IMG/VR virus record: IMGVR_UViG_3300045988_020044
Coordinates: 1-45,657 of that record
Length of the DNA stretch: 45,657 nucleotides
Reading direction: 5' to 3' (one strand)
Source of the DNA: a virus
The notes beneath the pieces are model-generated. The model saw only the letters and a program-made list of their open reading frames with translations, searched no databases and had not been told where the DNA came from. The translations under genes were made by a program, and so were the position numbers. Shown here in pieces: positions 1 to 45,657 of this stretch (its first letter is position 1; each line of letters begins with the position of its first letter).

Positions 1-55
1 CAGCCTCGTTTATGATTTTATTTTCTTTGGCAACAAAAGCATAAGCATAGTTATA
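1..55. repeat. 55-bp terminal direct repeat, identical to 45603-45657 (overlap of a circular or terminally redundant genome)
   Basis: The same 55-nt string cagcctcgtttatg...catagttata is read at both window ends. Confidence 0.95.
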
Positions 56-241
56 GGCTTGAATATATTGGCTGGACAATGACAACACATCGGAAACGAT
101 AACTTCATCTTCACTGTGCAATTTGGTAACCTGTGCAGTCGCTTTGATATAAGCCGAAGCAATATTATGTGCAGCCAATTCAGGATTCACAGTACGAATC
201 TTAGCAAGTTCACAGTGGCTTAATCCAAAATTGTCAAACAT
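1..241 (-). CDS. hypothetical protein, 81 aa; wraps the circular junction (stop TAG = rc of 45598-45600)
   Basis: ATG at 241 (rc). GGAGGA SD (rc of 249-254) lies 7 nt upstream. The frame is open to base 1 and continues through the repeated end. Not in the ORF track because it is cut by the window edge. Confidence 0.55.
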   Translation of the reverse strand, partial: MFDNFGLSHCELAKIRTVNPELAAHNIASAYIKATAQVTKLHSEDEVIVSDVLSLSSQYIQAYNYAYAFVAKENKIINEA

Positions 242-262
242 AGTAGCGTCCTCCTTTCCTCA

Positions 263-286
263 ATACTCAGCATGCCAGTGCCTGTA
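263..286 (-). promoter_or_regulatory. conserved 24-nt element, copy A (21/24 identical to 2509-2532), at the predicted +1/leader of the leftward transcript
   Basis: atactcagcatgccagtgcctgta here versus atactcggcatgtcggtgcctgta at 2509-2532. It contains GGCA-N6-TGC(C/T) dyad symmetry. Confidence 0.5.
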
Positions 287-291
287 CTTAC

Positions 292-320
292 AGGATAGGA
301 GAACAAATATAAAAAGTCAA
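292..320 (-). promoter_or_regulatory. sigma70-like promoter for the leftward ORF 1..241 (TTGACT-17-TATCCT)
   Basis: rc of 315-320 is TTGACT and rc of 292-297 is TATCCT, with a 17-nt spacer. The conserved element starts about 5 nt downstream of the -10. Confidence 0.45.
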
Positions 321-339
321 GGTAGGTAGGTGAAAACAG

Positions 340-627
340 TTGAACAGATACAAAAACAAAGTCGAAGAGTCCTTTGGAGAGCTTTGGAAATTTGTTCTGG
401 ATTTGCAATATGAGACAGACAAGATTAAAAAAGCTGTTCTGACAGGGGAAAAAGGCGACTTGAAGATGCCCGAAGAAATTCCAAGTGAACAGACAGATAA
501 CGAATATCTGAAAGAGCAGTTCGGAATATATTCACGATATGTGAAATCATTATCCATCTGCACACACGTTTTAGCAATTATCTCAATAATTTCTCTAATA
601 ATTGCAATAGTTGCTCTGATTGTATAG
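340..627 (+). CDS. hypothetical protein with C-terminal hydrophobic segment (95 aa, TTG start)
   Basis: ORF track. Charged N-terminal half, then VLAIISIISLIIAIVALIV. Overlaps 578..715(-) by 50 nt, so only one of the pair may be real. Confidence 0.35.
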   Translation: MNRYKNKVEESFGELWKFVLDLQYETDKIKKAVLTGEKGDLKMPEEIPSEQTDNEYLKEQFGIYSRYVKSLSICTHVLAIISIISLIIAIVALIV

Positions 628-715
628 AAATTGAAAAAATACCCGTTATCAGCGCAATGATGGACAGAACAGTTGTTATCCAAAATCTGGATATATCTTG
701 AAAATATGCTTTCAT
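578..715 (-). CDS. small hydrophobic peptide (45 aa, MKAYFQDISRFWITTVLSIIALITGIF...)
   Basis: Internal ATG of track ORF 578..808. Weak GGGTGAAG SD. One predicted TM segment. Confidence 0.25.
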   Translation of the reverse strand: MKAYFQDISRFWITTVLSIIALITGIFSISIQSEQLLQLLEKLLR

Positions 716-740
716 GGCGACTTCACCCGCTTGTGTGATT

Positions 741-890
741 TCATATGCGTGATCTTGCGATCTTGAGCGCATAAAGCATTTTTTTGTTGAAAAGGTATTT
801 GCAAGCATCTACTTCACGCTGATTACCAGGAGTAAATCCACAATTTCTTAAAGCTTTTTTCAATATTTTATATTGATATCTTGTTATCAA
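741..890 (-). CDS. small basic hypothetical protein (49 aa, TTG start)
   Basis: GGAGGTG SD (rc of 896-902) lies 5 nt before TTG (rc of 888-890). Hand translation: ITRYQYKILKKALRNCGFTPGNQREVDACKYLFNKKMLYALKIARSRI. Too short for the ORF track. Confidence 0.35.
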   Translation of the reverse strand: MITRYQYKILKKALRNCGFTPGNQREVDACKYLFNKKMLYALKIARSRI

Positions 891-891
891 A

Positions 892-928
892 TGAACACCT
901 CCTTTACAGGAGAGTATATCACAAGAAA
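892..928 (+). promoter_or_regulatory. putative early promoter with shared 17-nt motif GAGTATATCACAAGAAA (TGAACA-17-TATATC)
   Basis: The motif at 912-928 is repeated exactly at 1413-1429. -10 TATATC at 915-920, -35-like TGAACA at 892-897. Confidence 0.4.
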
Positions 929-940
929 AGAGGTGCGTAT

Positions 941-1093
941 ATGTCAGAAAAAGAAAAAAGAATCGTAGAAAAGCTGAAAGAAGCGATTCCTAATATGTCA
1001 GAGTTTGACAAGGGATACATTCTCGGTAAGACGGAAAGTTTTTCTGAGAATAAGCCAGATGATTCTGATAAGGCACAGAAAGAAAGTTCTTAA
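941..1093 (+). CDS. hypothetical acidic protein (50 aa)
   Basis: ATG 941 follows an AGAGGTG SD. Internal start of track ORF 881..1093. Confidence 0.5.
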   Translation: MSEKEKRIVEKLKEAIPNMSEFDKGYILGKTESFSENKPDDSDKAQKESS

Positions 1094-1111
1094 CATGGAG
1101 GTGAAAACAAA

Positions 1112-1207
1112 TTGAAAAACAGAATCACATTTTGGATTCTTTGCTTTGTGCTTTCGGCTACCTGTGGAGTACTCGGAAGCCTACTCGCACAGTGGATGCT
1201 AAAGTAA
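1112..1207 (+). CDS. small single-TM peptide (31 aa, TTG start)
   Basis: GGAGGTG SD at 1097-1103. Hand translation: KNRITFWILCFVLSATCGVLGSLLAQWMLK. The 3' end overlaps 1199..1387(-) by 9 nt. Confidence 0.4.
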   Translation: MKNRITFWILCFVLSATCGVLGSLLAQWMLK

Positions 1208-1387
1208 CATCTGAGTGATTACAGTAGCCAGGAATCCAGTAAATCCGCCAACAACAGCACTAAATAAAGCTACTCGGAAATCATGCCGCCATTGCTGTTT
1301 CCGTAATTCTTTTTCTTTAGCTTCTTTTATTTGCTGTTCAAGGACGCTGTGCGGAACTATGGAGCCGTTTGCCATATTCGGTTTCAT
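1199..1387 (-). CDS. small C-terminal-TM protein (62 aa)
   Basis: ATG at 1387 follows a GGAGGTG SD (rc of about 1396-1402). Sequence MKPNMANGS...FSAVVGGFTGFLATVITQMLL. Confidence 0.5.
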   Translation of the reverse strand: MKPNMANGSIVPHSVLEQQIKEAKEKELRKQQWRHDFRVALFSAVVGGFTGFLATVITQMLL

Positions 1388-1391
1388 ATTA

Positions 1392-1429
1392 TTATCACCT
1401 CCCATCTATAGGGAGTATATCACAAGAAA
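1392..1429 (+). promoter_or_regulatory. putative early promoter, second copy of GAGTATATCACAAGAAA (TTATCA-18-TATATC)
   Basis: Motif at 1413-1429, -10 at 1416-1421, -35-like at 1392-1397. It has the same geometry next to a divergent cacctcc (rc SD) as the copy at 892-928. Confidence 0.4.
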
Positions 1430-1437
1430 GGATACTA

Positions 1438-2145
1438 ATGAACAAATTACAGATTTTTAATTCAGAAGAGTTCGGAGATATCCGAACAGTAACTATTGAA
1501 AACGAACCTTGGTTTGTTGGTAAGGATGTAGCAGAAGCACTGGGGTACGGAAATTCAAGAGATGCACTGGCAGCTCATATCGACGATGAAGATAAGACTA
1601 TCATTCAAAAGTCGGATTTTCCGACATTAGAAATTCCTAATAGAGGAATAGTAGTTATTAACGAATCGGGTCTTTACAGCCTTATTCTTTCCAGTAAGCT
1701 TCCTAATGCCAAGAGATTCAAACACTGGGTAACAAGTGAAGTCCTTCCGACAATCCGAAAGACAGGTTCATACCAGAAGCCACTGACGACAGTTGAACAG
1801 ATACAGGTTATTGCGACAGGATTCTTAGATCACGAAGAGCGGCTTAACAGACTTGAAAATACCATGACTATTGACTACGCACAGCAGGAATCTATTAGAG
1901 ACTTAGTGTCAAGTGTCGTAATTGCTCACCTTGGTGGGAAAGAGTCAAATGCTTACAAGGAAATTGGCAAGAAAGTATTTGCTGAATGCAACAGGGATAT
2001 AAAGATTTACTTCGCAGTAAACGCCCGTAATAACATCCCTAAGCTGAGATTTGAAGAAGCTATGGAATATGTTAAGAACTGGCATCCATGTACAAATACA
2101 GTAATGTGCATCAGGGACTGCAATGCTCAAATGTGTATTGAGTAG
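1438..2145 (+). CDS. phage antirepressor (Bro-N domain plus ORF6C-like C-terminal domain)
   Basis: N-terminus LQIFNSEEFGDIRTVTIENEPWFVGKDVAEALGY matches the Bro-N pattern. C-terminus ...KEIGKKVFAECNRDIKIYF...AMEYVKNW is ORF6C-like. Confidence 0.85.
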   Translation: MNKLQIFNSEEFGDIRTVTIENEPWFVGKDVAEALGYGNSRDALAAHIDDEDKTIIQKSDFPTLEIPNRGIVVINESGLYSLILSSKLPNAKRFKHWVTSEVLPTIRKTGSYQKPLTTVEQIQVIATGFLDHEERLNRLENTMTIDYAQQESIRDLVSSVVIAHLGGKESNAYKEIGKKVFAECNRDIKIYFAVNARNNIPKLRFEEAMEYVKNWHPCTNTVMCIRDCNAQMCIE

Positions 2146-2157
2146 AAAGGAGCGTAA

Positions 2158-2478
2158 ATGGACGCATTACAATTTAATAAAGCCGTCAGCCAGCACTGCA
2201 AAGAATCTGGTGGAGACTGTTGCAAATGTGACCTACGGCTTTACTGTTACCTATCGCCAAGTGAGCGACCAGATGAGTTAGTGAGTTTGGTTATTGATTT
2301 TTTGCATAACCACATTGAAAACCATGGTCATTATACCCATCACAGTGCGGCTTCATTTCCGTGTATTGATGATATGGACATGAGCACCGCAGTAGGCGGC
2401 GACCGCTATCAGAAACCTCATACTCTTCATAAACAGTCACGTGTTTGTGAATCTTGTGGCAATGATACAGTCGTGTAA
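2158..2478 (+). CDS. Cys-rich hypothetical protein (106 aa)
   Basis: Strong AAAGGAG SD. The N-terminal half looks protein-like. The C-terminal 188 nt overlap antisense to 2291..2491(-). Confidence 0.45.
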   Translation: MDALQFNKAVSQHCKESGGDCCKCDLRLYCYLSPSERPDELVSLVIDFLHNHIENHGHYTHHSAASFPCIDDMDMSTAVGGDRYQKPHTLHKQSRVCESCGNDTVV

Positions 2479-2491
2479 TTGTTTCAACCAT
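2291..2491 (-). CDS. Cys/His-rich hypothetical protein (66 aa)
   Basis: ATG 2491 with an AAAGGGGA SD. It has its own promoter and the same conserved leader element as the leftward ORF 1..241. Confidence 0.45.
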   Translation of the reverse strand: MVETITRLYHCHKIHKHVTVYEEYEVSDSGRRLLRCSCPYHQYTEMKPHCDGYNDHGFQCGYAKNQ

Positions 2492-2508
2492 ATAATTCCC
2501 CTTTCGTT

Positions 2509-2532
2509 ATACTCGGCATGTCGGTGCCTGTA
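2509..2532 (-). promoter_or_regulatory. conserved 24-nt element, copy B
   Basis: 21/24 identical to 263-286 and in the same position relative to the upstream promoter and downstream SD. Confidence 0.5.
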
Positions 2533-2537
2533 AATGC

Positions 2538-2566
2538 ATTATAGGTAGAGGGAAAAGGAAATACAA
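2538..2566 (-). promoter_or_regulatory. sigma70-like promoter for leftward ORF 2291..2491 (TTGTAT-17-TATAAT)
   Basis: rc of 2561-2566 is TTGTAT and rc of 2538-2543 is TATAAT. Confidence 0.5.
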
Positions 2567-2621
2567 TAGGTTGAATAAAAATCGCATTAAGAGATAAAAG
2601 CAAAGCAAGGAGGTGAAAAAT

Positions 2622-2711
2622 ATGAAACGCCATCCAATTATGGAATATGTGATTCCAGCAATTGTGGCAAGTGCGGCAACAGTTTTAATCCGTTTAGTGC
2701 TAGGGTGGTAA
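2622..2711 (+). CDS. small single-TM peptide (29 aa)
   Basis: Perfect AAGGAGGTGA SD at 2608-2617. Sequence MKRHPIMEYVIPAIVASAATVLIRLVLGW. Confidence 0.45.
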   Translation: MKRHPIMEYVIPAIVASAATVLIRLVLGW

Positions 2712-2741
2712 GAATGAAGCAATAATGAAAGGAGTAAATAT

Positions 2742-3071
2742 ATGAGCGAAGTTGACACTTACATAAAAGAAAATGCACAGGTTCATCAGTTTGCCGCAGA
2801 AGTGGCAAGAATCATATCAGGTATCCCACAGATGCCAGAGTTCTCAAATGAACGTTTGACAGTATCAGACGTGAGCAAAATGACAGGCATTCCTACACCA
2901 TCTGTCAGAGCAGGAATCATCTATGGATGGCTACCTATCGGCACGGCGTATCGTGGGAACAAAGTGATTCACGACAGAAAAGGTTCTGGCAGAATAGAAT
3001 TTGTTATCTCTCCAAGAAAGCTCTGGGAAGAGACAGGATATATCTGGAGAGGAAAAGAAGCATTAAAGTGA
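2742..3071 (+). CDS. HTH DNA-binding protein, excisionase/MerR-like (possible Xis)
   Basis: LTVSDVSKMTGIPTPSVRAGIIYGWLP resembles excisionase-type HTHs. No search was run. Confidence 0.5.
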   Translation: MSEVDTYIKENAQVHQFAAEVARIISGIPQMPEFSNERLTVSDVSKMTGIPTPSVRAGIIYGWLPIGTAYRGNKVIHDRKGSGRIEFVISPRKLWEETGYIWRGKEALK

Positions 3072-3209
3072 TAGTGCCCCGGAGGGAGTCGACATCTCCG
3101 CCCCGGAGCTTTACACCCACTAAAGCACCTTAGTGGATAGATACATTATAGTTCTCTATCTGCTAATTGTAAAGACAAATAATTACGAATAAGGAGAAAT
3201 TAGTTAGAT

Positions 3210-3386
3210 ATGAGCGAGATTAGAAACGAAAATCAGCCAACATGGACTGATATCGAAGTAGCGCTTGCGACTGAAATTGTCGAAAAAAGTAAGAAGAAAT
3301 CAAGAAAATGGTTCACTGCATGGATTGTGACCGCAGCCGCACTGGTAGCGAGCAACCTTGCGTGGATTATAGGAGAAATGAAATGA
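3210..3386 (+). CDS. small TM protein (58 aa)
   Basis: Hand-read ORF MSEIRNENQPTW...KWFTAWIVTAAALVASNLAWIIGEMK. ATGA overlap with the next ORF. Confidence 0.45.
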   Translation: MSEIRNENQPTWTDIEVALATEIVEKSKKKSRKWFTAWIVTAAALVASNLAWIIGEMK

Positions 3387-3514
3387 AAGAGTATGCGCTG
3401 ATTGCTGTTTGTATGCTTGCCGGGAAATATGTTGATGTGCCTATCTGGCTGAACATCTTTTTTGGCATCTCGGCAGCATGGGCAGTACGCCAAATGAAAG
3501 CAGACTGGCAGTAG
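3383..3514 (+). CDS. small 2-TM peptide (43 aa)
   Basis: AGGAGA SD. Sequence MKEYALIAVCMLAGKYVDVPIWLNIFFGISAAWAVRQMKADWQ. Confidence 0.45.
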   Translation: MKEYALIAVCMLAGKYVDVPIWLNIFFGISAAWAVRQMKADWQ

Positions 3515-3534
3515 GAAATAAGGAGGATAAGAAG

Positions 3535-3816
3535 ATGTTTGAGAAAGAGATTGATGAAATTTACGAACTCTGTAAAAGAGTTGTGAACGAAGTTCCGGCA
3601 GCAAATGTCGAATTCAGTTATTCGATTTATGGCATGAGAGTATGTGGGCTTAAAAGAAAAGAAGATGTTTGCCTTCCAAAAGACGTGTTTAAGTGGGATT
3701 TGTACCAAAATGTATCTTTCAACCCATTTTATGAGAATGCAAGCCGCGAAAGTCTCAGAATAATCAAAGCTTTCTTGTTGGAACTTCTGATAGATGGGAA
3801 GTGTCCGAATGAGTAA
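3535..3816 (+). CDS. hypothetical protein (93 aa)
   Basis: AAGGAGGA SD followed by ATG 3535. Confidence 0.6.
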   Translation: MFEKEIDEIYELCKRVVNEVPAANVEFSYSIYGMRVCGLKRKEDVCLPKDVFKWDLYQNVSFNPFYENASRESLRIIKAFLLELLIDGKCPNE

Positions 3817-4033
3817 ACAGATAGCGATTATGAAACTTCTTCCCAGTCTGGAGATAGCAGGATGTATTAATGAGCTGCTCAGAGAGCTTCAGTCCAGAGG
3901 TGATTACATTCTGGATTATGAAAACTGTGATATGTCTCTGGATCATGTGGAGTACCACAAGGCTGAAGATATCGACGGAGAGAAGTTTGGAGACGCTTCA
4001 GACAACCTGTACTGCTTTTTCAAGGCGGTGTGA
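3809..4033 (+). CDS. hypothetical protein (74 aa)
   Basis: ORF track; the start overlaps the previous stop. Confidence 0.5.
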   Translation: MSKQIAIMKLLPSLEIAGCINELLRELQSRGDYILDYENCDMSLDHVEYHKAEDIDGEKFGDASDNLYCFFKAV

Positions 4034-4035
4034 AC

Positions 4036-4203
4036 ATGGATGAGAGGATTAATGAGGTTCTGAGATTGATTGATATACAGCTTGCCACAGTCCCGGATAA
4101 CCCCATTGAAGAATCATATAAGGCAAGAACATTGGCAAGCTACGTACAGGCTCTAAATGGGCTTTTAGTGGCTCAGAAATCATATAAGGAGGAACAAAAA
4201 TGA
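4036..4203 (+). CDS. hypothetical protein (55 aa)
   Basis: Hand-read ORF MDERINEVLRLIDIQL...; ATGA overlap with the next gene. Confidence 0.45.
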   Translation: MDERINEVLRLIDIQLATVPDNPIEESYKARTLASYVQALNGLLVAQKSYKEEQK

Positions 4204-4400
4204 CTGAATTTGAAATCCATATACCGGCACGTAAAAAGGCAGTAGTGTCAGAACGAGACATGGCGGTAAAAGTGACCGGGGAAGCGTATAATGCTTTGAC
4301 AGAAATTTACAATGAAAGCACTTTATCAATGCGCCAGATCGCAAGTCTTCTGATTGTAGAAGGTAGCAAACATATCGTATACGACAAAGCGGAGGTGTGA
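4200..4400 (+). CDS. hypothetical protein (66 aa)
   Basis: ORF track with an AAGGAGGA SD. Confidence 0.55.
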   Translation: MTEFEIHIPARKKAVVSERDMAVKVTGEAYNALTEIYNESTLSMRQIASLLIVEGSKHIVYDKAEV

Positions 4401-4403
4401 GCT

Positions 4404-5045
4404 ATGGCAAACTTAATTGGAATCATGGGTGAACCCGGAAGTGGTAAAAGTACATCCCTTCGCAATCTCAATTCAGGAGAAACTTATTACTGTGATTGCG
4501 ATGGAAAAGGTCTGAATTGGAAAGGGTGGAGAGATCAGTATTCCACTGATAAGAACAATTATGTAAAGACCAGTTTTCCGCAGACTATAGTCAAATATCT
4601 TTTAAACATTGCAGAAAAAGCACCGCATATCCATTATTTCGTTGTTGATACCGTAAATAACTTAATGGTATCGGACGAAATGAGGAGATGCAAAGAGAAA
4701 GGCTATGACAAGTGGATGGACCTCGCCTCGAGCATCTGGGACTTGGTAGATATTCCGTCAAAGCTCAGAGATGATCTGACAGTGATCCTGCTGTTCCACA
4801 CGCAAACAGAAATGACTGACGCAGGCTATGAGTTTACCAGAATCAAAACCAATGGAAGAAAGACTGAGAAAAACAACATCGACAGTAAGTTCAACTGGTT
4901 GCTCAGATCAATGAAGCAGGAGAATACCTATTGTTTTTCAACCACTTCTCATAATGACACTGCAAGAACGCCACTGGGAGCATTTGAAGAGGAATATATT
5001 CTGAATGATATTGTGAAGGTCATTGAAGTTATGAAGGAGTTTTGA
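4404..5045 (+). CDS. P-loop ATPase, AAA_24/Sak4-like recombination protein
   Basis: Walker A GEPGSGKST and Walker B-like YFVVDTV. Size and position next to a DUF669-like gene fit this family. Confidence 0.7.
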   Translation: MANLIGIMGEPGSGKSTSLRNLNSGETYYCDCDGKGLNWKGWRDQYSTDKNNYVKTSFPQTIVKYLLNIAEKAPHIHYFVVDTVNNLMVSDEMRRCKEKGYDKWMDLASSIWDLVDIPSKLRDDLTVILLFHTQTEMTDAGYEFTRIKTNGRKTEKNNIDSKFNWLLRSMKQENTYCFSTTSHNDTARTPLGAFEEEYILNDIVKVIEVMKEF

Positions 5046-5242
5046 TGAGAGAACAAAACTGGTATGTATTTTTAATAGGCCGATACGCCTATCGGATAAG
5101 ATGTGAATCGTATTATATTCATCAATTATACCATGACAAAGCAATTCGTGGGTACAGGAAATGTTCAAGCAAAGAAGAAGCTATTTCTATGTGCTATGAC
5201 TATAACAAATATTTAAAAGGAGATAAAAAACATGGCAATTAA
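5042..5242 (+). CDS. hypothetical protein (66 aa)
   Basis: ORF track; overlaps its neighbours in operon style. Confidence 0.45.
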   Translation: MMREQNWYVFLIGRYAYRIRCESYYIHQLYHDKAIRGYRKCSSKEEAISMCYDYNKYLKGDKKHGN

Positions 5243-5822
5243 AAGATTTGGAGATTATGAAAAAACACAGGCTTATGGAGATTACGAAGTGCTTCCAAAA
5301 GGTGGCTATGTTGTAAAGATTCTTGGAGCCGAAGTTTGTAACAACAGTGTAGGCCAGTACGTAAAAATCAGTTGCGATATTGCAGAAGGCGAATATGCGG
5401 GCTTCTATGCAAAAGAATATAAAGCTCAGCAGAGCGAGGATAAGAAATGGCACTGCAATTATCTTCTGAATATTCCGAATGACGACGGATCAGAGAAAGA
5501 TAACTGGACAAAGAGACGCTTTAAAACATTTACAGAAGCTCTTGAAGAATCCAATCCGGGATACCACTTTGACTGGGATGAGCAGAAATTCAAAGGTAAG
5601 ATTGCCGGCGGTCTTTTTAATGAAAGAGAATACGAAAAGAATGACGGAAGCATTGGAAGAGCTACCAATCTGGCATCCTTCTGTAAAGTCGATAAAATTC
5701 GCTCCGGTGATTACAAACTTCCAAAAGACAAAATCTTAAGTAGCAATAATTCTTCACGCACTAATTCAGATGATTTTATGAGTGTTCCAGACGGTGCAGA
5801 TGAGGAGATGCCATTCAACTAA
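5232..5822 (+). CDS. DUF669-like protein (putative ssDNA-binding partner of Sak4)
   Basis: The pattern LPKGGYVVKILGAEV...YVKISCDIAEGEYAG resembles DUF669, and synteny agrees. Confidence 0.5.
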   Translation: MAIKRFGDYEKTQAYGDYEVLPKGGYVVKILGAEVCNNSVGQYVKISCDIAEGEYAGFYAKEYKAQQSEDKKWHCNYLLNIPNDDGSEKDNWTKRRFKTFTEALEESNPGYHFDWDEQKFKGKIAGGLFNEREYEKNDGSIGRATNLASFCKVDKIRSGDYKLPKDKILSSNNSSRTNSDDFMSVPDGADEEMPFN

Positions 5823-6385
5823 TGGATATTTTTGATCAAAAAGAAGTCTTAAAGTCTTTCCAGATTCTTATTGATTCCAGAGAACAAGCGACCGAACGAG
5901 CGGAGAAGCGGTATAAATCCTTTTCCGCTCCATATAGTCGAGCAACATTGGATTATGGTGATTATACCTATAATGCAGTGTTGCCAGATGGTAGTTCACT
6001 TTTTGACACATGTGAAACCATTAAACCATTCTGCGTGGTGGAACGGAAAATGAATTTAGATGAGTTAGCCGCATGCTTTACCAGAGGGCGTGAGAGATTC
6101 AAAAGAGAGTTTGAACGAGCATTAGATCAGCAGTGTAGGATTTACCTCATCTGTGAAAATTCGAGCTGGGAAAACCTTTTGAACGGTAAATATCGAAGCA
6201 AATTCAATCCCAATGCGTTTTTAGCTTCCAGTGTTGCATGGATGGTCCGATACAACATGAATGTGGTTTTTTGTAAAGAGGAAACATCTGGAAGACTGAT
6301 AAAAGAAATTTTATACAGAGATTTAAAAGAAAGACTTGAAAGGGGTGAGTTTGATGGTTGTAAATTCGATTCAACTCACAGGTGA
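5822..6385 (+). CDS. ERCC4/XPF-Mus81-type nuclease (putative junction resolvase)
   Basis: Motifs LIDSRE, DYGDY and VVERKmnlDEL. Confidence 0.65.
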   Translation: MDIFDQKEVLKSFQILIDSREQATERAEKRYKSFSAPYSRATLDYGDYTYNAVLPDGSSLFDTCETIKPFCVVERKMNLDELAACFTRGRERFKREFERALDQQCRIYLICENSSWENLLNGKYRSKFNPNAFLASSVAWMVRYNMNVVFCKEETSGRLIKEILYRDLKERLERGEFDGCKFDSTHR

Positions 6386-6390
6386 TAGCA

Positions 6391-8490
6391 ATGAGTGAAT
6401 ATCCGAGTATGTATGATGCGGCTATCGAATATGCTAAAAAAGGATTTGCTGTCTTCCCGTTAAAATACCGCGATAAAGTTCCGCTTACCAGGAATGGATG
6501 TAAGGATGCAACTACAGACGCAGCTCAGATAAAAGCCTGGTGGCAGAAATATCCAAATGCAAACATAGGTCTTGCGACTGGTTCAGTTAGCCAGAATGTA
6601 TTTGTAATTGATTTAGACATTGATGAAGATCGCGGAATAGATGGGTACCATTCACTTGAAGATTGGCAGCGTGAACACGGAGATTTCCCAGAAACATGGA
6701 CAGCTATCACGGGACGCGGTGGATACCATTTGTACTATCGTGGAAATGGCAGAATAAAGAACCGAGCCGGAATTATTGATGGTGTAGATATTCGTGGAAA
6801 TGGCGGGTATGTAGTAGCTCCTCCATCAATACATAAGAATGGCAATCGGTATGAATGGGAATATTCACCGGATGAATTTGAGATCGCAAAGGCCGATAAC
6901 AATGTAGAATACTTCCTGAACCATGACGATCAGAAACGAGGCGCAGCTTTTACCATGCCAAATATCGTGGCAGCAGGACAAAGAAATCAGATGCTTTTTC
7001 GTTTTGCGTGTATGATGCAGGCGAAAGGAGCGTCAGATCAATCAGTGTTCGCCGCTACCATGGCTGAGAATGAAAGTTCCTGTTCGCCTCCATTAACTGA
7101 ACAGGAAGTCAAAGTCATTGTATCAAGTGCGACTAGATATGATAAAGGAAAGCCCATTCACATTGACTCAGATGGGGTTGCAACGCAAGGGTGGAGGGAG
7201 CCGGAGTTTGATTTTACAGAAAAAGGAACAATGATTCAGAGCATTAAGAACATGTGTGAAGCCATTGAGTACGACCCTGACTTGTATGGACATATCAAAT
7301 ATAACGAGTTATCATACGCGCCCTTTGTTTGCGGAAGTCTCCCGTGGGAACATGTAAACATGTATAGGGAATGGAGCAACAGTGATGACAGCAATTTGAA
7401 ATCGTACATTGAATCAAAATATGGGCTAAAGAGTCTGGAGAAGATCATGGAAGCACTTAATATCGTGGCAAATAGAAACAGATTCAACCCTGTTGTTGAT
7501 ATGCTTACTGACATTCATAAGAATAAGTGGAATAAAAAGACCGGATATATCAACAAACTACTTCCAGAATATCTGGGAGTGGAAGACACAGAGTATTCCA
7601 GGGAATGTATGAAACTGTTTATGTTAGGTGCAATCAGCAGGGCGTTCCATCCGGGATGTAAGTTTGACTACATGCCAGTATTATACGGCTCACAGGGAAT
7701 TGGAAAATCTACCTTCCTGAGACTTTTATCACTCAATAACGCATGGTATAACGACAACTTCAATACAGTCGAGGGCGACAAAGCCCCGGAAAAGCTGCGC
7801 GGTATGTGGATGGTGGAACTGGCAGAACTGCTGGCTACTAAAAAAGCAAAAGAAGTTGAGAGCATCAAAGCATTTTTAACATCCACAGTGGACACGTACA
7901 GGCCTCCATATGGACGCAGAACAGAGCAGAGACCAAGAGAGTGTGTGTTTGCCGGAACAACCAACAATGACCGTTTCCTGACTGATAGAACAGGCAATAG
8001 ACGATTCCTTCCGATAGTCACGAGAAAAGAACACGTCCTGAAATCCATGTTTGATGATCCACAGGCCGTAGCGTCAGACTTTACAAACGCTTGGGGAGAA
8101 GCCATGGAGCTTTTTGAAAGGGCCGATAGAACACCTAAGTTAATCCTTCCGAAGAATTTACAGCGATATATAGAGGACAAACAGGAGGAATTTATGGAGG
8201 AGGACGTGAGAGTGGGAATTATTCAAGAATGGCTAGACCATACAACGGAACCTCGCGTTTGCGTCGCAATGCTATATGAACAGGCGCTGGGCAACGAGGG
8301 CCGCAAGCCCACAAGGTTCGAGTCCAACGAAATTCACTCCATCATGCAGAACTGCATTGACGGATGGGAAAGGGAAAATGGTGGGAAACGGGTGAGATGT
8401 GGAAAGTATGGTCCGCAGATATGCTACCAAAAAGTCAGAAAATTAAGTGAATTTGAAAAAATGTGCGAGTGTGAGATACCATTTGACTAG
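6391..8490 (+). CDS. bifunctional primase-polymerase (Prim-Pol) with PriCT and VirE/D5-type P-loop helicase domains
   Basis: VFVIDLDID, GGYHLYY and DIRGNGGYVVAPPSIH (Prim-Pol). GSQGIGKSTF Walker A in the C-terminal half. AGGTGA SD before ATG 6391. Confidence 0.9.
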   Translation: MSEYPSMYDAAIEYAKKGFAVFPLKYRDKVPLTRNGCKDATTDAAQIKAWWQKYPNANIGLATGSVSQNVFVIDLDIDEDRGIDGYHSLEDWQREHGDFPETWTAITGRGGYHLYYRGNGRIKNRAGIIDGVDIRGNGGYVVAPPSIHKNGNRYEWEYSPDEFEIAKADNNVEYFLNHDDQKRGAAFTMPNIVAAGQRNQMLFRFACMMQAKGASDQSVFAATMAENESSCSPPLTEQEVKVIVSSATRYDKGKPIHIDSDGVATQGWREPEFDFTEKGTMIQSIKNMCEAIEYDPDLYGHIKYNELSYAPFVCGSLPWEHVNMYREWSNSDDSNLKSYIESKYGLKSLEKIMEALNIVANRNRFNPVVDMLTDIHKNKWNKKTGYINKLLPEYLGVEDTEYSRECMKLFMLGAISRAFHPGCKFDYMPVLYGSQGIGKSTFLRLLSLNNAWYNDNFNTVEGDKAPEKLRGMWMVELAELLATKKAKEVESIKAFLTSTVDTYRPPYGRRTEQRPRECVFAGTTNNDRFLTDRTGNRRFLPIVTRKEHVLKSMFDDPQAVASDFTNAWGEAMELFERADRTPKLILPKNLQRYIEDKQEEFMEEDVRVGIIQEWLDHTTEPRVCVAMLYEQALGNEGRKPTRFESNEIHSIMQNCIDGWERENGGKRVRCGKYGPQICYQKVRKLSEFEKMCECEIPFD

Positions 8491-8692
8491 AACTAGTTAC
8501 ACTTAGTTACATTTAGTTACACCCCAAGATACACCTCAAACCCTTATAAATACTGTATTTTTTACTTAGTGTAACTAATGTAACTAATATTTTACTATAA
8601 AGTATATTTTAATAATTATATAAAAAGGTAATTATAGGAAAAATTAAATACTTATGTTACACGTTACACATTCAAGGAGGGGGGGGGAAGAA
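8491..8692. other. putative origin of replication: iterons plus AT-rich stretch
   Basis: TAGTTACA x3 at 8494, 8504 and 8514 (10-bp phasing). Inverted TGTAACTA x2 at 8570 and 8579. GTTACAC x2 at 8656 and 8663. An almost pure A/T stretch lies at about 8587-8650. Confidence 0.6.
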
Positions 8693-8938
8693 ATGGCAAG
8701 CGTAAGAAAAGATGATATTCCAATGATGGCAATGTTTATGCCTAAATTATGGGAATTAATAAAAGAGTTTTACCTGGTTGAACTCACAGATGAATATTCA
8801 AAAGCAGCTTATGACCGCTGTATGGAATTGATAGAAATATATTCAGATCCATTAGCAAAAGAATTTGTTTTAGCATTTTGCAAATTTATTGATTCTAAAC
8901 AAAGGGAGTTGAGAAAGAATGTACAGCACGAAGAATAA
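8693..8938 (+). CDS. hypothetical protein (81 aa)
   Basis: ATG 8693 is preceded by a GGAGG SD fused to a G9 homopolymer (8679-8687). Confidence 0.6.
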   Translation: MASVRKDDIPMMAMFMPKLWELIKEFYLVELTDEYSKAAYDRCMELIEIYSDPLAKEFVLAFCKFIDSKQRELRKNVQHEE

Positions 8939-9185
8939 ATATGAACAGGGACAGGCTCTTAGAAAAGAAATCTATATGTATATCGTCAGTTATATCAAAC
9001 TGGTTGGATATGCACCGTCAATTACAGAGATTTCTGAAAAGGTGGATGCCGGGAGAGCTACGGTCTGGAAACATATCAATCAGTTGATTGATGATGGCCT
9101 GCTCAGAACAAACCACCCTAGTACCGACAGAGCATATACTCCGGTTGGGTACGGAATAAGAAAGATAAGCAAGGAGATAAAATGA
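8919..9185 (+). CDS. winged-helix DNA-binding protein, LexA N-terminal-domain-like
   Basis: GYAPSITEISEKVDAGRATVWKHINQLIDDGLL matches the LexA_DNA_bind pattern. No peptidase domain is present. Confidence 0.6.
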   Translation: MYSTKNKYEQGQALRKEIYMYIVSYIKLVGYAPSITEISEKVDAGRATVWKHINQLIDDGLLRTNHPSTDRAYTPVGYGIRKISKEIK

Positions 9186-9439
9186 AACTTTATGACGTAT
9201 ACGACGGAACGAAATATGTTGGGGAAATGACCATTGATCAGATTTCAGAGTTGACAGGAAAAACAAGAAGCCAGGTGTCAAGGGCGGTTTATTCAGCCTG
9301 CCTGCTCGATGAAAGATATGCGATTGTGTACGATGGGCGGGACACAATCTGCAAATCAAATAAAAACGATATGAGGATGTTGATGGAATTTGATGCTCTG
9401 GCAGGCAAAATAAGGAGGGCTGTTGGTTGGGAAAGTTAA
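9182..9439 (+). CDS. hypothetical protein, possible HTH (85 aa)
   Basis: TIDQISELTGKTRSQVSRAV is an HTH-like stretch. Confidence 0.5.
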   Translation: MKLYDVYDGTKYVGEMTIDQISELTGKTRSQVSRAVYSACLLDERYAIVYDGRDTICKSNKNDMRMLMEFDALAGKIRRAVGWES

Positions 9440-9807
9440 AAATCAAGCAGAAAAAGAAAGCATTCATTCCGTATACGAATCAGCAGGCTCATATGTTTGC
9501 GCAGTCTATCCAGAACTGCCAGAAAGAGTTAAAAGAAATGGAGTTGAAAGCCTTTGATGATGGGTTCGAGGATGGAAAGAACTGGTCTGACGTGCTGAAT
9601 TTTGTGATTTTGTTTTATGTAATGCACGAATTGCACGGATGGGGATGGAAACGTTACATGAAGGCTGTAAAAAGAATTAATAACTACATCAATGATATTA
9701 ATTCTGGAAAAACATCATTGTCTGAAATGGTTGATAAACTGGAGAAGAAACATCACATTCAGATTTGTGATGATTATAAGGAGCTAATCAAGAGATATGG
9801 AGCGTAA
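9427..9807 (+). CDS. hypothetical protein (126 aa, TTG start)
   Basis: GGAGG at 9414-9418 lies 8 nt before TTG 9427. Confidence 0.55.
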   Translation: MGKLKIKQKKKAFIPYTNQQAHMFAQSIQNCQKELKEMELKAFDDGFEDGKNWSDVLNFVILFYVMHELHGWGWKRYMKAVKRINNYINDINSGKTSLSEMVDKLEKKHHIQICDDYKELIKRYGA

Positions 9808-9941
9808 TTTAATCATAGATTGCTTTGCAGGTGGCAGCAGAAGCACTTGTGAAAGCTAATTGCCCGTATCTGAAAATCGGAGAGCGTAAAGCTGCACCGA
9901 TGATTTATATGCAGAATAACGGACAGGTAGCATTTGGTTAA
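9797..9941 (+). pseudogene. possible frameshifted remnant of a DNA methyltransferase (motif I region)
   Basis: Frame 1 reads MERNLIIDCFAGGSRSTCES*. The adjacent frame reads AAEALVKANCPYLKIGERKAAP.... IIDCFAGG resembles the AdoMet-binding DxFxGxG motif. Identification is weak. Confidence 0.25.
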
Positions 9942-10003
9942 GAAATCATGGAGGACTGTACAATAGTGTGTCAGTTACTTACATGGGGAAAGTGAGGATG
10001 AAA

Positions 10004-10234
10004 ATGGAGAAATTAAAACCTTGTCCGTTTTGCGGAAAAGAGATAGATACAGACAAAGATATGTATATCCCGGAAAGAGATTGGAAGCCATCTTTTTACG
10101 ACCCTGACAGTGGAGGTTATCCGATAAGTATTCACTGCGAATGCGGATTAGATTTTTGTCCGAGCACATGGGATTATAAAGAATTCGTTGAAGCATGGAA
10201 TAAAAGAGTAAACAAGGAGGACGCAAAATGTTAA
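10004..10234 (+). CDS. Lar-family restriction alleviation protein
   Basis: LKPCPFCG ... HCECG ... FVEAWNKR matches the Lar_restr_allev zinc-ribbon pattern. Confidence 0.7.
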   Translation: MEKLKPCPFCGKEIDTDKDMYIPERDWKPSFYDPDSGGYPISIHCECGLDFCPSTWDYKEFVEAWNKRVNKEDAKC

Positions 10235-10575
10235 TCAGAAGTCAGGATAAAGAGATATTAGTTAATTTTAATGTATCAGCTGGTATCGAAATTGCAGAAG
10301 GGACTACAAAAACAGTTGTAACATCATATATCACTGGATGCAGTTATTTACTCGGAGAATATTCCACCAGAGAAAAAGCTATGAAAGTACTGGACATGAT
10401 TCAGGATGCATATGTAGATGCAAAATTAAATGAAATTCTTCTTCCTGATGTCTGCAAATCGGCTAGTGAATCTCAGAGGGGAAAAGATAATACATCAATT
10501 GCAAAAACTATTAGAAAAGATTTTATGAAAAAAATGATATTCCAGATGCCAGAGGATAGTGAGGTGGAAGTATGA
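10228..10575 (+). CDS. hypothetical protein (115 aa)
   Basis: ORF track. Confidence 0.6.
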   Translation: MLIRSQDKEILVNFNVSAGIEIAEGTTKTVVTSYITGCSYLLGEYSTREKAMKVLDMIQDAYVDAKLNEILLPDVCKSASESQRGKDNTSIAKTIRKDFMKKMIFQMPEDSEVEV

Positions 10576-10901
10576 GTGATGTAATGGAATTTGTACAGAA
10601 CGAAGACGGCACATTTAGTGCATACGATGATACCTACGACATTGTAATACACTGTAAATCGGAAGATGAGCAGAAGAAAGTTATTGAGCGGTTATCTACT
10701 GACTGGATTCCGGTCAGTGAGAGATTGCCGGAGAAGCATAAAGATGTAATTGCAACTGTTAAATATAGTGGTTTTTGTGGAATGTACGGAAAATGGTTAA
10801 AGACAGCGTCCATTAATGACTATGGTGAATGGAATGGAGAATGTATAGGTGGTGAAGTTATTGCATGGATGTACTTGCCAAAACCATATAAGGAGGGCTA
10901 A
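10572..10901 (+). CDS. DUF551-like protein
   Basis: WIPVSERLPE ... VIAWMYLPKPY is the typical DUF551 signature. Confidence 0.6.
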   Translation: MSDVMEFVQNEDGTFSAYDDTYDIVIHCKSEDEQKKVIERLSTDWIPVSERLPEKHKDVIATVKYSGFCGMYGKWLKTASINDYGEWNGECIGGEVIAWMYLPKPYKEG

Positions 10902-10903
10902 AC

Positions 10904-11122
10904 ATGACAGTAAAGCAGTTATTGGACATTATAGATAAGAAAACAATGGTAGAAGTCAGAGGAGAGCACGACTGTGAACTTATATTTTCTACAAACAGAA
11001 ATTGTGGATACTATACAAAAGACGCTTTTGAAGAGATAAAAGAAAACACAGTCACACAGATTACTGCACTCGAAGAAGATCTGATTGTTATTTATATTGA
11101 TTCTAAGATATGGATGGAATAA
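10904..11122 (+). CDS. hypothetical protein (72 aa)
   Basis: ORF track with an AAGGAGGG SD. Confidence 0.6.
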   Translation: MTVKQLLDIIDKKTMVEVRGEHDCELIFSTNRNCGYYTKDAFEEIKENTVTQITALEEDLIVIYIDSKIWME

Positions 11123-11165
11123 TCAATGGAAATGTCAATTTTCGAAAAAGAGGGAGACTGGATTA

Positions 11166-11306
11166 ATGGGAAGATGTAAATTAGAGTGTCCAGACGGTGA
11201 AACAGAATGCTGCATCTGCTGTACTAAACAGGATTCCTGCCAGTGCAGATGTGATGAGATGGACAGTTATGAATATGCGGAGGAGTGTGAGGAATATGAA
11301 AATTGA
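11166..11306 (+). CDS. Cys-rich acidic hypothetical protein (46 aa)
   Basis: MGRCKLECPDGETECCICCTKQDSCQCRCDEMD... Confidence 0.45.
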   Translation: MGRCKLECPDGETECCICCTKQDSCQCRCDEMDSYEYAEECEEYEN

Positions 11307-11604
11307 TGAATTAGGATTAGCAATAACAACAAGAACATACAACATACTGTTAAGAGCAGGGATTACTACCACTGAGGAAATCAAAGAAAAATCAGATGAT
11401 GATCTGAAAAGAATCAGAAATATGTCTGAGAAATGTTACAAAGAGATTAAGCAAGCTGTGTACTGTACGGACTGTAAACGCAGTATCTATGGAGAATATC
11501 ATGATTGTGACATCAATATGGAAAGTGGCGGAAGATATCTTCGAGGAGATTGCGAGTGCCATTGCAAAGTACTTATGGAGGGACAAAAAAATGCGGTTAA
11601 TTGA
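11296..11604 (+). CDS. RNA polymerase alpha-subunit C-terminal-domain-like (HhH) protein with Cys-rich tail
   Basis: IDELGLAITTRTYNILLRAGITTTEEIKEKSDDDLKRIRNMSEKCYKEI parallels the alpha-CTD consensus. Confidence 0.6.
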   Translation: MKIDELGLAITTRTYNILLRAGITTTEEIKEKSDDDLKRIRNMSEKCYKEIKQAVYCTDCKRSIYGEYHDCDINMESGGRYLRGDCECHCKVLMEGQKNAVN

Positions 11605-11824
11605 TGCAGACAAAATAATTGACTCTCTTGGAAATTCGGATATGGATTTTGCAATAGGTGCAGTTATTGACGAACAGCCGACAGCTTTTGATGTGGACAA
11701 GGTTGTTGGTGAGTTGAAAAGAGATAAATTCATTGAATCGGAATGTATCTTATCTGACGTACATCAAGGATATAATGCTGGACTGAACAGAGCAATAGAA
11801 ATTGTAAAAGGAGGGTGGAGTTGA
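11591..11824 (+). CDS. hypothetical protein (77 aa)
   Basis: GGAGGG SD followed by ATG 11591. Confidence 0.55.
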   Translation: MRLIDADKIIDSLGNSDMDFAIGAVIDEQPTAFDVDKVVGELKRDKFIESECILSDVHQGYNAGLNRAIEIVKGGWS

Positions 11825-12148
11825 ATGAGTAAATCAGTATTAGTGATTGATACGCCCAGAAACTGTTATGATTGCCCGTTCGGAACTGCATACTGTGGCG
11901 AAATTGAATATGAGGGTTTGTGTGAATTAGCTGACTGTTTAGACTGCGATGAAATTCTGATGACAGAAGAACATTATGATTGTGAAAGTAAATCAAAACC
12001 TGTTTGGTGTCCATTGAAGCTGTTACCAGAGAAGAAAAGTACAACTGCACCCGTGAGCAATTACGAAGTGCAGAAAAACTTATTTGCCGACGGTTGGAAT
12101 GCCTGCTTGAGAGAAATTACAAAAACAAGCGATGAAAATGAGCGATAA
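11825..12148 (+). CDS. Cys-rich hypothetical protein (107 aa)
   Basis: ORF track. Confidence 0.6.
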   Translation: MSKSVLVIDTPRNCYDCPFGTAYCGEIEYEGLCELADCLDCDEILMTEEHYDCESKSKPVWCPLKLLPEKKSTTAPVSNYEVQKNLFADGWNACLREITKTSDENER

Positions 12149-12174
12149 AAAGCAAGCGATAAGAGGTGAAGTAG

Positions 12175-12606
12175 ATGGAGAGATTAACACGCAGAATAAA
12201 CAATAACAAGATTACCGCAATAAAAGGACATGGTTGTAATTATAGTGTACACTCATTTGATTGTCAGGACAATGAGGGAAGAGATAAATTAAGAGCGGCA
12301 TTAGAAAAACTTGCCGACTACGAGGATTTAGAAGAACAGGGCTTGCTATTAAAACTTCCAATACCATTAAACACTACTGTTTATACAATATATACGAAAC
12401 AATGGTGTTATTATGATGATAACTGTATGGAAGATATAGAATATAAATGTATGAATGGAGAGTTTTGTGAAAATCAAAAAGTAAGACATTATATTCATAC
12501 TGAAAAATTCAGTGCTTCAATGATTAACTTCATAAACAAAACAGTATTCTTAAACCGGGAAGAAGCTGAAAAGGAGCTGGAGGAGATGAAAAATGACAAG
12601 GCCTGA
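12175..12606 (+). CDS. hypothetical protein (143 aa)
   Basis: ORF track; MERLTRR...LADYEDLEEQGLL. Confidence 0.6.
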   Translation: MERLTRRINNNKITAIKGHGCNYSVHSFDCQDNEGRDKLRAALEKLADYEDLEEQGLLLKLPIPLNTTVYTIYTKQWCYYDDNCMEDIEYKCMNGEFCENQKVRHYIHTEKFSASMINFINKTVFLNREEAEKELEEMKNDKA

Positions 12607-13078
12607 GATTACGGCAGAATTATCAACCATGATTGAAAAGAAAATCAATCCGAACAACGATCCTCGTATCTACTGGGCAAAAGAGGTGACGTTTGATTAT
12701 TCTACAAACCATGCAGTTAGAGTGGACTATATGAAATTTGTTCCAGTGAATAATAGCGTGTCCGGGATAGAAAAAGGTGACTGCTATTGTTATGAGGTTA
12801 AATCATCAGCTGAAGATTTTCACTCTGGTCATGGGCTGAATTTTGTTGGCGATTATAACTATCTGGTTATGCCGACAGATGTATATGCTGCGATATCCCT
12901 TGAAATTCCGCATTACGTAGGAATATATGTGCCAGATGGAAATGAGCTTGCATGCATCAAAAAAGCAAAGCGAAGAAATCGGACAAGGCCTGTATCTGAA
13001 ATACTTCTGATGATGTTTCGGTCTGCAAACAGAGATTACAGGAAAACGGTAAAGAAACTGGAGGAGATGAAGAAATGA
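12593..13078 (+). CDS. PD-(D/E)XK-type nuclease, MmcB-like
   Basis: RVDYM ... CYEVKSS motif arrangement; assignment is from memory. Confidence 0.45.
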   Translation: MTRPEITAELSTMIEKKINPNNDPRIYWAKEVTFDYSTNHAVRVDYMKFVPVNNSVSGIEKGDCYCYEVKSSAEDFHSGHGLNFVGDYNYLVMPTDVYAAISLEIPHYVGIYVPDGNELACIKKAKRRNRTRPVSEILLMMFRSANRDYRKTVKKLEEMKK

Positions 13079-13284
13079 ATAGCAAACCTACACCAGACAT
13101 AACGCCAAACCTTGCTATATCAGCATACCACGTACTACAGCAATATTGCACTGGACAGCCAGCAGATTGCAGAGGCTGCGGATTCTACGAACACTGCCCA
13201 GAATGTTTTCAAGGCATACCATGTGACTGGAACTTGAATGAAGAAGGTGAAATAAATGAAGTTAAGAAAGGCAACACTAACTGA
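13075..13284 (+). CDS. Cys-rich hypothetical protein (69 aa)
   Basis: ORF track; QQYCTGQPADCRGCGFYEHCPEC. Confidence 0.55.
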   Translation: MNSKPTPDITPNLAISAYHVLQQYCTGQPADCRGCGFYEHCPECFQGIPCDWNLNEEGEINEVKKGNTN

Positions 13285-13552
13285 TTACGGAGTGCCGCCG
13301 GATGACATACCGACATTACAAAGTCACTTGCGGAATCTTAGTGAAAGCGATAAATACAATCTGTTACAGGTATCTATCAAATATGCGCCCGGCATTGAAT
13401 CACAAATCTATGACAGCATCGTAAACAGTATCGGATATCGAACAATGGAGAAGATCAGGACGGTTCCTGCAACAGAGAACGACTTTTATGGTTACAAACG
13501 CAAGGTCATGGCGGAATATTATCATTTAGCAAAGCTGATTGGCAGACTTTAA
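13256..13552 (+). CDS. hypothetical protein (98 aa) immediately upstream of the packaging module
   Basis: ORF track. Confidence 0.55.
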   Translation: MKLRKATLTDYGVPPDDIPTLQSHLRNLSESDKYNLLQVSIKYAPGIESQIYDSIVNSIGYRTMEKIRTVPATENDFYGYKRKVMAEYYHLAKLIGRL

Positions 13553-13570
13553 AAAAACTTAAAAATTTAT

Positions 13571-13611
13571 AAAAGTGGTAGAGAGCTACGTACGCCCTAG
13601 TATGGTATTAT
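13571..13611 (+). promoter_or_regulatory. putative late promoter: 15-mer AAAAGTGGTAGAGAG plus extended -10 TGGTATTAT
   Basis: The same 15-mer occurs at 23559-23573, also 19-20 nt upstream of a TGnTAxxAT -10. No canonical -35 is present. Confidence 0.55.
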
Positions 13612-13669
13612 AGTATATATAACTATAACTATGCTAGGGTGTTTTATGTTTGGAGGTGAGAATGTGGGA

Positions 13670-14113
13670 ATGCCAATGGGAAAACCGCCCATGTATAAAA
13701 CGGTGGATGAAATTGAAAAAAAAATCGAAAAATATTTTGAGGATTGTAAAGGATATCCTTTGACTGATAGCAAAGGCAAGCAGGTATTTAATAAATTTGG
13801 CTCACCAGTTTTTGCAGACGTTCATCCTCCAACGATTACAGGATTGGCATTGGCACTTGGATTTGCAAGCAGACAGGCGCTTTTGAATTATCAAGCAAAA
13901 CCAGAGTTTAATGACACGATTACGCGCGCGAAAGCCAGAGTAGAACAGTACGCAGAGGAAAGGCTATTTGATCGTGATGGTTCAAATGGCGCTCAGTTCA
14001 GCTTGAGAAATAATTTTAAGGGATGGGATGCTGATAAGAAAAATGATGATTCTGGAGATGGAAAGATTACGATTGTGAATAACATTCCAAGGCCGGAGAA
14101 ACAGAATGAATGA
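13670..14113 (+). CDS. terS: terminase small subunit
   Basis: PPTITGLALALGFASRQALLNY...FSLRNNFKGW is the typical TerS pattern, and the gene precedes TerL. The start could instead be GTG 13664. Confidence 0.8.
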   Translation: MPMGKPPMYKTVDEIEKKIEKYFEDCKGYPLTDSKGKQVFNKFGSPVFADVHPPTITGLALALGFASRQALLNYQAKPEFNDTITRAKARVEQYAEERLFDRDGSNGAQFSLRNNFKGWDADKKNDDSGDGKITIVNNIPRPEKQNE

Positions 14114-15362
14114 GAATCCGATTAATCTGGATGAAATTATAGCTCCTGCCTTTTACAATGTGTTCTGGGACATTTTGGACGGAAAACACACCTATTATGA
14201 TTTGTATGGTGGGCGCGGATCTACTAAATCATCTTTTGTAGGTGTAATGATTCCTTTCCTGATGATGCAGGACGCAGAGAACGGTATAATGTCAAATGCT
14301 GTTATCTTCCGTAAAGTTGGAAACACACTTCGAGAATCCGTTTATGAACAGATAGCATGGGGAATTGACGCACTCGGAGTCAATGAACTATGGGACACCA
14401 GTGTAAGCCCTATGCAGTACACTTATAAGCCTACTGGACAGAAAATCATATTCAGAGGACTGGACAAGGCAAAAAAGACTAAATCTATTAAAGCAAGCAA
14501 GGGATATTTCAAGTATCTCTGGTTCGAGGAACTTGACGAATTTTCGGGCATTGAAGAAATTCGTACAGTGCAGCAGTCAGTCCTTCGAGGCGGCAGTAAG
14601 TTTGTTGTATTTAAGACATTCAATCCGCCAATTAGCCGGAGTAACTGGACGAATGTGTATGTAGAAGAGCCACGAGACGACAGCTACAGGCATAAGAGCG
14701 ATTACAGATCAGTTCCTGTTGAATGGCTTGGACAGCAATTTATTGATGATGCGGAGCATCTTAAAAAGACAAATCCAAGAGCCTATCAGCATGAATATCT
14801 TGGATTACCTGTCGGACTCGGTACAAATATCTTTGAGTTGTTGGAAATCCGAACGATTCCAGACGAAGAAATTCAGAAGTATCAAAGTATCTATCAGGGA
14901 CAAGACTGGGGATGGTACCCGGATCCCAAAGCGTTTATTCGTGTGGCTTATGTGCCTAATCAGGACAAAGTTATCCTGCTGGATGAGCTTGGCGGATGTA
15001 AAATTCGAAATACAGTAATGGCTGGCCAGATAAAACAAAAGGGATACGATGATTATTCAATATCTTGCGGAGTTGATGAAGAAGAAAGCATTATTGACTT
15101 CCGAGATGCAGGGCTTCCAGCACGTAGGGCTATTGTTACACCGGGAAGCCGCAAATATACTTTTGAGTGGTTACAGTGCCGAACATTAGTCATTGATCCG
15201 GCACGAACGCCGAGAGCATACAAGGAAATTATCAATTATGAACACGAAGTAGATAGCAATGGAGAAGTTATCGCAGATTATCCAGATGGTAACGATCACT
15301 GGATAGATTCTCTCAGGTATGCGACAAGTCCATTGTCGATGAGAAGGGGGTACAGTGCATAA
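14106..15362 (+). CDS. terL: terminase large subunit (PBSX/Terminase_3-like)
   Basis: Walker A GGRGSTKSS, 418 aa, sits between TerS and the portal. Confidence 0.9.
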   Translation: MNENPINLDEIIAPAFYNVFWDILDGKHTYYDLYGGRGSTKSSFVGVMIPFLMMQDAENGIMSNAVIFRKVGNTLRESVYEQIAWGIDALGVNELWDTSVSPMQYTYKPTGQKIIFRGLDKAKKTKSIKASKGYFKYLWFEELDEFSGIEEIRTVQQSVLRGGSKFVVFKTFNPPISRSNWTNVYVEEPRDDSYRHKSDYRSVPVEWLGQQFIDDAEHLKKTNPRAYQHEYLGLPVGLGTNIFELLEIRTIPDEEIQKYQSIYQGQDWGWYPDPKAFIRVAYVPNQDKVILLDELGGCKIRNTVMAGQIKQKGYDDYSISCGVDEEESIIDFRDAGLPARRAIVTPGSRKYTFEWLQCRTLVIDPARTPRAYKEIINYEHEVDSNGEVIADYPDGNDHWIDSLRYATSPLSMRRGYSA

Positions 15363-15363
15363 A

Positions 15364-15522
15364 ATGTTAGATAGGTACTTTTCAGATAAAATAAATAAAT
15401 TCTTAAGCATCGGTTTAAAAATATATGGATCATCTGACATTAACGAAATCTTAAAAGTTGTAGAATATGAAGACATTATTGTGCGAGATACTCCTGTAAG
15501 ATGGATGGATTTTAAAAGGTAG
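15364..15522 (+). CDS. small hypothetical ORF (52 aa)
   Basis: Hand-read MLDRYFSDKINKF...; weak SD. Confidence 0.3.
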   Translation: MLDRYFSDKINKFLSIGLKIYGSSDINEILKVVEYEDIIVRDTPVRWMDFKR

Positions 15523-15527
15523 ATTAA

Positions 15528-16976
15528 ATGGGACTTATAACAACACTAAAAAGGTGGTTTAACATGATTTTCAAAAAACAAGCCGAAGAGGACTTTAATA
15601 TCCAGGCGGCAGAATTCCCGGAGATGGAATCACTGATTAACCGGTGTGCGAACATCTATAGGGGTGCGCCGGAATGGCTGGATGATGAGGATAATATCAA
15701 GACGATCAATTTCGCGAAAACTGTCTGCTCAGAGACAGCACGGCTCACAACGCTGGCAATCGGCATCCAGATCGGCGGTTCCGCAAGGGCTACATGGCTT
15801 CAGAAACAGATTAACAAGGTATATTTTCAGATACGTCACTGGGTAGAGTACGGTTGCGCCTATGGAACGGTTTTCATCAAGCCGAACGGTGAGAGCCTTG
15901 ACGTATTTACTCCGGCAGATGTGATGATTGTGGATTATGACAATCAGGAAATAAAAGGGATTATATTCAAGGATTCTTATACTGTTGGACGAAAATACTA
16001 TACACGGCTTGAATATCATCGTTTTGTTGAAACCACCGTGGACGGCGTGACAACTTACCCATATTATGTTTCTAATAGAGCCTATGTATCAAAATCCCCT
16101 CAGTCAATTGGCAATAAGATTGACCTTAAACAGACCAAATGGGCTGATCTCATGGCAGATACGCCACCGATTCTCAAGGCAAACGGAGAAAAGCTGGACG
16201 GACCGCTTTTCGGAGTTCTACGGACGCCACAGGCGAACAATGTGGATATTAGCACACCACTGGGCTTGCCGGTTTTTGCTGAAGGCATTGAGGAGCTGGG
16301 AGACATTGATGTTGCGTATAGTCGGAACGCGGGGGAAATTAAAGACTCTCAGAAGATTGCTCTGTTAGATGATAGACTACTGATGCCAAGCGGTACACCT
16401 GTTTCAGCCATGTCACCACGAGGTATGGAGAACAGGCGAAACGAGATGAAATTGCCGCATTATGTCAAGAACGTGTTCGGACAGGACGAAAAAGAGTTTT
16501 ATCAGGAAATCAATCCACAGCTCAACACGGATGCACGGTTGGCCGGAATCAATGCGCTACTGTCACAGCTTAGCTACAAATGTGGATTTAGCAGTGGTTA
16601 TTTTGTGTTTAACGAGAAAACTGGAATGGTGACGGCTACGCAGGTGGAAGCGGACGACCGCCGGACAATTCAGTTTATTAAGGACGTTCGGGATAAGCTG
16701 GAGGATTGTCTGAATGGCGTAATCTATGCACTCAATGTTTTTGCCGACCTGTACGATCTAACTCCGGTGGGCGTTTATGAAACAACATACGACTTCGGAG
16801 ACATAACCTACAACAGAGAAGAAGACCGTGCAAGATGGTGGCAGTATGTTGTACAGGGAAAGGTTCCAGCATGGCTGTTTTTCGTAAAATTTGAAGGAAT
16901 GACCGAGGAAGATGCGAAAGCAATGGTCAAAGAAGCTCAGCCAGACGAACCGACTTTGTTCGGCGATGAGGAATAA
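15528..16976 (+). CDS. portal protein
   Basis: 482 aa, directly after TerL and before the head-morphogenesis gene. Confidence 0.8.
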   Translation: MGLITTLKRWFNMIFKKQAEEDFNIQAAEFPEMESLINRCANIYRGAPEWLDDEDNIKTINFAKTVCSETARLTTLAIGIQIGGSARATWLQKQINKVYFQIRHWVEYGCAYGTVFIKPNGESLDVFTPADVMIVDYDNQEIKGIIFKDSYTVGRKYYTRLEYHRFVETTVDGVTTYPYYVSNRAYVSKSPQSIGNKIDLKQTKWADLMADTPPILKANGEKLDGPLFGVLRTPQANNVDISTPLGLPVFAEGIEELGDIDVAYSRNAGEIKDSQKIALLDDRLLMPSGTPVSAMSPRGMENRRNEMKLPHYVKNVFGQDEKEFYQEINPQLNTDARLAGINALLSQLSYKCGFSSGYFVFNEKTGMVTATQVEADDRRTIQFIKDVRDKLEDCLNGVIYALNVFADLYDLTPVGVYETTYDFGDITYNREEDRARWWQYVVQGKVPAWLFFVKFEGMTEEDAKAMVKEAQPDEPTLFGDEE

Positions 16977-16979
16977 TAT

Positions 16980-17756
16980 ATGCTTAGTCCAGAGTACTTG
17001 CGCAGAATCACAGAAGGCAGTGAACAGATTGCTGAGGAGTTACACCAGTATATTATATCTGAGATTGTATCTCGAATGATGGCAAGAATCGGAAGAGGTG
17101 AGGATTATATTCTGACCAATGCCGATGCGTGGAGAATCAGAACACTACAGGAATCTGGTGAACTGTTAGAAGACATTCTGGCAGAGCTGTCTAAATATAC
17201 CAAGCGGCAGCAGGAAGAACTAAAAGAGGCGTTTGAAGATGCCGGAATCACTGCCCTCGATTATGATGATAAGATATACAAGGCGGCAGGATTAAGCCCT
17301 GTACCGCTCGAACAGTCGCCAGCTATGATAAGACTCATGGAGCGAAATATGCTTGCAACCATGGGCGAGTGGAAGAACTTCACGAGAACAACTGCAAGTG
17401 CTGCTCAGGCGTTGTATATCAACCAGTGTGACCTTGCATACAATCATGTGATGACTGGGGCAGTTGGATATACGCAAGCGATTAGAGAAGCAGTTAACAA
17501 TGTTGTAAGCAATGGCGTTACGGTAACATATCCATCCGGCAGAAAAGATACAATTGAAACAGCGGTTGCACGCTCTGTCAGAACTGGCGTGGCACAGGCG
17601 TGCGCTGATATTCAGTTGGCAAGAATGAAAGAAATGGGATATGGCTTAGTGCTGACATCGGCGCATATAGGAAGCCGCCCAAGCCATGAAGTGTGGCAAG
17701 GGCAGGTATTCTCTATAGACTGGGAAAAATTAAAAGAAATCAAGCCTTATCTTTAA
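16980..17756 (+). CDS. head morphogenesis/minor capsid protein (SPP1 gp7 / Mu F-like), N-terminal fragment
   Basis: Ends ...SAHIGSRPSHEVWQGQVFS plus a 13-aa tail. The conserved continuation YPDF...CGVNCRHHF is found at 18719..19192. Confidence 0.75.
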   Translation: MLSPEYLRRITEGSEQIAEELHQYIISEIVSRMMARIGRGEDYILTNADAWRIRTLQESGELLEDILAELSKYTKRQQEELKEAFEDAGITALDYDDKIYKAAGLSPVPLEQSPAMIRLMERNMLATMGEWKNFTRTTASAAQALYINQCDLAYNHVMTGAVGYTQAIREAVNNVVSNGVTVTYPSGRKDTIETAVARSVRTGVAQACADIQLARMKEMGYGLVLTSAHIGSRPSHEVWQGQVFSIDWEKLKEIKPYL

Positions 17757-17907
17757 CAGAATCGAGATACAATGAAATTGCTTTATCGAGTATTTTGCTG
17801 ATAGGTATTCCAGTATCATCAGAATACGATTTTAATTTTTCATAAATTTCACGATCAATAGCATTTGATATTGCTACACGGTTTTTTAAACCTCTGTTAT
17901 TTGACAT
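17740..17907 (-). CDS. ribbon-helix-helix (CopG/Arc-like) DNA-binding protein (55 aa)
   Basis: GAAAGGAG SD. MSNNRGLKNRVAISNAIDREIYEKLKSYSDDTGIPISKILDKAISLYLDSVKDKA shows the strand-helix-helix pattern. Not in the ORF track (<60 aa). Confidence 0.65.
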   Translation of the reverse strand: MSNNRGLKNRVAISNAIDREIYEKLKSYSDDTGIPISKILDKAISLYLDSVKDKA

Positions 17908-17931
17908 TTTATTCAACTCCTTTCATACTAA

Positions 17932-18009
17932 AGTTTATCATAACTTTCAACTACTTGCAATTAAAATAAAATAATGATATAATTGAATGTAGATAAATGC
18001 AGTTGAAAG
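17932..18009. promoter_or_regulatory. back-to-back promoters sharing a palindromic TTGCAA -35, flanked by inverted repeat CTTTCAACT/AGTTGAAAG
   Basis: Plus strand: TTGCAA (17955-60), 17 nt, TGATATAAT (17975-83). Minus strand: TTGCAA, 17 nt, TAAACT (rc of 17932-37). Inverted repeat at 17944-52 and 18001-09. Confidence 0.6.
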
Positions 18010-18020
18010 GAGAAAGCACA

Positions 18021-18701
18021 ATGACTTTTGAAGAATTTTGTATTAAAAATGGTAAAAAAGAAAAACCACTTTCAGGGAAATCCTACAGATATTCTCACGG
18101 AATGGCAGAAACTCGATTATACAAAATATGGGCAGGCATGAAAATAAGAACATCTGAAAAGGCACAGCCTCATAACAAAGTGGCGTATTTTGATAGAGGA
18201 ATAACAGTATGTGATGAATGGAAAGAATTCAAACCTTTTTTATTATGGGCTTACACAAGCGGGTACGAAAAAGAACTTACAATAGACAGGATAGATGTTA
18301 ATAAAGGGTATTCTCCTGATAATTGTCGGTGGGTGCCATTAGAATGGCAAAACAACAACAAACAAAGCAGTTGGAAAATTAAATACCAAGGAGATACAAA
18401 AACCGTAGGTGAATGGGAACATTTCTTTGGCGTTCATCGTGAATATATAAGAAAAAGGCTTAATCATGGATGGACTTTTGACGAAATTGTAGAAAACATA
18501 AAAAATCCCACAACATTAAACAAGAACAATAAAAGTGGTATAAAGGGAGTTTTATTTGACAATAATCATTCAAAATGGAGAGCTTATATTTCTGTAGGCG
18601 GAAAACGCGTAGAAGATCGAGTTTTTAAAACCAAAGAAGAAGCAGTGATGGCAAGGAAACAAATGGAATTAAAATATTGGGGATATACAAATATTGAGTA
18701 A
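18021..18701 (+). CDS. HNH homing endonuclease with AP2 DNA-binding domain
   Basis: LTIDRIDVNKGYSPDNCRWV (HNH_3-like). GIKGVLFDNNHSKWRAYISVGGKRV...FKTKEEAVMARKQMELKYWG (AP2-like). Confidence 0.8.
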   Translation: MTFEEFCIKNGKKEKPLSGKSYRYSHGMAETRLYKIWAGMKIRTSEKAQPHNKVAYFDRGITVCDEWKEFKPFLLWAYTSGYEKELTIDRIDVNKGYSPDNCRWVPLEWQNNNKQSSWKIKYQGDTKTVGEWEHFFGVHREYIRKRLNHGWTFDEIVENIKNPTTLNKNNKSGIKGVLFDNNHSKWRAYISVGGKRVEDRVFKTKEEAVMARKQMELKYWGYTNIE

Positions 18702-18718
18702 TTATGGGGTGGCTATTT

Positions 18719-19192
18719 ATGAATAAAAAACATACTTATCCTGATTTTATTGAAAATTGTCATTATGGCGAAGCCGATGGAATATGTGGAGTAAATTGCA
18801 GGCATCATTTTTCGGTTTGGGTGGAAGGAATGCCGAATCCCTATGCGGAATTATCAGCGCAGGACAAAGCCGACAAAGGTAAACAGTACGAAAAAGAACA
18901 GCGGCAACGTACTTATGAACGGAGAATCCGCAAAACGAAGAGAGAAGTTCTCGGAATGCAAGCGGCGGTTAATAACTGCAAGGACGAACAGGCAAGATTT
19001 GCACTCCAACAAGACCTTGACCGGAAGTCTTATCTCTTACAGAAACAAAATGCTGCATACAAAGATTACTGCAAACAGAATGGCCTGAGGGAACTGCAAG
19101 ACCGCCTTATGATTGCGAAGTGGAACCGTCAGAACGCCGCAAAAGCCAGAGGAGCGGCAAAGAGATATAAAACAGCAAAGGGGATTGACTGA
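18719..19192 (+). CDS. head morphogenesis/minor capsid protein, C-terminal fragment
   Basis: MNKKHTYPDFIENCHYGEADGICGVNCRHHF. GGGGTGG SD lies 6 nt before ATG 18719 (an alternative ATG is at 18704). Confidence 0.7.
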   Translation: MNKKHTYPDFIENCHYGEADGICGVNCRHHFSVWVEGMPNPYAELSAQDKADKGKQYEKEQRQRTYERRIRKTKREVLGMQAAVNNCKDEQARFALQQDLDRKSYLLQKQNAAYKDYCKQNGLRELQDRLMIAKWNRQNAAKARGAAKRYKTAKGID

Positions 19193-19578
19193 TGGATAGA
19201 TGGGAATATTTCAATCCAAATCCTGTTAAGGATAAGAGAACAGGAGATTGCGTTGTCCGGGCAATATGTAAAGCAACTGGCTTCGACTGGGAAACAGTAT
19301 TCGCCGGATTAATGATACAGGCATGTACTCTGTCAGATATGCCGAGCGCAAATTATGTCTGGGGAGCGTACCTCTATAAGCATGGATACAGGCGAAAACT
19401 GATTGAACAGTCGGAGCGATATATTTATACAGTCAATGACTTTTGCGCAGATCATCCAACAGGCACATACATTCTCTGTATAGATGGTCATGTGGTGACA
19501 GTGCAAGAAGGCAAATATTTCGATACATGGAATAGCGGAAACGAAATACCGATTTATTATTGGGAAAAAAATGGATAA
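19192..19578 (+). CDS. hypothetical protein with a papain-like Cys...His...Asp pattern (putative cysteine peptidase/amidase)
   Basis: TGDCVVRAI ... IDGHVVTV ... YFDTW; assignment is tentative. Confidence 0.35.
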   Translation: MDRWEYFNPNPVKDKRTGDCVVRAICKATGFDWETVFAGLMIQACTLSDMPSANYVWGAYLYKHGYRRKLIEQSERYIYTVNDFCADHPTGTYILCIDGHVVTVQEGKYFDTWNSGNEIPIYYWEKNG

Positions 19579-19588
19579 ATATCCACTA

Positions 19589-20143
19589 TTATGTTTTATT
19601 GTATTTCCACACAAAACCTTTGTGAGTTCGACGTTCACCACGACAGCAACGACTGATGCTATCTTTTCGACCGTTTACGTGGTCTGCGGCATCTTCTGCG
19701 CAACTCCACTCAGCGATAAAATGATTGTTTAAGTCATATTGATAAACAACTTTTGCTCTTGGACTGTTTCCTCTCTTATAATTTCCATGAGGAGGGACAG
19801 AAGCGGAGCGCAATCCTGTATTTATTGCATGAAAAGTGTTTTCTTGTTTCGTGACCCATTCAAGATTATCAACAGTATTGTTTTTCTTGTTCCCGTCAAT
19901 ATGATTCACTACTTCTTTTTGTTCCACGTTCGGAATAAATGCCTCTGCAACAAGGCGGTGAACGAGATAGTTCTTACGTTTGTAATTAACAACAAGTGTT
20001 ACTCTATCGTAACCATCGTTTTCAAAAGGAGTCAAATACTTGCATCCTTTATTGTAATTTCTCCTTGCACTAATAATATTGCCAAGATTGCTTATTTTGT
20101 ATAATCCTTCATAACCGACAACATCTTTCCAAATTTCTTGCAT
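19589..20143 (-). CDS. free-standing HNH homing endonuclease (NUMOD4 plus HNH_3)
   Basis: EIWKDVVGYEGLYKISNLGNI and VNHIDGNKKNNTVDNLEWVT. Paralog of 31168..31710. Confidence 0.85.
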   Translation of the reverse strand: MQEIWKDVVGYEGLYKISNLGNIISARRNYNKGCKYLTPFENDGYDRVTLVVNYKRKNYLVHRLVAEAFIPNVEQKEVVNHIDGNKKNNTVDNLEWVTKQENTFHAINTGLRSASVPPHGNYKRGNSPRAKVVYQYDLNNHFIAEWSCAEDAADHVNGRKDSISRCCRGERRTHKGFVWKYNKT

Positions 20144-20286
20144 AAAAATAACACCTGTCCTTTCAGTGTGCGTGTCCTATTGATAAATGTACGGAAATCT
20201 CTAGGACATGAGACTTTCGGGAGCTACCCTATCCGTACACAAATATTATATCACAAATCAATGAAATATTAAAGAGGTATATCAAT

Positions 20287-20592
20287 ATGCATATTATTGA
20301 AGCAATACAAACAATTCTATCAATTTGTGGTGGCATTTCTATCATAGGAGGGGCGGCAGCTGTAATCTTTAAGTGGATTACACCGGCATTCCGACTTAAT
20401 AAGCGAGTAGAGACACTGGAAGAGCATGACAAGCGAGATTACGAGAGTCTTCAGAGGATTGCAGAACGAGATTCATTAATTCTGGAAGTGTTATCAACCA
20501 TGCTGGACAGTCAGATCAGTGGGAATAATGTGGAGGAATTAAAAAAAACAAAACAGAAGCTTACAAATTATCTTGCACAGAATCAACGTTAA
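20287..20592 (+). CDS. N-terminal-TM, coiled-coil protein (BhlA/holin-like architecture)
   Basis: ILSICGGISIIGGAAAVIF TM segment, then a charged helical region. Confidence 0.45.
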   Translation: MHIIEAIQTILSICGGISIIGGAAAVIFKWITPAFRLNKRVETLEEHDKRDYESLQRIAERDSLILEVLSTMLDSQISGNNVEELKKTKQKLTNYLAQNQR

Positions 20593-20615
20593 TTGCATTA
20601 ATAAGGGGTATGCTC

Positions 20616-20816
20616 ATGAAGTTATATGTATTCACTAAGAAAGATATAGACAGGTTCTTGTTAGAGTGTAATTTTACGCCGGACGAAGAAAGACTGTTCC
20701 GGCTGAGATGTAAAGAATATACGCTTGAATACTGTGCTGAACAGATGAATGTGAGCATATCTACGGCGAAACGATTGAGCCGCCGGGTAAATAATAAAAT
20801 AATTAAAGTATGCTGA
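20616..20816 (+). CDS. sigma-70 region-4-like HTH protein (candidate late-gene activator)
   Basis: TPDEERLFRLRCKEYTLEYCAEQMNVSISTAKRLSRRVNNKI resembles sigma r4/LuxR-type HTHs. Confidence 0.55.
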   Translation: MKLYVFTKKDIDRFLLECNFTPDEERLFRLRCKEYTLEYCAEQMNVSISTAKRLSRRVNNKIIKVC

Positions 20817-20837
20817 TACTTTTCAGATACTTATATG

Positions 20838-20870
20838 GGTCTTAGACGAACTGTCTAAGGCTCTTTTTTT
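20838..20870 (+). terminator. rho-independent terminator
   Basis: Stem CTTAGAC/GTCTAAG (20841-47 and 20853-59) followed by a T7 run at 20864-70. Confidence 0.8.
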
Positions 20871-20891
20871 ATGTAAAAATATAGCTATAGA

Positions 20892-20924
20892 AAGTCATAG
20901 AATAAGTCATAGAATAAGTCATAG
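20892..20924 (+). repeat. tandem 12-mer AAGTCATAGAAT x2.75, abutting the SD of the next gene
   Basis: Read directly; copies start at 20892, 20904 and 20916. Confidence 0.9.
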
Positions 20925-20936
20925 GAGGTGTACGAG

Positions 20937-21407
20937 ATGGCATTATATAATAATCCTTATCAATATAGTTTTGGTGTTCCGGGACAGATGAATCAATTTC
21001 AGCAACAGCCTGTCCAGATGCCAGCTCAACCAGTACAGCAACCACAACAGAACAATAATGGTATCCTGTGGGTATCTGGTGAAGTGGGTGCAAAATCCTA
21101 TCTGGTAGCACCCGGGACAAGTGTTTTACTAATGGACAGTGAAAGTGAAAAGTTCTACATAAAATCCACAGACGTTTCCGGTATGCCACAGCCGTTACGG
21201 ACGTTTGAATATCACGAGGTAGGCACTCAGATGCCGCCTAAACAGCCTGCTCAGAACATGGACAGTAAATATGTTACTCGACAGGAATACGATGATTTGA
21301 AAGGCAAATACGAAGCTATCATAAACCGATTAAATTCTTTTTCTGAACCTGTTAGGGCTAATACCGTACAGGAATCAGCGGTCAAGGGAGGAAATGCAGA
21401 TGAGTAA
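20937..21407 (+). CDS. hypothetical protein with Q/P-rich N-terminus (156 aa)
   Basis: GGAGGTG SD; QQQPVQMPAQPVQQPQQNNNG followed by a globular region. Confidence 0.65.
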   Translation: MALYNNPYQYSFGVPGQMNQFQQQPVQMPAQPVQQPQQNNNGILWVSGEVGAKSYLVAPGTSVLLMDSESEKFYIKSTDVSGMPQPLRTFEYHEVGTQMPPKQPAQNMDSKYVTRQEYDDLKGKYEAIINRLNSFSEPVRANTVQESAVKGGNADE

Positions 21408-21621
21408 TCCATTATTCAATGCCCTCGGTGGTGGAATGCCACAGGGAAACGGACCAATGCAGATGATACAGCAGTTTATGCAGTTTAAGCAGAATTTTAA
21501 GGGAGACCCGAAAGCAGAAGTTGAGAAGATGTTACAGTCTGGGAAGATTTCCCAACAACAGCTTAATCAGGTTCAGCAGATGGCAGGACAGTTCCAAAGC
21601 CTGCTGAAAGGAATGAAATAG
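21400..21621 (+). CDS. small Q-rich hypothetical protein (73 aa)
   Basis: GGAGGA SD; MSNPLFNALGGGMPQGNGPMQMIQQFMQF... Confidence 0.6.
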   Translation: MSNPLFNALGGGMPQGNGPMQMIQQFMQFKQNFKGDPKAEVEKMLQSGKISQQQLNQVQQMAGQFQSLLKGMK

Positions 21622-21673
21622 TACATTACAATCTGGCCAGATTGATGTAAATACACAAAAAGGAGATTATATT

Positions 21674-22453
21674 ATGGATGGAAATTATAGCTTAGCAGAT
21701 ATTGCCGCTGCTACTGGAAATAGTAGAAATAATGATGGCATGTTTGGTGGAGATGGTAGCTGGTGGATTATTGTTTTATTCATCTTTGCTTTCTTCGGAT
21801 GGGGAAATAATGGCTGGGGCAATAATGGAAACGGCGGCGGATATGCAGCCACAGCAGCTACTCAGGCAGATATTCAGAGAGGATTCGACAATTCTGCAGT
21901 GATCAGCAAGCTTGACGGAATCAATAACGGTCTCTGTGACGGATTCTATGCAGTGAATAACGGTATGCTTACCGGATTTAACGGAATCAACACCAATATC
22001 ATGCAGACTGGTTTTGGAATCCAGCAGGCAATCAATGCCGATACTGTAGCCAATATGCAGAACACAAATGCGCTCCAGGCACAGCTTGCGAACTGCTGTT
22101 GTGAAACCAGGGAAGCTATCCAGGGCGTAAATTACAATATGGCCACCAACACTTGTGCAATCCAGAACACCATGAACAGCAACACAAGAGACATTATTGA
22201 CAGCCAGAACGCTGGAACAAGAGCCATTCTTGATTATCTTTGCAATGAAAAGATTTCTAACCTGCAGGCTGAAAACAATGACCTTAGACGTGCTGCTTCT
22301 CAGGACCGCCAGAGCGCACTTCTCACAACTGCAATGGCTTCACAGACACAGCAGCTTATTAATGCGATTAATCCGGCACCGATTCCGGCATATCAGGTTC
22401 CTAACCCGAACACATATTACGGATGCGGATGCAACACTGGATGTAATTGCTGA
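21674..22453 (+). CDS. single-pass membrane protein, N/G/Q-rich with a Cys-rich C-terminus (259 aa)
   Basis: TM segment WWIIVLFIFAFFGW, GWGNNGWGNNGNGGG, CCC, and terminal YYGCGCNTGCNC. Confidence 0.65.
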   Translation: MDGNYSLADIAAATGNSRNNDGMFGGDGSWWIIVLFIFAFFGWGNNGWGNNGNGGGYAATAATQADIQRGFDNSAVISKLDGINNGLCDGFYAVNNGMLTGFNGINTNIMQTGFGIQQAINADTVANMQNTNALQAQLANCCCETREAIQGVNYNMATNTCAIQNTMNSNTRDIIDSQNAGTRAILDYLCNEKISNLQAENNDLRRAASQDRQSALLTTAMASQTQQLINAINPAPIPAYQVPNPNTYYGCGCNTGCNC

Positions 22454-22517
22454 TAACTTCATATCGAGAGTATCTTTCGATCGATTCGGATGTCGGCTTA
22501 TGCCGTATTACACATAG

Positions 22518-22541
22518 GGGCAGGCTAGAACCTGTCCTTTT
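22518..22541 (+). terminator. rho-independent terminator
   Basis: Stem GGGCAGG/CCTGTCC (one G-U pair), 6-nt loop, TTTT. Confidence 0.55.
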
Positions 22542-22563
22542 GTGATATGAAAGGAGTATTTTT

Positions 22564-22986
22564 ATGGCAGAATTTACAAATGTAGCTGCTCAGACTGTAG
22601 CAGCAAATGGAAACGTAGTATTTTCAAACGTGGCAGTTAAAGGTTCTAACTGCATTCAGCACAGAGAGGGAAGCGGAATCATCACCCTGAGAGGACTGAC
22701 TAACCAGTGCAAAGCGAGATTTTTCGTGGATTTTTCTGGTAATATCGCAATTCCAACAGGCGGTACTGTCGGAGCTATTTCTCTGGCTATTGCAATCTCT
22801 GGCGAGCCAGTACTATCCTCCCAGATGATTTCCACACCGGCAGCAGTAGACCAGTACAACAATGTGTCCACGGGCATTTATGTGGATGTACCTCGTGGAT
22901 GTTGCGTTAATATTGCAGTAGAGAACACAAGTGATCAGGCTATTTCTGTTGCGAATGCAAACATTGTTGTGACCAGAGAAGCGTAG
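22564..22986 (+). CDS. C1q/TNF-like jelly-roll protein resembling the BclA C-terminal domain (no collagen stalk)
   Basis: The alternating beta-strand pattern (VVFSNV...GIITLRG...FFVDFSGNIAIP...ISLAIAISGEPV...VNIAVENTS...ANIVVTREA) resembles BclA-CTD family members. Assignment is from memory. Confidence 0.4.
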   Translation: MAEFTNVAAQTVAANGNVVFSNVAVKGSNCIQHREGSGIITLRGLTNQCKARFFVDFSGNIAIPTGGTVGAISLAIAISGEPVLSSQMISTPAAVDQYNNVSTGIYVDVPRGCCVNIAVENTSDQAISVANANIVVTREA

Positions 22987-22997
22987 GAGGTGTGATT

Positions 22998-23552
22998 ATG
23001 AGAGACATTAAAGATTTATGCGCAAGAATTGAAGACGAACTGTCCAAAATCGCTGATAGTGGGCTGACCACTGGAAATCTGGAAATGACATACAAACTGA
23101 TTGATATGTACAAAGATATCAAGAACACGCAGTACTGGGATAAGAAAGCGGAGTATTACAACGCTGTCCTTGATGAAATGCGTAGCGGATACAATGACGA
23201 TTACAGCGAGCGCGGAAGAAAACGTGACAGCATAGGGAGATACAGCGCAAATGATGGCAGAATGATGCCGGATTACGACAGGGGCAATTCTTATGCCAGA
23301 CGGGGCGAACATTACGTCAGAGGGCATTACAGCCGTTCTGATGGACGAGACGCTTACGATGACTACATGACGCAGAAGCAAAGCTATCGTTCCGGCAAAT
23401 CTGAAGACTGTAAGAGAAAGATGCTTGCCGCTCTGGAAGAACATCTGGACGAACTTACAACAGAAATGAGCGATATGTCCAAGGATGCAGAGTGCCGGGA
23501 GGAACGCGATCTTGTCAAGAGATACGTAGAAAAACTCCGGGATATGCTCTAA
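22998..23552 (+). CDS. hypothetical protein with an R/D/Y/G-rich central region between helical ends (184 aa)
   Basis: GGAGGTG SD. The equally long antisense ORF 23016..23558 has no SD. Confidence 0.6.
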   Translation: MRDIKDLCARIEDELSKIADSGLTTGNLEMTYKLIDMYKDIKNTQYWDKKAEYYNAVLDEMRSGYNDDYSERGRKRDSIGRYSANDGRMMPDYDRGNSYARRGEHYVRGHYSRSDGRDAYDDYMTQKQSYRSGKSEDCKRKMLAALEEHLDELTTEMSDMSKDAECREERDLVKRYVEKLRDML

Positions 23553-23558
23553 AAACAC

Positions 23559-23598
23559 AAAAGTGGTAGAGAGGTAGTTAAAATAAATCTGTTATAAT
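23559..23598 (+). promoter_or_regulatory. putative late promoter, second copy of AAAAGTGGTAGAGAG plus extended -10 TGTTATAAT
   Basis: 15-mer at 23559-73; TATAAT at 23593-98. Confidence 0.55.
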
Positions 23599-23682
23599 GT
23601 AATTGTGCAGCAGGAAGCACAAGTAAAACGGTTGTTTTGACATTTTCGTTTTAATCCTCCTTTCTTTAATTTAGTAGCTGGT

Positions 23683-23731
23683 GCGCACGCTTTAATGGAA
23701 AGTTAAACAGGTTCGATTCCTGCCGTGCGTA
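23683..23731 (+). tRNA. truncated tRNA-like element lacking a D-arm (anticodon-like loop UGGAAAG)
   Basis: Acceptor GCGCACG/CGTGCGT, T-arm CAGG-TTCGATT-CCTG, and a single intervening hairpin TTTAA-TGGAAAG-TTAAA. Only about 49 nt. Confidence 0.3.
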
Positions 23732-23881
23732 TTTGCCGTCTGGCACGCAAGATGGCACACCTCCTTGATTAAGGTTTTTGTTATTCATACTTTTCTTTTA
23801 AAAAAAGTAATAAATATCCGAAACAACTCGTGGTAGGCATAACACGTTAAATACCTTGCTAACCCGGGAATCCGGGTTATG

Positions 23882-23950
23882 TGGAATGTACGTTAATGGT
23901 AGACTGACAGGGTCGCGCCCTGGGTTCCGGTTCGATTCCGGGCGTTCCGC
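23882..23950 (+). tRNA. aberrant tRNA-like element (anticodon position CGC, 2-nt variable region)
   Basis: Acceptor TGGAATG/CGTTCCG (two G-U pairs), T-arm TCCGG-TTCGATT-CCGGG, 3-bp D-stem, anticodon hairpin CAGG-GTCGCGC-CCTG. Confidence 0.35.
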
Positions 23951-24066
23951 TTATTTGCTCAGAATTATGCTGTCTGTTTGTAGGCGGTCTATGGTTCGGG
24001 TAAATTATCCCATGGGTAAAGGTTAACGCTTATCCTGTTAACTGCTGGACAGTTCGAAAAGTGCAG

Positions 24067-24139
24067 TGAAATATAGCGCAGTTGGTAGAGCAACATCCGC
24101 ATAGGGTGCGTGTCGGCGGTTCGATTCCGCCTATTTCAT
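24067..24139 (+). tRNA. tRNA with CAU anticodon (Met/Ile2-type) but G at position 33
   Basis: Acceptor TGAAATA/TATTTCA, D-arm GCGC-AGTTGGTA-GAGC, anticodon loop CGCATAG, T-arm GGCGG-TTCGATT-CCGCC. No encoded CCA. Confidence 0.65.
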
Positions 24140-24217
24140 TACCTTGCCAGTGGTCTAACTGGCTTAATCCATTTTACCTGCGGCGGCAGGTCAATAAACA
24201 CGACCAGGAGGATGTAT

Positions 24218-24850
24218 ATGCAGAAACTTATTGACACATTAAAATCATTTGGAATTGAAATCCCTGAGGATAAGCAGGCAGATATTAAGAAAGCACTTTC
24301 TGAGAATTACAAGAATGCAAAAGAAGTAGCGAAAACCCTGACAAAAGTCGAGGGTGAACGTGACGACTGGAAAGAACGCGCTGAAACAGCAGAAGAAACT
24401 TTAAAAGGATTTGACGGTATCGACCCGGCAAATGTCAAAAGCGAGTTAGAGACTTGGAAACAGAAAGCGGCAGATGCAGAGAAAGAATTCAATGCAAAAA
24501 TCTATGACCGTGATTTCTCAGACGCACTCAAGGCGGCACTCGATGATGTTAAGTTTTCCAGTGAAGCGGCTAAGAAGTCTGTTATGGCAGACATTAAAGA
24601 AGCGGGTCTCAAACTGAAAGACGGTAAAATCCTTGGACTGAACGACCTGATCGAACAGATGAAACAGTCTGACGCATCCGCTTTTGTGGATGAATCTCAG
24701 CAGCAGGCTCAGCAGAATCAGGCAAGATTTACCACTCGCGTTGGACAGCAGCAGACACCGGGAAGTATGACTAAGAAAGATATCGAAGCAATCAAAGACC
24801 CGTCTGAAAGACAGGCTGCAATTGCTCAGAATATCCAGTTATTCCAGTGA
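24218..24850 (+). CDS. scaffolding protein (GP20-like)
   Basis: Charged coiled-coil protein directly upstream of the capsid gene; GGAGGA SD. Confidence 0.75.
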   Translation: MQKLIDTLKSFGIEIPEDKQADIKKALSENYKNAKEVAKTLTKVEGERDDWKERAETAEETLKGFDGIDPANVKSELETWKQKAADAEKEFNAKIYDRDFSDALKAALDDVKFSSEAAKKSVMADIKEAGLKLKDGKILGLNDLIEQMKQSDASAFVDESQQQAQQNQARFTTRVGQQQTPGSMTKKDIEAIKDPSERQAAIAQNIQLFQ

Positions 24851-24929
24851 TTTTTTTACACCGACTATACGTCAGAGTATAGCCGCTAACCCAATACCTT
24901 AATAATTATGGGTAGAAAGGATTTTTTAT

Positions 24930-26099
24930 ATGGCAGCAAAAGCTAAGCTTATTATGAGTAATGATATTCAGGTCACAGCGCGTGAGATTGACTTTGTAAC
25001 CAGATTCGAAAGAAACTGGCAGCACTTACGTGATATTCTGGGCATCATGAGACCTATCAAAAAACAGCCGGGTGCTGTACTCAAGTCCAAATACGCAGAG
25101 GGTACTTTGCAGAGCGGAAATGTTGGTGAGGGTGAGGAAATCCCTTACAGCAAGTTTACTGTAAAAGAAAAGACCTATGCGGAAATGACTATTGAAAAGT
25201 ACGCAAAGGCTGTATCTATCGAAGCAATCAAGGATCACGGTTATGAGAACGCTGTTCAGATGACTGATGATGAATTCCTTTTCCAGCTTCAGACTGACGT
25301 TACCGGCAGATTCTATGATTATCTGAAAACCGGTACGCTTACTTCCACAGAAACAACATTCCAGATGGCTCTGGCAATGGCTAAAGGCCGTGTAGAAAAC
25401 AAATTCAAACAGATGCACAGAAATGTGACTGGCGTTGTTGGATTTGTGAACATTCTGGACGTATATGAATATCTTGGAGCGGCTGAGATCACTATTCAGA
25501 ACCAGTTCGGCTTCCAGTACATGAAAGATTTCATGGGATTCAATACTATCTTCCTGTTATCCGACAGCGAAATCCCGAGAGGACAGGTTATTGCTACCCC
25601 TGTCGAGAACATCGTACTTTACTATGTTGACCCGAACGAATCTGACTTTGCAAGAGCAGGTCTGGTGTATACCGTATCTGGCGAGACAAACCTGATCGGA
25701 TTCCACACTCAGGGCAACTATCACACAGCAGTGTCCGAAGCGTTCGCAGTTATGGGACTTACTCTTTTTGCGGAGTACATTGACGCAATCGCAGTAATCA
25801 CCATTGATGAGACACCAACACTTGGTACTCTGACAGTAACATCTGCGGCAGGAACAGTAACTGGTGATACAAAAATCACTGTAAATCCGGCTAAGGAAAA
25901 CTCCAACAACGTATACAAATACAAAGTTGCAACAGACGCAGTAACTGTTGGATATGGACAGAACCTCAGGAACTGGACTTCTTGGGACGGAAAAGCTGAC
26001 ATCAAGGCGGCAACCGGACAGAAGATCACAGTAGTTGAGTGCGATGGAACATACAAGGCACTGAATGCCGGAAGTGCGAGCGTAACAGCAAAATCATAA
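24930..26099 (+). CDS. major capsid protein with C-terminal Ig-like domain
   Basis: 389 aa after the scaffold gene. C-terminus TLGTLTVTSAAGTVTGDTKITV...ITVVECDG is Ig-like. Confidence 0.8.
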   Translation: MAAKAKLIMSNDIQVTAREIDFVTRFERNWQHLRDILGIMRPIKKQPGAVLKSKYAEGTLQSGNVGEGEEIPYSKFTVKEKTYAEMTIEKYAKAVSIEAIKDHGYENAVQMTDDEFLFQLQTDVTGRFYDYLKTGTLTSTETTFQMALAMAKGRVENKFKQMHRNVTGVVGFVNILDVYEYLGAAEITIQNQFGFQYMKDFMGFNTIFLLSDSEIPRGQVIATPVENIVLYYVDPNESDFARAGLVYTVSGETNLIGFHTQGNYHTAVSEAFAVMGLTLFAEYIDAIAVITIDETPTLGTLTVTSAAGTVTGDTKITVNPAKENSNNVYKYKVATDAVTVGYGQNLRNWTSWDGKADIKAATGQKITVVECDGTYKALNAGSASVTAKS

Positions 26100-26117
26100 A
26101 CACAGGAGGTAACTGGC

Positions 26118-26609
26118 ATGGCTTATGCAGATTATAAATTCTATACAGAATCATTCGGCAATGTCGTGCCAGAAACCGACTTCCCACGACTGGCAGAAAA
26201 AGCTAGTGATTTTATAGACGCAATGACGTTTGACAGACTGGTGGATGGACTGCCAGAAAATGAACGCTCACAGAAGCGCATCAAAAAGGCGGTCTGTTCA
26301 TTGGCTGAATTAATGTATCAGATTGAGCTTGCTGAAAAGAATGCTATCAATCAGGCATCGGCAAATGTAACCGACATAAATGTCGGGAACATCTCAACAG
26401 GCATTGTAACATCTGTATCTTCTGGCAGTGAATCCATCTCTTACGCAACACCTCAACAGATTGGGGCGAGTGCAAAAGAATGGAGCGCGGTATATGCCGC
26501 CGCCGGAGATGCGCAGAAAACGAACGACTTACTCTTAAAGACGGCTTTGCCGCTTCTGATGGGAGTAAGGACGGATGATGGCATACCGATATTGTATGCG
26601 GGAGTGTGA
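26118..26609 (+). CDS. head-tail connector (gp6/gp15-like)
   Basis: MAYADYKFYTESFGNVVPETDFPRLAEKASDFID is the typical N-terminus, and the position fits. Confidence 0.65.
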   Translation: MAYADYKFYTESFGNVVPETDFPRLAEKASDFIDAMTFDRLVDGLPENERSQKRIKKAVCSLAELMYQIELAEKNAINQASANVTDINVGNISTGIVTSVSSGSESISYATPQQIGASAKEWSAVYAAAGDAQKTNDLLLKTALPLLMGVRTDDGIPILYAGV

Positions 26610-26611
26610 GT

Positions 26612-26902
26612 ATGAAATATGTACGAATAAAACCGACTATAATTGAAGCTATTCAGTGTTTTGCCACTCCTAAAGGTATAGCTCAAATTGAAAAATTTGT
26701 TGGCAATTCGGTAAAAATTAATAACAAATTTAACCCACCTAACATTGAGATTTCCGCATATCCTGCTCCATTTAGAGATGGCGAAATGGCTGATTCGGTA
26801 CTCGTAGAGCCCGGAGACTACGTCTTGCGTGATGAAGAAGGGTATTTCGATACAATGGTAAAGGATGAGTTTGAAGAAGAATTTAAGGAGGTATCTGAAT
26901 AA
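26612..26902 (+). CDS. hypothetical protein (96 aa)
   Basis: ORF track. Confidence 0.55.
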   Translation: MKYVRIKPTIIEAIQCFATPKGIAQIEKFVGNSVKINNKFNPPNIEISAYPAPFRDGEMADSVLVEPGDYVLRDEEGYFDTMVKDEFEEEFKEVSE

Positions 26903-27153
26903 TGGAATTAAAACAGACAGTTGAAATGATGAACAGTGCAGATTACAAGGAACGCTTTAAGGCAGAGTATATGCAGGTGGTTGTTCGATATAAGAAACTT
27001 GCGAATATGCTTGAAAAGTGGGACAAAGGGGAACTCCCATTTACTCCTACTTGTCCGAGAAGCACTTACAATATGCAGGTAAGAGCAATGACGGATTATA
27101 TTGCTGTTCTGGAAGCAAGGGCAGTTATGGAAAAAGTTGATTTGGAGGTATGA
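26902..27153 (+). CDS. hypothetical protein (83 aa)
   Basis: ORF track. Confidence 0.55.
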   Translation: MELKQTVEMMNSADYKERFKAEYMQVVVRYKKLANMLEKWDKGELPFTPTCPRSTYNMQVRAMTDYIAVLEARAVMEKVDLEV

Positions 27154-27155
27154 TT

Positions 27156-27425
27156 ATGGACATTTCAACACTTGGCTCATGTATCGCAATCGTTATGATT
27201 TGCTACATCGTAGGAATGGGCTGTAAGGCATCAAAAAGAATCTCTGATGAATGGATTCCGGTGATCATGGCGGTTATTGGTGGGATTCTCGGAGCAGTCG
27301 GAATGGGAGTTATCCCGGATTTCCCGGCAACGGATTATATCACAGCAGTTGCAGTCGGTATGTTTAACGGATTGTCGGCAACCGGAGTGAATCAGGTTAT
27401 TAAGCAGACAGTGCAGAAAGAATAA
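27156..27425 (+). CDS. holin, Listeria A118 Hol118-like (Phage_holin_5-type)
   Basis: Three hydrophobic segments. KRISDEWIPVIMAVIGGILGAVG...GLSATGVNQVIKQ parallels Hol118. Confidence 0.65.
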   Translation: MDISTLGSCIAIVMICYIVGMGCKASKRISDEWIPVIMAVIGGILGAVGMGVIPDFPATDYITAVAVGMFNGLSATGVNQVIKQTVQKE

Positions 27426-27441
27426 TTAAGGAGAGGGTATC

Positions 27442-27903
27442 ATGTACGAAAAAACGGTGACGATTTTTGACTATTACGAATCAGCCACGACAGGAGATGC
27501 GTACTGGTATCCTCATGTTTTATCCGGCGTTGACCTCATTACGGACAAGGGGGCAATTCTTAAAAAGTACGGACCAGACGCAACTGACAACGCACAGTTA
27601 CACATTCGTTATACTGTTCAGAATGGCGATATAACCATTACTGACAAGAATGGTAAGATTCTCCCATGGGTGCCAGTTAAAGAGTGGAAACAGCAGATTA
27701 ACAACGCTCTGGAAGATACTATCACATTCTCAGATGAATCGTTCTTCTGGGAGGGTGAGTGGACTGGCGGAACGGTAACTGATGGTGATTATCGAAATGG
27801 ATTCTACCAGTACATGAATGAGAACAAGGATAACGTGTTTAAGATTACCAGTGTTGGCGGTCCGTATACGCTAATTCCACATTTTGAGATTCTGGGTAAG
27901 TAA
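27442..27903 (+). CDS. putative head-tail joining protein (153 aa)
   Basis: Assigned by position only. Confidence 0.45.
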   Translation: MYEKTVTIFDYYESATTGDAYWYPHVLSGVDLITDKGAILKKYGPDATDNAQLHIRYTVQNGDITITDKNGKILPWVPVKEWKQQINNALEDTITFSDESFFWEGEWTGGTVTDGDYRNGFYQYMNENKDNVFKITSVGGPYTLIPHFEILGK

Positions 27904-27904
27904 T

Positions 27905-28396
27905 ATGAGTAAGATTCATCATTTTAAAGGATTCTCCATAGTTGATGGAGATATGAAAATAAAGCTGAATATGGACAGGTTCTCCAGGCAGTATCAAGAA
28001 GCTCAGTATCTCCTTGATGGGATGGTCATGGACAGCATGGTTCCATTTATGCCAATGATTACCGGAAATTTTATCAATCGGACAAGAGTTGAGAGTACAT
28101 CTTTGCAAGGAACTGGGAAAGTATGCGCGGCGGCGGCTCCTTATGGGCGTTTTCTGTACGAGGGGAAAGGAATGGTTGATGAAGCAACTGGAAGTCCCTA
28201 CGCAAGACGTGGAGCAAAGAAAGTTCTTGTTAGTCAGTTTTCTGGTCAGACAGCCGCAAAGGAAAATCTTGAATACACCAAACAAATTCACCCACAGGCA
28301 CAAGCAAAGTGGTTCGATGCCGCTAAACGACAATACGGCGACACATGGATTCGTAAAGTAAAAGCACAGGCAGGAGGTGGCAGACATGGCGGATAA
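27905..28396 (+). CDS. minor capsid/head-tail adaptor protein
   Basis: MVPFMPMITGNFINRT...APYGRFLYEG resembles the Minor_capsid families. Confidence 0.5.
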   Translation: MSKIHHFKGFSIVDGDMKIKLNMDRFSRQYQEAQYLLDGMVMDSMVPFMPMITGNFINRTRVESTSLQGTGKVCAAAAPYGRFLYEGKGMVDEATGSPYARRGAKKVLVSQFSGQTAAKENLEYTKQIHPQAQAKWFDAAKRQYGDTWIRKVKAQAGGGRHGG

Positions 28397-28886
28397 ACCT
28401 ATCGGAAAAGATGCAACTGGATATGAGATTCTGACAGATGCCATGAAAGCACTTCTAAACCAGTATCCGGGACTGTATGAAAATGAAACAATCAAATTTG
28501 AGGAGCTTAGCAAGGAATCAGGAATTGCGTTCTCGGCAGACAACGGGGCGTTGATCTATTCAGAGAAAGAAGACGTTTGCGGAACGATGCATCAGGTATG
28601 CCAGTATCCATTTTACGTGGTATATCGTACAGCATCTGACAAAGAAAGGCAGAAACTATCTGTTCAGAAGTTCCTTGACAATCTCGGTAAATGGATATGC
28701 CGGGAACCAGTTATTATAAATGGCTCTGAGACGCGTTTAAATGTGTTTCCAGAGCTTTCACAGGGGCGAGTGATAAAACGTATCACACGTGACAACTCCT
28801 ATGGTTTAGAACCGCAGGAGAGCGGCGTACAGGACTGGTTGTTACCATTGTCGGTGCGCTACGAAAATACTTACGAAGCAATATAA
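28386..28886 (+). CDS. putative tail completion/minor capsid protein
   Basis: Assigned by position; AGGAGGTG SD. Confidence 0.45.
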   Translation: MADKPIGKDATGYEILTDAMKALLNQYPGLYENETIKFEELSKESGIAFSADNGALIYSEKEDVCGTMHQVCQYPFYVVYRTASDKERQKLSVQKFLDNLGKWICREPVIINGSETRLNVFPELSQGRVIKRITRDNSYGLEPQESGVQDWLLPLSVRYENTYEAI

Positions 28887-28966
28887 CAAGTAACAACCGG
28901 CTATCAATTGGAGATAGTCGCTAACCTACACAGCCTTTTAAAGTTATAGGCAGAAAGGACATTTCT

Positions 28967-29467
28967 ATGCCAGTTACAGGAAAAATTGACCGTAAATATA
29001 TGGCTCATTATATCGACGCAGGCTCCCTCTGCGGAGGACTGACACCGAAGTATGAACGTCTTGGAAAAGATCTGGAAGAGTACAATGTTGAACTCAATCC
29101 AGACACCGAAACCTCTAAAAACATTCTTGGAGAATCCACATTCAAACATAACGGCTACGAAGTTTCTTCTGACGCTGATCCATTCTATGCAGACACTACT
29201 TCTGATCTGTTCACAGCATTGCAGAAGATCGTAGACAACAGATACAAAGACGATAATCTCAAAACAAAAGCAGTTGAGGTCCATCTCTGGACGGAAGCTA
29301 CAGCAGGCAAGTATGAAGCATATCAGCAGGACTGCTACGTTGTGCCGACCTCCTACGGCGGTGATACATCTGGCTATCAGATTCCGTTTACCGTCAATTA
29401 TACCGGCGAACGAGTAAAAGGAAAATTTGATATCAGTTCCGGCACATTTACAGCTGACAGCGAATAA
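28967..29467 (+). CDS. major tail protein
   Basis: 166 aa, immediately before the chaperone pair and the tape measure gene. Confidence 0.75.
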   Translation: MPVTGKIDRKYMAHYIDAGSLCGGLTPKYERLGKDLEEYNVELNPDTETSKNILGESTFKHNGYEVSSDADPFYADTTSDLFTALQKIVDNRYKDDNLKTKAVEVHLWTEATAGKYEAYQQDCYVVPTSYGGDTSGYQIPFTVNYTGERVKGKFDISSGTFTADSE

Positions 29468-29489
29468 TTTTTTTAGGAGGGCATAGAAA

Positions 29490-29915
29490 ATGGCAAAAAC
29501 AATTAATACAAACATTGATGATGGATTTCTTCTTTTCACATTCACGAACAAGCAGGGTGAAGTGTTCTCTTCATTCAAACTGAATCCTACCGACATCAAC
29601 ATTGCGGCAAGAGCGGAAGAATTGGAAACTTTCTTTGAACAGGCTCGGGAATCTGTTAAAAATGTTTCTTCCAGCAAAGAGATGGCGGAGATTAATAAGC
29701 AGATTGAGGACAAAATCAATTATATGCTCGGATACGAAGCATCTAAGGATTTATTCAAAGAACCAATTACCGCAACAACTGTTTTTGGAAATGGTCAGGT
29801 GTTTGCCTATATCGTTCTGGACAAAATCAATGAAGCACTTACTCCGGAAATTGAAAAGAGAAAGAAAAAAATGCAGGAAGTGGTCAATAGGTACACGGAG
29901 AAGTATGCAAAATGA
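29490..29915 (+). CDS. tail assembly chaperone
   Basis: Position between the major tail protein and the tape measure gene. Confidence 0.6.
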   Translation: MAKTINTNIDDGFLLFTFTNKQGEVFSSFKLNPTDINIAARAEELETFFEQARESVKNVSSSKEMAEINKQIEDKINYMLGYEASKDLFKEPITATTVFGNGQVFAYIVLDKINEALTPEIEKRKKKMQEVVNRYTEKYAK

Positions 29916-30484
29916 CTGCCTATGAGTTGCCCACCTCACTAAATATCAGTGGGGTGGATTTTTCTATCAGGACAGATTTTCGAGTAATTATTGATATTCT
30001 GGTTGCCATGAACGACCCAGAATTAGACGAACAAGCGAAAGCTATTGTTATGTTACAGATTCTATTTGAGGACTGGCAAAGTATACCCCCAGAACATCTT
30101 ACAGAAGCTTGTCAGAAAGCTTGCGAGTTTATCGACTGCGGTCAAATTGATGATAGTCCGAATAAGCCAAAACCCCGCTTGATGGACTGGGAGCAGGACG
30201 GAGATATGATCGTTCCGGCGGTAAACAAGGTTGCCGGCAAAGAAATCAGAGCAGTGCCTTATATGCACTGGTGGACGTTTTTCGGATACTTTATGGAGTC
30301 TGGCGAGTGCTTGTTCAACACGGTCGTTGGAATCCGTTCAAAAAAAGCAAAGGGTGAAAAGCTCGATAAATGGGAAAAGAAATTCTATCAGGAAAACAAG
30401 AACATTATTGATATAAAAACACGTCTCAGCGAAGAAGAGCAAGCGTACAAGAATGCGCTGAATGAGATGTTGAACCTCAAATAG
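29912..30484 (+). CDS. tail assembly protein, Gp15-like
   Basis: ELPTSLNISGVDFSIRTDFRVIIDIL resembles Phage_Gp15. It lies in the -1 frame relative to the preceding ORF. Confidence 0.6.
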   Translation: MTAYELPTSLNISGVDFSIRTDFRVIIDILVAMNDPELDEQAKAIVMLQILFEDWQSIPPEHLTEACQKACEFIDCGQIDDSPNKPKPRLMDWEQDGDMIVPAVNKVAGKEIRAVPYMHWWTFFGYFMESGECLFNTVVGIRSKKAKGEKLDKWEKKFYQENKNIIDIKTRLSEEEQAYKNALNEMLNLK

Positions 30485-30499
30485 TTAGGAGGTGGACGC

Positions 30500-31000
30500 A
30501 TGGCTGCTGATGGCTCAGTCATTATTGATACCAGAATGGACACATCAGGCGTGCAAAACGGTGTATCAGCAATCAGACAGTCTTTTAACGGACTTGGCAG
30601 CGTAGTAAAAAAAATAGGCATACTGATTGGCGGAGCATTCGCAATTGGGAAACTGGCCCAGTTTGGGAAAGAGTGCGTAGAACTTGGCTCTAATCTGGCA
30701 GAAGTGCAGAACGTGGTTGATGTTACATTTACAACCATGTCTGATAAGGTAAACGAATTTGCGAAGAACGCCATGACCTCAGCCGGACTGTCAGAAACGA
30801 TGGCGAAACAATATGTTGGTACATTCGGAGCAATGTCTAAGTCGTTCGGATTTTCAGAACAGCAGGCTTATGATATGTCAACGGCTCTGACACAGCTAAC
30901 TGGTGATGTGGCATCATTTTACAACATTAGTCAGGACTTGGCTTATATAAAACTGAAGTCAGTTTTTACAGGAGAAACGGAAACACTTAAAGACTTGGGT
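30500..31000 (+). CDS. tape measure protein, exon 1 (167 codons)
   Basis: Ends ...KSVFTGETETLKDLG. The conserved TMP core continues at 31900. Confidence 0.8.
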
Positions 31001-31167
31001 TAACAATTAGCTCCCTTACACAGCAATGTGTATTGAATAACATGGTGAACGAAGAAATCTTCGGTGTGTTGCTTTATGAGCAATGCTAACGGTAAAAGCC
31101 TAAAATTATTTAAAAAACTTGTGGTTATGACACCTATATGATATAATATTTATAGGAGGTGATTTCC

Positions 31168-31710
31168 ATGAGTGAAGAAATTTGGAAAGATATTAACGGC
31201 TACGAAGGTCTGTATCAAGTAAGCAATCTGGGAAGAATAAAAAGTCTTGAGCGTAGATGCAAGGCAAAATGGTATACAAGAAAAGTACCAGAGAAAATTT
31301 ATTCTCCTGCGCTTGATACTTACGGTTATCCAATAGTCTCTTTGCATAAAGACGGCAAAAAGAAAACAATTACAATTCATAAATTGGTTGCAAATGCTTT
31401 TCTTGAAAAGCCGGACGGTTGCAATTCTATTAATCACATTGACGAAAACAAGCAGAATAATTGCGTTGAAAATCTTGAATGGTGTACTGTTCAAGAAAAC
31501 AATGCTTATGGAACGAGAGTAGAACGATTAAGAAAAACTCAGCAAAGAGCGGTTCTACAATGTGATTTAGATGGAAATGTAATTAGAGAATGGGAGGGGA
31601 TGAACTTCCTTTGTAGAGAAACAGGATATGACCAAGGCTTAATATCTAAAGTATGCAATAATGTTCACAGACATCGTACTGCATATGGATTCAAATGGAA
31701 ATTTAAATAA
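31168..31710 (+). CDS. HNH homing endonuclease (NUMOD4 plus HNH_3), intron-encoded
   Basis: EEIWKDINGYEGLYQVSNLGRI and INHIDENKQNNCVENLEWCT; GGAGGTG SD. Confidence 0.85.
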   Translation: MSEEIWKDINGYEGLYQVSNLGRIKSLERRCKAKWYTRKVPEKIYSPALDTYGYPIVSLHKDGKKKTITIHKLVANAFLEKPDGCNSINHIDENKQNNCVENLEWCTVQENNAYGTRVERLRKTQQRAVLQCDLDGNVIREWEGMNFLCRETGYDQGLISKVCNNVHRHRTAYGFKWKFK

Positions 31711-31737
31711 TCATGGCAATACCGTGCTAAGCATCGA

Positions 31738-31763
31738 AGAGTCTCAATAAGAGGCTCTTTTTT
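31738..31763 (+). terminator. terminator-like hairpin plus T-run inside the intron, after the HNH ORF
   Basis: Stem AGAGTCTC/GAGGCTCT with loop AATAA, then TTTTTT. Confidence 0.45.
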
Positions 31764-31899
31764 GATGAAAGTGTAACGACTATTCCGTAAGGAAGTAGGT
31801 TTAGGGTGAAATTCCCTATTCCGAAGTGCCATGCATCCTATTTGGATGAAGAGATAGTCTACTCCCCTAATAAATATCGGGAAACCGAGGGTATAAAGG

Positions 31900-34509
31900 G
31901 TCGTTATGACACAAAGCGCGCTTGACCAGTACGCACTTGCAAACGGCTATGGCAAAACCACATCTGCCATGACTGAACAGGAGAAAGTGGCCCTCCGTTT
32001 GGCTTTTGTGCAGAAACAGCTATCTGCCGCATCCGGTGATTTCATTCGAACATCTGGCTCATGGGCAAACCAGGTACGAGTGATGCAGTTACAGCTGCAA
32101 TCTCTCAAGGCAACAGTTGGACAGGGATTAATCAATCTCTTCACTCCTGTCCTGAAAGTTATTAACACTCTTCTTGGAAAATTGGCAACATTGGCAAACG
32201 CATTTAAGTCATTTACGGAGTTAATCACTGGTAAGAAATCTTCTGGCCAGACAGGTGCAAGTGGCGCAGGTCTTGTCGGAACAGACCCGATGGCTGATAC
32301 GGCAGACCAATATGGAGATGCCGCCGACAACGCCGAGAAACTGGCAGATGCGACAAATGATACAGCAGATGCAACTAAGAAAGCTACTAAGGCGGCAAAA
32401 GGATATCTTAGCCCTCTTGACGAAATAAATAATTACTCAACTGATAAAAGTGTGGATTCGTCATCAAAAGTACCGGGTGCACCGGGCGCAACCGGCGGAC
32501 TTGCGGACAAAATGAAAGATGCTGTGCAAAACGTTGATTATGGAAAAGTAGCAGAGGGTGAGACAGTTCTTGATAAGATGTCAAAGCCGTTAGAGAAGAT
32601 AATCGACAGGTTTAAACAGCTGGCTAAGTTAATCGCAAAAGGATTCTGGGATGGGTTAGGAGACTACGAGCCGATTTTTGAAGGAATAAAAAAGGACCTT
32701 GATTCTATACGGAAATCCTTAAAGGATATCTTCACTGACCCGGAAGTTACCAAAGCAGCAAATAATTTTTTCGATTCATATGCATATGCAATTGGGCAAG
32801 TTGCTGGTTCATTCGCCAGAATTGGATTGACAATTGCGCAAAACATCATAGGTGGAATCGAGAAGTTTCTGAGTCAAAACGTACAAAGAATAAAAAACTA
32901 TCTGATAGATATGTTTAATATCGGCTCTGAAATTGCACAAATAGGCGGAAACCTTGCAGTTGCTTTTGCCGATGTTTTCTCAGTTTTTGGCGGAGAAACT
33001 GCGCAACAAATTACAGCGAATTTAATTGGAATCTTTGCTGAAATTGGAATGGCTCTTACGGAAACAGCTGCGAAACTTGGCAGAGATATTCTGAACATGA
33101 TTGCGCAGCCTTTTATCGACAATAAGGACATTTTAAAGTCAGCAATCGAGGGTAGCCTCGGAGTAATAGAAACCGTAACAAGTAGTGTTCTAACAGTTAT
33201 TCAAACCCTTAGCGACGCAATATCGAGGTTATACGATGAACATATAAAACCGTTTTTTGATTCTATAGCGAATGGATTATCAAGCATATTTGAGACTCTG
33301 ATAACTGGATACAACACCTATATTCTTCCAGTTCTGCAAGGATTGGCAGAGCAATTCAAAGGGCTATTAGAGGGACCATTAGGGGACGCAATTTTAAAGA
33401 TAGAAACATTTCTCGGAAAACTCATTGATTCTCTGAAACTTCTATGGGAATCGGTGTTAGCTCCTTTAATTAACTGGATAATCGCGAATTTGCTTCCGGT
33501 TGTTGCGAAGATAATTGATGTTGTGGGGACTACAGCAATGAAAGTGATAAAATCACTGATTAAAATAATCGGTGATGTGGCAGATACACTGAGCGGAATC
33601 ATCGATTTTCTTGTTGGTGTCTTTACGGGAGACTGGAAGCTGGCTTGGCAGGGAATAAAAGAAATTGCAAGTGGAGTATGGAATCTTATCAAGGACGTTA
33701 TATCGGGTGCATGGAGTGCGATTAAAAGCATAATAAAAGGTGCACTGGGTATAATAAAAAGTGTTATTAACACTGCATGGAATGCGATCAAAACAGCAAC
33801 TTCGACGGTCTGGAATGCGATTAAAAAGACTCTTTCTGGATTATGGAACGCTCTTAAAACCACAGTAAAAACAGTGTTTAATACAATAAAGACTAAGGTC
33901 GTAGGCGTGTGGGATAACATAAAGGATAAAACATCCCAAGTATGGAAAAGCGTTACTACCTTTATATCTACTAAGGTCGAAGCAATAAAAACTGCTATTA
34001 CTGATAAATTTAACGCCGCCAGAGATGCAGTAAAATCTGCGTTCGAGAGAATTGTGGACTTTATTAAAAAGCCAATTAATAAAGCAATAAGCATTGTTAA
34101 TAGCGCAGTCGGAATGATTAATAGTGCGATTGGCGGAATTGAATCGGCTTTCTCCTTTGGGCCTTGGACTGTTCCAACACCGTTTGGTTCAAAGACTATT
34201 GGATTTCATGCAACATTTCCACGTATCGGAACTATCCCATATCTGGCCAGTGGCGCAGTTATTCCACCACGAAGCGAATTCCTTGCGGTATTAGGCGACC
34301 AGAAAAAGGGTAATAACTTGGAAGCACCGGAAAGCCTGTTACGTCAGATTGTCCGGGAGGAATCAGGAAAAGGACAGGGAGATGGAAATACCTACAATGT
34401 TACAGTTAATGCATCTGGCAGAAAACTGTTAGACATTATCATTGATGAAGCAGAACTTAGGAGACGTAGAAATGGCGGTCAGAATCCATTCTTGTTAGGA
34501 GGTGTGTAA
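31900..34509 (+). CDS. tape measure protein, exon 2
   Basis: In-frame GTC GTT ATG... gives VVMTQSALDQYALANGYGK...GDFIRTSGSWANQVRV, the typical TP901-type TMP core. Confidence 0.8.
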   Translation, partial: VVMTQSALDQYALANGYGKTTSAMTEQEKVALRLAFVQKQLSAASGDFIRTSGSWANQVRVMQLQLQSLKATVGQGLINLFTPVLKVINTLLGKLATLANAFKSFTELITGKKSSGQTGASGAGLVGTDPMADTADQYGDAADNAEKLADATNDTADATKKATKAAKGYLSPLDEINNYSTDKSVDSSSKVPGAPGATGGLADKMKDAVQNVDYGKVAEGETVLDKMSKPLEKIIDRFKQLAKLIAKGFWDGLGDYEPIFEGIKKDLDSIRKSLKDIFTDPEVTKAANNFFDSYAYAIGQVAGSFARIGLTIAQNIIGGIEKFLSQNVQRIKNYLIDMFNIGSEIAQIGGNLAVAFADVFSVFGGETAQQITANLIGIFAEIGMALTETAAKLGRDILNMIAQPFIDNKDILKSAIEGSLGVIETVTSSVLTVIQTLSDAISRLYDEHIKPFFDSIANGLSSIFETLITGYNTYILPVLQGLAEQFKGLLEGPLGDAILKIETFLGKLIDSLKLLWESVLAPLINWIIANLLPVVAKIIDVVGTTAMKVIKSLIKIIGDVADTLSGIIDFLVGVFTGDWKLAWQGIKEIASGVWNLIKDVISGAWSAIKSIIKGALGIIKSVINTAWNAIKTATSTVWNAIKKTLSGLWNALKTTVKTVFNTIKTKVVGVWDNIKDKTSQVWKSVTTFISTKVEAIKTAITDKFNAARDAVKSAFERIVDFIKKPINKAISIVNSAVGMINSAIGGIESAFSFGPWTVPTPFGSKTIGFHATFPRIGTIPYLASGAVIPPRSEFLAVLGDQKKGNNLEAPESLLRQIVREESGKGQGDGNTYNVTVNASGRKLLDIIIDEAELRRRRNGGQNPFLLGGV

Positions 34510-34887
34510 ATGGCACAGGAACAGTTTAAGATTGACGGGGTCATTATAAAGGCCCCTGACACATATAAACCAGTGTTCGCAACTACATCAACAGAAAGCT
34601 CTAAGAGAAGTCAGGATCTTGTTATGCACAACACTCCAATGGGAACTATCGCCGGATATGACATGGAATGGGGCGAGCTTAAATGGGGAGAGATTGCAAC
34701 GATTCTCAACTCTATGATTAATAAAAGCCAGTTCACTTTTCATCACAAAGACCCTCGGACACCCGGCAAATGGATTGATGAAACGTTCTATGCATCTAAT
34801 TTCAACATGGCAGCGCAAACGCTCAAGGATAACGAAGAACGATGGACGGGATTAACTATTAATGTAAGGAGTGTTCGACCGGTATGA
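34510..34887 (+). CDS. putative distal tail protein (small, 125 aa)
   Basis: Position directly after the tape measure gene. Confidence 0.45.
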   Translation: MAQEQFKIDGVIIKAPDTYKPVFATTSTESSKRSQDLVMHNTPMGTIAGYDMEWGELKWGEIATILNSMINKSQFTFHHKDPRTPGKWIDETFYASNFNMAAQTLKDNEERWTGLTINVRSVRPV

Positions 34888-37800
34888 TTAATGTTACAAA
34901 TCAGTTAAAAACAGAATCCCTCTTAAATAGTAACTATTATGTTACGGCGAATGCGGTGCTGCGTGATGGGACAACTTTAAACCTGGGAAAAGAAGACTTC
35001 TACCTTGACGGAAACGGCATTGTGGATTCTTCTGATTCCGGTGATTTCCCGATAGGTGTAGCCATTGAAAAGACAGCAACATTGGCACTGGTCAATGATG
35101 ATGATAGATTCTCTGACTACAACTTTGCCGGGGCACAGTTCACCCTATTTTTAAATTTGCAACTATCTGATAGATTAGAAACCATTCGCCGCGGCACATT
35201 CATTGTATCAAAAAAACCTGCCACGTCCGATGAGATTAATCTCACTTTGCTGGACTATATGAGCAAGGCAGAGACAGGATACAATACAAACCTTGTTTTC
35301 CCATGCTCTGTCAGAGAGGTTTTAGAAGATGCCTGTCAGCAGACCGGGATTGTGTTAGGTGACGCAACATTTAAAAACGCAGACTATCAGGTGCAGAAGA
35401 AGCCCGAGAACACCACTTTTAGAGCAGTAATTGGTATGGTTGCAGCTTTGGCAGGTGGCAACGCTCGCATTGACGAAAACGATAATTTGCGAATTATCAC
35501 TTTTGACGATAATACGGATACTATTACATTAGAAACAGTTCCATGGTATGACATTAATGGAAACACTATCCTTGACATTGATAGTAACGAGATTGAGACA
35601 ATTCTCGAGCGAAAAGGATTTAATCTAAATGCTATCAGGAACCTTACCTATGATGTTGACGATGCGGTTGTTACTGGGGTTAAATATACAGATAATGAGA
35701 CGGAATACAAGTACGGTACAGACGGATATGTCATCACGATTGACAACAAGCTTCTGAGTGGCAATGAACAGACGGGTGTTGACCTGATCGGAAAAGAACT
35801 TGTCGGTATGAGATTAAGACCATTCTCTTGTGACAGCATAGCAATCGGATACGCCACATTTGGAGATAGAATTACATTTTCCGACATTAAAGGCAATATT
35901 TACTATTCATATCTGACAGATGTAGACTTCGCATTCTCTGGCAGTACAAGCTTCTCTTGTAATGCAAAGAGCATGGAAGACATCGATGCTGACTATCCAG
36001 ACAGCATACAGGTCGAGGTCGACAACATAAAGAAAGATTCCGAGAAAAAGATTACTGCCTATGATGCAAAATTAAAGCAGATGAACGAACTGGCGGCTAA
36101 CACCCTTGGATTCTACTATACGGAAGAAATTCAGGCAGACGGCTCGACGGTATCATATCGTCACGACAAGCCTACGCTTGCTGATTCTAAAGTAATCTAC
36201 AAGACGGGTGTTGATGGATTCTTCTTGTCAGTAGACGGAGGCCGGACTTGGAAAGCCGGATTTGACAGCAACGGTGATGCAGTGCTGAACATTCTGTATG
36301 CTATCGGCATTCAGTCTGACTGGATTAACACTAGGGGATTCACGGCAAAAGACAATGACGGCAATATTACATTCCGCATTGACGCAGAGACAGGGGCTGT
36401 CAATCTTAATGCTACAGAACTCACGATCAAAGGAAAAACGCCTGAGAACGTGGCAAATGCCGAGGTTGAGAAGTTTATTACAGAGGTATATTCTCCGCAG
36501 ATTAAAGTTCTTCAGGAGCAGATTGACGGACAGATAGAAGCATTCTTTGGAGACTATGTTCCTGATGGCAATAATGAACCGGCGTCCACTTGGACAGATG
36601 ACGCAACTAAAGAAAAGCACTTAGGCGACCTGTTTTATATTGTAAACAACGAAGAATATGGTGGACAGGCTTACAGATATGCAAAGATTAATGGCGAATA
36701 CAAGTGGGATTATGTAAAAGACACTGCGGTGGTCAAAGCTCTGGCTGATGCGGCGCAGGCACAAAACACGGCAAATGCAAAGAAGAGAATTTTCGGAGCA
36801 GAGCCGGTTCCACCTTACGATATTGACGATTTATGGGTTCAGGGAAAGACAGGGGACATTCTTAAGTGTCAAAAGGCAAAGGCAGAGGGCGCAAGCTATG
36901 ACGCCGATGACTGGGTGAGAGCATCTAAGTATACAGATGATTCAGCAGTTACAACCTTTATCAAGGGCGTTTTTGCTGATACGATTGAAAGCCTCCAAGA
37001 GCAACTTGATGGCAAGATTCAGACCTGGAGCCAGGATACAGACCCGGCGCTTGAATGGACAGAAACAGAAGAGATTCCGTGGACAGATGTTGATGGCAAT
37101 TCCATTCTGGACGTAGGCGGAAATGAGATTTTAATTGTTTGGGAAAAAGGTAAATATATCCACAAAGGAGACCTTTGGCAGAATACCGCCAATAACGCTA
37201 ACACGCGCTGGCGGTGGGATGGAAATGAATGGGTTGAACAGAAAGCCCCAGATTATCTGTTTGATAAGATTGATGGGAAAGCAGCAGTTTATTTCGAACA
37301 GCCTAAGCCACCATACAACATGGGAGATTTCTGGATCACATCAAAAGCAGATGGCGAAGCTTCTATCAAAACAGCGGTTAGAAGCCGGTCGGATGGCGCA
37401 TTTACTGACACTGACTGGATTGATTTCAAATATGCCGATAAAACTGACATTGACAATGCGGTAAAAGAGTATGATACAAGCCTTGGACAGGATGAAGTAT
37501 TTAATAAGCTGACGAACGGCGGTGAAGACCAGGGAATTTATATACAGGACAAGAAACTGTATATCAATGCAAATTACATCCTTGCAGGCGTTTTGGCAGG
37601 CAAATTTATCAATGCGAAAGGCATAAAGGTTATTGATAAGGACAACCAAACAACCTTATACATTGATGATAACGGGAAAGTTCATATTCTTGCCACCGAA
37701 TTTTCTTTGCAGGGCAAGAGCGTATCCGATATTGCCACGGATGCGGCTACGGAAGAAGCGAAGAAATATAAGACTCTAAATGTAACATTATCGAATGAGT

Positions 37801-39692
37801 ATCAGGGTATTCCAACGGATGCGGAAGGTAATTACACAGCATTCCCTGAGTGCAAAACGACGGTGACGGCGTTGTATGGCGATGAGAATGTTACAAACAG
37901 CGCAACTATAACGTTTACTGCCGGAAGCGGGGTTACGGGTTCAAAATCAGGAGCAACATATACAGTAACGGCACTTTCATCTGATACAGGAATTATTACG
38001 GTGTCAGTTTCTTATAATAATCTCTCTGTTGAGAAGCAGTTTGCAATTGCAAAACAGAAACAGGGTATTCAGGGATTACAGGGTATTCAGGGAATAAATG
38101 GAAAAGACGGAATAAGTGGAAAAGACGGTCAGGACGGAAAGACATCTTATTTTCATATCAAATATAGTTCTGTTGCAAACCCGACTTCTTCCAGTCAGAT
38201 GAGTGAAACGCCAAGTACCTATATTGGCACTTATGTGGACTATACAGAAGCGGATAGCGACGACCCTGGCAAATACACATGGAGTCGATTTGAAGGCAAG
38301 GACGGGGCACAAGGAATCCCTGGAACAAATGGAGATAACGGGCAAACATCTTATCTCCATATTGCTTATGCGACCAGTTCTGACGGAAAAACAGGTTTCT
38401 CAGTGTCTGATAGTGCAGGCAAGACTTACATCGGGCAGTATACCGATTTTAAAGAGAATGATTCTACAAATCCAAGTGATTACAGCTGGACGAAGATAAA
38501 AGGCGATACTGGAAACGGTGTATCTGCAATTGTGCAACATTACCTTGCTTCTTCAAGTTCATCAGGTGTGACAACATCCACATCAGGTTGGACGGAATCT
38601 GTGCAGACACCAACATCATCTAAAAGATATTTGTGGAATTATCAGACAACCACATACACGGACGGAACGAGTGTGAACACTACTCCACATGTTATCGGTG
38701 TATACGGAGAAAAAGGCGATGATGGCAAAGACGCGTCAGATATGACCCAGTTGGATATTTTTAATAAATTGACCAACAACGGGGAAACACAGGGGCTATA
38801 TCTTTATAACAACAAGGTGTATCTGAATGCCTCGTATATTGACACCGGGTATCTGGCTGGATGGGGAGTTGGATATAAAAAGCTTTCAGCAAATGGCACG
38901 TATGGAGAAGTAACGCTAGACGCTTCAGCTGGGGAAATCTATTCAGAGACGAATACAGGAATATATGTGCCGGGGTACGGGACGTTGTATGGAACGCGAA
39001 TCAGAGGAATCAATCTTTATACAGGAACCGTACACGCAAGCTCAGCCTCGTTTAATACTAGCGTTTCGGCGAGCAGCGTTTCAGCGAGCAGTGTTTCAGC
39101 ATCAGGAAAAGTTAAAGCAGGCACACACGTAGAAGCCAGTGGTCATTTCTATAGCATCGGAACGGGAACGGACCTTGCAGATGCTTCTATCAGAGGGAAG
39201 TTGAAAGTAAGCGGGACAAAATCAAGATCAGTTTCGACGGTAGACTATGATGAGCAACTCTTTTACTGCTATGAAATGTCAACCCCATTCTTTGGAGATA
39301 TCGGTGAATCTGTAATATCGGATGACGGGACTTGTATGATTGACATAGATGATATCTTTCAGGAATCTGCGAATGTCGGCATTAAATATTATGTGTTCTT
39401 GCAAAGAGAAGGAGAGGGCGACTGCTGGATAGCTGAGAAAGAGCAGAATTATTTTGTTGTAAAAGGAACTCCGGGACTTAAATTTTCGTTCGAAATCAAA
39501 GCAAGACAAGCTGAATATGAGCATATGCGATTTACTGACCCGGGAGATACGGCTTATACAGACGCAAGAGATATAGAAATCTCGGAACCAGATTATGAAT
39601 CAGAAGAAACAGAGGTCTCGGAACCAGATTATGAATCAGAACTTACTAACGACAGATTAAGCATTATCAATCAGATGGAGGTAATATCATGA
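34884..39692 (+). CDS. tail-associated/receptor-binding protein (Tal-like N-terminus, collagen-like G-X-Y runs, duplicated beta-rich modules)
   Basis: 1602 aa after Dit. G-X-Y x9 at 38064-38144. Duplicated TSY(F/L)HI(K/A)Y...Y(T/S)W modules. Confidence 0.75.
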   Translation: MINVTNQLKTESLLNSNYYVTANAVLRDGTTLNLGKEDFYLDGNGIVDSSDSGDFPIGVAIEKTATLALVNDDDRFSDYNFAGAQFTLFLNLQLSDRLETIRRGTFIVSKKPATSDEINLTLLDYMSKAETGYNTNLVFPCSVREVLEDACQQTGIVLGDATFKNADYQVQKKPENTTFRAVIGMVAALAGGNARIDENDNLRIITFDDNTDTITLETVPWYDINGNTILDIDSNEIETILERKGFNLNAIRNLTYDVDDAVVTGVKYTDNETEYKYGTDGYVITIDNKLLSGNEQTGVDLIGKELVGMRLRPFSCDSIAIGYATFGDRITFSDIKGNIYYSYLTDVDFAFSGSTSFSCNAKSMEDIDADYPDSIQVEVDNIKKDSEKKITAYDAKLKQMNELAANTLGFYYTEEIQADGSTVSYRHDKPTLADSKVIYKTGVDGFFLSVDGGRTWKAGFDSNGDAVLNILYAIGIQSDWINTRGFTAKDNDGNITFRIDAETGAVNLNATELTIKGKTPENVANAEVEKFITEVYSPQIKVLQEQIDGQIEAFFGDYVPDGNNEPASTWTDDATKEKHLGDLFYIVNNEEYGGQAYRYAKINGEYKWDYVKDTAVVKALADAAQAQNTANAKKRIFGAEPVPPYDIDDLWVQGKTGDILKCQKAKAEGASYDADDWVRASKYTDDSAVTTFIKGVFADTIESLQEQLDGKIQTWSQDTDPALEWTETEEIPWTDVDGNSILDVGGNEILIVWEKGKYIHKGDLWQNTANNANTRWRWDGNEWVEQKAPDYLFDKIDGKAAVYFEQPKPPYNMGDFWITSKADGEASIKTAVRSRSDGAFTDTDWIDFKYADKTDIDNAVKEYDTSLGQDEVFNKLTNGGEDQGIYIQDKKLYINANYILAGVLAGKFINAKGIKVIDKDNQTTLYIDDNGKVHILATEFSLQGKSVSDIATDAATEEAKKYKTLNVTLSNEYQGIPTDAEGNYTAFPECKTTVTALYGDENVTNSATITFTAGSGVTGSKSGATYTVTALSSDTGIITVSVSYNNLSVEKQFAIAKQKQGIQGLQGIQGINGKDGISGKDGQDGKTSYFHIKYSSVANPTSSSQMSETPSTYIGTYVDYTEADSDDPGKYTWSRFEGKDGAQGIPGTNGDNGQTSYLHIAYATSSDGKTGFSVSDSAGKTYIGQYTDFKENDSTNPSDYSWTKIKGDTGNGVSAIVQHYLASSSSSGVTTSTSGWTESVQTPTSSKRYLWNYQTTTYTDGTSVNTTPHVIGVYGEKGDDGKDASDMTQLDIFNKLTNNGETQGLYLYNNKVYLNASYIDTGYLAGWGVGYKKLSANGTYGEVTLDASAGEIYSETNTGIYVPGYGTLYGTRIRGINLYTGTVHASSASFNTSVSASSVSASSVSASGKVKAGTHVEASGHFYSIGTGTDLADASIRGKLKVSGTKSRSVSTVDYDEQLFYCYEMSTPFFGDIGESVISDDGTCMIDIDDIFQESANVGIKYYVFLQREGEGDCWIAEKEQNYFVVKGTPGLKFSFEIKARQAEYEHMRFTDPGDTAYTDARDIEISEPDYESEETEVSEPDYESELTNDRLSIINQMEVIS

Positions 39693-39889
39693 AGAAGATT
39701 TTAACAAGTTTTATGAATCTTAGTACCGGAGAAGGAAGTCGCATTGCTTACACCTATTCTGAGGTAAACGAGGAAACAGGAGAAGTTGTCAGCCAGAACA
39801 ATAAAGGGAATTTCCTTGTGATGGATGACGATGTACAGGCTCATCTTGATGCAGTTAAAAAATATATCAGGGACAAATATTTAGTATAA
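39689..39889 (+). CDS. hypothetical protein (66 aa)
   Basis: ORF track. Confidence 0.55.
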   Translation: MKKILTSFMNLSTGEGSRIAYTYSEVNEETGEVVSQNNKGNFLVMDDDVQAHLDAVKKYIRDKYLV

Positions 39890-39902
39890 GGAGGAAACAG
39901 TC

Positions 39903-40427
39903 ATGCCAAAGTGGACAGATTATACGACAAAAACAAACCCCGCAGATAACGATGAAGTAATGGTACTTGATACAGCAGGCAAGGCAAACAAACGTCTTGG
40001 TTTGTCGGCGTTGTCAGATTGGATTATAGGAAAGATTGCAAACAAAGTATTTGAAAATTTGCAGACACAAAACAAGACAATTCTGGGGGCACTTAATGAA
40101 TTAAATAGTAAGGCTGGGACGATTTACAGCAAGGGTATTATGAATTATGGAACTGCATACAATGCAGTAGTAATACATTCATCTAATACTTTAATGAGAG
40201 AACTAGGCTTATTTGTAATGCTTACTGGAAGCGAAAGTAAACAATTTGGGGCGTTTATTTACGGTATGTCGGATAACAAAGTAAAACGCGCAGAGATAAT
40301 AAATAATGGAAATGTATCAGTTACAGGTGACCTGACAGATAATAGCATAACCATAGAAATCGGGAATTGGGGCAGAGGTGTTGTCTTTTCATATGCTCAA
40401 TTCAATATAGAAATAAAAAAATTATAG
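39903..40427 (+). CDS. hypothetical tail-fibre-associated protein (174 aa)
   Basis: The N-terminus PKWTDYTTKTNPADNDEVMVLD... is common in phage fibre proteins. Confidence 0.5.
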   Translation: MPKWTDYTTKTNPADNDEVMVLDTAGKANKRLGLSALSDWIIGKIANKVFENLQTQNKTILGALNELNSKAGTIYSKGIMNYGTAYNAVVIHSSNTLMRELGLFVMLTGSESKQFGAFIYGMSDNKVKRAEIINNGNVSVTGDLTDNSITIEIGNWGRGVVFSYAQFNIEIKKL

Positions 40428-40538
40428 TCTTCTCATTTAATTCACTAAAAATTTCATAAAAAGCTACCTCTCGGCCCTAACCGTAGCTAGCCTTTTCGTG
40501 AGGCTATGAGCTGAAATAGCAGAAAGGAGCAACACGAT

Positions 40539-41969
40539 ATGACAAATGAACAGAAAGCCGTCCTGAGAAAGATAATCTACGCAGTCGAAACCGGCGGACA
40601 GGTTTACGGACAACAGGATTATTCGGACTTCACGGAAGCCTATGAGAATAATTCAGATGAACACGCAATCACGATTGGAGCAGGAGCATGGTACGCAACC
40701 GAAGCCAAGACGCTTCTGGAGCGGATTTACGATGCTGACCCGGAACAGTGGGAGAAGATAGACAAGGTCAGACTTTTAGAACAAGTTCAGACCGCAAATT
40801 GGGAATGCTTTAATATTTCCAGAGTGTCACAGCTTGCCGACACCATAATTGCCCTTATTTCGTCCAAAATTGGCGTTAAATGCCAAGATAGCCTTATGGA
40901 TGAACAATTAGCCACCTATGCAGATGAAGCCCTTAAACAGGGCGTTACTGACGCCAGAGCGCAAGCTATGTGTGTGAACTTTAGGCACCAAGGTGGGCAG
41001 GGAGCAGTAACAAGGATTTTAGCAAAGACCCAGAAACCATATACACTCGATAATCTCTATGCAGCCTGCCAGACGGACACAGGGAATCAAGTGGGAGTAT
41101 ATAAGGACAGGCAGAGATTTGTTTATAACGCATTAAAAACATATTTTCCAGAAAGTGAGGATAAGAGCATGAACGCAATTGACAAATTAATCCGGATTGC
41201 AAAAAACGAAATCGGATATCTTGAAAAAGCAAGCAATAGTCAGCTCGACAGCAAGACGGCAAACGCCGGAGAAAATAATTATACAAAATACTGGCGAGAT
41301 ATTAAGCCGGATTATCAGGGGCAGCCCTGGTGCGCAGCGTTTATCTCCTGGTGTTTCATGAAAGCTTTTGGTCTGGATAATGCAAAGAAACTCTTAAAGC
41401 ACTGGCCGTATGTATACTGCCCAACCTTAGGCGTATTATTTGTAAAGAATGCCAATCCAAAAGTTGGAGATATTGTTATCTTTAAACATGGCGGTACCTT
41501 TACCCATACCGGCTTTGTAACAAAAGTAGCCGGAGACAGATTCTGGACGATTGAGGGAAATACTTCCGGAGCATCCGGTATCGTGGCAAATGGTGGCGGG
41601 GTCTGCCAGAAAAGTTACTACAACAGCAACCTCCCGGGAACAAAATTCTGCACTCCAAACTACAGTTTAGTTAAAAATACAGCATCAACTTCGGACTCTG
41701 ATGTAGTCAAAAAGCAGAACACAAGAGCCTACATTGCGCAGATTAAAAAAGACACAAAATGTTATACAAAATCAAACAAAAATAGCCCATCTAAACTGTT
41801 TCCGAAGCTGAAAAAAGGTGCAGTTGTAGAGGTAATGAAATACACCGAAACAGACAGTTCCGGGCTGAAATGGTACTTCGTCAGAATCCCGTACCCGAAT
41901 GATGATGGGTTCGTATTTGAGTTTGTCCCGAAGGGCGTATTTACCAGAATTTCAAAAATTTATAAATAA
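40539..41969 (+). CDS. endolysin: unknown N-terminal domain, CHAP amidase/peptidase domain, SH3b-like C-terminus
   Basis: CHAP motifs QPWCAAFISWCF, FTHTGFV and IEGNTS. C-terminal KKGAVVEVMKY...WYFVRIP is SH3-like. Confidence 0.85.
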   Translation: MTNEQKAVLRKIIYAVETGGQVYGQQDYSDFTEAYENNSDEHAITIGAGAWYATEAKTLLERIYDADPEQWEKIDKVRLLEQVQTANWECFNISRVSQLADTIIALISSKIGVKCQDSLMDEQLATYADEALKQGVTDARAQAMCVNFRHQGGQGAVTRILAKTQKPYTLDNLYAACQTDTGNQVGVYKDRQRFVYNALKTYFPESEDKSMNAIDKLIRIAKNEIGYLEKASNSQLDSKTANAGENNYTKYWRDIKPDYQGQPWCAAFISWCFMKAFGLDNAKKLLKHWPYVYCPTLGVLFVKNANPKVGDIVIFKHGGTFTHTGFVTKVAGDRFWTIEGNTSGASGIVANGGGVCQKSYYNSNLPGTKFCTPNYSLVKNTASTSDSDVVKKQNTRAYIAQIKKDTKCYTKSNKNSPSKLFPKLKKGAVVEVMKYTETDSSGLKWYFVRIPYPNDDGFVFEFVPKGVFTRISKIYK

Positions 41970-41973
41970 AAGC

Positions 41974-41995
41974 TCCCGGGGATAGCACCCCGGGA
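41974..41995 (+). terminator. hairpin after the endolysin gene (weak T-tract)
   Basis: Stem TCCCGGGG/CCCCGGGA with a 6-nt loop. Confidence 0.5.
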
Positions 41996-41996
41996 A

Positions 41997-42320
41997 TCAT
42001 GTTTCTTATAACATATTGTATCATTTCGTTTTGTAAATCCTATTAGTTCGTTGGACACACGTTAGTCACAAATAAAAAAAATCATTTCCTAACTGAATAT
42101 CCTCTAAAGTACTGTATTTAAAGGACTTTCTGACATTTGCATAGTTCTAATTAATGCCCTAATTGAATACAATTAGAATAATGAAAATGAAATGTGGGAA
42201 ATCCTTGCAAAATCGCTGAAAACGTTGATTTTAATAGGGTTTCCGGCATTTCGATAATGATATTTCGGTTGTTTTAGAAAGATTAAAATAGGTTCCGTTA
42301 GTCACAGTTAGTCACAAATG
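41997..42320. other. putative attP region with GTTAGTCACA repeats
   Basis: AT-rich non-coding DNA next to int. GTTAGTCACA at 42061, 42297 and 42307. TAATTG-aata-CAATTA dyad at about 42161-42176. Confidence 0.35.
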
Positions 42321-43476
42321 GAACTTTTATCTTTTCTATTTCTGTCCGAAGTTCTTCCAGTGTCCTGTGGCCGTACACAGCATTTGTAACATCTCCGCCA
42401 AAGGAGTGGCCGAGCATTCGCTTTCGGTCATTCTCACGGACGCCATATTTTTCACACAGTGCGGAAAAGGTGTGTCGACAGTCGTGTGGTGTGTGTTTCG
42501 GATCGCCGACTATTTTTAATCGTTCCAGTGTAGGATAGAATAATGCTTTTCTGTGGTGTTGCTGAGTATATACGCATAGTTTACCATCTTGTGTCAGTAC
42601 TTTCTGTTCGACAAAACGGTATATAGCAGAATGTATCGGAACAATTCTGTTTTTACCGGCTTTTGTTTTGATTCCACCTTGAAAGTATTTCTCTTCCAGG
42701 TTGGTTGTGAGTTTTAACACTTCCCCGATTCGCCAGCCAGAATAGCACATGATAAGAATGAGCTGCACTTCTGGATCGTCGGCATTATTCCACAGCACTT
42801 GCATCTCCTGATCAGAAAATGGCGTTCCATGTTCGGTGTCATTATCAGCGTTGACATGGACATATAACGCCTTATTTTCCGTTACGATTTCTGAGTAAAC
42901 AGCATATTTATACATCTGCTTGAACAGCGTAAGAATTGCCATAAGGCTCTGACGCTTTAACGGGCAGTCATCAATTACCTTTTGCAGATCAGGCGCTTTT
43001 AAATCCTCAAAGATACGATTGTACAGAGTCGTGCAGTTCGAGTAAGCGGTCTGGTAAGCTATTTTTGAACTATAAGAAAGTTTTGAACCCTCTGGAAATT
43101 TCCATGCGTAAAACTTCTTATATACCTCTGAAAACGTCAATTTCTTGATTTCCGGGTGTTTATCCTCGACACCCTTGATTGTGTTGTAGTCAGCAATCAA
43201 GCGGCTTATAAGAGCATCTATGTCGGTTGTAGGTGATATCTCAAGGTCTCGTTCCATCCCTGGCTGATATGTTCCTGCCTTGTATGCGGTCAGTACAGTA
43301 AATCCTTTAATCCAGTCGTCTACATAGCAGATTGCAGGCGGTCGGACGGGTTTTCCTGTTGCGTCCAGTGTAGCTGGCGGATGTACCGCAAAACAATTTC
43401 TCCGGTTCTTGCCAAGATACCGGATAGAGCCAAAGTTATTCGGCAGTTTTGGATATTTCTTTCTTTTCTTCGCCAT
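42298..43476 (-). CDS. int: tyrosine integrase
   Basis: RIGEVLKL (Arg), HTPHDCRHTF (His-x-x-Arg), MLGHS and VYGHRT (Tyr). AGAGGA SD before the internal ATG at 43476. Confidence 0.9.
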   Translation of the reverse strand: MAKKRKKYPKLPNNFGSIRYLGKNRRNCFAVHPPATLDATGKPVRPPAICYVDDWIKGFTVLTAYKAGTYQPGMERDLEISPTTDIDALISRLIADYNTIKGVEDKHPEIKKLTFSEVYKKFYAWKFPEGSKLSYSSKIAYQTAYSNCTTLYNRIFEDLKAPDLQKVIDDCPLKRQSLMAILTLFKQMYKYAVYSEIVTENKALYVHVNADNDTEHGTPFSDQEMQVLWNNADDPEVQLILIMCYSGWRIGEVLKLTTNLEEKYFQGGIKTKAGKNRIVPIHSAIYRFVEQKVLTQDGKLCVYTQQHHRKALFYPTLERLKIVGDPKHTPHDCRHTFSALCEKYGVRENDRKRMLGHSFGGDVTNAVYGHRTLEELRTEIEKIKVPFVTNCD

Positions 43477-43613
43477 TTTTATTCCTCTTTTCTTTAAGTG
43501 GTTGTTTTGAGTATAAAAATAACAGCCGAACAAATTTTCTGTCTTGTTCGACTGCTCCGAAGATGATACAATATGTTTTGCCAGAATATTACATTTCTTC
43601 GGAGATGTATAAA

Positions 43614-43650
43614 CGCCGTCTCGGTACGCCAATGCCGGGGCGGTTTTTTT
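43614..43650. terminator. GC-rich hairpin flanked by an A-run and a T7 run (orientation ambiguous)
   Basis: CGCCGTCTCGG...CCGGGGCGG followed by TTTTTTT on the plus strand. On the minus strand it follows the zinc-ribbon gene. Confidence 0.45.
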
Positions 43651-43652
43651 AT

Positions 43653-43952
43653 TTAATTATGTGATTTCCAATTTACTCTCATTACAATTCCTACAATCCA
43701 ATAAATTCCACCAGTGAAGATTCCTAAAATAAAAATCCAAAACCAACTTAAATACCATGGTATTTTCCGTTTTATATACGGCGCACCTGAACTTGCTGCT
43801 GAGGACGCAGAGGAAGATGCAGAATTGTTAATGATAATGTCTCTGTTGTTAGAAGTCAACTGCTCTACTTGTTTTCCACACTTAGGACACACTACACAGT
43901 CGCCGTCAATAAGTTCTCCGCAGTGCTTACAATATTTTTTCTTTTCATTCAT
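43653..43952 (-). CDS. zinc-ribbon membrane protein (99 aa), candidate prophage-expressed moron
   Basis: CKHCG...CVVCPKCG, a Ser/Ala-rich linker, then WYLSWFWIFILGIFTGGIYWIVGIV. GGAGGG SD. Confidence 0.65.
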   Translation of the reverse strand: MNEKKKYCKHCGELIDGDCVVCPKCGKQVEQLTSNNRDIIINNSASSSASSAASSGAPYIKRKIPWYLSWFWIFILGIFTGGIYWIVGIVMRVNWKSHN

Positions 43953-44411
43953 AATAAACACCCTCCTGATATGTTTTCGCCACACTTCGCACTTTTTATG
44001 CGGATTATGTATTTTGTACCGCTGATTTTGCAATATTATGTAAAGTACGGTTATTCGTGGTATTTTTATTTTATCATTTTAAGAGCATATTGTAAAGATT
44101 TAGAACGAAATAGAGTGATTTAGATGAAAAAGAAATGTTTTAAGTGCTTTGTACTTCTCTTGCTGATCTATAAGGTATTTAGTCTTGTACATACCCCACA
44201 AAAGATAATTTCCAATAATAATCAGAAAGATATGCAGATAGTTCATTCGTATACGGTATATCAAGACCATTCTGCCCAGAAGTATTCACATACAGACGGT
44301 GGCGGTGGAAAAGTTTGTAATCTCGCATTTTTCTTCTGTAGAAACATAATTTTCTTTGAGTTTGCAAAGTTCATGTATGAAATAACGAAAGTTCATGTAT
44401 ATCATTGGCAG

Positions 44412-44440
44412 TTGCCAAGAGTCGGAATAGGTGGTATAAT
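44412..44440 (+). promoter_or_regulatory. strong sigma70 promoter TTGCCA-17-(TGG)TATAAT
   Basis: -35 at 44412-17 and extended -10 at 44432-40. Preceded by a direct repeat AAAGTTCATGTAT at 44366 and 44388. Confidence 0.6.
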
Positions 44441-44528
44441 AGCAAAAGCGAACTAATGTTCGGTTCTATTTCCCACAGCCGGACATATACTGTAGTGTAA
44501 GCGGTAGTTGCGACAGGGAGGGCTATTT

Positions 44529-44645
44529 ATGGATTATAAGAAAGAGATTATTGAGATGGTTGAAAAATGTGATAATGAGGGCAAGTTAAAATTTGTCTAT
44601 ACGATTCTTATCAAATATCTAAAATCAAAGAAGCAAGGGGATTAA
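44529..44645 (+). CDS. small protein (38 aa) convergent with the repressor gene
   Basis: GGAGGG SD. MDYKKEIIEMVEKCDNEGKLKFVYTILIKYLKSKKQGD. Overlaps the repressor 3' end by 4 nt. Confidence 0.45.
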   Translation: MDYKKEIIEMVEKCDNEGKLKFVYTILIKYLKSKKQGD

Positions 44646-44986
44646 CCCTTGCTCTTTTTGTTTAATGATGAAACTATTTGTTTTATTGCTTTCTTATCTT
44701 CTTTATCGAGTGCTTTATATTCCTCGATAAAGTCTAAGACGTCAGGTTCTGACATAAGGTTTCCAATTATGGTTGCATAATCGTCATCGCTTTTAGAACC
44801 CACGAGATATGTCGGTGTTACTTCCAGAGCGCCGCATAGAAGTTCGATAGTGTCCATATCTGGTTTGCACTTATCTTTTTCCCAGTCACTAATTGAATTG
44901 TGTTTTACATTGATTTTTTCTGCGAGTTGTTTCTGAGTTAATTTCTTTGCTGTTCTGGCTTGCTTGATTTTCTCGCCAAATGTCAT
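44642..44986 (-). CDS. XRE-family (CI-like) repressor
   Basis: HTH KLTQKQLAEKINVKHNSISDWEKDK. AGGAGGA SD before ATG 44986. Divergent from the cro-like gene. Confidence 0.85.
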   Translation of the reverse strand: MTFGEKIKQARTAKKLTQKQLAEKINVKHNSISDWEKDKCKPDMDTIELLCGALEVTPTYLVGSKSDDDYATIIGNLMSEPDVLDFIEEYKALDKEDKKAIKQIVSSLNKKSKG

Positions 44987-45148
44987 TATCGATTTCCTCC
45001 TTTCATGATTAATAATAATATAGAAATTTCGAACTGTCAATAAAATAATTTCGATTTTCTCGAAATTTATTCTTGACATTCGAACATTTCGAAGTTATAC
45101 TGTAATTGTTCGATAGGAACGAAACTTAAATAGAAAGGAGAATTGAAA
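44987..45148. promoter_or_regulatory. immunity switch: divergent promoters with TTCGAA-type operator half-sites
   Basis: Rightward TTGACA (45073-78), 17 nt, TATACT (45096-101). Leftward TTGACA (rc of 45035-40), 17 nt, TATTAT (rc of 45012-17). AATTTCGA-N5-TCGAAATT at 45047-67. TTCGAA at 45028, 45079 and 45088. Confidence 0.7.
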
Positions 45149-45370
45149 ATGTGTGTTGGTAAGAAAATCAAGTCATACCTTGAGAATAACGGCATAACAC
45201 AGACATTCGTTGCCAACAAAACTGGTATTCCTGTTCAGAAGCTCAATCTTTCTCTCAATGGAAATCGCAAATTAGATTTCGATGAATACGAATTAATTTG
45301 TGGAGCATTATCTGTTGGAACCGATAAGTTTCTTGAACCAAGGCTGCCAGAACGGAAGGGAGCTGATTGA
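45149..45370 (+). CDS. Cro-like XRE HTH protein
   Basis: ITQTFVANKTGIPVQKLNLSLNG HTH. GGAG SD 8 nt upstream of ATG 45149. Confidence 0.75.
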   Translation: MCVGKKIKSYLENNGITQTFVANKTGIPVQKLNLSLNGNRKLDFDEYELICGALSVGTDKFLEPRLPERKGAD

Positions 45371-45395
45371 TTGAAACGTAAGGAGGTGAGAATAC

Positions 45396-45617
45396 ATGAA
45401 AGAAAAAACAGTTGCAGGACTTACAGACTATGCTTTAGAGATGCTTGGATATGATAAAGAAAAGATTCTCAAGGCAGTAGAAAATTGCGTAATGGCAATG
45501 GGAGAATTGACAATTGAAGAAAGTAAAGTTGCTCGTAAACATCTGGACTCCGTTATGGAAGAAATGTATAAGCGAAGTCCAGACACTTTGATAAGCACTA
45601 TTCAGCCTCGTTTATGA
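45396..45617 (+). CDS. hypothetical protein (73 aa)
   Basis: AAGGAGGTGA SD. The 3' end overlaps the wrapped leftward ORF by 20 nt. Confidence 0.6.
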   Translation: MKEKTVAGLTDYALEMLGYDKEKILKAVENCVMAMGELTIEESKVARKHLDSVMEEMYKRSPDTLISTIQPRL

Positions 45618-45657
45618 TTTTATTTTCTTTGGCAACAAAAGCATAAGCATAGTTATA
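45603..45657. repeat. second copy of the 55-bp terminal repeat
   Basis: Identical to 1-55. Confidence 0.95.

Follow-up and report, generated by a model that had tools for sequence, protein, structure and literature searches.

The stretch of viral DNA analysed here (IMG/VR record IMGVR_UViG_3300045988_020044; 45,657 nucleotides, referred to as the window) encodes an integrase (42298-43632), which marks the host phage as temperate. Its minor capsid gene, of the PF06152 family, is present in two pieces on the plus strand: an N-terminal fragment of 258 amino acids (16980-17756; profile positions 1-245 of 366, E = 3e-55; phrog_581) and a C-terminal fragment (18704-19192; profile positions 251-366 of 366, E = 1.5e-24). 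A full-length match to the profile is obtained only when both open reading frames are combined, and the break is located between profile positions 245 and 251. The N-terminal fragment ends with ...WQGQVFS followed by a tail of 13 amino acids, IDWEKLKEIKPYL (codons 17715-17753), for which no counterpart was identified in an alignment with uninterrupted homologs, and the conserved sequence restarts in the C-terminal fragment at KHTYPDF. The insertion point corresponds to a short linker between ...QG.xFS and KK[FY]P.F. Translation of the C-terminal fragment may start from an ATG at 18704, 2 nt past the stop codon of the nuclease gene that precedes it, or from an ATG at 18719, 17 nt past the same stop codon and with GGGGTGG upstream.

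Two genes are located between the capsid gene fragments. The first is an Arc-like ribbon-helix-helix (RHH) gene on the minus strand (17740-17907), which overlaps with its 3' end the end of the N-terminal capsid fragment by 17 nt. The encoded protein, 55 amino acids long, matches PF12651 (RHH_3, E = 8.8e-15) over residues 12-51 and phrog_3180 "Arc-like repressor" (E = 7e-19), and is thereby a stand-alone RHH protein within the size range of about 50-60 amino acids. Its Shine-Dalgarno (SD) sequence, GAAAGGAG, is the complement of 17917-17924 and lies 8 nt ahead of the ATG. The second is a homing-endonuclease-like gene for 226 amino acids on the plus strand (18021-18701), with GAAAGGAG as its SD sequence at 18005-18012. 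The protein is assigned to phrog_374 and phrog_3377 "HNH endonuclease" (E = 2e-49 and 5e-44), and combines an HNH-like beta-beta-alpha motif near the N-terminus (TIDRID..N.CRW..Q..N) with an AP2 fold at the C-terminus (Foldseek match to 7et4, probability 1.0, rmsd 2.4 A). Both reading frames are out of frame with the host gene, arguing against an intein. The cassette is both the longest low-GC island in the window and the one with the lowest GC content (27% versus a mean of 41%), with GC falling from 47% to 25-35% at the cassette.

The 113 bp that separate the two genes (17908-18020) form a mirror-symmetric, bidirectional promoter/operator region, as identified from a promoter scan, from inverted repeats and from a layout that is kept in about 40 distinct related loci across all nuclease classes. 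Two back-to-back promoters share a palindromic -35 hexamer, TTGCAA (17955-17960, both strands). On the plus strand, a spacer of 17 nt separates this hexamer from the -10 hexamer of the nuclease promoter, TATAAT (17978-17983), which is preceded by a TG at 17975-76; on the minus strand, the -10 hexamer of the RHH promoter, TAAACT (complement of 17932-17937), is also 17 nt away. The nuclease promoter was picked up by the promoter scan (10/12, extended -10), and the RHH promoter (8/12 to the consensus, under the scan threshold) was read by eye in the sequence. Inverted operator-like arms cover 17946-17963 and 17980-17997, and an exact outer repeat of 9 nt (17944-17952 and 18001-18009) belongs to a set of several nested inverted repeats, the region as a whole being a near-palindrome centered on TTGCAA. 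The scan found no terminator-like site bounding either of the cassette transcripts. All elements claimed in the first-pass annotation, namely the reading frames, the RHH and HNH-AP2 genes, the back-to-back promoters with their common -35 hexamer and the bracketing exact repeat, were found at the positions given there. The pattern exceeds what chance would produce, judging from the layout kept across loci, the constraint on the RHH gene and the low GC content of the cassette.

The suggestion that the cassette is mobile is borne out by comparisons with related phages. The capsid gene is uninterrupted in MT840013, MT835739 and MT839401 (409 amino acids in MT840013), with 254 bp in place of the 1237 bp in the window, and DNA homology to these cassette-less sisters is lost at 17599 and regained at 18836. 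In nine other phage backbones, the cassette and about 110-350 bp of its flanks are 100% identical to the window, elsewhere 77-98%, and the ends of the identical tract are ragged, with the first mismatches at 17604, 17594, 17588 or 17573 on the left side and at 18847-19069 on the right side. A fully identical tract with ragged ends in backbones that have diverged to this extent indicates recent homing with co-conversion, and on this evidence the cassette appears to move between backbones by break repair. The moving unit comprises the cassette and co-converted flanks of the capsid gene (17605-18846), and is identical or nearly identical in type-A carriers with differing backbones, a few bases being different in some of them. 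The exact RHH protein was recovered from 1867 sample blocks and the exact nuclease protein from 658, with the split context in every case across the 20 places returned for the 24 contigs read per protein. The data indicate that the cassette, its repressor included, is spreading at present among human-gut phages. A comparison with insertion-free relatives, proposed earlier as a check, returned intact sisters, but no uninterrupted allele with donor-type flanks, which would define the exact homing site, was found in IMG/VR. The split form was not found among GenBank phages in megablast and blastn searches with the cassette, which matched only distant HNH fragments, nor was the type-A nuclease found in the GTDB representative genomes.

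Judging from substitution patterns, both halves of the capsid gene are under strong purifying selection and hence functional, with dN/dS values of 0.040 and 0.038 at a dS of about 0.78. The split is present in lineages in which the N-terminal fragment is 30-70% identical, and the tail motif [IV]DW[EN]K is kept across lineages with 61-70% identity in this fragment. Of the six other lineages that were read, five have the SD sequence and start codon of the C-terminal fragment next to the nuclease stop codon or overlapping it; the exception is a sub-lineage (L195-198) with ATA in place of the ATG. We therefore agree with the earlier view that the gene has been broken into two separately translated pieces, and that the C-terminal fragment has a ribosome-binding site and a start codon of its own. 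The two pieces of the capsid protein would then associate non-covalently, and the element-derived tail may aid in the assembly of the halves, as in the NrdA protein of Aeh1. The RHH gene also evolves under constraint (dN/dS 0.07-0.19 in comparisons with seven relatives), at a dS of 0.23 versus 0.78 for the flanking capsid gene, a difference that also speaks for homing.

The RHH gene had been regarded as dedicated to the HNH-AP2 nuclease, a view that our data contradict. RHH gene and neighbor are divergently oriented in all of 50 related viral loci, and the divergent partner is a nuclease or a recombinase in 49 of the 50 evaluable viral loci and in 8 of 12 genome loci, typically across a gap of about 100 bp. 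The partners belong to at least eight unrelated classes: HNH-AP2, HNH, NUMOD4-HNH, GIY-YIG, LAGLIDADG, DUF2726 nucleases, TnpB and serine recombinases. At the same insertion site, the nuclease reading frame has been exchanged while the RHH gene and the promoters are unchanged. TnpB-paired RHH proteins are 59-73% identical to that of the window, as exemplified by gp73/gp72 of Bacillus phage IEBH, where an RHH gene is located beside TnpB, and by a locus (L122) in which an RHH protein with 73% identity adjoins a protein that contains OrfB_IS605 and Cas12f1-like_TNB domains. Furthermore, the type of operator repeat covaries with the N-terminal arm of the RHH protein and cuts across the nuclease classes. 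These loci show the RHH/operator/promoter block to be portable, a platform that has been recombined with many unrelated selfish nucleases.

Our interpretation is that the insert is a free-standing, probably self-repressed homing cassette, and that the capsid protein is encoded by genes in pieces. Taken as a whole, such a mobile cassette, about 1.0 kb long and inserted in the PF06152 gene of a temperate phage of the gut, is the best explanation for the data, and we estimate its probability at roughly three in four.

We also considered the possibility that the HNH-like protein is catalytically dead, that its role is another one, such as DNA binding, and that the cassette is spread by homologous recombination or by a nuclease acting in trans. 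The name HNH-AP2 endonuclease is in agreement with the PHROG families and the AP2 fold, whereas the canonical catalytic histidine of the HNH motif is missing: the family has an invariant arginine (R90) at the position of the general base, His75 in I-HmuI. No Pfam HNH model matched the nuclease, Foldseek gave support for the AP2 domain and none for the N-terminal one, and a sequence search of the PDB with the single nuclease sequence gave no match. The similarity to PacI is weak, and the family profile matched only I-HmuI of Bacillus phage SPO1 in the PDB (1U3E), at a weak E-value of 0.42. The likeness lies in the beta-beta-alpha motif (VVDHKD..N.LRW..N in I-HmuI versus TIDRID..N.CRW..N in the window), and I-HmuI is moreover intron-encoded and binds DNA with NUMOD-type modules, where the nuclease in the window has AP2. 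Two further, canonical HNH_3 endonuclease genes are also present in the same phage. Yet none of the D, N, Q and N positions in the metal-binding motif varies among 65 diverse homologs, and the family, of which we collected 3064 homologs, is scattered across 642 phage records in the manner of other homing endonuclease genes. Moreover, break-induced homing at this site would be expected to give the pattern seen in nine diverged backbones, a cassette with 100% identity and co-conversion ends that are sharp but variable. We therefore consider a dead nuclease unlikely; with arginine in place of the catalytic histidine, we infer the nuclease activity from the homing signature and not from the motif.

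Could the RHH protein instead inhibit the nuclease chiefly by acting on the protein, in the manner of an antitoxin, so that the two genes constitute an addiction module without a transcriptional repressor? Type II antitoxins are often RHH proteins, and one archaeal pair of RHH and TnpB proteins has been suggested to work as a toxin-antitoxin system through direct binding (PMC10691335). Here, the genes are divergent and do not form an operon, with none of the co-directional arrangement of such modules, and one RHH subtype is combined with structurally unrelated partners (TnpB, GIY-YIG, HNH, LAGLIDADG and resolvase), which argues against a specific protein-protein interface. The covariation of the RHH protein is with the promoter DNA repeat, and the IS605 Arc protein binds to its promoter and represses it. 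For the divergent orientation, the unrelated partners and the covariation with the DNA repeat, we set the toxin-antitoxin explanation aside as improbable.

A group I intron or an IStron-like element, spliced from about 17714 to about 18721 to give a single capsid protein (...WQGQVFS-NKKHTYPDF...), is in our opinion very improbable. Such splicing would restore the frame at roughly the length of the intact homologs, Arc-like reading frames were first seen within IStrons (10.1101/2023.11.20.567912), and an HNH insertion in the tape-measure gene of the same window has a weak full-length match to Intron_gpI (18 bits, E = 0.077). However, searches with Rfam revealed no group I or II intron at the cassette, neither in the whole window at the gathering threshold nor in 17500-19000 at E<=10, and the two insertions therefore differ, as was originally noted. 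Compared with shuffled sequences, the plus-strand RNA of 17715-18020 has a slightly more stable predicted fold (z = -2.6), an effect that can be ascribed to the promoter palindrome and the antisense gene, since folding of these 306 nt revealed only the palindrome. With a GC content of 25-31%, the first 300 nt consist of the antisense gene (dN/dS about 0.1) and the promoter palindrome, in line with the observation that the 5' flank is mostly antisense coding sequence. At the other end, only 0-17 nt separate the nuclease stop codon from the next start codon, which leaves no space for a 3' intron core, as already pointed out. The last part of the nuclease reading frame differs between two nuclease types, and the exchanged segment spans from the SD sequence to 0-17 nt from the start of the C-terminal fragment, making a conserved 3' core impossible. 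The SD sequence and start codon of the downstream half are retained in most lineages, and the N-terminal tail is conserved at the protein level, with a GAC/GAT difference that is synonymous. With intact sister alleles, no intron match and no room for a 3' core, we reject the intron explanation and uphold the claim that the insert is free-standing.

Finally, it is hardly credible that the RHH gene is a common phage regulator or moron, placed by chance next to a functionally unrelated nuclease gene, for even though typical morons are small antisense genes with promoters of their own in late operons, and the PHROG label says merely "Arc-like repressor", the gene is missing from the nuclease-free sister phages, is co-mobile with the nuclease inside the 100% identical tract, and is paired across a common promoter with a divergent nuclease or recombinase in 49 of 50 loci.

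For the self-repressed homing cassette that we favor, we infer from the homology to the Arc proteins of IS605 and P22, and from the way in which the N-terminal arm covaries with the repeat, that RHH dimers bind to the inverted repeats over the -35 and -10 hexamers and shut off both promoters. Upon entry into a cell without RHH protein, a burst of nuclease would be produced and cassette-less alleles in co-resident relatives would be cut. As the RHH protein builds up, the nuclease would be silenced, which would spare the late structural operon from a strong, constitutive pair of promoters and would also prevent nuclease expression in the lysogen. Late read-through mRNA may form a hairpin, predicted from the inverted repeats and the fold, in which the SD sequence of the nuclease gene is paired with the complementary copy of the RHH SD sequence; the nuclease would then be translated from no transcript but its own.

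Arc-like RHH genes located beside TnpB and homing endonucleases have been described (Zedaveinyte et al., 2023 preprint, 10.1101/2023.11.20.567912), ChIP-seq and reporter data have shown that the IS605 Arc protein represses the bidirectional tnpB promoter (Moon et al., 2026 preprint, 10.64898/2026.09.24.754181), and both preprints list homing endonucleases among the neighbors of the Arc group. The observations of the first-pass annotation were thus sound, whereas its view of the arrangement as unmatched by anything it knew and the exclusivity of the RHH gene did not hold, and its HNH label calls for the caution given above. As in the IS605 and IStron elements, a small RHH gene is here divergent from a selfish nuclease gene, with an intergenic bidirectional promoter whose -35 and -10 hexamers are covered by motifs in opposite orientations; this likeness is judged from the RHH fold, the layout and the TnpB-paired homologs. 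The differences are that the partner is an HNH-like/AP2 protein and not TnpB or TnpA, without a transposon, omega-RNA or intron, and that the cassette is situated inside an essential structural gene that it splits; binding and repression by the RHH protein are here predictions. A Pfam search of the cassette identified no OrfB or Y1 transposase domain that would point to an IS605-family transposon.

The splitting of genes by free-standing endonuclease genes is known from mobA in T4 (PMC2988022) and mobE in Aeh1 (PMC3045599). Like nrdA with mobE in Aeh1 and genes 39/60 with mobA in T4, an essential gene has been turned by the insertion into two genes that are translated separately and have acquired new terminal tails, flanking sequence moves with the cassette, and function is kept without RNA or protein splicing, which is here indicated by purifying selection. 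In contrast to these systems, the nuclease is of another family, the target is a head morphogenesis protein, and the cassette has its own repressor and host-type promoters, where the Aeh1 and T4 genes are controlled by phage middle/late promoters and RNA structure. In sister lineages of the cassette, we also observed an apparently untranslated insert of 5 or 10 nt in the conserved CGANCRH motif of the downstream fragment, with matched Ala codons on either side, across which ribosome hopping appears to be needed.

Regulatory parallels are found in other phages. In the immI region of P22, the RHH repressors Arc and Mnt act at the divergent promoters Pant and Pmnt, and an operator of the Arc type between or over the hexamers of back-to-back promoters causes expression to surge upon infection and then to be shut off. 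Unlike the RHH gene in the window, P22 Arc targets an antirepressor gene with which it is co-transcribed, and it is not part of a mobile cassette. I-TevI represses its own promoter, and the ribosome-binding sites of I-TevI, mobE and the seg genes are sequestered in read-through transcripts (reviewed in PMC2988022). The cassette resembles these genes in that expression of the endonuclease would be limited, sparing the host phage, and in the predicted hairpin that may hide the nuclease SD sequence in read-through mRNA. It differs from I-TevI by encoding a separate DNA-binding protein, whereas the I-TevI nuclease itself moonlights as a repressor.

Gene splitting and the pairing of a repressor with a nuclease are both known in outline, and the locus is a well-documented new example rather than a new type of system. 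For genome annotation, the consequences are that the split minor capsid gene works in pieces, so that a pseudogene label would be wrong, and that the antisense gene for 55 amino acids is real. An Arc-type repressor, lately tied to the control of TnpB in IS605 elements, is here joined to a classical homing endonuclease, and the matched RHH and operator variants are ready-made orthogonal repressor-operator pairs that can be put to the test. The modular regulatory block also bears on how selfish nucleases limit their costs and how nuclease genes are exchanged. One tentative hypothesis, which we hold to be possible though not the likelier outcome, is that the persistent unit is the RHH/operator/promoter block itself. 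Such a "burst then silence" chassis may swap nucleases and recombinases, which would let them persist within essential late genes and within the prophages of Clostridia phages, with the sister lineages moving toward a state that resembles gene 60 of T4.

The minor capsid gene is split in the window by a cassette of about 1.0 kb that consists of an antisense ribbon-helix-helix (RHH) gene, a promoter region and an HNH-like/AP2 nuclease gene. The N fragment (16980-17756) covers positions 1-245 of the 366 positions in the PF06152 profile (phage minor capsid protein 2) and carries 13 extra codons beyond the Pfam match (IDWEKLKEIKPYL), the C fragment (18704-19192) covers positions 251-366, and PHROG agrees with Pfam on the split gene (phrog_581). 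Alignment to intact proteins from Blautia, Faecalibacterium and Bacillus phages places the insertion point within a short linker of variable sequence (...QG.xFS / RSGKS / KK[FY]P.F...), and the gene product of the sister phage MT840013 is an uninterrupted protein of 409 aa. Homology to cassette-less sisters ends at 17599 and restarts at 18836, an interval of 1237 bp in the window and 254 bp in the sisters. The insert is absent from three human-gut phage records with 78-91% DNA identity to the flanking genes, and a junction-peptide search returned contiguous genes in all matched phage records (73/73). The GC content drops from about 47% to 25-35% over 17700-18800, the longest and lowest-GC island in the window, and by its sequence the cassette is foreign DNA. 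Comparison with relatives lacking the insert, as suggested in the first-pass annotation, mapped the break to the linker. A search of IMG/VR for an uninterrupted allele with flanks of the donor type gave none.

Exact copies of the nuclease protein are indexed in 658 sample blocks and those of the RHH protein in 1867, with the split context in all 20 places returned (10 per protein; 24 contigs were read for each of the two). Nine further backbones that carry this nuclease were compared with the window segment by segment. The portal gene is 77-81% identical, the body of the N fragment 82-86% for eight of the backbones but 99.7% for the remaining one, the body of the C fragment 88-98% and the gene that follows 85-97%. 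The tract 17600-18835, which spans flank, tail, RHH, spacer, nuclease and flank, is 100% identical in the nine carriers except for one flank at 99.1%. The first mismatches fall at 17604, 17594, 17588 or 17573 on the left side and between 18847 and 19069 on the right. Such a core, identical across diverged backbones and ragged at its ends, is the pattern typical of homing driven by double-strand breaks with co-conversion, and the comparison indicates, at the level of sequence, a mobile homing cassette that is moving at present. The RHH gene lies inside the moving tract and belongs to the mobile unit, and its dS between the two cassette types (0.23) is three times below that of the flanking gene. 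The window's nuclease type was not found in the GTDB representative genomes. In one other contig (IMGVR_UViG_3300006201_000284), the same RHH and HNH-AP2 cassette has the portal gene on one side and a minor capsid gene that appears unsplit on the other, which indicates two or more insertion sites for the cassette in this gene neighborhood.

Both capsid halves are, as judged from start sites and substitution patterns, working genes that are separately initiated and under selection. The nuclease stop is followed directly by the start of the C fragment in the window (TAA-tt-ATG, with a second ATG preceded by GGGGTGG) and in L113 (TGA-t-ATG), while the two overlap as ATGA in L067, which carries the other nuclease type, and by 8 nt in the L112-type lineage; an SD-like purine run lies upstream of the start in all four. 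Comparison of the window with L067, which is split as well, gives dN/dS values of 0.040 (N fragment) and 0.038 (C fragment) at a dS of about 0.78. These results agree with the previous proposal that the gene was broken into two separately translated pieces, the second with an SD and ATG of its own. The split with RHH and HNH-AP2 is shared by lineages with N fragments of 70%, 62%, 61% and only 30% identity to that of the window, and the tail [IV]DW[EN]K[LMV] is kept at the protein level, including a synonymous change. The split NrdA of Aeh1 cannot assemble without the tails that the mobE insertion created (PMC3045599), and by analogy the N-fragment tail could possibly serve the assembly of the capsid halves. 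In four contigs from different samples (L195-L198), ATA replaces the ATG of the C fragment and the codons after it are still conserved.

A separate observation concerns two sister lineages (L113-L115, L195-L198; L124), in which 5 nt (TGC GGA GCT TAG CC AAC TGT) or 10 nt (GGA GCC CTACAAG GCT AAT) interrupt the C fragment within the invariant CGANCRH motif. The window has no interruption in the corresponding region (18775-18800). Ala codons flank each interruption, an Ala-to-Ala hop restores the motif exactly, and purifying selection acts on both sides in different frames (pS/pN 0.74/0.22 upstream of the shift and 0.47/0.05 downstream). No canonical start was found at the sister loci for the part downstream of the interruption, which could represent a short translational hop or frameshift, resembling in miniature T4 gene 60 with mobA (10.1101/2022.08.31.505936). 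A tRNA gene also lies in the structural gene region of the window at 24067-24139 (Rfam tRNA, 40.7 bits).

The RHH gene (17740-17907, minus strand) encodes a protein of 55 aa that matches RHH_3 (E 8.8e-15) and phrog_3180, "Arc-like repressor" (E 7e-19). Searching IMG/VR with a profile built from five RHHs gave 165 relatives, the best 80 of which were kept; 51 loci were not near-identical to the window and 50 of these had upstream sequence. In all 50, an opposite-strand gene starts close upstream of the RHH gene (typically at about 100 bp), and the RHH gene is usually the sole gene on its own strand. Clustering and Pfam matches of representatives assigned the partners to TnpB (OrfB_IS605, Cas12f1-like TNB; 18 loci), HNH-AP2 (10), GIY-YIG/NUMOD3 (10), classical HNH (4), serine recombinase (3), HNH_3 (2, one with NUMOD4), LAGLIDADG (1), DUF723/DUF2726 nuclease-like (1) and an unknown class (1). 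The same classes are found again in genomes and MAGs of Clostridia (8 of 12 evaluable loci) and in cultured phages, such as Bacillus phage IEBH with gp72 TnpB and gp73 "Arc-like repressor." This distribution shows, by comparison of loci, that the RHH belongs to a portable and modular platform, and the earlier suggestion of a regulator dedicated to this endonuclease does not hold, given the unrelated partners and the replaced nuclease ORF in the L067 group. A role for the RHH as a protein-level antitoxin is disfavored, since the genes are divergent and one RHH type serves structurally unrelated partners. Two other features were seen near the portal gene: a second small antisense RHH gene (weak RHH_1 match) next to it in a phage with the split capsid cassette (L173, 5094-5237), and, in the sister phage MT835739, an insertion of about 450 bp that separates it from the minor capsid gene (2553-3004) and carries an opposite-strand Cys-rich ORF of 75 aa (2696-2923).

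The 113-bp spacer is a near-palindrome about TTGCAA with several nested inverted repeats. A promoter scan placed the nuclease promoter on the plus strand (TTGCAA at 17955, a 17-nt spacer and TATAAT to 17983, with a TG extension), and a mirror RHH promoter (TTGCAA, 17 nt, TAAACT) is readable, although its score of 8/12 puts it under the scan threshold. The back-to-back promoters sharing TTGCAA, and the 9-mer inverted repeat, are thus present as first described. The order is the same in all partner classes: RHH start, SD, -10 of the RHH promoter, about 17 nt, TTGCAA, 17 nt, TG-n-TATAAT, SD and nuclease start. The inverted-repeat types cut across these classes and include AACTAC-NN-GTAGTT within the nuclease promoter spacer, AGTCC-N-GGACT, a third type (TGTCAATTGACCGTCA) and that of the window, with arms CAACTAC(TTGCAATTA) at the -35 and (TAATTGAAT)GTAG at and after the -10. 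The N-terminal arm of the RHH varies together with the repeat type rather than with the partner: NRGLKNR accompanies AACTAC/GTAGTT, NKDLKNR accompanies AGTCC/GGACT and NPNLKNRVIPNS accompanies the third type, comparative evidence which suggests that the RHH reads the repeats.

We hypothesize that RHH dimers sit on the repeats over the -35 and -10 and close both promoters. The same closure has been demonstrated for P22 Arc. For IS605 Arc it was demonstrated by ChIP-seq and reporter assays (10.64898/2026.09.24.754181). In a naive cell, a burst of nuclease would then be followed by silence, and since the phage is temperate, with an integrase gene at 42298-43632, silencing would hold in the lysogen too. 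It would matter because the scan found no terminator-like site bounding either cassette transcript; transcription from one promoter would run into late genes, and from the other it would run antisense to portal and terminase. The mirrored SDs (17917-17925 and 18004-18012) are perfectly complementary (CTCCTTTCA / TGAAAGGAG), a geometry that follows automatically in all related loci, and the nuclease SD is therefore predicted to be paired with the RHH-SD complement in late read-through plus-strand mRNA. Such pairing would restrict nuclease translation to the nuclease's own transcript and fits the independent SD retained by the C fragment.

The nuclease gene (18021-18701, plus strand) encodes 226 aa with matches to PHROG "HNH endonuclease" families (E 2e-49) and, weakly, to AP2. 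An AlphaFold model (65 homologues, pLDDT 87) has a C-terminal AP2 fold (TEM1 AP2, probability 1.0) and a beta-beta-alpha unit at residues 86-112. No solved structure in the PDB was matched by the sequence, no Pfam model covers the N-terminal domain of the family, and the sole PDB match of the family profile was to the HNH motif of I-HmuI (weak, E 0.42). In the family, which has more than 3000 homologues, an invariant D-R replaces the D-H of HNH enzymes; the Arg aligns with the catalytic His75 of I-HmuI, and Asp, Asn, Gln and Asn positions are invariant too. Either the active site is unusual or the protein is not a nuclease, and with Arg in place of the catalytic His we infer activity from the homing signature and not from the motif. 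That the nuclease is dead seems improbable, as it fits poorly with the co-conversion pattern. A third endonuclease gene (19589-20143, minus strand; NUMOD4, HNH_3, NUMOD1) is intergenic, without an RHH gene, and absent in the sister phages, which have about 72 bp in place of 19569-20346.

The insert is also very unlikely to be an intron or IStron. Rfam detected no group I or II intron in the whole window at the gathering threshold or in 17500-19000 at E<=10. The 300 nt 5' of the nuclease ORF consist of an antisense coding gene subject to purifying selection (dN/dS 0.07-0.19) and the promoter palindrome; the palindrome explains the modest folding z-score of -2.6. L067 and six other phages carry at the same site the same RHH (96%) and the same promoter region (DNA identity 97-98%) beside a different HNH-AP2 gene, about 30% identical to that of the window; the divergence starts directly after the SD and stops at the YPDF codons, which makes a conserved 3' ribozyme core impossible. 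A free-standing cassette, as previously proposed, is the better description. An endonuclease gene of the NUMOD4/HNH_3 type without RHH (31159-31710) likewise splits the tape-measure gene (30500-31003 and 31906-34509; phrog_1535 positions 162-298 and 305-1148). Just 3' of its ORF is a full-length but weak Intron_gpI match (31683-31881, 18 bits, E 0.077), and this insertion may thus be a group I intron.

The first-pass annotation could not match the arrangement to any known one. However, Arc-like RHH genes next to TnpB and next to homing endonucleases were described in a 2023 preprint (10.1101/2023.11.20.567912), a 2026 preprint reports repression of the tnpB promoter by Arc, again with homing endonucleases among the Arc neighbors (10.64898/2026.09.24.754181), and free-standing endonuclease genes are known to split genes (PMC2988022; PMC3045599). 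What the locus adds is a concrete case of Arc with a homing endonuclease and evidence of ongoing homing, the replacement of the nuclease ORF on a constant platform, covariation of arm and operator across partner classes, and an essential head gene as the target.

Follow-up and report, generated by a model that had tools for sequence, protein, structure and literature searches.

Gene content and conservation of the cassette

The window, that is, the whole 45,657-nucleotide stretch analyzed here (IMG/VR record IMGVR_UViG_3300045988_020044), carries five plus-strand ORFs, P1-P5, at positions 20937-23552, downstream of a strong terminator and divided by a second hairpin (Table 1). A Shine-Dalgarno sequence of the GGAGG or AAGGAG type lies 6-10 nt before every start. 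All five of the ORFs that a preliminary description of this DNA had proposed to be led by such sites were found on the plus strand, and the compositions it quoted are indeed present, namely the Q/P-rich N terminus of P1, GWGNNGWGNNGNGGG, CCC, the YYGCGCNTGCNC end, and the R/D/Y/G core of P5.

Table 1. Features of the cassette and of the linked upstream region
Feature	Position	Strand	Description	PHROG match (E value)	dN/dS
c0	19192-19578	+	128 aa; linked gene upstream of the originally noted block		0.09
TM101	20287-20592	+	101 aa; N-terminal hydrophobic segment, charged tail, probably helical		0.044
HTH protein	20610-20816	+	68 aa; sigma-70 region-4-like		0.031
Upstream intrinsic terminator	20837-20870	+	12-pair stem (20837-20863), then T7; ends upstream unit		
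Tandem repeat	20892-20927	+	12-mer AAGTCATAGAAT; overlaps -10-like element and P1 Shine-Dalgarno sequence		
P1	20937-21407	+	156 aa	phrog_21718 (5e-39)	0.064
P2	21394-21621	+	75 aa; Q/N/M-rich	phrog_22984 (5e-27)	0.057
P3	21674-22453	+	259 aa; one hydrophobic anchor	phrog_16490 (1e-58)	0.072
P3-P4 hairpin	22516-22545	+	stem (22516-22540), then UUUU		
P4	22564-22986	+	140 aa	phrog_20016 (5e-61)	0.033
P5	22998-23552	+	184 aa from ATG	phrog_28802 (3e-63)	0.018

Among 86 diverse loci, drawn from different species, 56 keep the order P1-P2-P3-P4-P5, and the others are mostly cut by a contig end or have no detectable P2. Each ORF matches a PHROG family of its own (E 5e-27 to 3e-63), and comparison of close relatives gives dN/dS values of 0.018-0.072; P1-P5 are therefore real genes rather than chance ORFs. 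When the linked genes are included, the range becomes 0.018-0.09, compared with 0.029 and 0.048 for the scaffold and capsid genes, respectively, such that all of the cassette genes are under strong purifying selection of the same order as that on capsid genes. The notion of unrelated orphan genes or chance ORFs, adjacent by accident, could draw on the lack of functional annotation in any library, but it is refuted by collinearity at 56 or more loci, own-PHROG matches at 5e-27 or lower, and dN/dS far below 1, and we give it practically no credence.

P1-P5 thus make up an accessory operon that is conserved and moves horizontally, and it is present in thousands of gut phages and prophages. The conserved unit is larger than the block first delimited at 20937-23552: P1-P5 do form a unit, but c0, a small membrane protein, and a region-4-like helix-turn-helix (HTH) protein are usually linked to it, and its upstream boundary moves to 19192. 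No function for P1-P5 emerged from Pfam, NCBIfam, PADLOC, annotated PHROGs, PDB sequences, solved structures, or the literature, in keeping with the initial impression that none resembles a standard virion or lysis protein. Its products, a proposed stalk protein with a hydrophobic anchor and many cysteines, a BclA/C1q-like knob, and three partners of low complexity, have no described role.

Transcription signals

The upstream terminator has a folding energy of -15.6 kcal/mol (z = -5.3), which none of 200 shuffled sequences equaled, and bears out the strong terminator originally noted; in Butyrivibrio virus Ceridwen a terminator is annotated at the equivalent site, 3' of the HTH gene. The 12-mer repeat was also recognized correctly, with 2.8 copies at 100% identity (20892-20924; Tandem Repeats Finder), but it is no constant feature. 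Its copy number ranges from 0 to 4 or more among near-identical relatives, and the conserved element at this site is a -10-like AAAAATATAAT, which in relatives lacking the repeat lies ~20 nt before the ribosome-binding site. The 12-mer is not a genome-wide motif. With a terminator and a conserved -10-like box upstream, the cassette has the makings of a transcription unit of its own.

The second terminator proposed within the block is a stable hairpin followed by a U-run (-19.2 kcal/mol, z = -5.0), but it was not called by a simple terminator scan and is possibly a partial terminator. In other lineages P3 and P4 are separated by only ~10-15 nt or by inserted genes. A late-promoter motif had been placed at 23559; no sigma-70-like promoter was found there.

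Distribution and mobility

The cassette occupies two different genome slots, the head module and the lysin-integrase junction. It lies between gp7 and the scaffold gene in at least 13 loci and directly after the endolysin, 0.4-3 kb downstream, in ~25; an opposite-strand integrase follows it immediately in 10 of the 86. The closest cultured relatives, Flavonifractor phage Chenonceau and Dorea phage DO134P1 (capsid-protein identity 60% and 54%), do not have it. This absence, together with the other positions it takes in other phages, supports the original view of an insulated, self-contained unit. In 3 of ~66 informative near-identical relatives the cassette has internal deletions or replacements. 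The premise that gp7 is normally followed directly by the scaffold gene did not hold, because Chenonceau, DO134P1, and Ceridwen have other small genes there. Near-invariance of the block is confined to the immediate lineage.

Hosts are mostly Clostridia, and integrated copies are found in Butyrivibrio and in Anaerovibrio lipolyticus DSM 3074. Ceridwen, isolated lytically on B. fibrisolvens, carries the whole cassette and has no annotated integrase, which weakens the case for a purely lysogenic role. Phage morons and lysogenic-conversion cassettes at the junction of lysin gene and attachment site, such as the toxin genes of Streptococcus pyogenes prophages and bor and lom of lambda, are likewise insulated units that are present or absent among related phages and sit in classical accessory slots. 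The cassette differs in being a conserved five- to eight-gene unit instead of a single gene, in its GC content, which is not atypical for the genome, in how strongly it is conserved among phages from different host families, and in its occurrence in a phage without an annotated integrase.

Linked genes and low-complexity proteins

Homologues of c0 occur in the fetched flanks of 45 of the 86 loci, immediately upstream of P1 in 32, and the family comprises at least 7,963 clusters at 90% identity. Its conserved residues are D19-C20, H100, D111, W113, and S115. In the AlphaFold model (pLDDT 93.3), C20 lies at the N terminus of a helix and H100 and D111 on strands, making c0 a candidate papain-like Cys-His-Asp enzyme, an assignment without statistical support: Foldseek returned nothing significant (best plausible match Josephin-2, TMq 0.53), and neither Pfam nor PDB sequences gave a match. 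TM101 accompanies the cassette in at least 62 of the 80 closest relatives, its position being taken in other loci by other small membrane proteins (cluster 3). The HTH protein matches Pfam Sigma70_r4 (E 0.007) and TIGR02937 (5e-5), both below curated cut-offs, and PHROG 1190, 'RNA polymerase sigma factor' (1.8e-6). Its homologues adjoin the cassette in 38 of the 86 loci, including Ceridwen, and on these similarities it is likely a cassette-linked regulator.

P1 (detected in 77 of the 86 loci) has a Q/P/Y-rich N terminus, a conserved core, WV.G...AK.Y.VAPG..V.L.DS....Y.KS.D..G.P, which is probably β-rich, and a charged, probably helical C-terminal stretch; it matches nothing among PDB sequences or in Pfam. 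P2 (61 of 86), the start of which overlaps the end of P1 by 14 nt, contains 18% Q, 10% N, and 9.5% M. P5 (80 of 86) consists of an R/D/Y/G/S-rich low-complexity core, its overall composition being dominated by E, R, D, G, S, K, and Y, between conserved and probably helical ends, and has no real PDB or Pfam match. Maximum hydropathy is low in P1, P2, P4, and P5, none of which has a hydrophobic segment fit for a signal peptide.

P3, a cysteine-rich protein with one hydrophobic anchor

P3 begins with a net acidic N-tail of ~31 aa (0.9 K/R versus 2.9 D/E), followed by a hydrophobic segment of 16 aromatic and aliphatic residues that peaks at residue ~31, a G/N/W linker, an N/Q-rich and probably helical region in which a CCC triplet is near-invariant in alignments, a P.P(AY) motif, and a Cys/Gly-rich C-terminal tail. 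The median is 12 cysteines per protein. Counts of K/R are equal on either side of the anchor, leaving its topology ambiguous. The family forms 2,136 clusters at 50% identity, all of stand-alone proteins of ~220-300 aa, with homologues in crAss-like phages, in phages of Bacteroides, and in archaeal viruses. The P3 profile reaches influenza HA2 only below threshold (E 0.13-1.4).

In its single N-terminal hydrophobic segment, long N/Q-rich, probably helical region, and conserved cysteines, P3 is reminiscent of the i-spanin Rz, T4 holin T, and HA2, and in many phages it lies near lysis genes. An accessory lysis or egress module can be imagined in which P3 and TM101 would be membrane-active, in the manner of i-spanins, holin T, or class I fusion proteins, and would aid or time rupture of the cytoplasmic membrane under regulation by the soluble partners. 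The ~25 cassettes downstream of an endolysin point in this direction, as do the P3 homologues of Dulem virus 40 and crAss-like phages, which have holin, pholin, or LysB-like annotations within ~2 kb (in cr1_1 the neighbors are the pholin on one side and an L,D-transpeptidase-like lysin on the other), the weak match of TM101 (E 1.4e-4) to a gene of crAss cr116_1 annotated 'lysis regulatory protein/holin', and the arrangement of a Gly-rich hydrophobic segment before the N/Q-rich region, with its sub-threshold likeness to HA2. In this phage, however, the CHAP endolysin is 17 kb away. The hosts mostly have a single membrane and need no spanin, no o-spanin lipoprotein partner is present, and P3 has no significant sequence similarity to Rz, holin T, or HA2, none of which has anything corresponding to its Cys/Gly tail or CCC motif. 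The high conservation of P4 and c0 contrasts with that of lysis proteins, which tend to be small, varied, and quick to evolve, and neither a BclA-like trimer nor Q-rich proteins have a known lysis role. We consider a lysis function improbable.

P4, a BclA/C1q-like knob

The AlphaFold model of P4 (pLDDT 88.8, pTM 0.81) is all β and shows a stand-alone jelly roll of the BclA_C/C1q-TNF type. Foldseek against the PDB returned the F-BclA C-terminal domain, ExsFA, BxpB, the BclA C-terminal domain, EDA-A1, and C1q-like domains (E 3e-6 to 1e-4), with TM scores of 0.7-0.77 to BclA, ExsFA, and BxpB, and the best BFVD matches are stand-alone gut-phage proteins (TM 0.82-0.87). The resemblance to C1q and BclA first guessed from the strand pattern of this 140-aa protein was thereby confirmed. 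Pfam BclA_C is reached by 7 of 62 family members (best 5e-7), the P4 of this phage not being among them. Residues C113-C114, T91-P92, E3, N60, G80, and N100 are invariant, H33, R34, and G38 (an HR.GSG motif) are nearly so, and the family numbers at least 7,977 clusters at 90% identity. Domains of the C1q/TNF/BclA kind normally reside outside cells or on particles, which sits uneasily with an intracellular membrane complex.

Of the proteins sharing this fold, the BclA C-terminal domain and ExsFA/BxpB (ExsF) of the Bacillus cereus-group exosporium (PF18573; 1wck, 7r1m, 8d02, 9h38, 9h3d) are the nearest. Like ExsFA/BxpB, P4 is a free domain of ~140-165 aa without collagen stalk or signal peptide, and by analogy it may be made in the cytoplasm beside cysteine-rich and low-complexity partners. 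Identity to the solved proteins is only 10-16%, the genes are phage-borne with hosts that include presumed non-sporulating bacteria, and no partner is homologous to ExsY, CotY, or BclA. ExsF trimers dock the N-terminal peptide of a partner protein (PDB 9h3d); the likeness to ExsF concerns the fold of P4, and a P4 trimer with peptide docking would be by analogy only.

These matches recall the image preferred in the preliminary description, in which cross-linkable, BclA/ExsFA-like phage proteins would be added to the spore coat or exosporium of a lysogenic host. Such a role would suit hosts that are mostly Clostridia, a classical moron slot at the lysin-integrase junction, and the cytoplasmic assembly of exosporium proteins, which have no signal peptides either. 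We take the Cys-rich, Q-rich, and R/D/Y/G-rich proteins to be reminiscent of ExsY/CotY, GerQ, and CotG/ExsB, respectively, which would count in the same direction. The idea is weakened by the integrated copies in Butyrivibrio and A. lipolyticus, which to our knowledge do not sporulate, by lytic Ceridwen on B. fibrisolvens, and by P3 homologues in crAss-like phages, Bacteroides phages, and viruses of archaea. Neither a promoter nor a regulator of sporulation was identified, and the unexceptional GC content also speaks against it, such that a spore-surface function appears very unlikely.

Knobs of this fold also recur at phage fiber tips, as in the short tail fiber CBD of cyanophage A-1(L) (8ke9), the central spike of phi812 (9eul), and fibritin variants, which P4 resembles in late-gene context too; theirs is the C-terminal domain of a long fiber protein, whereas P4 is a free 140-aa protein beside the anchor-bearing P3. 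The products might accordingly belong to the virion, with P3 as a trimeric fiber capped by P4 (like fibritin, a head fiber, or a side fiber), or with P3 internal or ejected and its hydrophobic segment entering a target membrane, and with P1, P2, and P5 helping in assembly or attachment; cross-linking through the cysteines would follow when the phage of an anaerobe meets oxygen. Orientation with the late genes, placement in the head module, shared with at least 13 other loci, strong Shine-Dalgarno motifs, capsid-like purifying selection, and the missing integrase of Ceridwen are all consistent with this, as is the P3 region of cr52_1, which lies among structural genes. P3 homologues are spread over viruses of archaea as well as of Bacillota and Bacteroidota, which suggests that the role does not depend on the host envelope. 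Against it, a 16-residue aromatic/aliphatic segment is unusual in a soluble fiber, and the cassette moves between slots and among phages with unrelated head and tail modules, each of which a decoration protein would need to fit. The cassette is missing from phages with homologous capsids, deletion variants exist, P1-P5 gave no profile matches to known decoration proteins or similarity to any known structural family, and the capsid protein already has a C-terminal Ig-like SbsC_C domain of its own. We regard a virion role as a serious, if rather unlikely, alternative.

A possible membrane-tethered stalk-and-knob complex

The interpretation that we tentatively favor, while giving it somewhat less than an even chance, is that, within the cell that makes them, the products assemble into a stalk-and-knob complex tethered to the membrane. 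P3 would insert in the cytoplasmic membrane and make a trimeric coiled-coil stalk, a state suggested by its composition and the sub-threshold HA2 similarity, with the acidic N-tail outward and the long C-terminal part in the cytoplasm with the other products. Firmicutes without Dsb systems reportedly avoid cysteine in Sec-exported proteins, and for this reason a cytoplasmic location of the cysteine-rich P3 and P4 domains is favored as long as the cell remains intact. Through metal or thiol chemistry, the Cys/Gly tail of P3 may dock on P4 trimers, with their invariant Cys-Cys pair; P1, P2, and P5, Q/N-rich or R/D/Y/G-rich, could act as multivalent partners or matrix, one of which c0 might process or cross-link. 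In the weakest step, the complex would control membrane passage in the infected or lysogenic cell, for example of incoming phage DNA or in the timing of lysis; it would not build the virion. Conservation across different host families is unusually strong for exclusion or lysis proteins and would equally fit a self-contained structural role, and the operon is surrounded by late genes of the same orientation, here those of the head module; both observations tell against a membrane complex.

In design, the proposed complex would correspond to a type II TNF ligand, or to BclA on ExsFA, split over two polypeptides. Type II TNF-superfamily ligands (EDA-A1, 4-1BBL) and the C1q family, members of which are among the Foldseek matches of P4 (EDA-A1, 4-1BBL, and C1q-like domains), have the same module order of N-terminal anchor, extended stalk, and trimeric jelly-roll head. 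The cassette places anchor and stalk (P3) and head (P4) on separate proteins, and the stalk is N/Q-rich and probably helical rather than collagen; the resemblance is one of design only and does not imply an extracellular head.

Genomic setting of the gene block

The phage looks like a complete temperate siphophage of ~45.6 kb. From left to right its genes comprise a primase/VapE-type replication gene, packaging and head genes (probable terminase, portal, minor capsid protein 2, then scaffold and capsid), tail genes, a CHAP endolysin, and an integrase and repressor. Five open reading frames, P1-P5, each preceded by a strong Shine-Dalgarno sequence, lie between the minor capsid and scaffold genes, as a preliminary description of this DNA had proposed. 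The compositional features it quoted are all seen in the translations, and its upstream terminator, 12-mer tandem repeat and second hairpin are likewise present. The late promoter that it placed at 23559 was searched for and not found. At the boundaries of the cassette there is an upstream terminator and a -10-like box, with a further hairpin inside, and neither a -35 element nor a downstream terminator was identified. The GC content of the block (0.43-0.46, against 0.36-0.47 in the remaining genome) is not atypical.

Positions of the cassette genes, their neighbors, and associated signals
Feature	Position	Strand	Remarks
Minor capsid protein 2 gene (PF06152)	16980-19192		in two parts
N part	16980-17756
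Small ORF in insert	17740-17916	reverse
HNH/AP2-like ORF in insert	17997-18701
C part	18704-19192
c0	19192-19578		128 aa
HNH_3/NUMOD4/NUMOD1 homing endonuclease	19589-20143	-	between c0 and TM101
TM101	20287-20592		small membrane protein
Sigma-region-4-like HTH	20610-20816		~70 aa
Upstream terminator	20837-20863		followed by T7; -15.6 kcal/mol; z = -5.3
12-mer tandem repeat	20892-20924		2.8 copies
P1	20937-21407	+
P2	21394-21621	+	start overlaps P1 by 14 nt
P3	21674-22453	+
Second hairpin	22516-22540		-19.2 kcal/mol; z = -5.0; then UUUU
P4	22564-22986	+
P5	22998-23552	+
Non-coding gap, P5 to scaffold	23553-24217		660 nt
tRNA-like stretch	~23700-23740		sub-threshold
tRNA-like stretch	23881-23950		sub-threshold; 21.8 bits, tRNA-Sec model
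tRNA-Met	24066-24140
Major capsid protein	24930-26099
Tail protein	34884-39692		1,602 aa
CHAP endolysin	40539-41969
Tyrosine integrase, XRE repressor		opposite

The 12-mer, AAGTCATAGAAT, stands directly before P1 (20892-20927; loci L004-L083) in anything from 0 to 4 or more copies in phages whose identity is otherwise 96% or higher, and every extra copy brings one more TAGAAT, a -10-like hexamer. Given this variation among near-identical phages, and a motif that is not enriched elsewhere in the genome, the 12-mer was rejected as a regulatory site; the conserved element upstream of P1 is the -10-like AAAAATATAAT. At the other end of the block, the gap between P5 and the scaffold gene varies among relatives. 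Besides a tRNA-Met it holds two degenerate tRNA-like stretches with GGTTCGATTCC T-arms, perhaps the remains of tRNA genes. A 0.95-kb insert interrupts the gene for minor capsid protein 2, which is in one piece in relatives such as L098. Rfam called no group I intron here; the insert may be an intron, or the gene may be split and yield two polypeptides.

Conservation of P1-P5 and linked genes

The operon is real, widespread, well-defined, and uncharacterized. Each of P1-P5 falls into a PHROG family of its own, all of unknown function (E 5e-27 to 3e-63). For comparison, 80 loci were fetched from a one-genome-per-species collection with the P4 alignment and combined with 6 phage records; the source taxa of the 80 are Lachnospiraceae, Oscillospiraceae, Acutalibacteraceae, Selenomonadales, and some Bacteroidales bins. 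Iterative profile searches of the resulting 86 loci detected P1 in 77, P2 in 61, P3 in 84, P4 in 83, and P5 in 80, and the strict order P1-P2-P3-P4-P5 is kept in 56, the exceptions being mostly loci at contig ends or with the small P2 undetected. Compared across about 160 near-identical relatives in IMG/VR, the genes gave dN/dS values of 0.064 (P1), 0.057 (P2), 0.072 (P3), 0.033 (P4), and 0.018 (P5), compared with 0.029 for the scaffold and 0.048 for the capsid.

Clustering of the flanking ORFs revealed recurrent neighbors, and the conserved unit extends beyond the five genes originally reported. The c0 gene is present in 45 of the 86 loci, in 32 of them directly upstream of P1; homologues of the small helix-turn-helix (HTH) protein occur in 38, and a small membrane protein, TM101 in the window, is also a recurrent neighbor. 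Downstream, a ~105-aa protein (16 loci) alternates with an HExxH M78/SprT-like protein of about the same length (13 loci). In Ceridwen, a Butyrivibrio virus, the order is membrane protein, HTH, terminator, c0, P1, P2, P3, P4, an inserted endonuclease, and P5, which mirrors that of the window. The homing endonuclease gene that follows c0 in the window is missing from most near-identical relatives and is thus a recent insertion, which has parted c0 from the other cassette genes.

The 68-aa HTH protein gives only region-4-like matches, all under curated cut-offs. Membership of the sigma-70 family proper requires region 2 as well, which this protein is too short to hold. In c0, the residues D19-C20, H100, and D111 vary little or not at all, and in an AlphaFold model (pLDDT 93.3) C20 opens a helix (residues 20-29) while H100 and D111 lie on strands. 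This predicted geometry resembles the papain-like arrangement of clan CA, making c0 a hypothetical cysteine peptidase or transglutaminase. It has no Pfam match, and Foldseek returned nothing at E <= 0.001, the best plausible match being Josephin-2 (E 0.3, prob 0.69, TMq 0.53); c0 is therefore not called a peptidase.

Properties of the encoded proteins

P4 was modeled by AlphaFold from an alignment of 87 homologues, giving an all-beta structure (pLDDT 88.8, pTM 0.81). Its best Foldseek matches in the PDB are the C-terminal domains of F-BclA and BclA together with ExsFA, BxpB, and ExsF (E 3e-6 to 4e-5); over the entries 9h38, 7r1m, 8d02, 1wck, 1rj7, and 4qql, E ranges from 3e-6 to 1e-4 and TM from 0.65 to 0.77. 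EDA-A1, 4-1BBL, C1q-like heads, and some phage fiber knobs come next, and the top matches in BFVD (TM 0.82-0.87) are free-standing proteins, 130-142 aa long, of sipho-, myo-, and podophages of the gut. The P4 of the window has no Pfam match at E <= 0.1 and the family profile matches no PDB sequence, while 7 of 62 aligned family members match BclA_C (PF18573; best E 5e-7). By its predicted fold, P4 belongs to the BclA_C/C1q-TNF superfamily and, through its relatives, would be placed in the BclA_C family, which bears out the C1q/BclA fold first guessed for it, missing collagen stalk included. Invariant in the family are C113-C114, T91-P92, E3, N60, G80, and N100; H33, R34, G38, and A93-A94-V95 are nearly so.

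A BclA-type exosporium glycoprotein was considered for P4 and rejected, since the protein, at 140 aa and with neither repeats nor an N-terminal extension, lacks both the collagen stalk and the targeting motif; a Pfam scan found no collagen match anywhere in the block. Conversion of the host spore surface, one of the functions first suggested, draws on these exosporium-like folds, but carriers include Butyrivibrio and Anaerovibrio, which are not known to form spores, and homologues occur in Bacteroides and archaeal viruses. We regard it as very improbable, and the function first suggested as a whole has found partial support only.

P3 begins with an acidic N-terminal tail of ~31 aa, after which come a single hydrophobic segment, then a G/N/W linker, and then a long region, rich in N and Q, that is probably helical. 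It has a CCC that is nearly invariant, motifs ASQ and P.P, and a tail of Cys/Gly composition; the median number of cysteines is 12, and its family comprises 2,136 clusters at 50% identity, all of them stand-alone proteins of 220-300 aa. Searched against the PDB, the P3 profile retrieved more than 50 influenza HA2 chains, all sub-threshold (E 0.13-1.4), the overlap being between the glycine-rich hydrophobic segment with the stretch that follows it and the fusion peptide and helix A of HA2. The likeness, which we read as analogy only, explains why crAss-phage homologues are labeled "spike protein/glycoprotein."

The remaining proteins are of unusual composition. In P1, a Q/P/Y-rich N terminus precedes a conserved core that is probably beta-rich, and the C-terminal stretch is charged and probably helical; P2 is rich in Q, N, and M; and in P5 an R/D/Y/G/S core is flanked by conserved ends that are probably helical. 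None of the three has a consistent Pfam or PDB match, and none of the four soluble proteins (P1, P2, P4, and P5) has a hydrophobic segment capable of serving as a signal peptide.

Searches for a known function

Searches of P1-P5 against Pfam and NCBIfam gave no match, and the PHROG families that they matched all lack an assigned function. Profiles built for the families of P1, P3, P4, P5, and c0 found nothing significant among PDB sequences, and a Pfam search with every member of the P1, P3, and P5 alignments gave scattered matches, with no family common to more than 4 members. The PADLOC models of anti-phage defense matched none of P1-P5, TM101, HTH, and c0. Nor was there a profile match to a described decoration, scaffold, or fiber family. 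A two-component spanin (Rz/Rz1) was also considered; P3 has an i-spanin-like layout, yet the block contains no ORF with a signal peptide or lipobox, and the confirmed hosts, mostly Clostridia, have one membrane where such a pair calls for two. In sum, the cassette matches no known decoration, defense, spanin, or holin family, and no description of it was found in PHROG annotations or the searchable literature. We place most of the probability on known kinds of phage function, performed by undescribed proteins.

Position and mobility of the cassette

The cassette is accessory and mobile. In at least 13 of the 86 loci, as in the window, it occupies a head slot with the gp7-like minor capsid gene on one side and the scaffold gene on the other; in about 25 it lies directly downstream of an endolysin (GH25, amidase, or CHAP), and in 10 an opposite-strand integrase follows it immediately. 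This linkage with lysins, and with holins, in many phages would suit an accessory to lysis. Such a function is quite unlikely in our estimation, given the conservation of the cassette, the presence of a BclA-like protein, and the hosts that have a single membrane.

Phages with homologous capsids differ in the same respect. Dulem virus 35 and MT835516 hold the cassette beside the head genes, whereas in MT835551, Dulem virus 33, and Ceridwen it is 13-17 kb away. The cultured Chenonceau (from Flavonifractor; 60% capsid-protein identity) and DO134P1 (from Dorea; 54%) have none of its components, and other small genes fill the slot. A virion fiber, decoration, or ejected protein would fit a cassette that lies among late genes, is about as constrained as the capsid, and is independent of the type of host envelope. 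This reading is somewhat doubtful, however, as P3 has a membrane-type anchor, the slot changes between genomes, and the cassette is missing from phages with homologous capsids. As for the suggested moron cassette, presence or absence among related phages was observed, the one of three testable criteria that speaks for it; the base composition is normal, and insulation could be shown only in part.

Among the 80 closest relatives (at least 98% capsid-protein identity), 62 have c0, TM101, HTH, and P1-P5. Most of the incomplete ones end at contig ends, and 3 show internal losses: L187 has lost window positions 21191-22662, L242 has P1-P3 replaced, and in L200 reverse-strand genes replace P1-P2.

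Insertions also occur in and around the cassette. The gap between HTH and P1 holds reverse-strand inserts in four close relatives (L173, 4411-5049; L200, 4861-5502; L242, 5138-6895; L187, 830-2163), which encode a 58-62-aa HTH protein resembling an antitoxin together with proteins of 71-252 aa; in L200 and L242 they took the place of part of the cassette. Inserts in other lineages encode PAPS-reductase-like and radical-SAM proteins, a C5 DNA methyltransferase, and HNH/AP2-type (homing) endonucleases, and are found between P3 and P4 (L090, L091, L094, L095, and L129), P2 and P3 (L110, L123, and L134), or P4 and P5 (L002).

A possible role at the membrane

Of the readings considered, the most likely, though tentative, is that the products act at the membrane of an infected cell or a lysogen, for example in exclusion of incoming DNA or in control of lysis. 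They would form a complex of stalk and knob, tethered to the cytoplasmic membrane of the cell that makes them, in which P3 would be an anchored trimeric stalk and P4 a trimeric head, with the Cys-rich P3 tail and the P4 Cys-Cys pair as the joint. P1, P2, and P5 would act as multivalent partners, and c0 would process or cross-link one of them. The proposed P3-P4 complex has the same design as a type II TNF ligand, or as BclA docked on ExsFA, but is split over two genes. Assembly in the cytoplasm is favored because the partners are without export signals and because Firmicutes without Dsb systems are reported to avoid cysteine in the proteins they export.

P3 homologues in other viruses

Homologues of P3 are found in Clostridium perfringens phages (with P1 too), bajarodcaudo and Dulem viruses, many crAss-like phages, Bacteroides phage C3_41T2LP, and two viruses assigned to Methanomassiliicoccales. 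The usual order in crAss-like phages and Dulem virus 40 is a holin-/LysB-like membrane protein, a sigma-like protein or one with an R/D/Y-rich tail, and P3, followed by a beta-rich Cys protein of ~140 aa and a ~170-aa protein whose N-terminal half is beta-rich and whose C-terminal half is charged and probably helical. This neighborhood recurs in L084, L167, and L253-L256 (crAss-like phages, C3_41T2LP, and Dulem virus 40) and in the Methanomassiliicoccales viruses (L168 and L169).

These distant partners are like P5, P4, and P1 in size and composition. Profile alignments gave no support for homology of the crAss partners to P1, P4, P5, or c0 (at most 1.5%), nor for a diverged P4 in the gene that follows P3 in crAss cr116_1, bajarodcaudo virus 5, and the C. 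perfringens phage HMD-PC1 (hhalign probability at most 5%); the relationship would be one of compositional analogy only. On a further reading, the operon could be the Bacillota-phage form of an undescribed P3-centered module of the gut virome, found also in crAss-like and other Bacteroides phages and in Methanomassiliicoccales viruses with non-homologous, compositionally matching partners. Its products would be an exosporium-like, cross-linkable structure assembled in the cytoplasm, located on membrane or particles and released by lysis, much as the exosporium is built inside the mother cell. Among extracellular or envelope structures of viruses it would be of a new kind, fit for the gut transmission of viruses of anaerobes. 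We consider this extension unlikely.

Abundance and significance

A search of 5.8 billion proteins gave at least 8,000 candidates each for the P4 and c0 families, the P3 family has about 2,100 clusters at 50% identity, and the phage lineage of the window accounts for about 600 or more IMG/VR contigs. By these counts, the operon is one of the more frequent gene sets that await explanation in the gut virome of humans and animals. Its constraint equals that of the capsid genes, although a phage of this type can be made without it, a combination that points to a strong, condition-dependent benefit. The analysis has defined a gene set with candidates for an enzyme and a regulator, and a structural handle in the predicted BclA/ExsFA-like knob and the Cys-rich, anchored stalk. 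Integrated copies exist in at least 4 isolate strains, among them Lachnospira intestinalis CLA-AA-H89B, Lachnospiraceae JLR.KK009, Butyrivibrio sp. INlla21, and Anaerovibrio lipolyticus DSM 3074, and Ceridwen, which infects Butyrivibrio fibrisolvens, is a cultured phage with the cassette, so its function is directly testable. If the P3-centered modules of crAss-like phages and archaeal viruses are the same system, then that function would span viruses of three host phyla.

Domains of the capsid and tail proteins

The major capsid protein ends in an S-layer SbsC_C Ig-like domain (PF18316, residues 307-387, E 7e-16), and a built-in surface domain is therefore already there. The 1,602-aa tail protein, presumably a receptor-binding fiber or baseplate protein, has weak matches to a collagen repeat and a BppU-like C terminus.

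What the first reader, a model, noticed from the sequence alone, without database searches (positions are those of the whole stretch)
23683..24139. Cluster of three tRNA-like elements, all with non-canonical anticodon loops, at the head of the late structural operon
- A 660-nt non-coding stretch follows a late-promoter motif and precedes the scaffold gene. It contains three GGTTCGATTCC T-arms with matching 7-bp acceptor stems.
- Only the third element (24067-24139) is a full cloverleaf. Its anticodon is CAU, but position 33 is G instead of the near-universal U.
- The first element (23683-23731) has no D-arm at all. Its loop is UGGAAAG, again with G33.
- The second element (23882-23950) has a 3-bp D-stem and a 2-nt variable region.
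- In all three, positions 32 and 38 can pair (U-G, G-C, C-G), which shrinks the loop to 5 nt. This is not expected for decoding tRNAs.
- None encodes CCA.
- Possible explanations:
  - Decaying tRNA genes.
  - tRNA variants that escape, or act as decoys for, host anticodon nucleases.
  - tRNA-like punctuation processed by RNase P/Z to mature the long late transcript.
- A GCTAACC motif and a perfect hairpin (23861-78) sit immediately 5' of element 2.
Basis: partly seen in the sequence, partly recalled or inferred. Interest (0 to 1): 0.65.

Follow-up and report, generated by a model that had tools for sequence, protein, structure and literature searches.

The report
Phage leader array of tRNA-like RNAs
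The three "odd tRNAs" are not decaying genes: each is conserved across a large family of human-gut Lachnospiraceae phages, and together they form a swappable array of tRNA-shaped RNAs in front of the scaffold and capsid genes, so their function is worth testing.

Summary
Three exact GGTTCGATTCC T-arms with acceptor-like stems lie at 23680-23733, 23882-23950 and 24067-24139. None encodes CCA. The third has G33.

Comparison with about 200 related phage loci changes the interpretation.
- **Element 1** is a reduced allele of the Rfam motif RAGATH-21. Of 85 complete relatives, 59 carry the element-1 form and 26 carry RAGATH-21, always in the same slot and never together.
- **Element 2** is a conserved, covarying tRNA-like RNA. 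Its loop (G)UCGCN(C) is fixed, and it lacks the G3:U70 pair needed for alanine charging.
- **Element 3** is one allele of a hypervariable tRNA cargo slot with at least 12 anticodons. It belongs to a covarying class whose loop is always C32-purine33-YAU-A37-G38.

All modules keep the tRNA "top half": acceptor stem, T-arm and the elbow GG. The anticodon half is free to vary or disappear. Each module is followed by a U-rich, CCA-less trailer.

Best explanation (inferred, not shown): host RNase P and RNase Z cut the array into small RNAs and a trimmed scaffold/capsid mRNA. Decay is rejected. A role in escaping or decoying anticodon nucleases stays open for element 3.

In relatives the same slot also holds ROOL RNA and skipping-rope RNA.

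The parts
23590..23598 (+). Candidate extended -10 promoter element (TGTTATAAT)
   Evidence: Read from the sequence. Conserved in the loci that carry the element-1 form. There is no full sigma-70 consensus on the + strand, so the promoter is inferred only.
23653..23664 (+). Anti-Shine-Dalgarno-like AAUCCUCCUUUC just upstream of element 1
   Evidence: CCTCCTTTC is conserved in all relatives, whichever module follows. It is complementary to the scaffold ribosome-binding site AGGAGGAU at 24206-24213. Its function is not tested.
23680..23733 (+). Element 1: a closing stem (7 strong pairs, 10 with G-U pairs), a GG-containing junction or hairpin CUUUAAUGGAAAG, and a canonical T-arm. It is a reduced allele of RAGATH-21.
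   Evidence: 59 of 85 complete loci carry this form and 26 carry Rfam RAGATH-21 in the same slot; the two never co-occur. Covariation supports the closing stem and the T-stem (G-C to A-U, A-U to G-C), with 97.7% of cells paired. The Rfam RAGATH-21 model does not hit the window, even at E up to 10.
23735..23767 (+). Hairpin GCCGUCU/AGAUGGC followed by CACCUCCUUG, which resembles the 3' end of 16S rRNA
   Evidence: Conserved after both element 1 and RAGATH-21. The hairpin loop is inverted in L049 and L061.
23818..23879 (+). Conserved pre-tRNA motif. It has a small hairpin CGUG/CACG with loop GUAGGCAUAA, an A-rich linker, UUGCUAAC, and a perfect hairpin at 23860-79. A pseudoknot RGCA x UGCU is a candidate.
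   Evidence: Present in 83 of 86 loci, always 0-3 nt upstream of a tRNA or tRNA-like 5' end. Divergent lineages L091 and L123 keep GCAUA, UUGCUAAC and GUUA while the hairpin sequence changes. No Rfam family matches it. SAM_alpha at 14.6 bits is spurious, and pistol gives no hit.
23882..23950 (+). Element 2: a conserved non-decoding tRNA-like RNA. It has an acceptor stem, a degenerate D-arm with an invariant UGG, a 5-bp stem with loop UCGCG, and a T-arm.
   Evidence: Found in 49 of 86 loci as 16-17 variants. 95% of cells are paired, 5 pairs show double changes, and the anticodon-like helix is 100% paired with 3 covarying pairs. A covariance model of element 2 finds homologues in the divergent loci L115, L149 and L159 with the same loop GUCGCGC but different stems. 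Pair 3:70 is G-C, not G:U.
23951..24066 (+). Structured spacer between element 2 and the cargo tRNA. It includes the recurring module AAGGUUA..CUUAUCCUGU-hairpin-CGAAAAG just 5' of the tRNA.
   Evidence: Homologous spacers precede cargo tRNAs in many loci, and the hairpin sequence differs between them (AACUG/CAGUU, GACUGG/CCAGUC, GACUAA/UUAGUC). Single-sequence fold. Not analysed further.
24067..24139 (+). Element 3: cargo tRNA with anticodon CAU (24100-24102) and loop C32-G33-CAU-A37-G38. It has a full cloverleaf, discriminator U, and no CCA.
   Evidence: ARAGORN and Rfam tRNA, 40.7 bits. Eleven class members on at least 4 different anticodon-stem sequences keep C32-G38 (10 of 11), a purine at 33, Y34 and AUAG. 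Ten pairs show compensatory changes.
24140..24217 (+). Conserved trailer, which is also the scaffold mRNA leader. It has hairpin GCCAGU/ACUGGC (24146-63), AAUCCA, hairpin ACCUGC/GCAGGU (24176-91), and the ribosome-binding site AGGAGG (24206-11).
   Evidence: Nearly invariant in close relatives. Both hairpins keep pairing with different sequences in divergent lineages (GCCGG/CCGGC, GCCGA/UCGGC, GACAG/CUGUC, GCCCG/CGGGC). A T-loop sits at the tRNA-correct distance from the trailer start in at least 183 of 216 instances.

Best explanation
The 660-nt stretch is the leader of the scaffold/major-capsid transcript of a temperate Lachnospiraceae siphovirus. It is built as a modular array of tRNA-shaped RNAs.

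**Order of parts in the window**
1. An anti-SD-like box.
2. Slot A, filled here by element 1, a reduced allele of RAGATH-21.
3. A hairpin followed by CACCUCCUU.
4. A conserved pre-tRNA motif ending in a perfect hairpin.
5. Element 2, a conserved non-decoding tRNA-like RNA.
6. A structured spacer.
7. A cargo tRNA, element 3.
8. A conserved two-hairpin mRNA leader and the ribosome-binding site.

**Shown**
- Every module keeps the tRNA 'top half': an acceptor-type stem stacked on a T-arm, plus the elbow GG.
- The anticodon half is absent (element 1), shrunken (element 2), or unusual but conserved (element 3).
- All modules lack CCA and are followed by a U-rich trailer.
- The modules are swapped freely between phages that are otherwise nearly identical.

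**Inferred**
- Host RNase P cuts at each 5' end, and RNase Z cuts after each discriminator base.
- This releases stable small RNAs: the RAGATH-21/element-1 unit ending in the protective hairpin, element 2, and the cargo tRNA.
- It also leaves a scaffold/capsid mRNA that begins with a stabilising hairpin.
- Elements 1 and 2 are not decoders.
- Element 3 is a cargo tRNA of a purine-33, YAU-anticodon class. It would read AUG or AUA codons and is either functional but altered, or a mimic.
For: **The cargo slot varies while the flanks are fixed.** The scaffold protein is 96-99% identical in 80 relatives, yet the intergenic region ranges from 457 to 1145 nt with more than 30 architectures.

**Slot A holds one of two alleles.** There are 59 element-1 loci and 26 RAGATH-21 loci, never both. 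Both forms share:
- a 10-bp closing stem;
- the junction C(C/U)UUAAU(A/G)GAAA;
- a hairpin with a 7-nt T-loop-type loop joined directly to the 3' strand of the closing stem.

**All three elements covary.** Element 1, element 2, the element-3 class.

**The elbow nucleotides are fixed.** The GG of element 1 and the UGG of element 2 never change, although their D-stems are degenerate.

**The position after the pre-tRNA motif accepts anything tRNA-shaped:**
- element 2 in 49 loci;
- a genuine tRNA;
- tRNA-likes with truncated anticodon arms (L002, L094, L148);
- a bare acceptor/T-arm minihelix (L091).

**Decoding tRNAs are dispensable.**
- L085 has only element 2.
- L096 has RAGATH-21 joined directly to the same AUUACC trailer that follows tRNAs.
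- A T-loop lies at the tRNA-correct distance from the trailer in at least 183 of 216 instances.

**No intrinsic terminator** is predicted between the array and the scaffold gene. The only + strand 'terminator' is the T-arm of element 3.

**Established knowledge (my own, not checked here).**
- RNase P needs only the acceptor/T-stem stack and the elbow.
- In Firmicutes, tRNA precursors without an encoded CCA are cut by RNase Z after the discriminator base.
Against: - There are no expression, end-mapping or cleavage data. The promoter is only an extended -10.
- Pure punctuation does not explain two conserved loops: (G)UCGCN(C) of element 2, kept across divergent lineages, and C-R-YAU-A-G of the element-3 class. 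Both point to a loop-specific function as well.
- The closing stem of element 1 and RAGATH-21 can be 10 bp rather than 7. Stacked on the T-stem this gives 13-15 bp, against 12 bp in tRNA.
- A stable hairpin only 0-3 nt upstream of the cleavage site is unusual for RNase P substrates.
- Single-sequence folding z-scores are modest, -1.35 to -1.75.
Confidence: 0.55

Rival explanations
1. Counter-defence cargo. The T-arm RNAs are phage tRNAs or tRNA decoys selected to resist or soak up host tRNA-targeting immune nucleases. The altered anticodon loops (purine-33 with a C32-G38 clamp, or 5-nt loops) are the escape mutations. The rapid turnover of the slot reflects an arms race.
For: - The slot is hypervariable in near-identical phages: Tyr GUA, Met/Ile CAU, Ile UAU, Thr UGU, Gln UUG/CUG, Asn GUU, Val UAC, Cys GCA, Ser GCU, Phe AAA and Lys UUU.
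- Some alleles on one tRNA body differ by a single anticodon base: L009 UAC against L010 UAU, and L011 GUA against L018 GCA.
- The non-canonical loop of the element-3 class is itself conserved while its stems covary.
- Published work proposes that phage tRNAs evade anticodon nucleases through loop mutations (PMC10264068). Other papers report phage tRNAs neutralising retron or PARIS defences (PMC11555353 and PMC11464382, titles and abstracts).
Against: - No defence nuclease of these hosts is known to target these loops.
- Element 1 has no anticodon arm, so loop escape cannot apply to it.
- Some phages carry no decoding tRNA at all (L085, L096).
- This rival can coexist with the processing model for the cargo tRNA.
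Confidence: 0.22
2. Cis-regulatory leader. The structured RNAs, the three anti-SD-like boxes and the candidate pseudoknot motif control translation or stability of the scaffold/capsid mRNA without being excised. One possibility is masking of the ribosome-binding site until late in infection or until a ligand or protein binds.
For: - AAUCCUCCUUUC (23653-64), CACCUCCUUG (23758-67) and AAUCCA (24165-70) are conserved and complementary to the ribosome-binding site AGGAGGAU.
- The pre-tRNA motif resembles an H-type pseudoknot with an A-rich linker.
Against: - The anti-SD boxes lie 450-550 nt from the ribosome-binding site.
- Modules between them are swapped, deleted or expanded, even by a 560-nt ROOL RNA, while the flanks stay unchanged. 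That fits cargo better than a fixed regulatory fold.
- No Rfam riboswitch matches.
Confidence: 0.1
3. Decaying tRNA pseudogenes left over from an ancestral tRNA cluster.
For: Elements 1 and 2 are missed by ARAGORN and fall below the Rfam tRNA threshold. Their D-arms or anticodon arms are degenerate.
Against: - Each element is a conserved family with compensatory substitutions and invariant loop and elbow residues across dozens of phages.
- An element-2 homologue persists in divergent lineages with an identical loop.
Confidence: 0.03
4. The conserved motif at 23818-23879 is a self-cleaving ribozyme, a pistol relative, that creates the 5' end of the tRNA or tRNA-like element without RNase P.
For: - It shares CACGUUAAAUA and UUGCU.AA with the env25 pistol ribozyme. 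That sequence is taken from PMC6101554.
- It shares pistol's order of a small hairpin, an A-rich linker and a later hairpin.
- It always abuts a tRNA 5' end.
- RAGATH motifs were named for their association with ribozyme-linked genes (my own knowledge).
Against: - The Rfam pistol model gives no hit, even at E up to 10 on 89 nt.
- There is no P2 3' strand.
- There is no complement to the hairpin loop at the pistol position.
- The junction to the tRNA varies in length and sequence (A, AU, AC, U, UGU, UAU). In pistol the junction length is conserved (PMC6154101).
Confidence: 0.05

Closest known systems
RAGATH-21 RNA (Rfam RF03097; candidate structured RNA of unknown function from gut metagenomes)
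   Same: Element 1 occupies exactly the slot that RAGATH-21 occupies in 26 of 85 relatives, between the same flanks. Both have a 10-bp closing stem, the 5' junction C(C/U)UUAAU(A/G)GAAA, and a hairpin with a 7-nt T-loop-type loop (UUCGAAU against UGCAAUU) joined to the 3' strand of the closing stem.
   Different: Element 1 lacks the P2 and P3 hairpins. Its T-arm is a canonical 5-bp tRNA T-arm. The Rfam model does not detect it. L008 carries an intermediate form with an inserted hairpin.
tRNA-like processing signals: mascRNA at the MALAT1 3' end, and the mitochondrial tRNA punctuation model (my own knowledge)
   Same: A tRNA-shaped element with a degenerate anticodon region is embedded in a longer transcript. 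It sits directly downstream of a stable structure that would protect the upstream RNA after RNase P cleavage. The tRNA top half is conserved.
   Different: This is a bacterial phage. Several different modules lie in tandem, they are exchangeable between genomes, and they sit in an mRNA leader. No cleavage has been shown.
Phage tRNAs with anticodon-loop changes proposed to evade host anticodon nucleases (van den Berg et al. 2023, PMC10264068)
   Same: Element 3 is a phage-encoded tRNA with a conserved, non-host-like anticodon loop, in a rapidly changing tRNA locus.
   Different: Here the change removes the near-universal U33 and adds a Watson-Crick 32-38 pair. That would shrink the loop to 5 nt, which is far more drastic than the published point changes. 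No target nuclease is known.
Canonical bacterial tRNA (Rfam RF00005)
   Same: Element 3 has a full cloverleaf, GG in the D-loop and a T-loop, and scores 40.7 bits. Other alleles of the slot score 55-74 bits.
   Different: Element 3 has G33 and C32-G38. Element 2 falls below threshold. Element 1 has no anticodon arm.
ROOL / GOLLD large RNAs, known to lie near tRNAs in prophages (PMC5737381)
   Same: In L019 (and, by sequence identity, L077 and L083) a ROOL RNA of 383.7 bits sits in this very slot between two tRNAs. So this array is one of the tRNA-linked phage ncRNA contexts described for ROOL.
   Different: The window itself carries no ROOL RNA.
Pistol self-cleaving ribozyme (Rfam RF02679)
   Same: The motif shares 11 + 5 identical nucleotides with env25 (CACGUUAAAUA, UUGCU) and occurs in a Firmicute phage context.
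   Different: It has no P2, no pistol-type pseudoknot partner, no conserved G-U site and no covariance-model hit.
Theta (minimal HDV-like) ribozymes 3' of gut-phage tRNAs (PMC10879173)
   Same: A conserved structured element lies immediately 3' of CCA-less tRNAs in a gut phage.
   Different: The trailer has no complement for a P1 helix starting at the cleavage site, and no HDV-family Rfam hit. It looks like two plain hairpins.

Membership tests
tRNA (decoding), element 3 | Cloverleaf with acceptor, D, anticodon and T arms, detected by standard predictors | tested here: met
   ARAGORN calls tRNA-Met(cat) at 24066-24140. Rfam RF00005 scores 40.7 bits against a gathering score of 29.
tRNA (decoding), element 3 | 7-nt anticodon loop with U33 and a 32-38 pair that is not Watson-Crick | tested here: not met
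   The loop is C32 G33 C A U A37 G38. Position 33 is G or A, and 32-38 is C-G in 10 of 11 class members.
tRNA (decoding), element 3 | Aminoacylation and ribosomal decoding | not testable with these tools
   Needs charging and ribosome-binding assays.
tRNA (decoding), element 2 | Detected by tRNA predictors at threshold | tested here: not met
   ARAGORN gives no call. No RF00005 match is reported. The tRNA-Sec hit scores 21.8 bits against a gathering score of 47. The divergent homologue in L115 is called tRNA-Ala(cgc) by ARAGORN.
tRNA-Ala identity, element 2 (anticodon-like CGC) | G3:U70 wobble pair in the acceptor stem (the AlaRS determinant; my own knowledge) | tested here: not met
   Pair 3:70 is G23884-C23947. 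In alignment A2 this is columns 5 and 71, G-C in 17 of 17 variants.
RAGATH-21 (RF03097), element 1 | Match to the Rfam covariance model at the gathering score of 70.3 bits | tested here: not met
   No hit at E up to 10 over 23500-24260. Relatives score 75-91 bits in the same slot.
RAGATH-21 (RF03097), element 1 | 10-bp closing stem, 5' junction CCUUAAuAGAAA, and a 3'-terminal hairpin with a 7-nt T-loop-type loop | tested here: met
   Closing stem 23680-89 with 23724-33, junction CUUUAAUGGAAAG, hairpin ACAGG-UUCGAUU-CCUGC. Covariation; comparison with the Rfam consensus.
RAGATH-21 (RF03097), element 1 | Internal hairpins P2 and P3 (GuUGAAAAgC) | tested here: not met
   They are replaced by the 5-nt linker UUAAA.
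RAGATH-21 (RF03097), element 1 | Same genomic position and flanks | tested here: met
   59 element-1 loci and 26 RAGATH-21 loci, never both, between CCTCCTTTC and a hairpin followed by CACCTCCTTG.
tRNA-like RNase P/Z processing element (mascRNA type, punctuation) | Conserved acceptor/T-arm stack and elbow, with a dispensable anticodon half | tested here: met
   The GG and the T-loop are invariant. The anticodon arm is absent, truncated or variable.
tRNA-like RNase P/Z processing element (mascRNA type, punctuation) | Actual cleavage at the 5' end and after the discriminator base | not testable with these tools
   Needs end mapping or in-vitro RNase P/Z assays.
Pistol ribozyme, motif 23818-23879 | P1, P2 and P3, a 6-bp pseudoknot between the P1 loop and the P2-P3 junction, and a G-U cleavage site in a junction of fixed length | tested here: not met
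   No Rfam pistol hit. No P2 3' strand and no complement at the pistol pseudoknot position. The junction to the tRNA varies. Family definition taken from PMC6154101.
HDV-like / theta ribozyme, trailer 24140-24217 | Nested double pseudoknot with P1 starting at the cleavage site | tested here: not met
   No Rfam HDV-family hit. By inspection, UUACCUU has no downstream complement.

The most novel reading that the evidence does not exclude
RAGATH-21, its reduced allele (element 1) and element 2 may be a new class of phage-encoded tRNA 'top-half' mimics without a working anticodon. In this reading they are excised by RNase P/Z, possibly given a CCA tail, and then act in trans. They might serve as sponges or decoys for host enzymes that recognise the tRNA elbow, acceptor stem or 3' tail, such as tRNA-directed immune nucleases or toxins. 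They might instead modulate tRNA processing. The purine-33 YAU tRNAs would then be nuclease-proof AUA/AUG decoders. This reading would give RAGATH-21, and by context ROOL, a first functional handle.
Probability: 0.15. Interest if true: 0.85.

Novelty: new variant of a known kind. Interest (0 to 1): 0.62.

Why it matters
- **RAGATH-21.** This orphan motif has had no functional lead. Here a natural allele replaces its T-loop hairpin with a textbook tRNA T-arm, and in one relative RAGATH-21 sits exactly where a tRNA would sit relative to the trailer. That makes 'RAGATH-21 is a tRNA-related, RNase P/Z-processed RNA' directly testable.
- **A natural hotspot for phage ncRNAs.** One locus in abundant human-gut phages collects tRNAs, tRNA-likes, RAGATH-21, ROOL and skipping-rope RNAs in front of the most highly expressed late genes. 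It could be used to study what these RNAs do.
- **Unusual tRNAs under selection.** A class of tRNAs without U33 and with a clamped 5-nt loop challenges the assumption that such genes are pseudogenes. It bears on the current debate over why phages carry tRNAs.

Tried and rejected
- **Pistol ribozyme for the motif 5' of element 2.** The local similarity to env25 is striking. However, there is no covariance-model hit, no P2, no pistol pseudoknot and a variable junction.
- **SAM-II riboswitch (SAM_alpha).** It scores 14.6 bits against a gathering score of 36, so I treat it as spurious.
- **Theta/HDV-like ribozyme for the trailer.** No P1 complement and no Rfam hit.
- **Hammerhead in the spacer before element 3.** The core reads CUGUNRA...RAAAAG and lacks the essential A of CUGANGA. 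No Rfam hit.
- **A 5-bp pseudoknot GCAGG x CUUGC in the pre-tRNA motif.** It fails in lineage L091. The shorter RGCA x UGCU pairing survives but shows only one-sided changes.
- **The G/A to C/U co-variation between CAU(G/A)A and AAA(C/U)ACC.** It cannot be told apart from haplotype linkage.
- **Literature on RAGATH-21.** No paper in the library mentions it. The supplements of the discovery paper are not held.
- **Literature on purine-33 phage tRNAs.** Nothing found.
- **Single-sequence thermodynamics.** Uninformative, with z-scores from -1.35 to -1.75.
- **Codon usage.** ATA is 13.4 per 1000 codons overall but 0 of 38 Ile codons in scaffold plus capsid. This fits an AUA-decoder cargo but is not decisive without host codon data.
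Full report
**1. Observation**

The region 23553-24217 is intergenic. It lies between an ORF of unknown function (phrog_28802, ending at 23552) and the head scaffolding gene (ATG 24218, phrog_194). The major head protein gene follows.

GGTTCGATTCC occurs exactly three times within 420 nt. With up to 1 mismatch the window has 5 matches, against 0.52 expected.

- **Standard predictors.** ARAGORN and Rfam call only the third element as a tRNA: tRNA-Met(cat), 40.7 bits.
- **Relaxed Rfam scan.** It gives element 2 only a 21.8-bit tRNA-Sec match and gives element 1 nothing.
G33 and C32-G38 in element 3, the weak D-stem and tight loop in element 2, the missing CCA, and the hairpin at 23861-78 are all correct.

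Two corrections apply. Second, the region is internal to the morphogenesis block, because terminase, portal and minor head genes lie upstream.

**2. Relatives**

The window is a temperate siphovirus. It carries an integrase, a prim-pol/VapE protein, terminase, portal, scaffold and major capsid genes.

- Five GenBank contigs from human faeces share the locus.
- The nearest genome hits are Lachnospiraceae, at 71% amino-acid identity or less.

Although the flanking genes are nearly identical, the intergenic region ranges from 457 to 1145 nt and shows more than 30 architectures.

**3. Element 1 is an allele of RAGATH-21**

In all five GenBank relatives, the position of element 1 is occupied by Rfam RAGATH-21 (RF03097, 77-91 bits). 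Across 85 complete loci, 59 carry the element-1 form and 26 carry RAGATH-21. No locus has both or neither.

The flanks are the same in both cases: CCTCCTTTC upstream, and a hairpin followed by CACCTCCTTG downstream.

The two forms share:
- a 10-bp closing stem;
- the junction C(C/U)UUAAU(A/G)GAAA;
- a hairpin with a 7-nt loop joined directly to the 3' strand of the closing stem. The loop is UGCAAUU in RAGATH-21 and UUCGAAU or UUCGAUU in element 1. Both fit the T-loop pattern U-N-N-R-A.

Element 1 lacks the P2 and P3 hairpins, and the Rfam model does not detect it.

Twenty-three sequence variants support the closing stem and the T-stem through compensatory changes (8-79 G-C to A-U; 58-74 A-U to G-C). 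Overall 97.7% of cells are paired.

The central CUUUAAUGGAAAG(UUAAA) can fold in two ways. One is UUAA/UUAA with loop UGGAAAG. The other is CUUU/AAAG with loop AAUGG. The data do not decide between them. The GG is invariant.

**4. The motif 5' of element 2**

The stretch 23818-23879 is present in 83 of 86 loci. It always ends 0-3 nt before the 5' end of a tRNA or tRNA-like element.

Its parts are CCGAAAC, a CGUG/CACG hairpin with loop (N)RGCAUA(R), an A-rich linker, UUGCUAAC, and a perfect hairpin.

Two divergent lineages, L091 and L123, keep GCAUA, UUGCUAAC and GUUA while the hairpin sequence changes.

The motif shares CACGUUAAAUA and UUGCU.AA with the env25 pistol ribozyme. That sequence comes from PMC6101554. 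It is nevertheless not a pistol ribozyme:
- there is no covariance-model hit, even on 89 nt at E up to 10;
- there is no P2 3' strand;
- there is no pistol-type pseudoknot partner;
- the junction to the tRNA varies in length, whereas pistol keeps it fixed (PMC6154101).

A short pseudoknot, RGCA x UGCU, is possible but shows only one-sided changes.

**5. Element 2 is a conserved tRNA-like RNA**

It occurs in 49 of 86 loci. In an alignment of 17 variants, 95% of cells are paired and 5 pairs show double changes. The anticodon-like helix is 100% paired, and 3 of its 5 pairs covary.

The loop is UCGCN, or GUCGCNC if the G32-C38 pair is opened. The UGG of the D-loop and the T-loop never change, whereas the D-stem is mostly unpaired.

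A covariance model built from the element-2 alignment finds homologues in GC-richer lineages (L115, L149, L159; 54-56 bits). There ARAGORN calls the element tRNA-Ala(cgc). The loop GUCGCGC is identical, but the stems differ (GGAGG/CCUCU, with a 4-bp D-stem).

Pair 3:70 is G-C in every variant. The G3:U70 determinant for AlaRS is therefore absent. AlaRS does not read the anticodon, and no other synthetase is known to accept a CGC anticodon (my own knowledge). Element 2 is therefore very unlikely to be a decoder.

**6. Element 3 is one allele of a hypervariable cargo slot**

The last module before the trailer can be Tyr GUA, Met/Ile CAU, Ile UAU, Thr UGU, Gln UUG or CUG, Asn GUU, Val UAC, Cys GCA, Ser GCU, Phe AAA, or Lys UUU in a distant prophage.

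Several alleles share one tRNA body and differ by a single anticodon base. L009 has UAC and L010 has UAU. L011 has GUA and L018 has GCA.

Element 3 belongs to a class with loop C32-R33-Y34-A-U-A37-G38. Eleven members were aligned, on at least four unrelated anticodon-stem sequences (ACAUC/GGUGC, GAGAG/CUCUU, GAGGA/UCCUU, AUAUC/GAUAU). The results are:
- 95% of cells paired;
- 10 pairs with compensatory changes;
- C32-G38 in 10 of 11 members;
- a purine at position 33 in all members;
- an invariant AUAG.

The odd loop is therefore selected, not a sign of decay. CAU and UAU alternate on the same body (L014 and L021), which suggests a link to AUG or AUA codons. ATA is 13.4 per 1000 codons in the phage, but it accounts for 0 of 38 Ile codons in scaffold plus capsid. 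That is only weak support for a codon-supply role.

**7. What is constant**

Every module keeps an acceptor-type stem stacked on a T-arm, plus the elbow GG. Every module lacks CCA and is followed by a trailer starting with U, such as AUUACC, AUUUGCC or CUUAUUU.

The position after the pre-tRNA motif can be filled by any of the following:
- element 2;
- a true tRNA;
- a tRNA-like with a truncated anticodon arm (L002, L094, L148; also L152 with a 3-bp stem and loop UACAUAU);
- a bare acceptor/T-arm minihelix with a 13-nt linker (L091).

Decoding tRNAs are dispensable. L085 has only element 2. In L096 the closing stem of RAGATH-21 abuts the same AUUACC trailer that follows tRNAs.

A T-loop lies at the tRNA-correct distance from the conserved trailer in at least 183 of 216 instances.

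The trailer is itself the scaffold mRNA leader. It has two hairpins that keep pairing with different sequences in divergent lineages, followed by the ribosome-binding site.

**8. Mechanism**

The retained features are the ones that RNase P, RNase Z and the CCA-adding enzyme recognise. The dispensable features are the ones needed for decoding. This statement rests on established knowledge of those enzymes, not on a test here.

The best-supported model is a punctuated leader:
- RNase P cuts at each module's 5' end.
- RNase Z cuts after each discriminator base.
- This releases an upstream RNA that ends in the perfect hairpin (the RAGATH-21/element-1 unit), element 2, and the cargo tRNA.
- It leaves a scaffold/capsid mRNA that begins with a hairpin.

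The modular anatomy, the conservation and the covariation are shown. Transcription from the extended -10 at 23590-98, all cleavages and the stability of the products are inferred.

The model does not explain why the loops of element 2 and of the element-3 class are conserved. An additional function in trans is therefore likely, such as decoy, nuclease-resistant decoder or protein ligand. The published nuclease-evasion hypothesis for phage tRNAs (PMC10264068) is the main rival, or a complement, for the cargo tRNA.

**9. Comparison and novelty**

The closest known entities are:
- RAGATH-21, for element 1. It shares the architecture and the slot but fails the Rfam model.
- tRNA-like processing signals of the mascRNA or punctuation type, for element 2. 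This is an analogy of function, untested.
- Phage tRNAs with altered anticodon loops, for element 3.

The same slot holds a ROOL RNA in L019 (383.7 bits; also L077 and L083 by sequence identity). Distant prophages L088 and L089 carry a skipping-rope RNA upstream of the scaffold gene. This matches the reported association of ROOL and GOLLD with tRNAs in prophages (PMC5737381).

I rate the finding a new variant of known kinds, for three reasons:
- a tRNA-ised RAGATH-21 allele;
- a conserved tRNA-like family that cannot decode;
- a selected tRNA class with purine at position 33.

**10. Verdict**

- The 'decay' reading is rejected.
- The 'punctuation' reading is the best supported, at about 0.55.
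- The 'escape or decoy' reading stays open.
- Interest is 0.62. The locus links several orphan phage ncRNAs to tRNA biology and gives clear experiments, but no function has been demonstrated.

Noticed in passing
L019:1784-2343 (also L077 and L083 by sequence identity): A full-length ROOL RNA (RF03087, 383.7 bits) sits in the same intergenic slot, between tRNA-Met(cat) and tRNA-Ser(gct), upstream of the scaffold gene.
   Followed up: partly
L088:1736-1832, L089:662-758: Distant Lachnospiraceae prophages carry a skipping-rope RNA (RF02924, 53.5 bits) upstream of the homologous scaffold gene. L087 has tRNA-Lys(ttt) 75 nt before the scaffold ATG.
   Followed up: no
window 16980-19192: The minor head protein gene appears split. 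The N-terminal part is at 16980-17756 (phrog_581). An HNH endonuclease ORF lies at 17997-18701. The C-terminal part is at 18704-19192 (Phage_min_cap2, profile positions 251-366). This suggests a homing-endonuclease insertion. No group I intron was detected by Rfam.
   Followed up: no
window 23742-23749; L049, L061: The loop of the hairpin after element 1 (GGCACGCA) is present as its reverse complement in two relatives, while the stem is unchanged. This looks like a loop inversion.
   Followed up: no
window 23653-23664, 23758-23767, 24165-24170: Three conserved anti-Shine-Dalgarno-like boxes are complementary to the scaffold ribosome-binding site AGGAGGAU at 24206-13. They are AAUCCUCCUUUC, CACCUCCUUG (identical to the 16S rRNA 3'-end core) and AAUCCA.
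   Followed up: partly
window 24020-24066; also L001, L021, L033, L084, L122, L152: A recurring module lies directly 5' of cargo tRNAs: AAGGUUA..CUUAUCCUGU, then a hairpin, then C(G/A)AAAAG. The hairpin keeps pairing with different sequences in different loci. It resembles a hammerhead core but lacks the essential A. No Rfam hit.
   Followed up: partly
L009 vs L010; L011 vs L018; L014 vs L021: Pairs of cargo tRNAs are identical except for one anticodon base (UAC/UAU, GUA/GCA, CAU/UAU). This indicates anticodon switching on a fixed tRNA body.
   Followed up: partly
L130, L146, L099, L131: RAGATH-21, with or without tRNAs, also lies about 100-600 nt upstream of a different scaffold-like gene (MKTEELKAQGLTEEQ...). 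Its link to head-scaffold genes therefore extends beyond this phage family.
   Followed up: no
window 24218-26099: The scaffold and major capsid genes use no ATA, CAA or TGT codons. ATA is 0 of 38 Ile codons, although it makes up 20% of Ile codons across the phage genes sampled.
   Followed up: no

Follow-up and report, generated by a model that had tools for sequence, protein, structure and literature searches.

The tape measure protein (TMP) gene of virus record IMGVR_UViG_3300045988_020044, analyzed over its whole 45,657-nt length (the window), is broken by 899 nt that carry a reading frame of their own, which raises the question of whether its two parts are rejoined by RNA splicing or belong to a gene that has been split or destroyed. 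The segment is very probably a mobile group I intron with a homing endonuclease gene (HEG), whose splicing is predicted from its fold. The following features make up the locus:

30500–31000, + strand: TMP exon 1, 167 codons, ending ...LKDLG
31001–31899, + strand: predicted group I intron, 899 nt, starting with UAA (an immediate in-frame stop) and ending with G31899
31168–31710, + strand: predicted HEG, 180 aa, NUMOD4 + HNH, I-HmuI-like, in the P5 terminal loop, with SD sequence AGGAGG at 31154–59
31900–34509, + strand: TMP exon 2, 869 codons plus stop, starting VVMTQ...

In agreement with the sequence-only reading, the upstream ORF (30500–31003) stops at TAA (31001–03) directly after ...TLKDLG, and the frame is open again from 31900, the preceding in-frame stop being TAA at 31894 and the first ATG lying at 31906. 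The joined exons encode 1036 aa without internal stops. Both pieces are collinear with one family, PHROG 1535 (“tail length tape measure protein”): exon 1 matches profile positions 162–298 (E=1.7e-25), exon 2 positions 303–1148 (E=4e-129), and the joined protein is matched in a single stretch (163–431) spanning the junction, which bears out the earlier view of the two parts as one gene. They are placed between tail chaperone and distal tail genes, the gene upstream of TMP carries Phage_Gp15, and the homolog in phage Javan351 is annotated as a tail length tape-measure protein. Since Pfam and NCBIfam searches with either TMP half or with the N-terminus of the joined protein gave no TMP family, the identity of the protein was settled by PHROGs, and the proposed label of a “TP901-type” core found no counterpart in these two collections. 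The in silico junction GGT/GTC (slashes mark junctions; ligated exons ...AAAGACUUGGGU/GUCGUUAUGAC...) aligned without gaps with uninterrupted TMP genes, a comparison that had been put forward as a check.

The boundaries of the insert were defined by natural alleles that lack it. In three intron-less phages (L145, L146 and L190) the 899 nt are missing to the base: the alignment with intron-less phages ~89% identical to the window breaks exactly at 31000/31900, which are adjacent bases in L145 and L146, and L190 contains the near-identical empty site ACACTTAAAGATTTGGGT/GTCGTTATGACACAG. A second split in the L190 TMP gene was considered as another intron, but the uninterrupted alignment with the window shows it to be a frameshift within a run of A. 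In IMG/VR, the exact ligated-exon 26-mer was found in 4 contigs and the exact exon-intron junction in 39 (the strings CTTAAAGACTTGGGTGTCGTTATGAC and AAAGACTTGGGTTAACAATTAGCTCCC, respectively, tell the two alleles apart), and all of the best 80 prophage TMP homologs are contiguous across the site. The insertion point lies between codons Gly167 and Val168; moving the boundary by one base gives GGT TTC (Phe) at a position where homologs have Val. The GC content of the intron (36%) is lower than that of its flanks (42%).

The exact HEG protein was present in 461 assembly blocks, with the layout exon-HEG-exon in 8 of 8 among the places listed. Since the exact exon-intron junction had no match (0) in species-representative bacterial genomes, the host was deduced from TMP homologs only, which point to a widespread Lachnospiraceae-associated gut phage.

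The RNA elements predicted within and around the insert, all on the + strand, are as follows (percentages refer to paired cells of the alignment described below):

30997–31013, +: P1, GGGUUAA (30997–31003) with UUAGCUC (31007–13), loop CAA; read directly and recovered by MFE and centroid folding
31018–31031, +: P2 hairpin, ACACA-GCAA-UGUGU; 84% paired, two-sided changes in all 5 pairs
31041–31047, +: P3 5′ strand, CAUGGUG, partner 31827–33
31050–63, +: hairpin A, between P3 and P4, CGAAG-AAAU-CUUCG, followed by the linker GGUGUG
31068–84, +: hairpin B, between P3 and P4, GUUGCU-UUAUG-AGCAAU, followed by GCUAA (31085–89)
31089–31093, +: P4 5′ strand, ACGGU, partner ACCGU at 31721–25; homologous to Twort P4
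31098–31114, +: 5′ strands of P5 (GCC, 31098–100) and P5a (AUUAUUUAAA, 31105–14)
31702–11, +: P5a 3′ strand, UUUAAAUAAU, including the HEG stop codon (31708–10)
31715–17 and 31721–25, +: 3′ strands of P5 (GGC) and P4 (ACCGU)
31726–28 and 31770–72, +: P6, GCU with AGU; 100% paired
31732–35 and 31764–67, +: P6a, CAUC with GAUG; 90% paired, changes on both sides in P6/P6a
31738–45 and 31751–58, +: P6b, AGAGUCUC with GAGGCUCU
31773–31782, +: J6/7 GUAAC and P7 5′ strand GACUA (“R” element), GUAACGACUA
31783–94, +: P7.1, UUCC-GUAA-GGAA; recovered by MFE folding
31798–99 with 31821–22 and 31802–06 with 31814–18, +: P7.2, GG with CC and UAGGG with CCCUA; recovered by MFE folding
31827–31833, +: P3 3′ strand, UGCCAUG
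31834–31848, +: P8 hairpin, CAUCC-UAUUU-GGAUG; 92% paired, 5 of 5 pairs changed on both sides
31849–31859, +: J8/7 AAGAGA and P7 3′ strand UAGUC (“S” element), AAGAGAUAGUC
31864–66 and 31889–91, +: P9, CCC with GGG
31878–87, +: P9a, CGG-GAAA-CCG
up to 31899, +: 3′ tail, UAUAAAGG, with terminal G31899

The fold (83 pairs) was tested over a 40-sequence alignment against 500 shuffled and against slid controls. The proportion of paired cells was 86.1%, compared to 64.7% for shuffled alignments (0 of 500 reached it) and 36–43% for slid ones, the latter comparison being inflated because the window sequence itself served to derive the structure. Changes on both sides of a pair were found in 622 cells (209 in shuffled alignments), and the covariation score of the whole fold was 0.413 (0.130 shuffled, 0.08–0.09 slid). 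MFE folding of the ORF-deleted RNA recovered nearly all helices, including P5 and P5a (z=−6.8). The structure contains P3–P8 with covariation, a P4–P6 domain and a P7 helix that crosses P3 to form a pseudoknot, as in a group I core.

The support differs between helices. P3 is paired in 97.5% of cells, with a covariation score of 0.848 compared to 0.219 in shuffled alignments (0 of 500 shuffles as high). The strand 31712–18, proposed earlier as the long-range partner of 31827–33, was rejected in favor of 31041–47, since its 53% of paired cells does not exceed the level of the shuffles and covariation is absent. P4 was complementary in 40 of 40 sequences, an invariance that follows by construction from its use as the search anchor; likewise, P7 and the R element served as filter and anchor in building the sequence set, and are invariant for that reason. 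The R element (..AACGACUA) aligned to the Rfam consensus ..AGACUA and is identical in Twort I2, and the S element (AAGAUAUAGUC) aligned to the Rfam consensus GAAGAUAUAGUC and to Twort I2; together they form P7 and J8/7, where group I introns bind guanosine. P5 covaries (GCC with GGC in the window, CCU with AGG in PH15 and the relative L011, UCU with AGA in L014), and the position of P6/P6a matches that of P6/P6a in Twort. Hairpins A and B (helices 4 and 5 of the alignment) are paired in 82% and 97% of cells, respectively, with many two-sided changes, and P9/P9a (helices 17–18) in ~75%, also with two-sided changes. The P7.1/P7.2 region (helices 13–15) reached 77%, 79% and 60%, the MAFFT register being poor here; in the P7.1 loop, a GUAA to GCGA variant remains GNRA, while a P7.2 pair is lost, with no compensating change, in the 8 copies that carry the common variant 31804 G>A.

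The three GNRA-capped hairpins already recognized in the sequence correspond to P2, P7.1 and P9a, and the P1-like helix with a U-G wobble at the junction, as well as the terminal G, were likewise present. The wobble (U31000-G31010) lies at the 5′ splice site, a boundary set independently by the intron-less alleles. The exon strand of P1 is GGGU, the last 4 nt of exon 1. P1 has only 4 exon-intron pairs, and relatives that occupy other insertion sites have a different guide sequence. At the other end, the last intron nucleotide is G31899, as expected of an omega-G, and the 3′ end is 90–96% identical in many introns of Staphylococcus, Listeria, Enterococcus and Bacillus phages. No convincing P10 pairing was found, the only 4-bp option (GUUA 31903–06 with UAAC 31001–04) competing with P1. 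A promoter scan inside the intron gave nothing at threshold (TTGTGG-17-TATAAT at 31119–47 has a −35 hexamer matching at 3 of 6 positions). The “terminator-like hairpin plus T6” described at 31738–63 is the ribozyme helix P6a/P6b, and the terminator scan did not flag the P6b hairpin.

A covariance-model scan had been suggested as a check, with the lack of a hit taken as a refutation. At the gathering threshold, Rfam found only a tRNA in the whole window; the group I model Intron_gpI (RF00028) scored 18 bits (E=0.065), below its gathering score of 50. This does not weaken the intron claim, since the model also misses annotated relatives: an E-value search of seven split-gene relatives, including PH15, gave no Rfam match at E≤0.01. 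An ORF-less TMP relative (L011), with the same P3, yielded a full-length Intron_gpI alignment (28.9 bits, E=1.4e-5), and the same weakness of the Rfam model has been reported (PMC11878797). The missing hit is not a valid refutation here; it reflects a limit of the model and not a property that defines the family.

The ORF inside the element, noted before as NUMOD4/HNH and now localized to the terminal loop of P5, exceeded the Pfam cut-offs for NUMOD4 (6.4e-18, 65.2 bits; cut-off 23.4) and HNH_3 (8e-7, 29.0 bits; cut-off 24.8), and matched the PHROG 59 HNH endonuclease profile (9e-47). It aligned over its full length with I-HmuI (PDB 1U3E; residues 6–179 vs. 3–172, E=4.5e-18), an HNH nicking enzyme from the DNA polymerase intron of Bacillus phage SPO1, with another host gene and another target site. 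Both proteins have a NUMOD4 N-terminus and an HNH core, with the His75 and Asn96 positions conserved, whereas the residue aligned to Asp74 of I-HmuI is Asn. Variable sites of the HEG fall at 8, 4 and 51 first, second and third codon positions, and one copy has a stop codon. Its sequence marks the product as a homing endonuclease of the I-HmuI-like NUMOD4/HNH kind, complete in length and subject to purifying selection. The surrounding RNA varies even less: 14 of 347 non-coding intron sites are variable, compared to 51 of 180 HEG third-codon positions (p=6e-15), i.e. the non-coding RNA is ~7-fold more conserved than the synonymous sites of the gene embedded in it.

The closest annotated relative is the intron in the terminase large-subunit gene of Staphylococcus phage PH15, a CDS annotated as a two-piece join with an internal homing endonuclease. 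It shares 77.5% identity over 98% of the length of the 189-nt 3′ arm. BLAST with the 5′ arm alone found nothing relevant, but direct comparison revealed homology there too: the GGGU/UAAC splice site, P2, both extra hairpins and P4. P3 shows compensatory changes, and the PH15 ORF occupies the same P5 loop. It differs in its host gene (terL, not TMP), its endonuclease (SegB-like according to the record) and its guide (GCCC, compared to GCUC in the window). All remaining relatives lie within split terL, DNA polymerase or yonO genes.

The Twort orf142 introns are self-splicing and belong to subgroup IA2, and the crystal structure of the ribozyme is PDB 1Y0Q. Twort orf142-I2 (in a record stated to contain “group 1 introns”) resembles the window intron in the order of its core elements and in much of its sequence: the P2 hairpin, P3, P4-P5, ...GCUAAG-P6a-AAAGUG(U/C)AAC-GACUA-UUCCG..GGAA-GUAGG, P8 and J8/7-UAGUC. 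It differs in lacking the P3-P4 hairpins (its J3/4 is UAAUU), in having another P9/P9.1 domain and in having no ORF in P5. Like TMP, orf142 encodes a structural component of the tail, annotated in MT151386 as tail tube protein. By sequence comparison, the window intron is assigned to the phage IA2-like type, as a relative of the introns in Twort orf142 and T4 td, since P7.1 (31783–94) and P7.2 (31798–31822), peripheral helices characteristic of subgroup IA, lie between P7 and P3′, similar in position and sequence to Twort I2, although two covarying hairpins occur between P3 and P4 instead of the short single-stranded J3/4 of this type.

Exact presence/absence alleles, homology, covariation and the constraint on the non-coding RNA thus all favor the proposal of an HEG-carrying group I intron in the TMP gene. 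The late transcript would fold into a group I core (P1–P9 with the P3/P7 pseudoknot), free guanosine would attack after U31000, held in P1 by its wobble with G31010, and the freed exon end would attack after the terminal G31899, joining GGU/GUC and restoring a single 1036-aa TMP. Since the intron opens with UAA, ribosomes on unspliced RNA would stop at once. When an intron-less relative co-infects or recombines with the phage, the I-HmuI-like product may nick or cleave the vacant site, which would gain a copy of the intron during repair (homing), a mobility suggested by the alleles and by homology.

The alternative of a split gene without splicing, in which an N-terminal fragment of ~18 kDa and a C-terminal fragment of ~95 kDa (from ATG 31906) assemble non-covalently, is very improbable. 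Phage genes split by HEGs and yet working as two pieces are known, which counts in its favor, as do the stop that ends exon 1 and the in-frame ATG 6 nt past the junction in exon 2; Aeh1 nrdA is such an HEG-split gene (cited in PMC10448857). However, this ATG, taken earlier with an “AAGGG” SD sequence for a possible separate start, is the Met of the GVVMTQ motif conserved in uninterrupted homologs, and the upstream AAAGG belongs to the conserved intron 3′ end common to relatives in other genes. A split gene also leaves unexplained why 347 non-coding nt form a covarying and so strongly conserved group I core. Still less credible is a decayed intron that no longer splices, with a broken TMP in a defective prophage remnant, for although the sub-threshold Rfam score, the uncompensated P7.2 variant of some copies and the single HEG copy with a stop could be read that way, the Rfam model misses annotated relatives too, all core helices of the window copy are intact, both RNA and HEG are under strong purifying constraint, and the same arrangement recurs on phage-sized, ~45-kb contigs from hundreds of assemblies, a prevalence hard to square with a broken essential gene.

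The predicted mobile intron shares the two hairpins between P3 and P4 with a large Twort/td-like subfamily, of which a single strict pattern retrieved at least 120 loci from IMG/VR. Both hairpins are conserved across the 40-sequence subfamily, with near-invariant linkers (GUGAAC...GGUGUG...UGCUAA), and absent from Twort orf142-I2. J3/4 is ordinarily in contact with P6 within the catalytic core. A literature search on “P3.1/P3.2” found nothing relevant. It is conceivable, though rather doubtful, that this J3/4 two-hairpin module, if undescribed, marks a distinct structural subclass; the module would then define a subclass that Rfam misses.

TMP genes with introns, some of them spliced and carrying HNH endonucleases, have already been published, and the present intron is ordinary in that respect. 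Bacillus cereus-group prophages contain the TMP group I introns TMP-IVS1/2/3 (classes IA1/IA2), with related introns at neighboring sites having an adapted P1, and with relatives among the SPbeta, PH15 and Twort introns; the TMP gene of Lactobacillus phage JCL1032 is also named (Tourasse and Kolsto 2008, PMC2504315). These introns resemble ours by description and differ in host, TMP family and insertion sites. The TMP gene of Vibrio phage ICP1, likewise known by description, has introns with HNH-3 homing endonucleases, and its splicing to full-length TMP was demonstrated by RNA-seq and RT-PCR, TMP being called frequently interrupted (Barth et al. 2023, PMC10448857); it differs in its Gram-negative host and in having three introns per gene.

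The finding adds a gut phage to those with TMP as an intron target and leaves the knowledge of group I introns unchanged. Gene callers give two unrelated ORFs and an HNH gene at such a locus, as they did at all 8 of the places listed, so TMP length and tail-length estimates will be wrong unless the intron is recognized. Because this lineage escapes standard covariance-model screening with RF00028, the number of phage introns in gut viromes may be underestimated. The natural intron-plus/intron-minus pair offers material for studies of homing and of HEG-linked recombination.

The tape-measure protein (TMP) gene of the window is divided between two reading frames, which are separated by a third ORF, the homing endonuclease gene (HEG):

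30500–31003, + strand, TMP exon 1 ORF, with the stop codon TAA at 31001 after ...FTGETETLKDLG
31168–31710, middle ORF (180 aa), the HEG
31900–34509, + strand, TMP exon 2 frame, open from 31900 (preceding in-frame stop TAA at 31894; first ATG at 31906)

As the sequence-only reading had described, the TMP frame stops at TAA 31001 and reopens at 31900, and in silico removal of the 899 nt between them (31001–31899) produced a 1036-aa protein with zero internal stops. The resulting GGT/GTC junction (slashes denote splice sites) aligned without gaps to three uninterrupted homologues, one of them annotated as the tape-measure gene in Streptococcus phage Javan351. Since a one-base shift of the boundary would yield Gly-Phe-Val, while the homologues contain Gly-Val-Val, the boundaries of the intron were placed at 31001 and 31899. 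The exact exon-intron junction was found in 39 IMG/VR contigs and the exact predicted ligated-exon 26-mer in four. In the alignment of two of these intron-less contigs (approximately 89% identical to the window), the bases matching 31000 and 31900 are adjacent, and a nearly identical empty site is present in an NCBI assembly (L190; GCA_001292545.1, CYGL01000099.1). For the intron-less TMP of L190 (locus 4280–4510), gene calling gives two ORFs, of 437 and 529 aa. A second intron was ruled out in this case: the DNA is continuous with that of the window and the break, located at an A-run (AAAAAAG), is on sequence grounds a frameshift or sequencing error.

Another intron-less relative (L189; ENA ERZ28617929 scaffold_16717), compared with window positions 29078–32780, shows 98% identity downstream of the site (31909–32780) and 89% upstream (29078–30999), a change that falls at the intron site and would fit exchange boundaries marked by HEG-linked recombination.

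Exons 1 and 2 matched positions 162–298 and 303–1148, respectively, of the PHROG 1535 profile (“tail length tape measure protein”), and the joined protein matched positions 163–431 as a single stretch. Searches of the TMP against Pfam and NCBIfam named no TMP family, leaving the earlier “TP901-type” label unconfirmed. The best 80 prophage homologues in bacterial genomes (hosts mostly Lachnospiraceae such as Blautia, also Streptococcus) are all contiguous across the site and 74–85% identical there; the insertion point thus falls within a strongly conserved region of the TMP gene. Downstream of the TMP gene (34884–39692), a 1602-aa tail protein with collagen-like G-x-y repeats (...GIQGLQGIQGINGKDGISGKDGQDGK...) is encoded.

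At the gathering threshold, the sole Rfam hit in the window was a tRNA; the phage genome contains a tRNA-Met gene with a CAT anticodon at 24066–24140, just upstream of the head/tail structural genes. A permissive search gave an Intron_gpI match of 18 bits (E = 0.065), in whose alignment the conserved elements R, GUAACGACUA, and S, AAGAGAUAGUC, are both located. This low score is uninformative, because seven relatives in split terL, DNA polymerase and yonO genes, including the terminase gene of Staphylococcus phage PH15 with its CDS annotated as a join, also gave no Rfam match at E≤0.01. A 2025 survey (PMC11878797) likewise reported that Rfam and GISSD models perform poorly on HEG-split phage introns. 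An ORF-less intron in a related TMP (L011) aligned with Intron_gpI over its full length (28.9 bits, E = 1.4e-5).

Aligned with the PH15 terL intron, the 189-nt 3′ arm shows 77.5% identity across 98% of its length, and its last ~55 nt have matches of 90–96% identity in many phages of Staphylococcus, Listeria, Enterococcus and Bacillus. The window and PH15 also share homologous 5′ arms, with a similarity that takes in the ...GGGU/UAAC... splice site. The intron core matches the subgroup IA2 intron orf142-I2 of Staphylococcus phage Twort (the sequence used is 98.4% identical to AF132670, whose record carries the annotation “contains group 1 introns”). The GC content of the intron is 36%, compared to 42% for the flanks.

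Relatives were gathered by two pattern scans, those bearing a HEG were trimmed to the P5 stem, near-duplicates were dropped and 40 sequences were aligned. The scored fold was drawn from the window sequence, with P7 given its own bracket type, since it crosses P3.

Comparison of the proposed fold with shuffled and slid controls:
Cells forming a standard pair (inflated, as the structure was taken from one aligned sequence): proposed fold 86.1%; shuffled 64.7±0.6% (0/500); slid 36–43%
Cells with changes on both sides: proposed fold 622; shuffled 209±13; slid 164–216
Covariation score: proposed fold 0.413; shuffled 0.130; slid 0.08–0.09

P4 and P7 were search and filter anchors and are invariant by construction. 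Because of this anchoring and the single-sequence structure, support for the fold rests on P2, P3, two extra hairpins, P5, P6a, P7.1, P7.2, P8 and P9. The clearest helix is P3 (31041–47 with 31827–33), with 97.5% of cells paired, as many as five pair types in a column and a covariation score of 0.848 (0.219 in shuffles, 0/500). The long-range pairing proposed earlier, 31712–18 with 31827–33, was paired in 53% of cells, no better than shuffles, and 31712–18 was rejected as the P3 5′ strand in favor of 31041–47. Thermodynamic folding of the ORF-deleted RNA recovered P1, P2, P3, both extra hairpins, P4, P5/P5a, P6a/b, P7.1, P7.2, P8 and P9 (−100 kcal/mol, compared to −69±4.6 for shuffles; z = −6.8).

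It follows from the fold that the HEG occupies the P5/P5a terminal loop, with its stop codon inside the 3′ strand of P5a (31702–11). The three GNRA hairpins noted previously correspond to P2, P7.1 and P9a. The hairpin with T6 regarded as a terminator-like oddity is present, but forms P6a/P6b of the fold. Just after the HEG (31738–31763 in the window), P6b makes a strong hairpin with a run of 5–6 U behind it, and the closest relatives (L003, L011 and L014) have equivalents; it looks like an intrinsic terminator, although a simple terminator scan did not flag it.

A single feature sets the intron apart from textbook IA2: a pair of covarying hairpins between P3 and P4 (31050–31084) with near-invariant linkers (GUGAAC, GGUGUG and UGCUAA), which is lacking in Twort orf142-I2. 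Alignment placed this module at the same position in L003, L006, L010, L011, L014 and ~35 IMG/VR loci. Judged by sequence, it defines a large intron subfamily below the Rfam RF00028 threshold (one strict pattern matched at least 120 loci in IMG/VR). A literature search found no description of the module.

The middle ORF, previously read as NUMOD4/HNH, indeed contains both domains above Pfam cut-offs (NUMOD4, 6.4e-18; HNH_3, 8e-7) and aligns over its full length with I-HmuI (PDB 1U3E; E = 4.5e-18). The exact HEG protein occurs in 461 assembly blocks and lies between TMP fragments of 167 aa and 778–867 aa in 8 of the 8 places shown. Among 14 distinct 899-nt copies, variable HEG sites are distributed 8/4/51 by codon position, and 14/347 non-coding intron sites vary, compared to 51/180 HEG third-codon sites (Fisher p = 6e-15). 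Most non-coding variants are in loops or preserve pairing: C31717U and C31822U generate G-U pairs, and GUAA to GCGA retains a GNRA loop. In eight copies, G31804A disrupts the central P7.2 pair (G31804-C31816) without compensation, and one copy has a premature HEG stop.

A split TMP, with exon 2 translated independently from ATG 31906, would be favored by this codon and the upstream “AAGGG”. However, Met 31906 belongs to the GVVMTQ motif conserved in uninterrupted TMPs, and AAAGG to the conserved intron 3′ end common to relatives in other genes, so neither needs a translational explanation. Precise alleles, homology, the covarying fold and constraint bear out the interruption of the TMP gene by a group I intron carrying an HNH homing endonuclease. 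Its anatomy suggests guanosine-initiated self-splicing at U31000 and G31899, which would generate GGU/GUC and the 1036-aa TMP; the intron-initial UAA would immediately halt ribosomes on unspliced RNA.

Homologous TMPs with a related intron are encoded by L014 (IMGVR_UViG_2751185978_000007, minus strand, rc ~5105–6466) and L011 (IMGVR_UViG_3300048923_000238, + strand, ~8291–8620). This intron, ~76% identical in the 3′ core, is located 13 nt upstream of the insertion site in the window (joined exons ...GAA AGC CU/A AAA GAA TTA GGT GTT GTA ATG), with an adapted guide sequence (GGGC); its P5 loop contains a GIY-YIG ORF in L014 and no ORF in L011. Because of this proximity, the FTGETE(S/T)LK(D/E)LGVVMTQ stretch looks like an intron hot spot. 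In three IMG/VR loci (L156, L158 and L164) the same intron occupies the same site, with the 3′ tail UAUACAGG in place of UAUAAAGG and a diverged exon 2 beside it (GTT GTT ATG ACC...). In Bacillus phage BUCT083 (ON107264.1, 127694–130828), as in phi3T and SPbeta-like phages, a related 3′ core is flanked by a GIY-YIG nuclease gene on one side and a YonO-annotated ORF on the other, which suggests that an intron of this lineage interrupts yonO in some SPbeta-like phages.

Group I introns (classes IA1/IA2) are known at three sites in TMP genes of Bacillus cereus group prophages, with related introns at neighboring sites having adapted P1 helices, and Lactobacillus phage JCL1032 (TMP) is also listed (PMC2504315). 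Barth et al. (2023) described the TMP gene as frequently HEG-interrupted and showed splicing of ICP1 TMP introns with HNH-3 HEGs by RNA-seq and RT-PCR (PMC10448857). Given these precedents, the window intron is a further case of an already known kind. It is very probably a functional, mobile group I intron, whose I-HmuI-like enzyme, judging from the anatomy of the element, would target empty sites and so drive homing.
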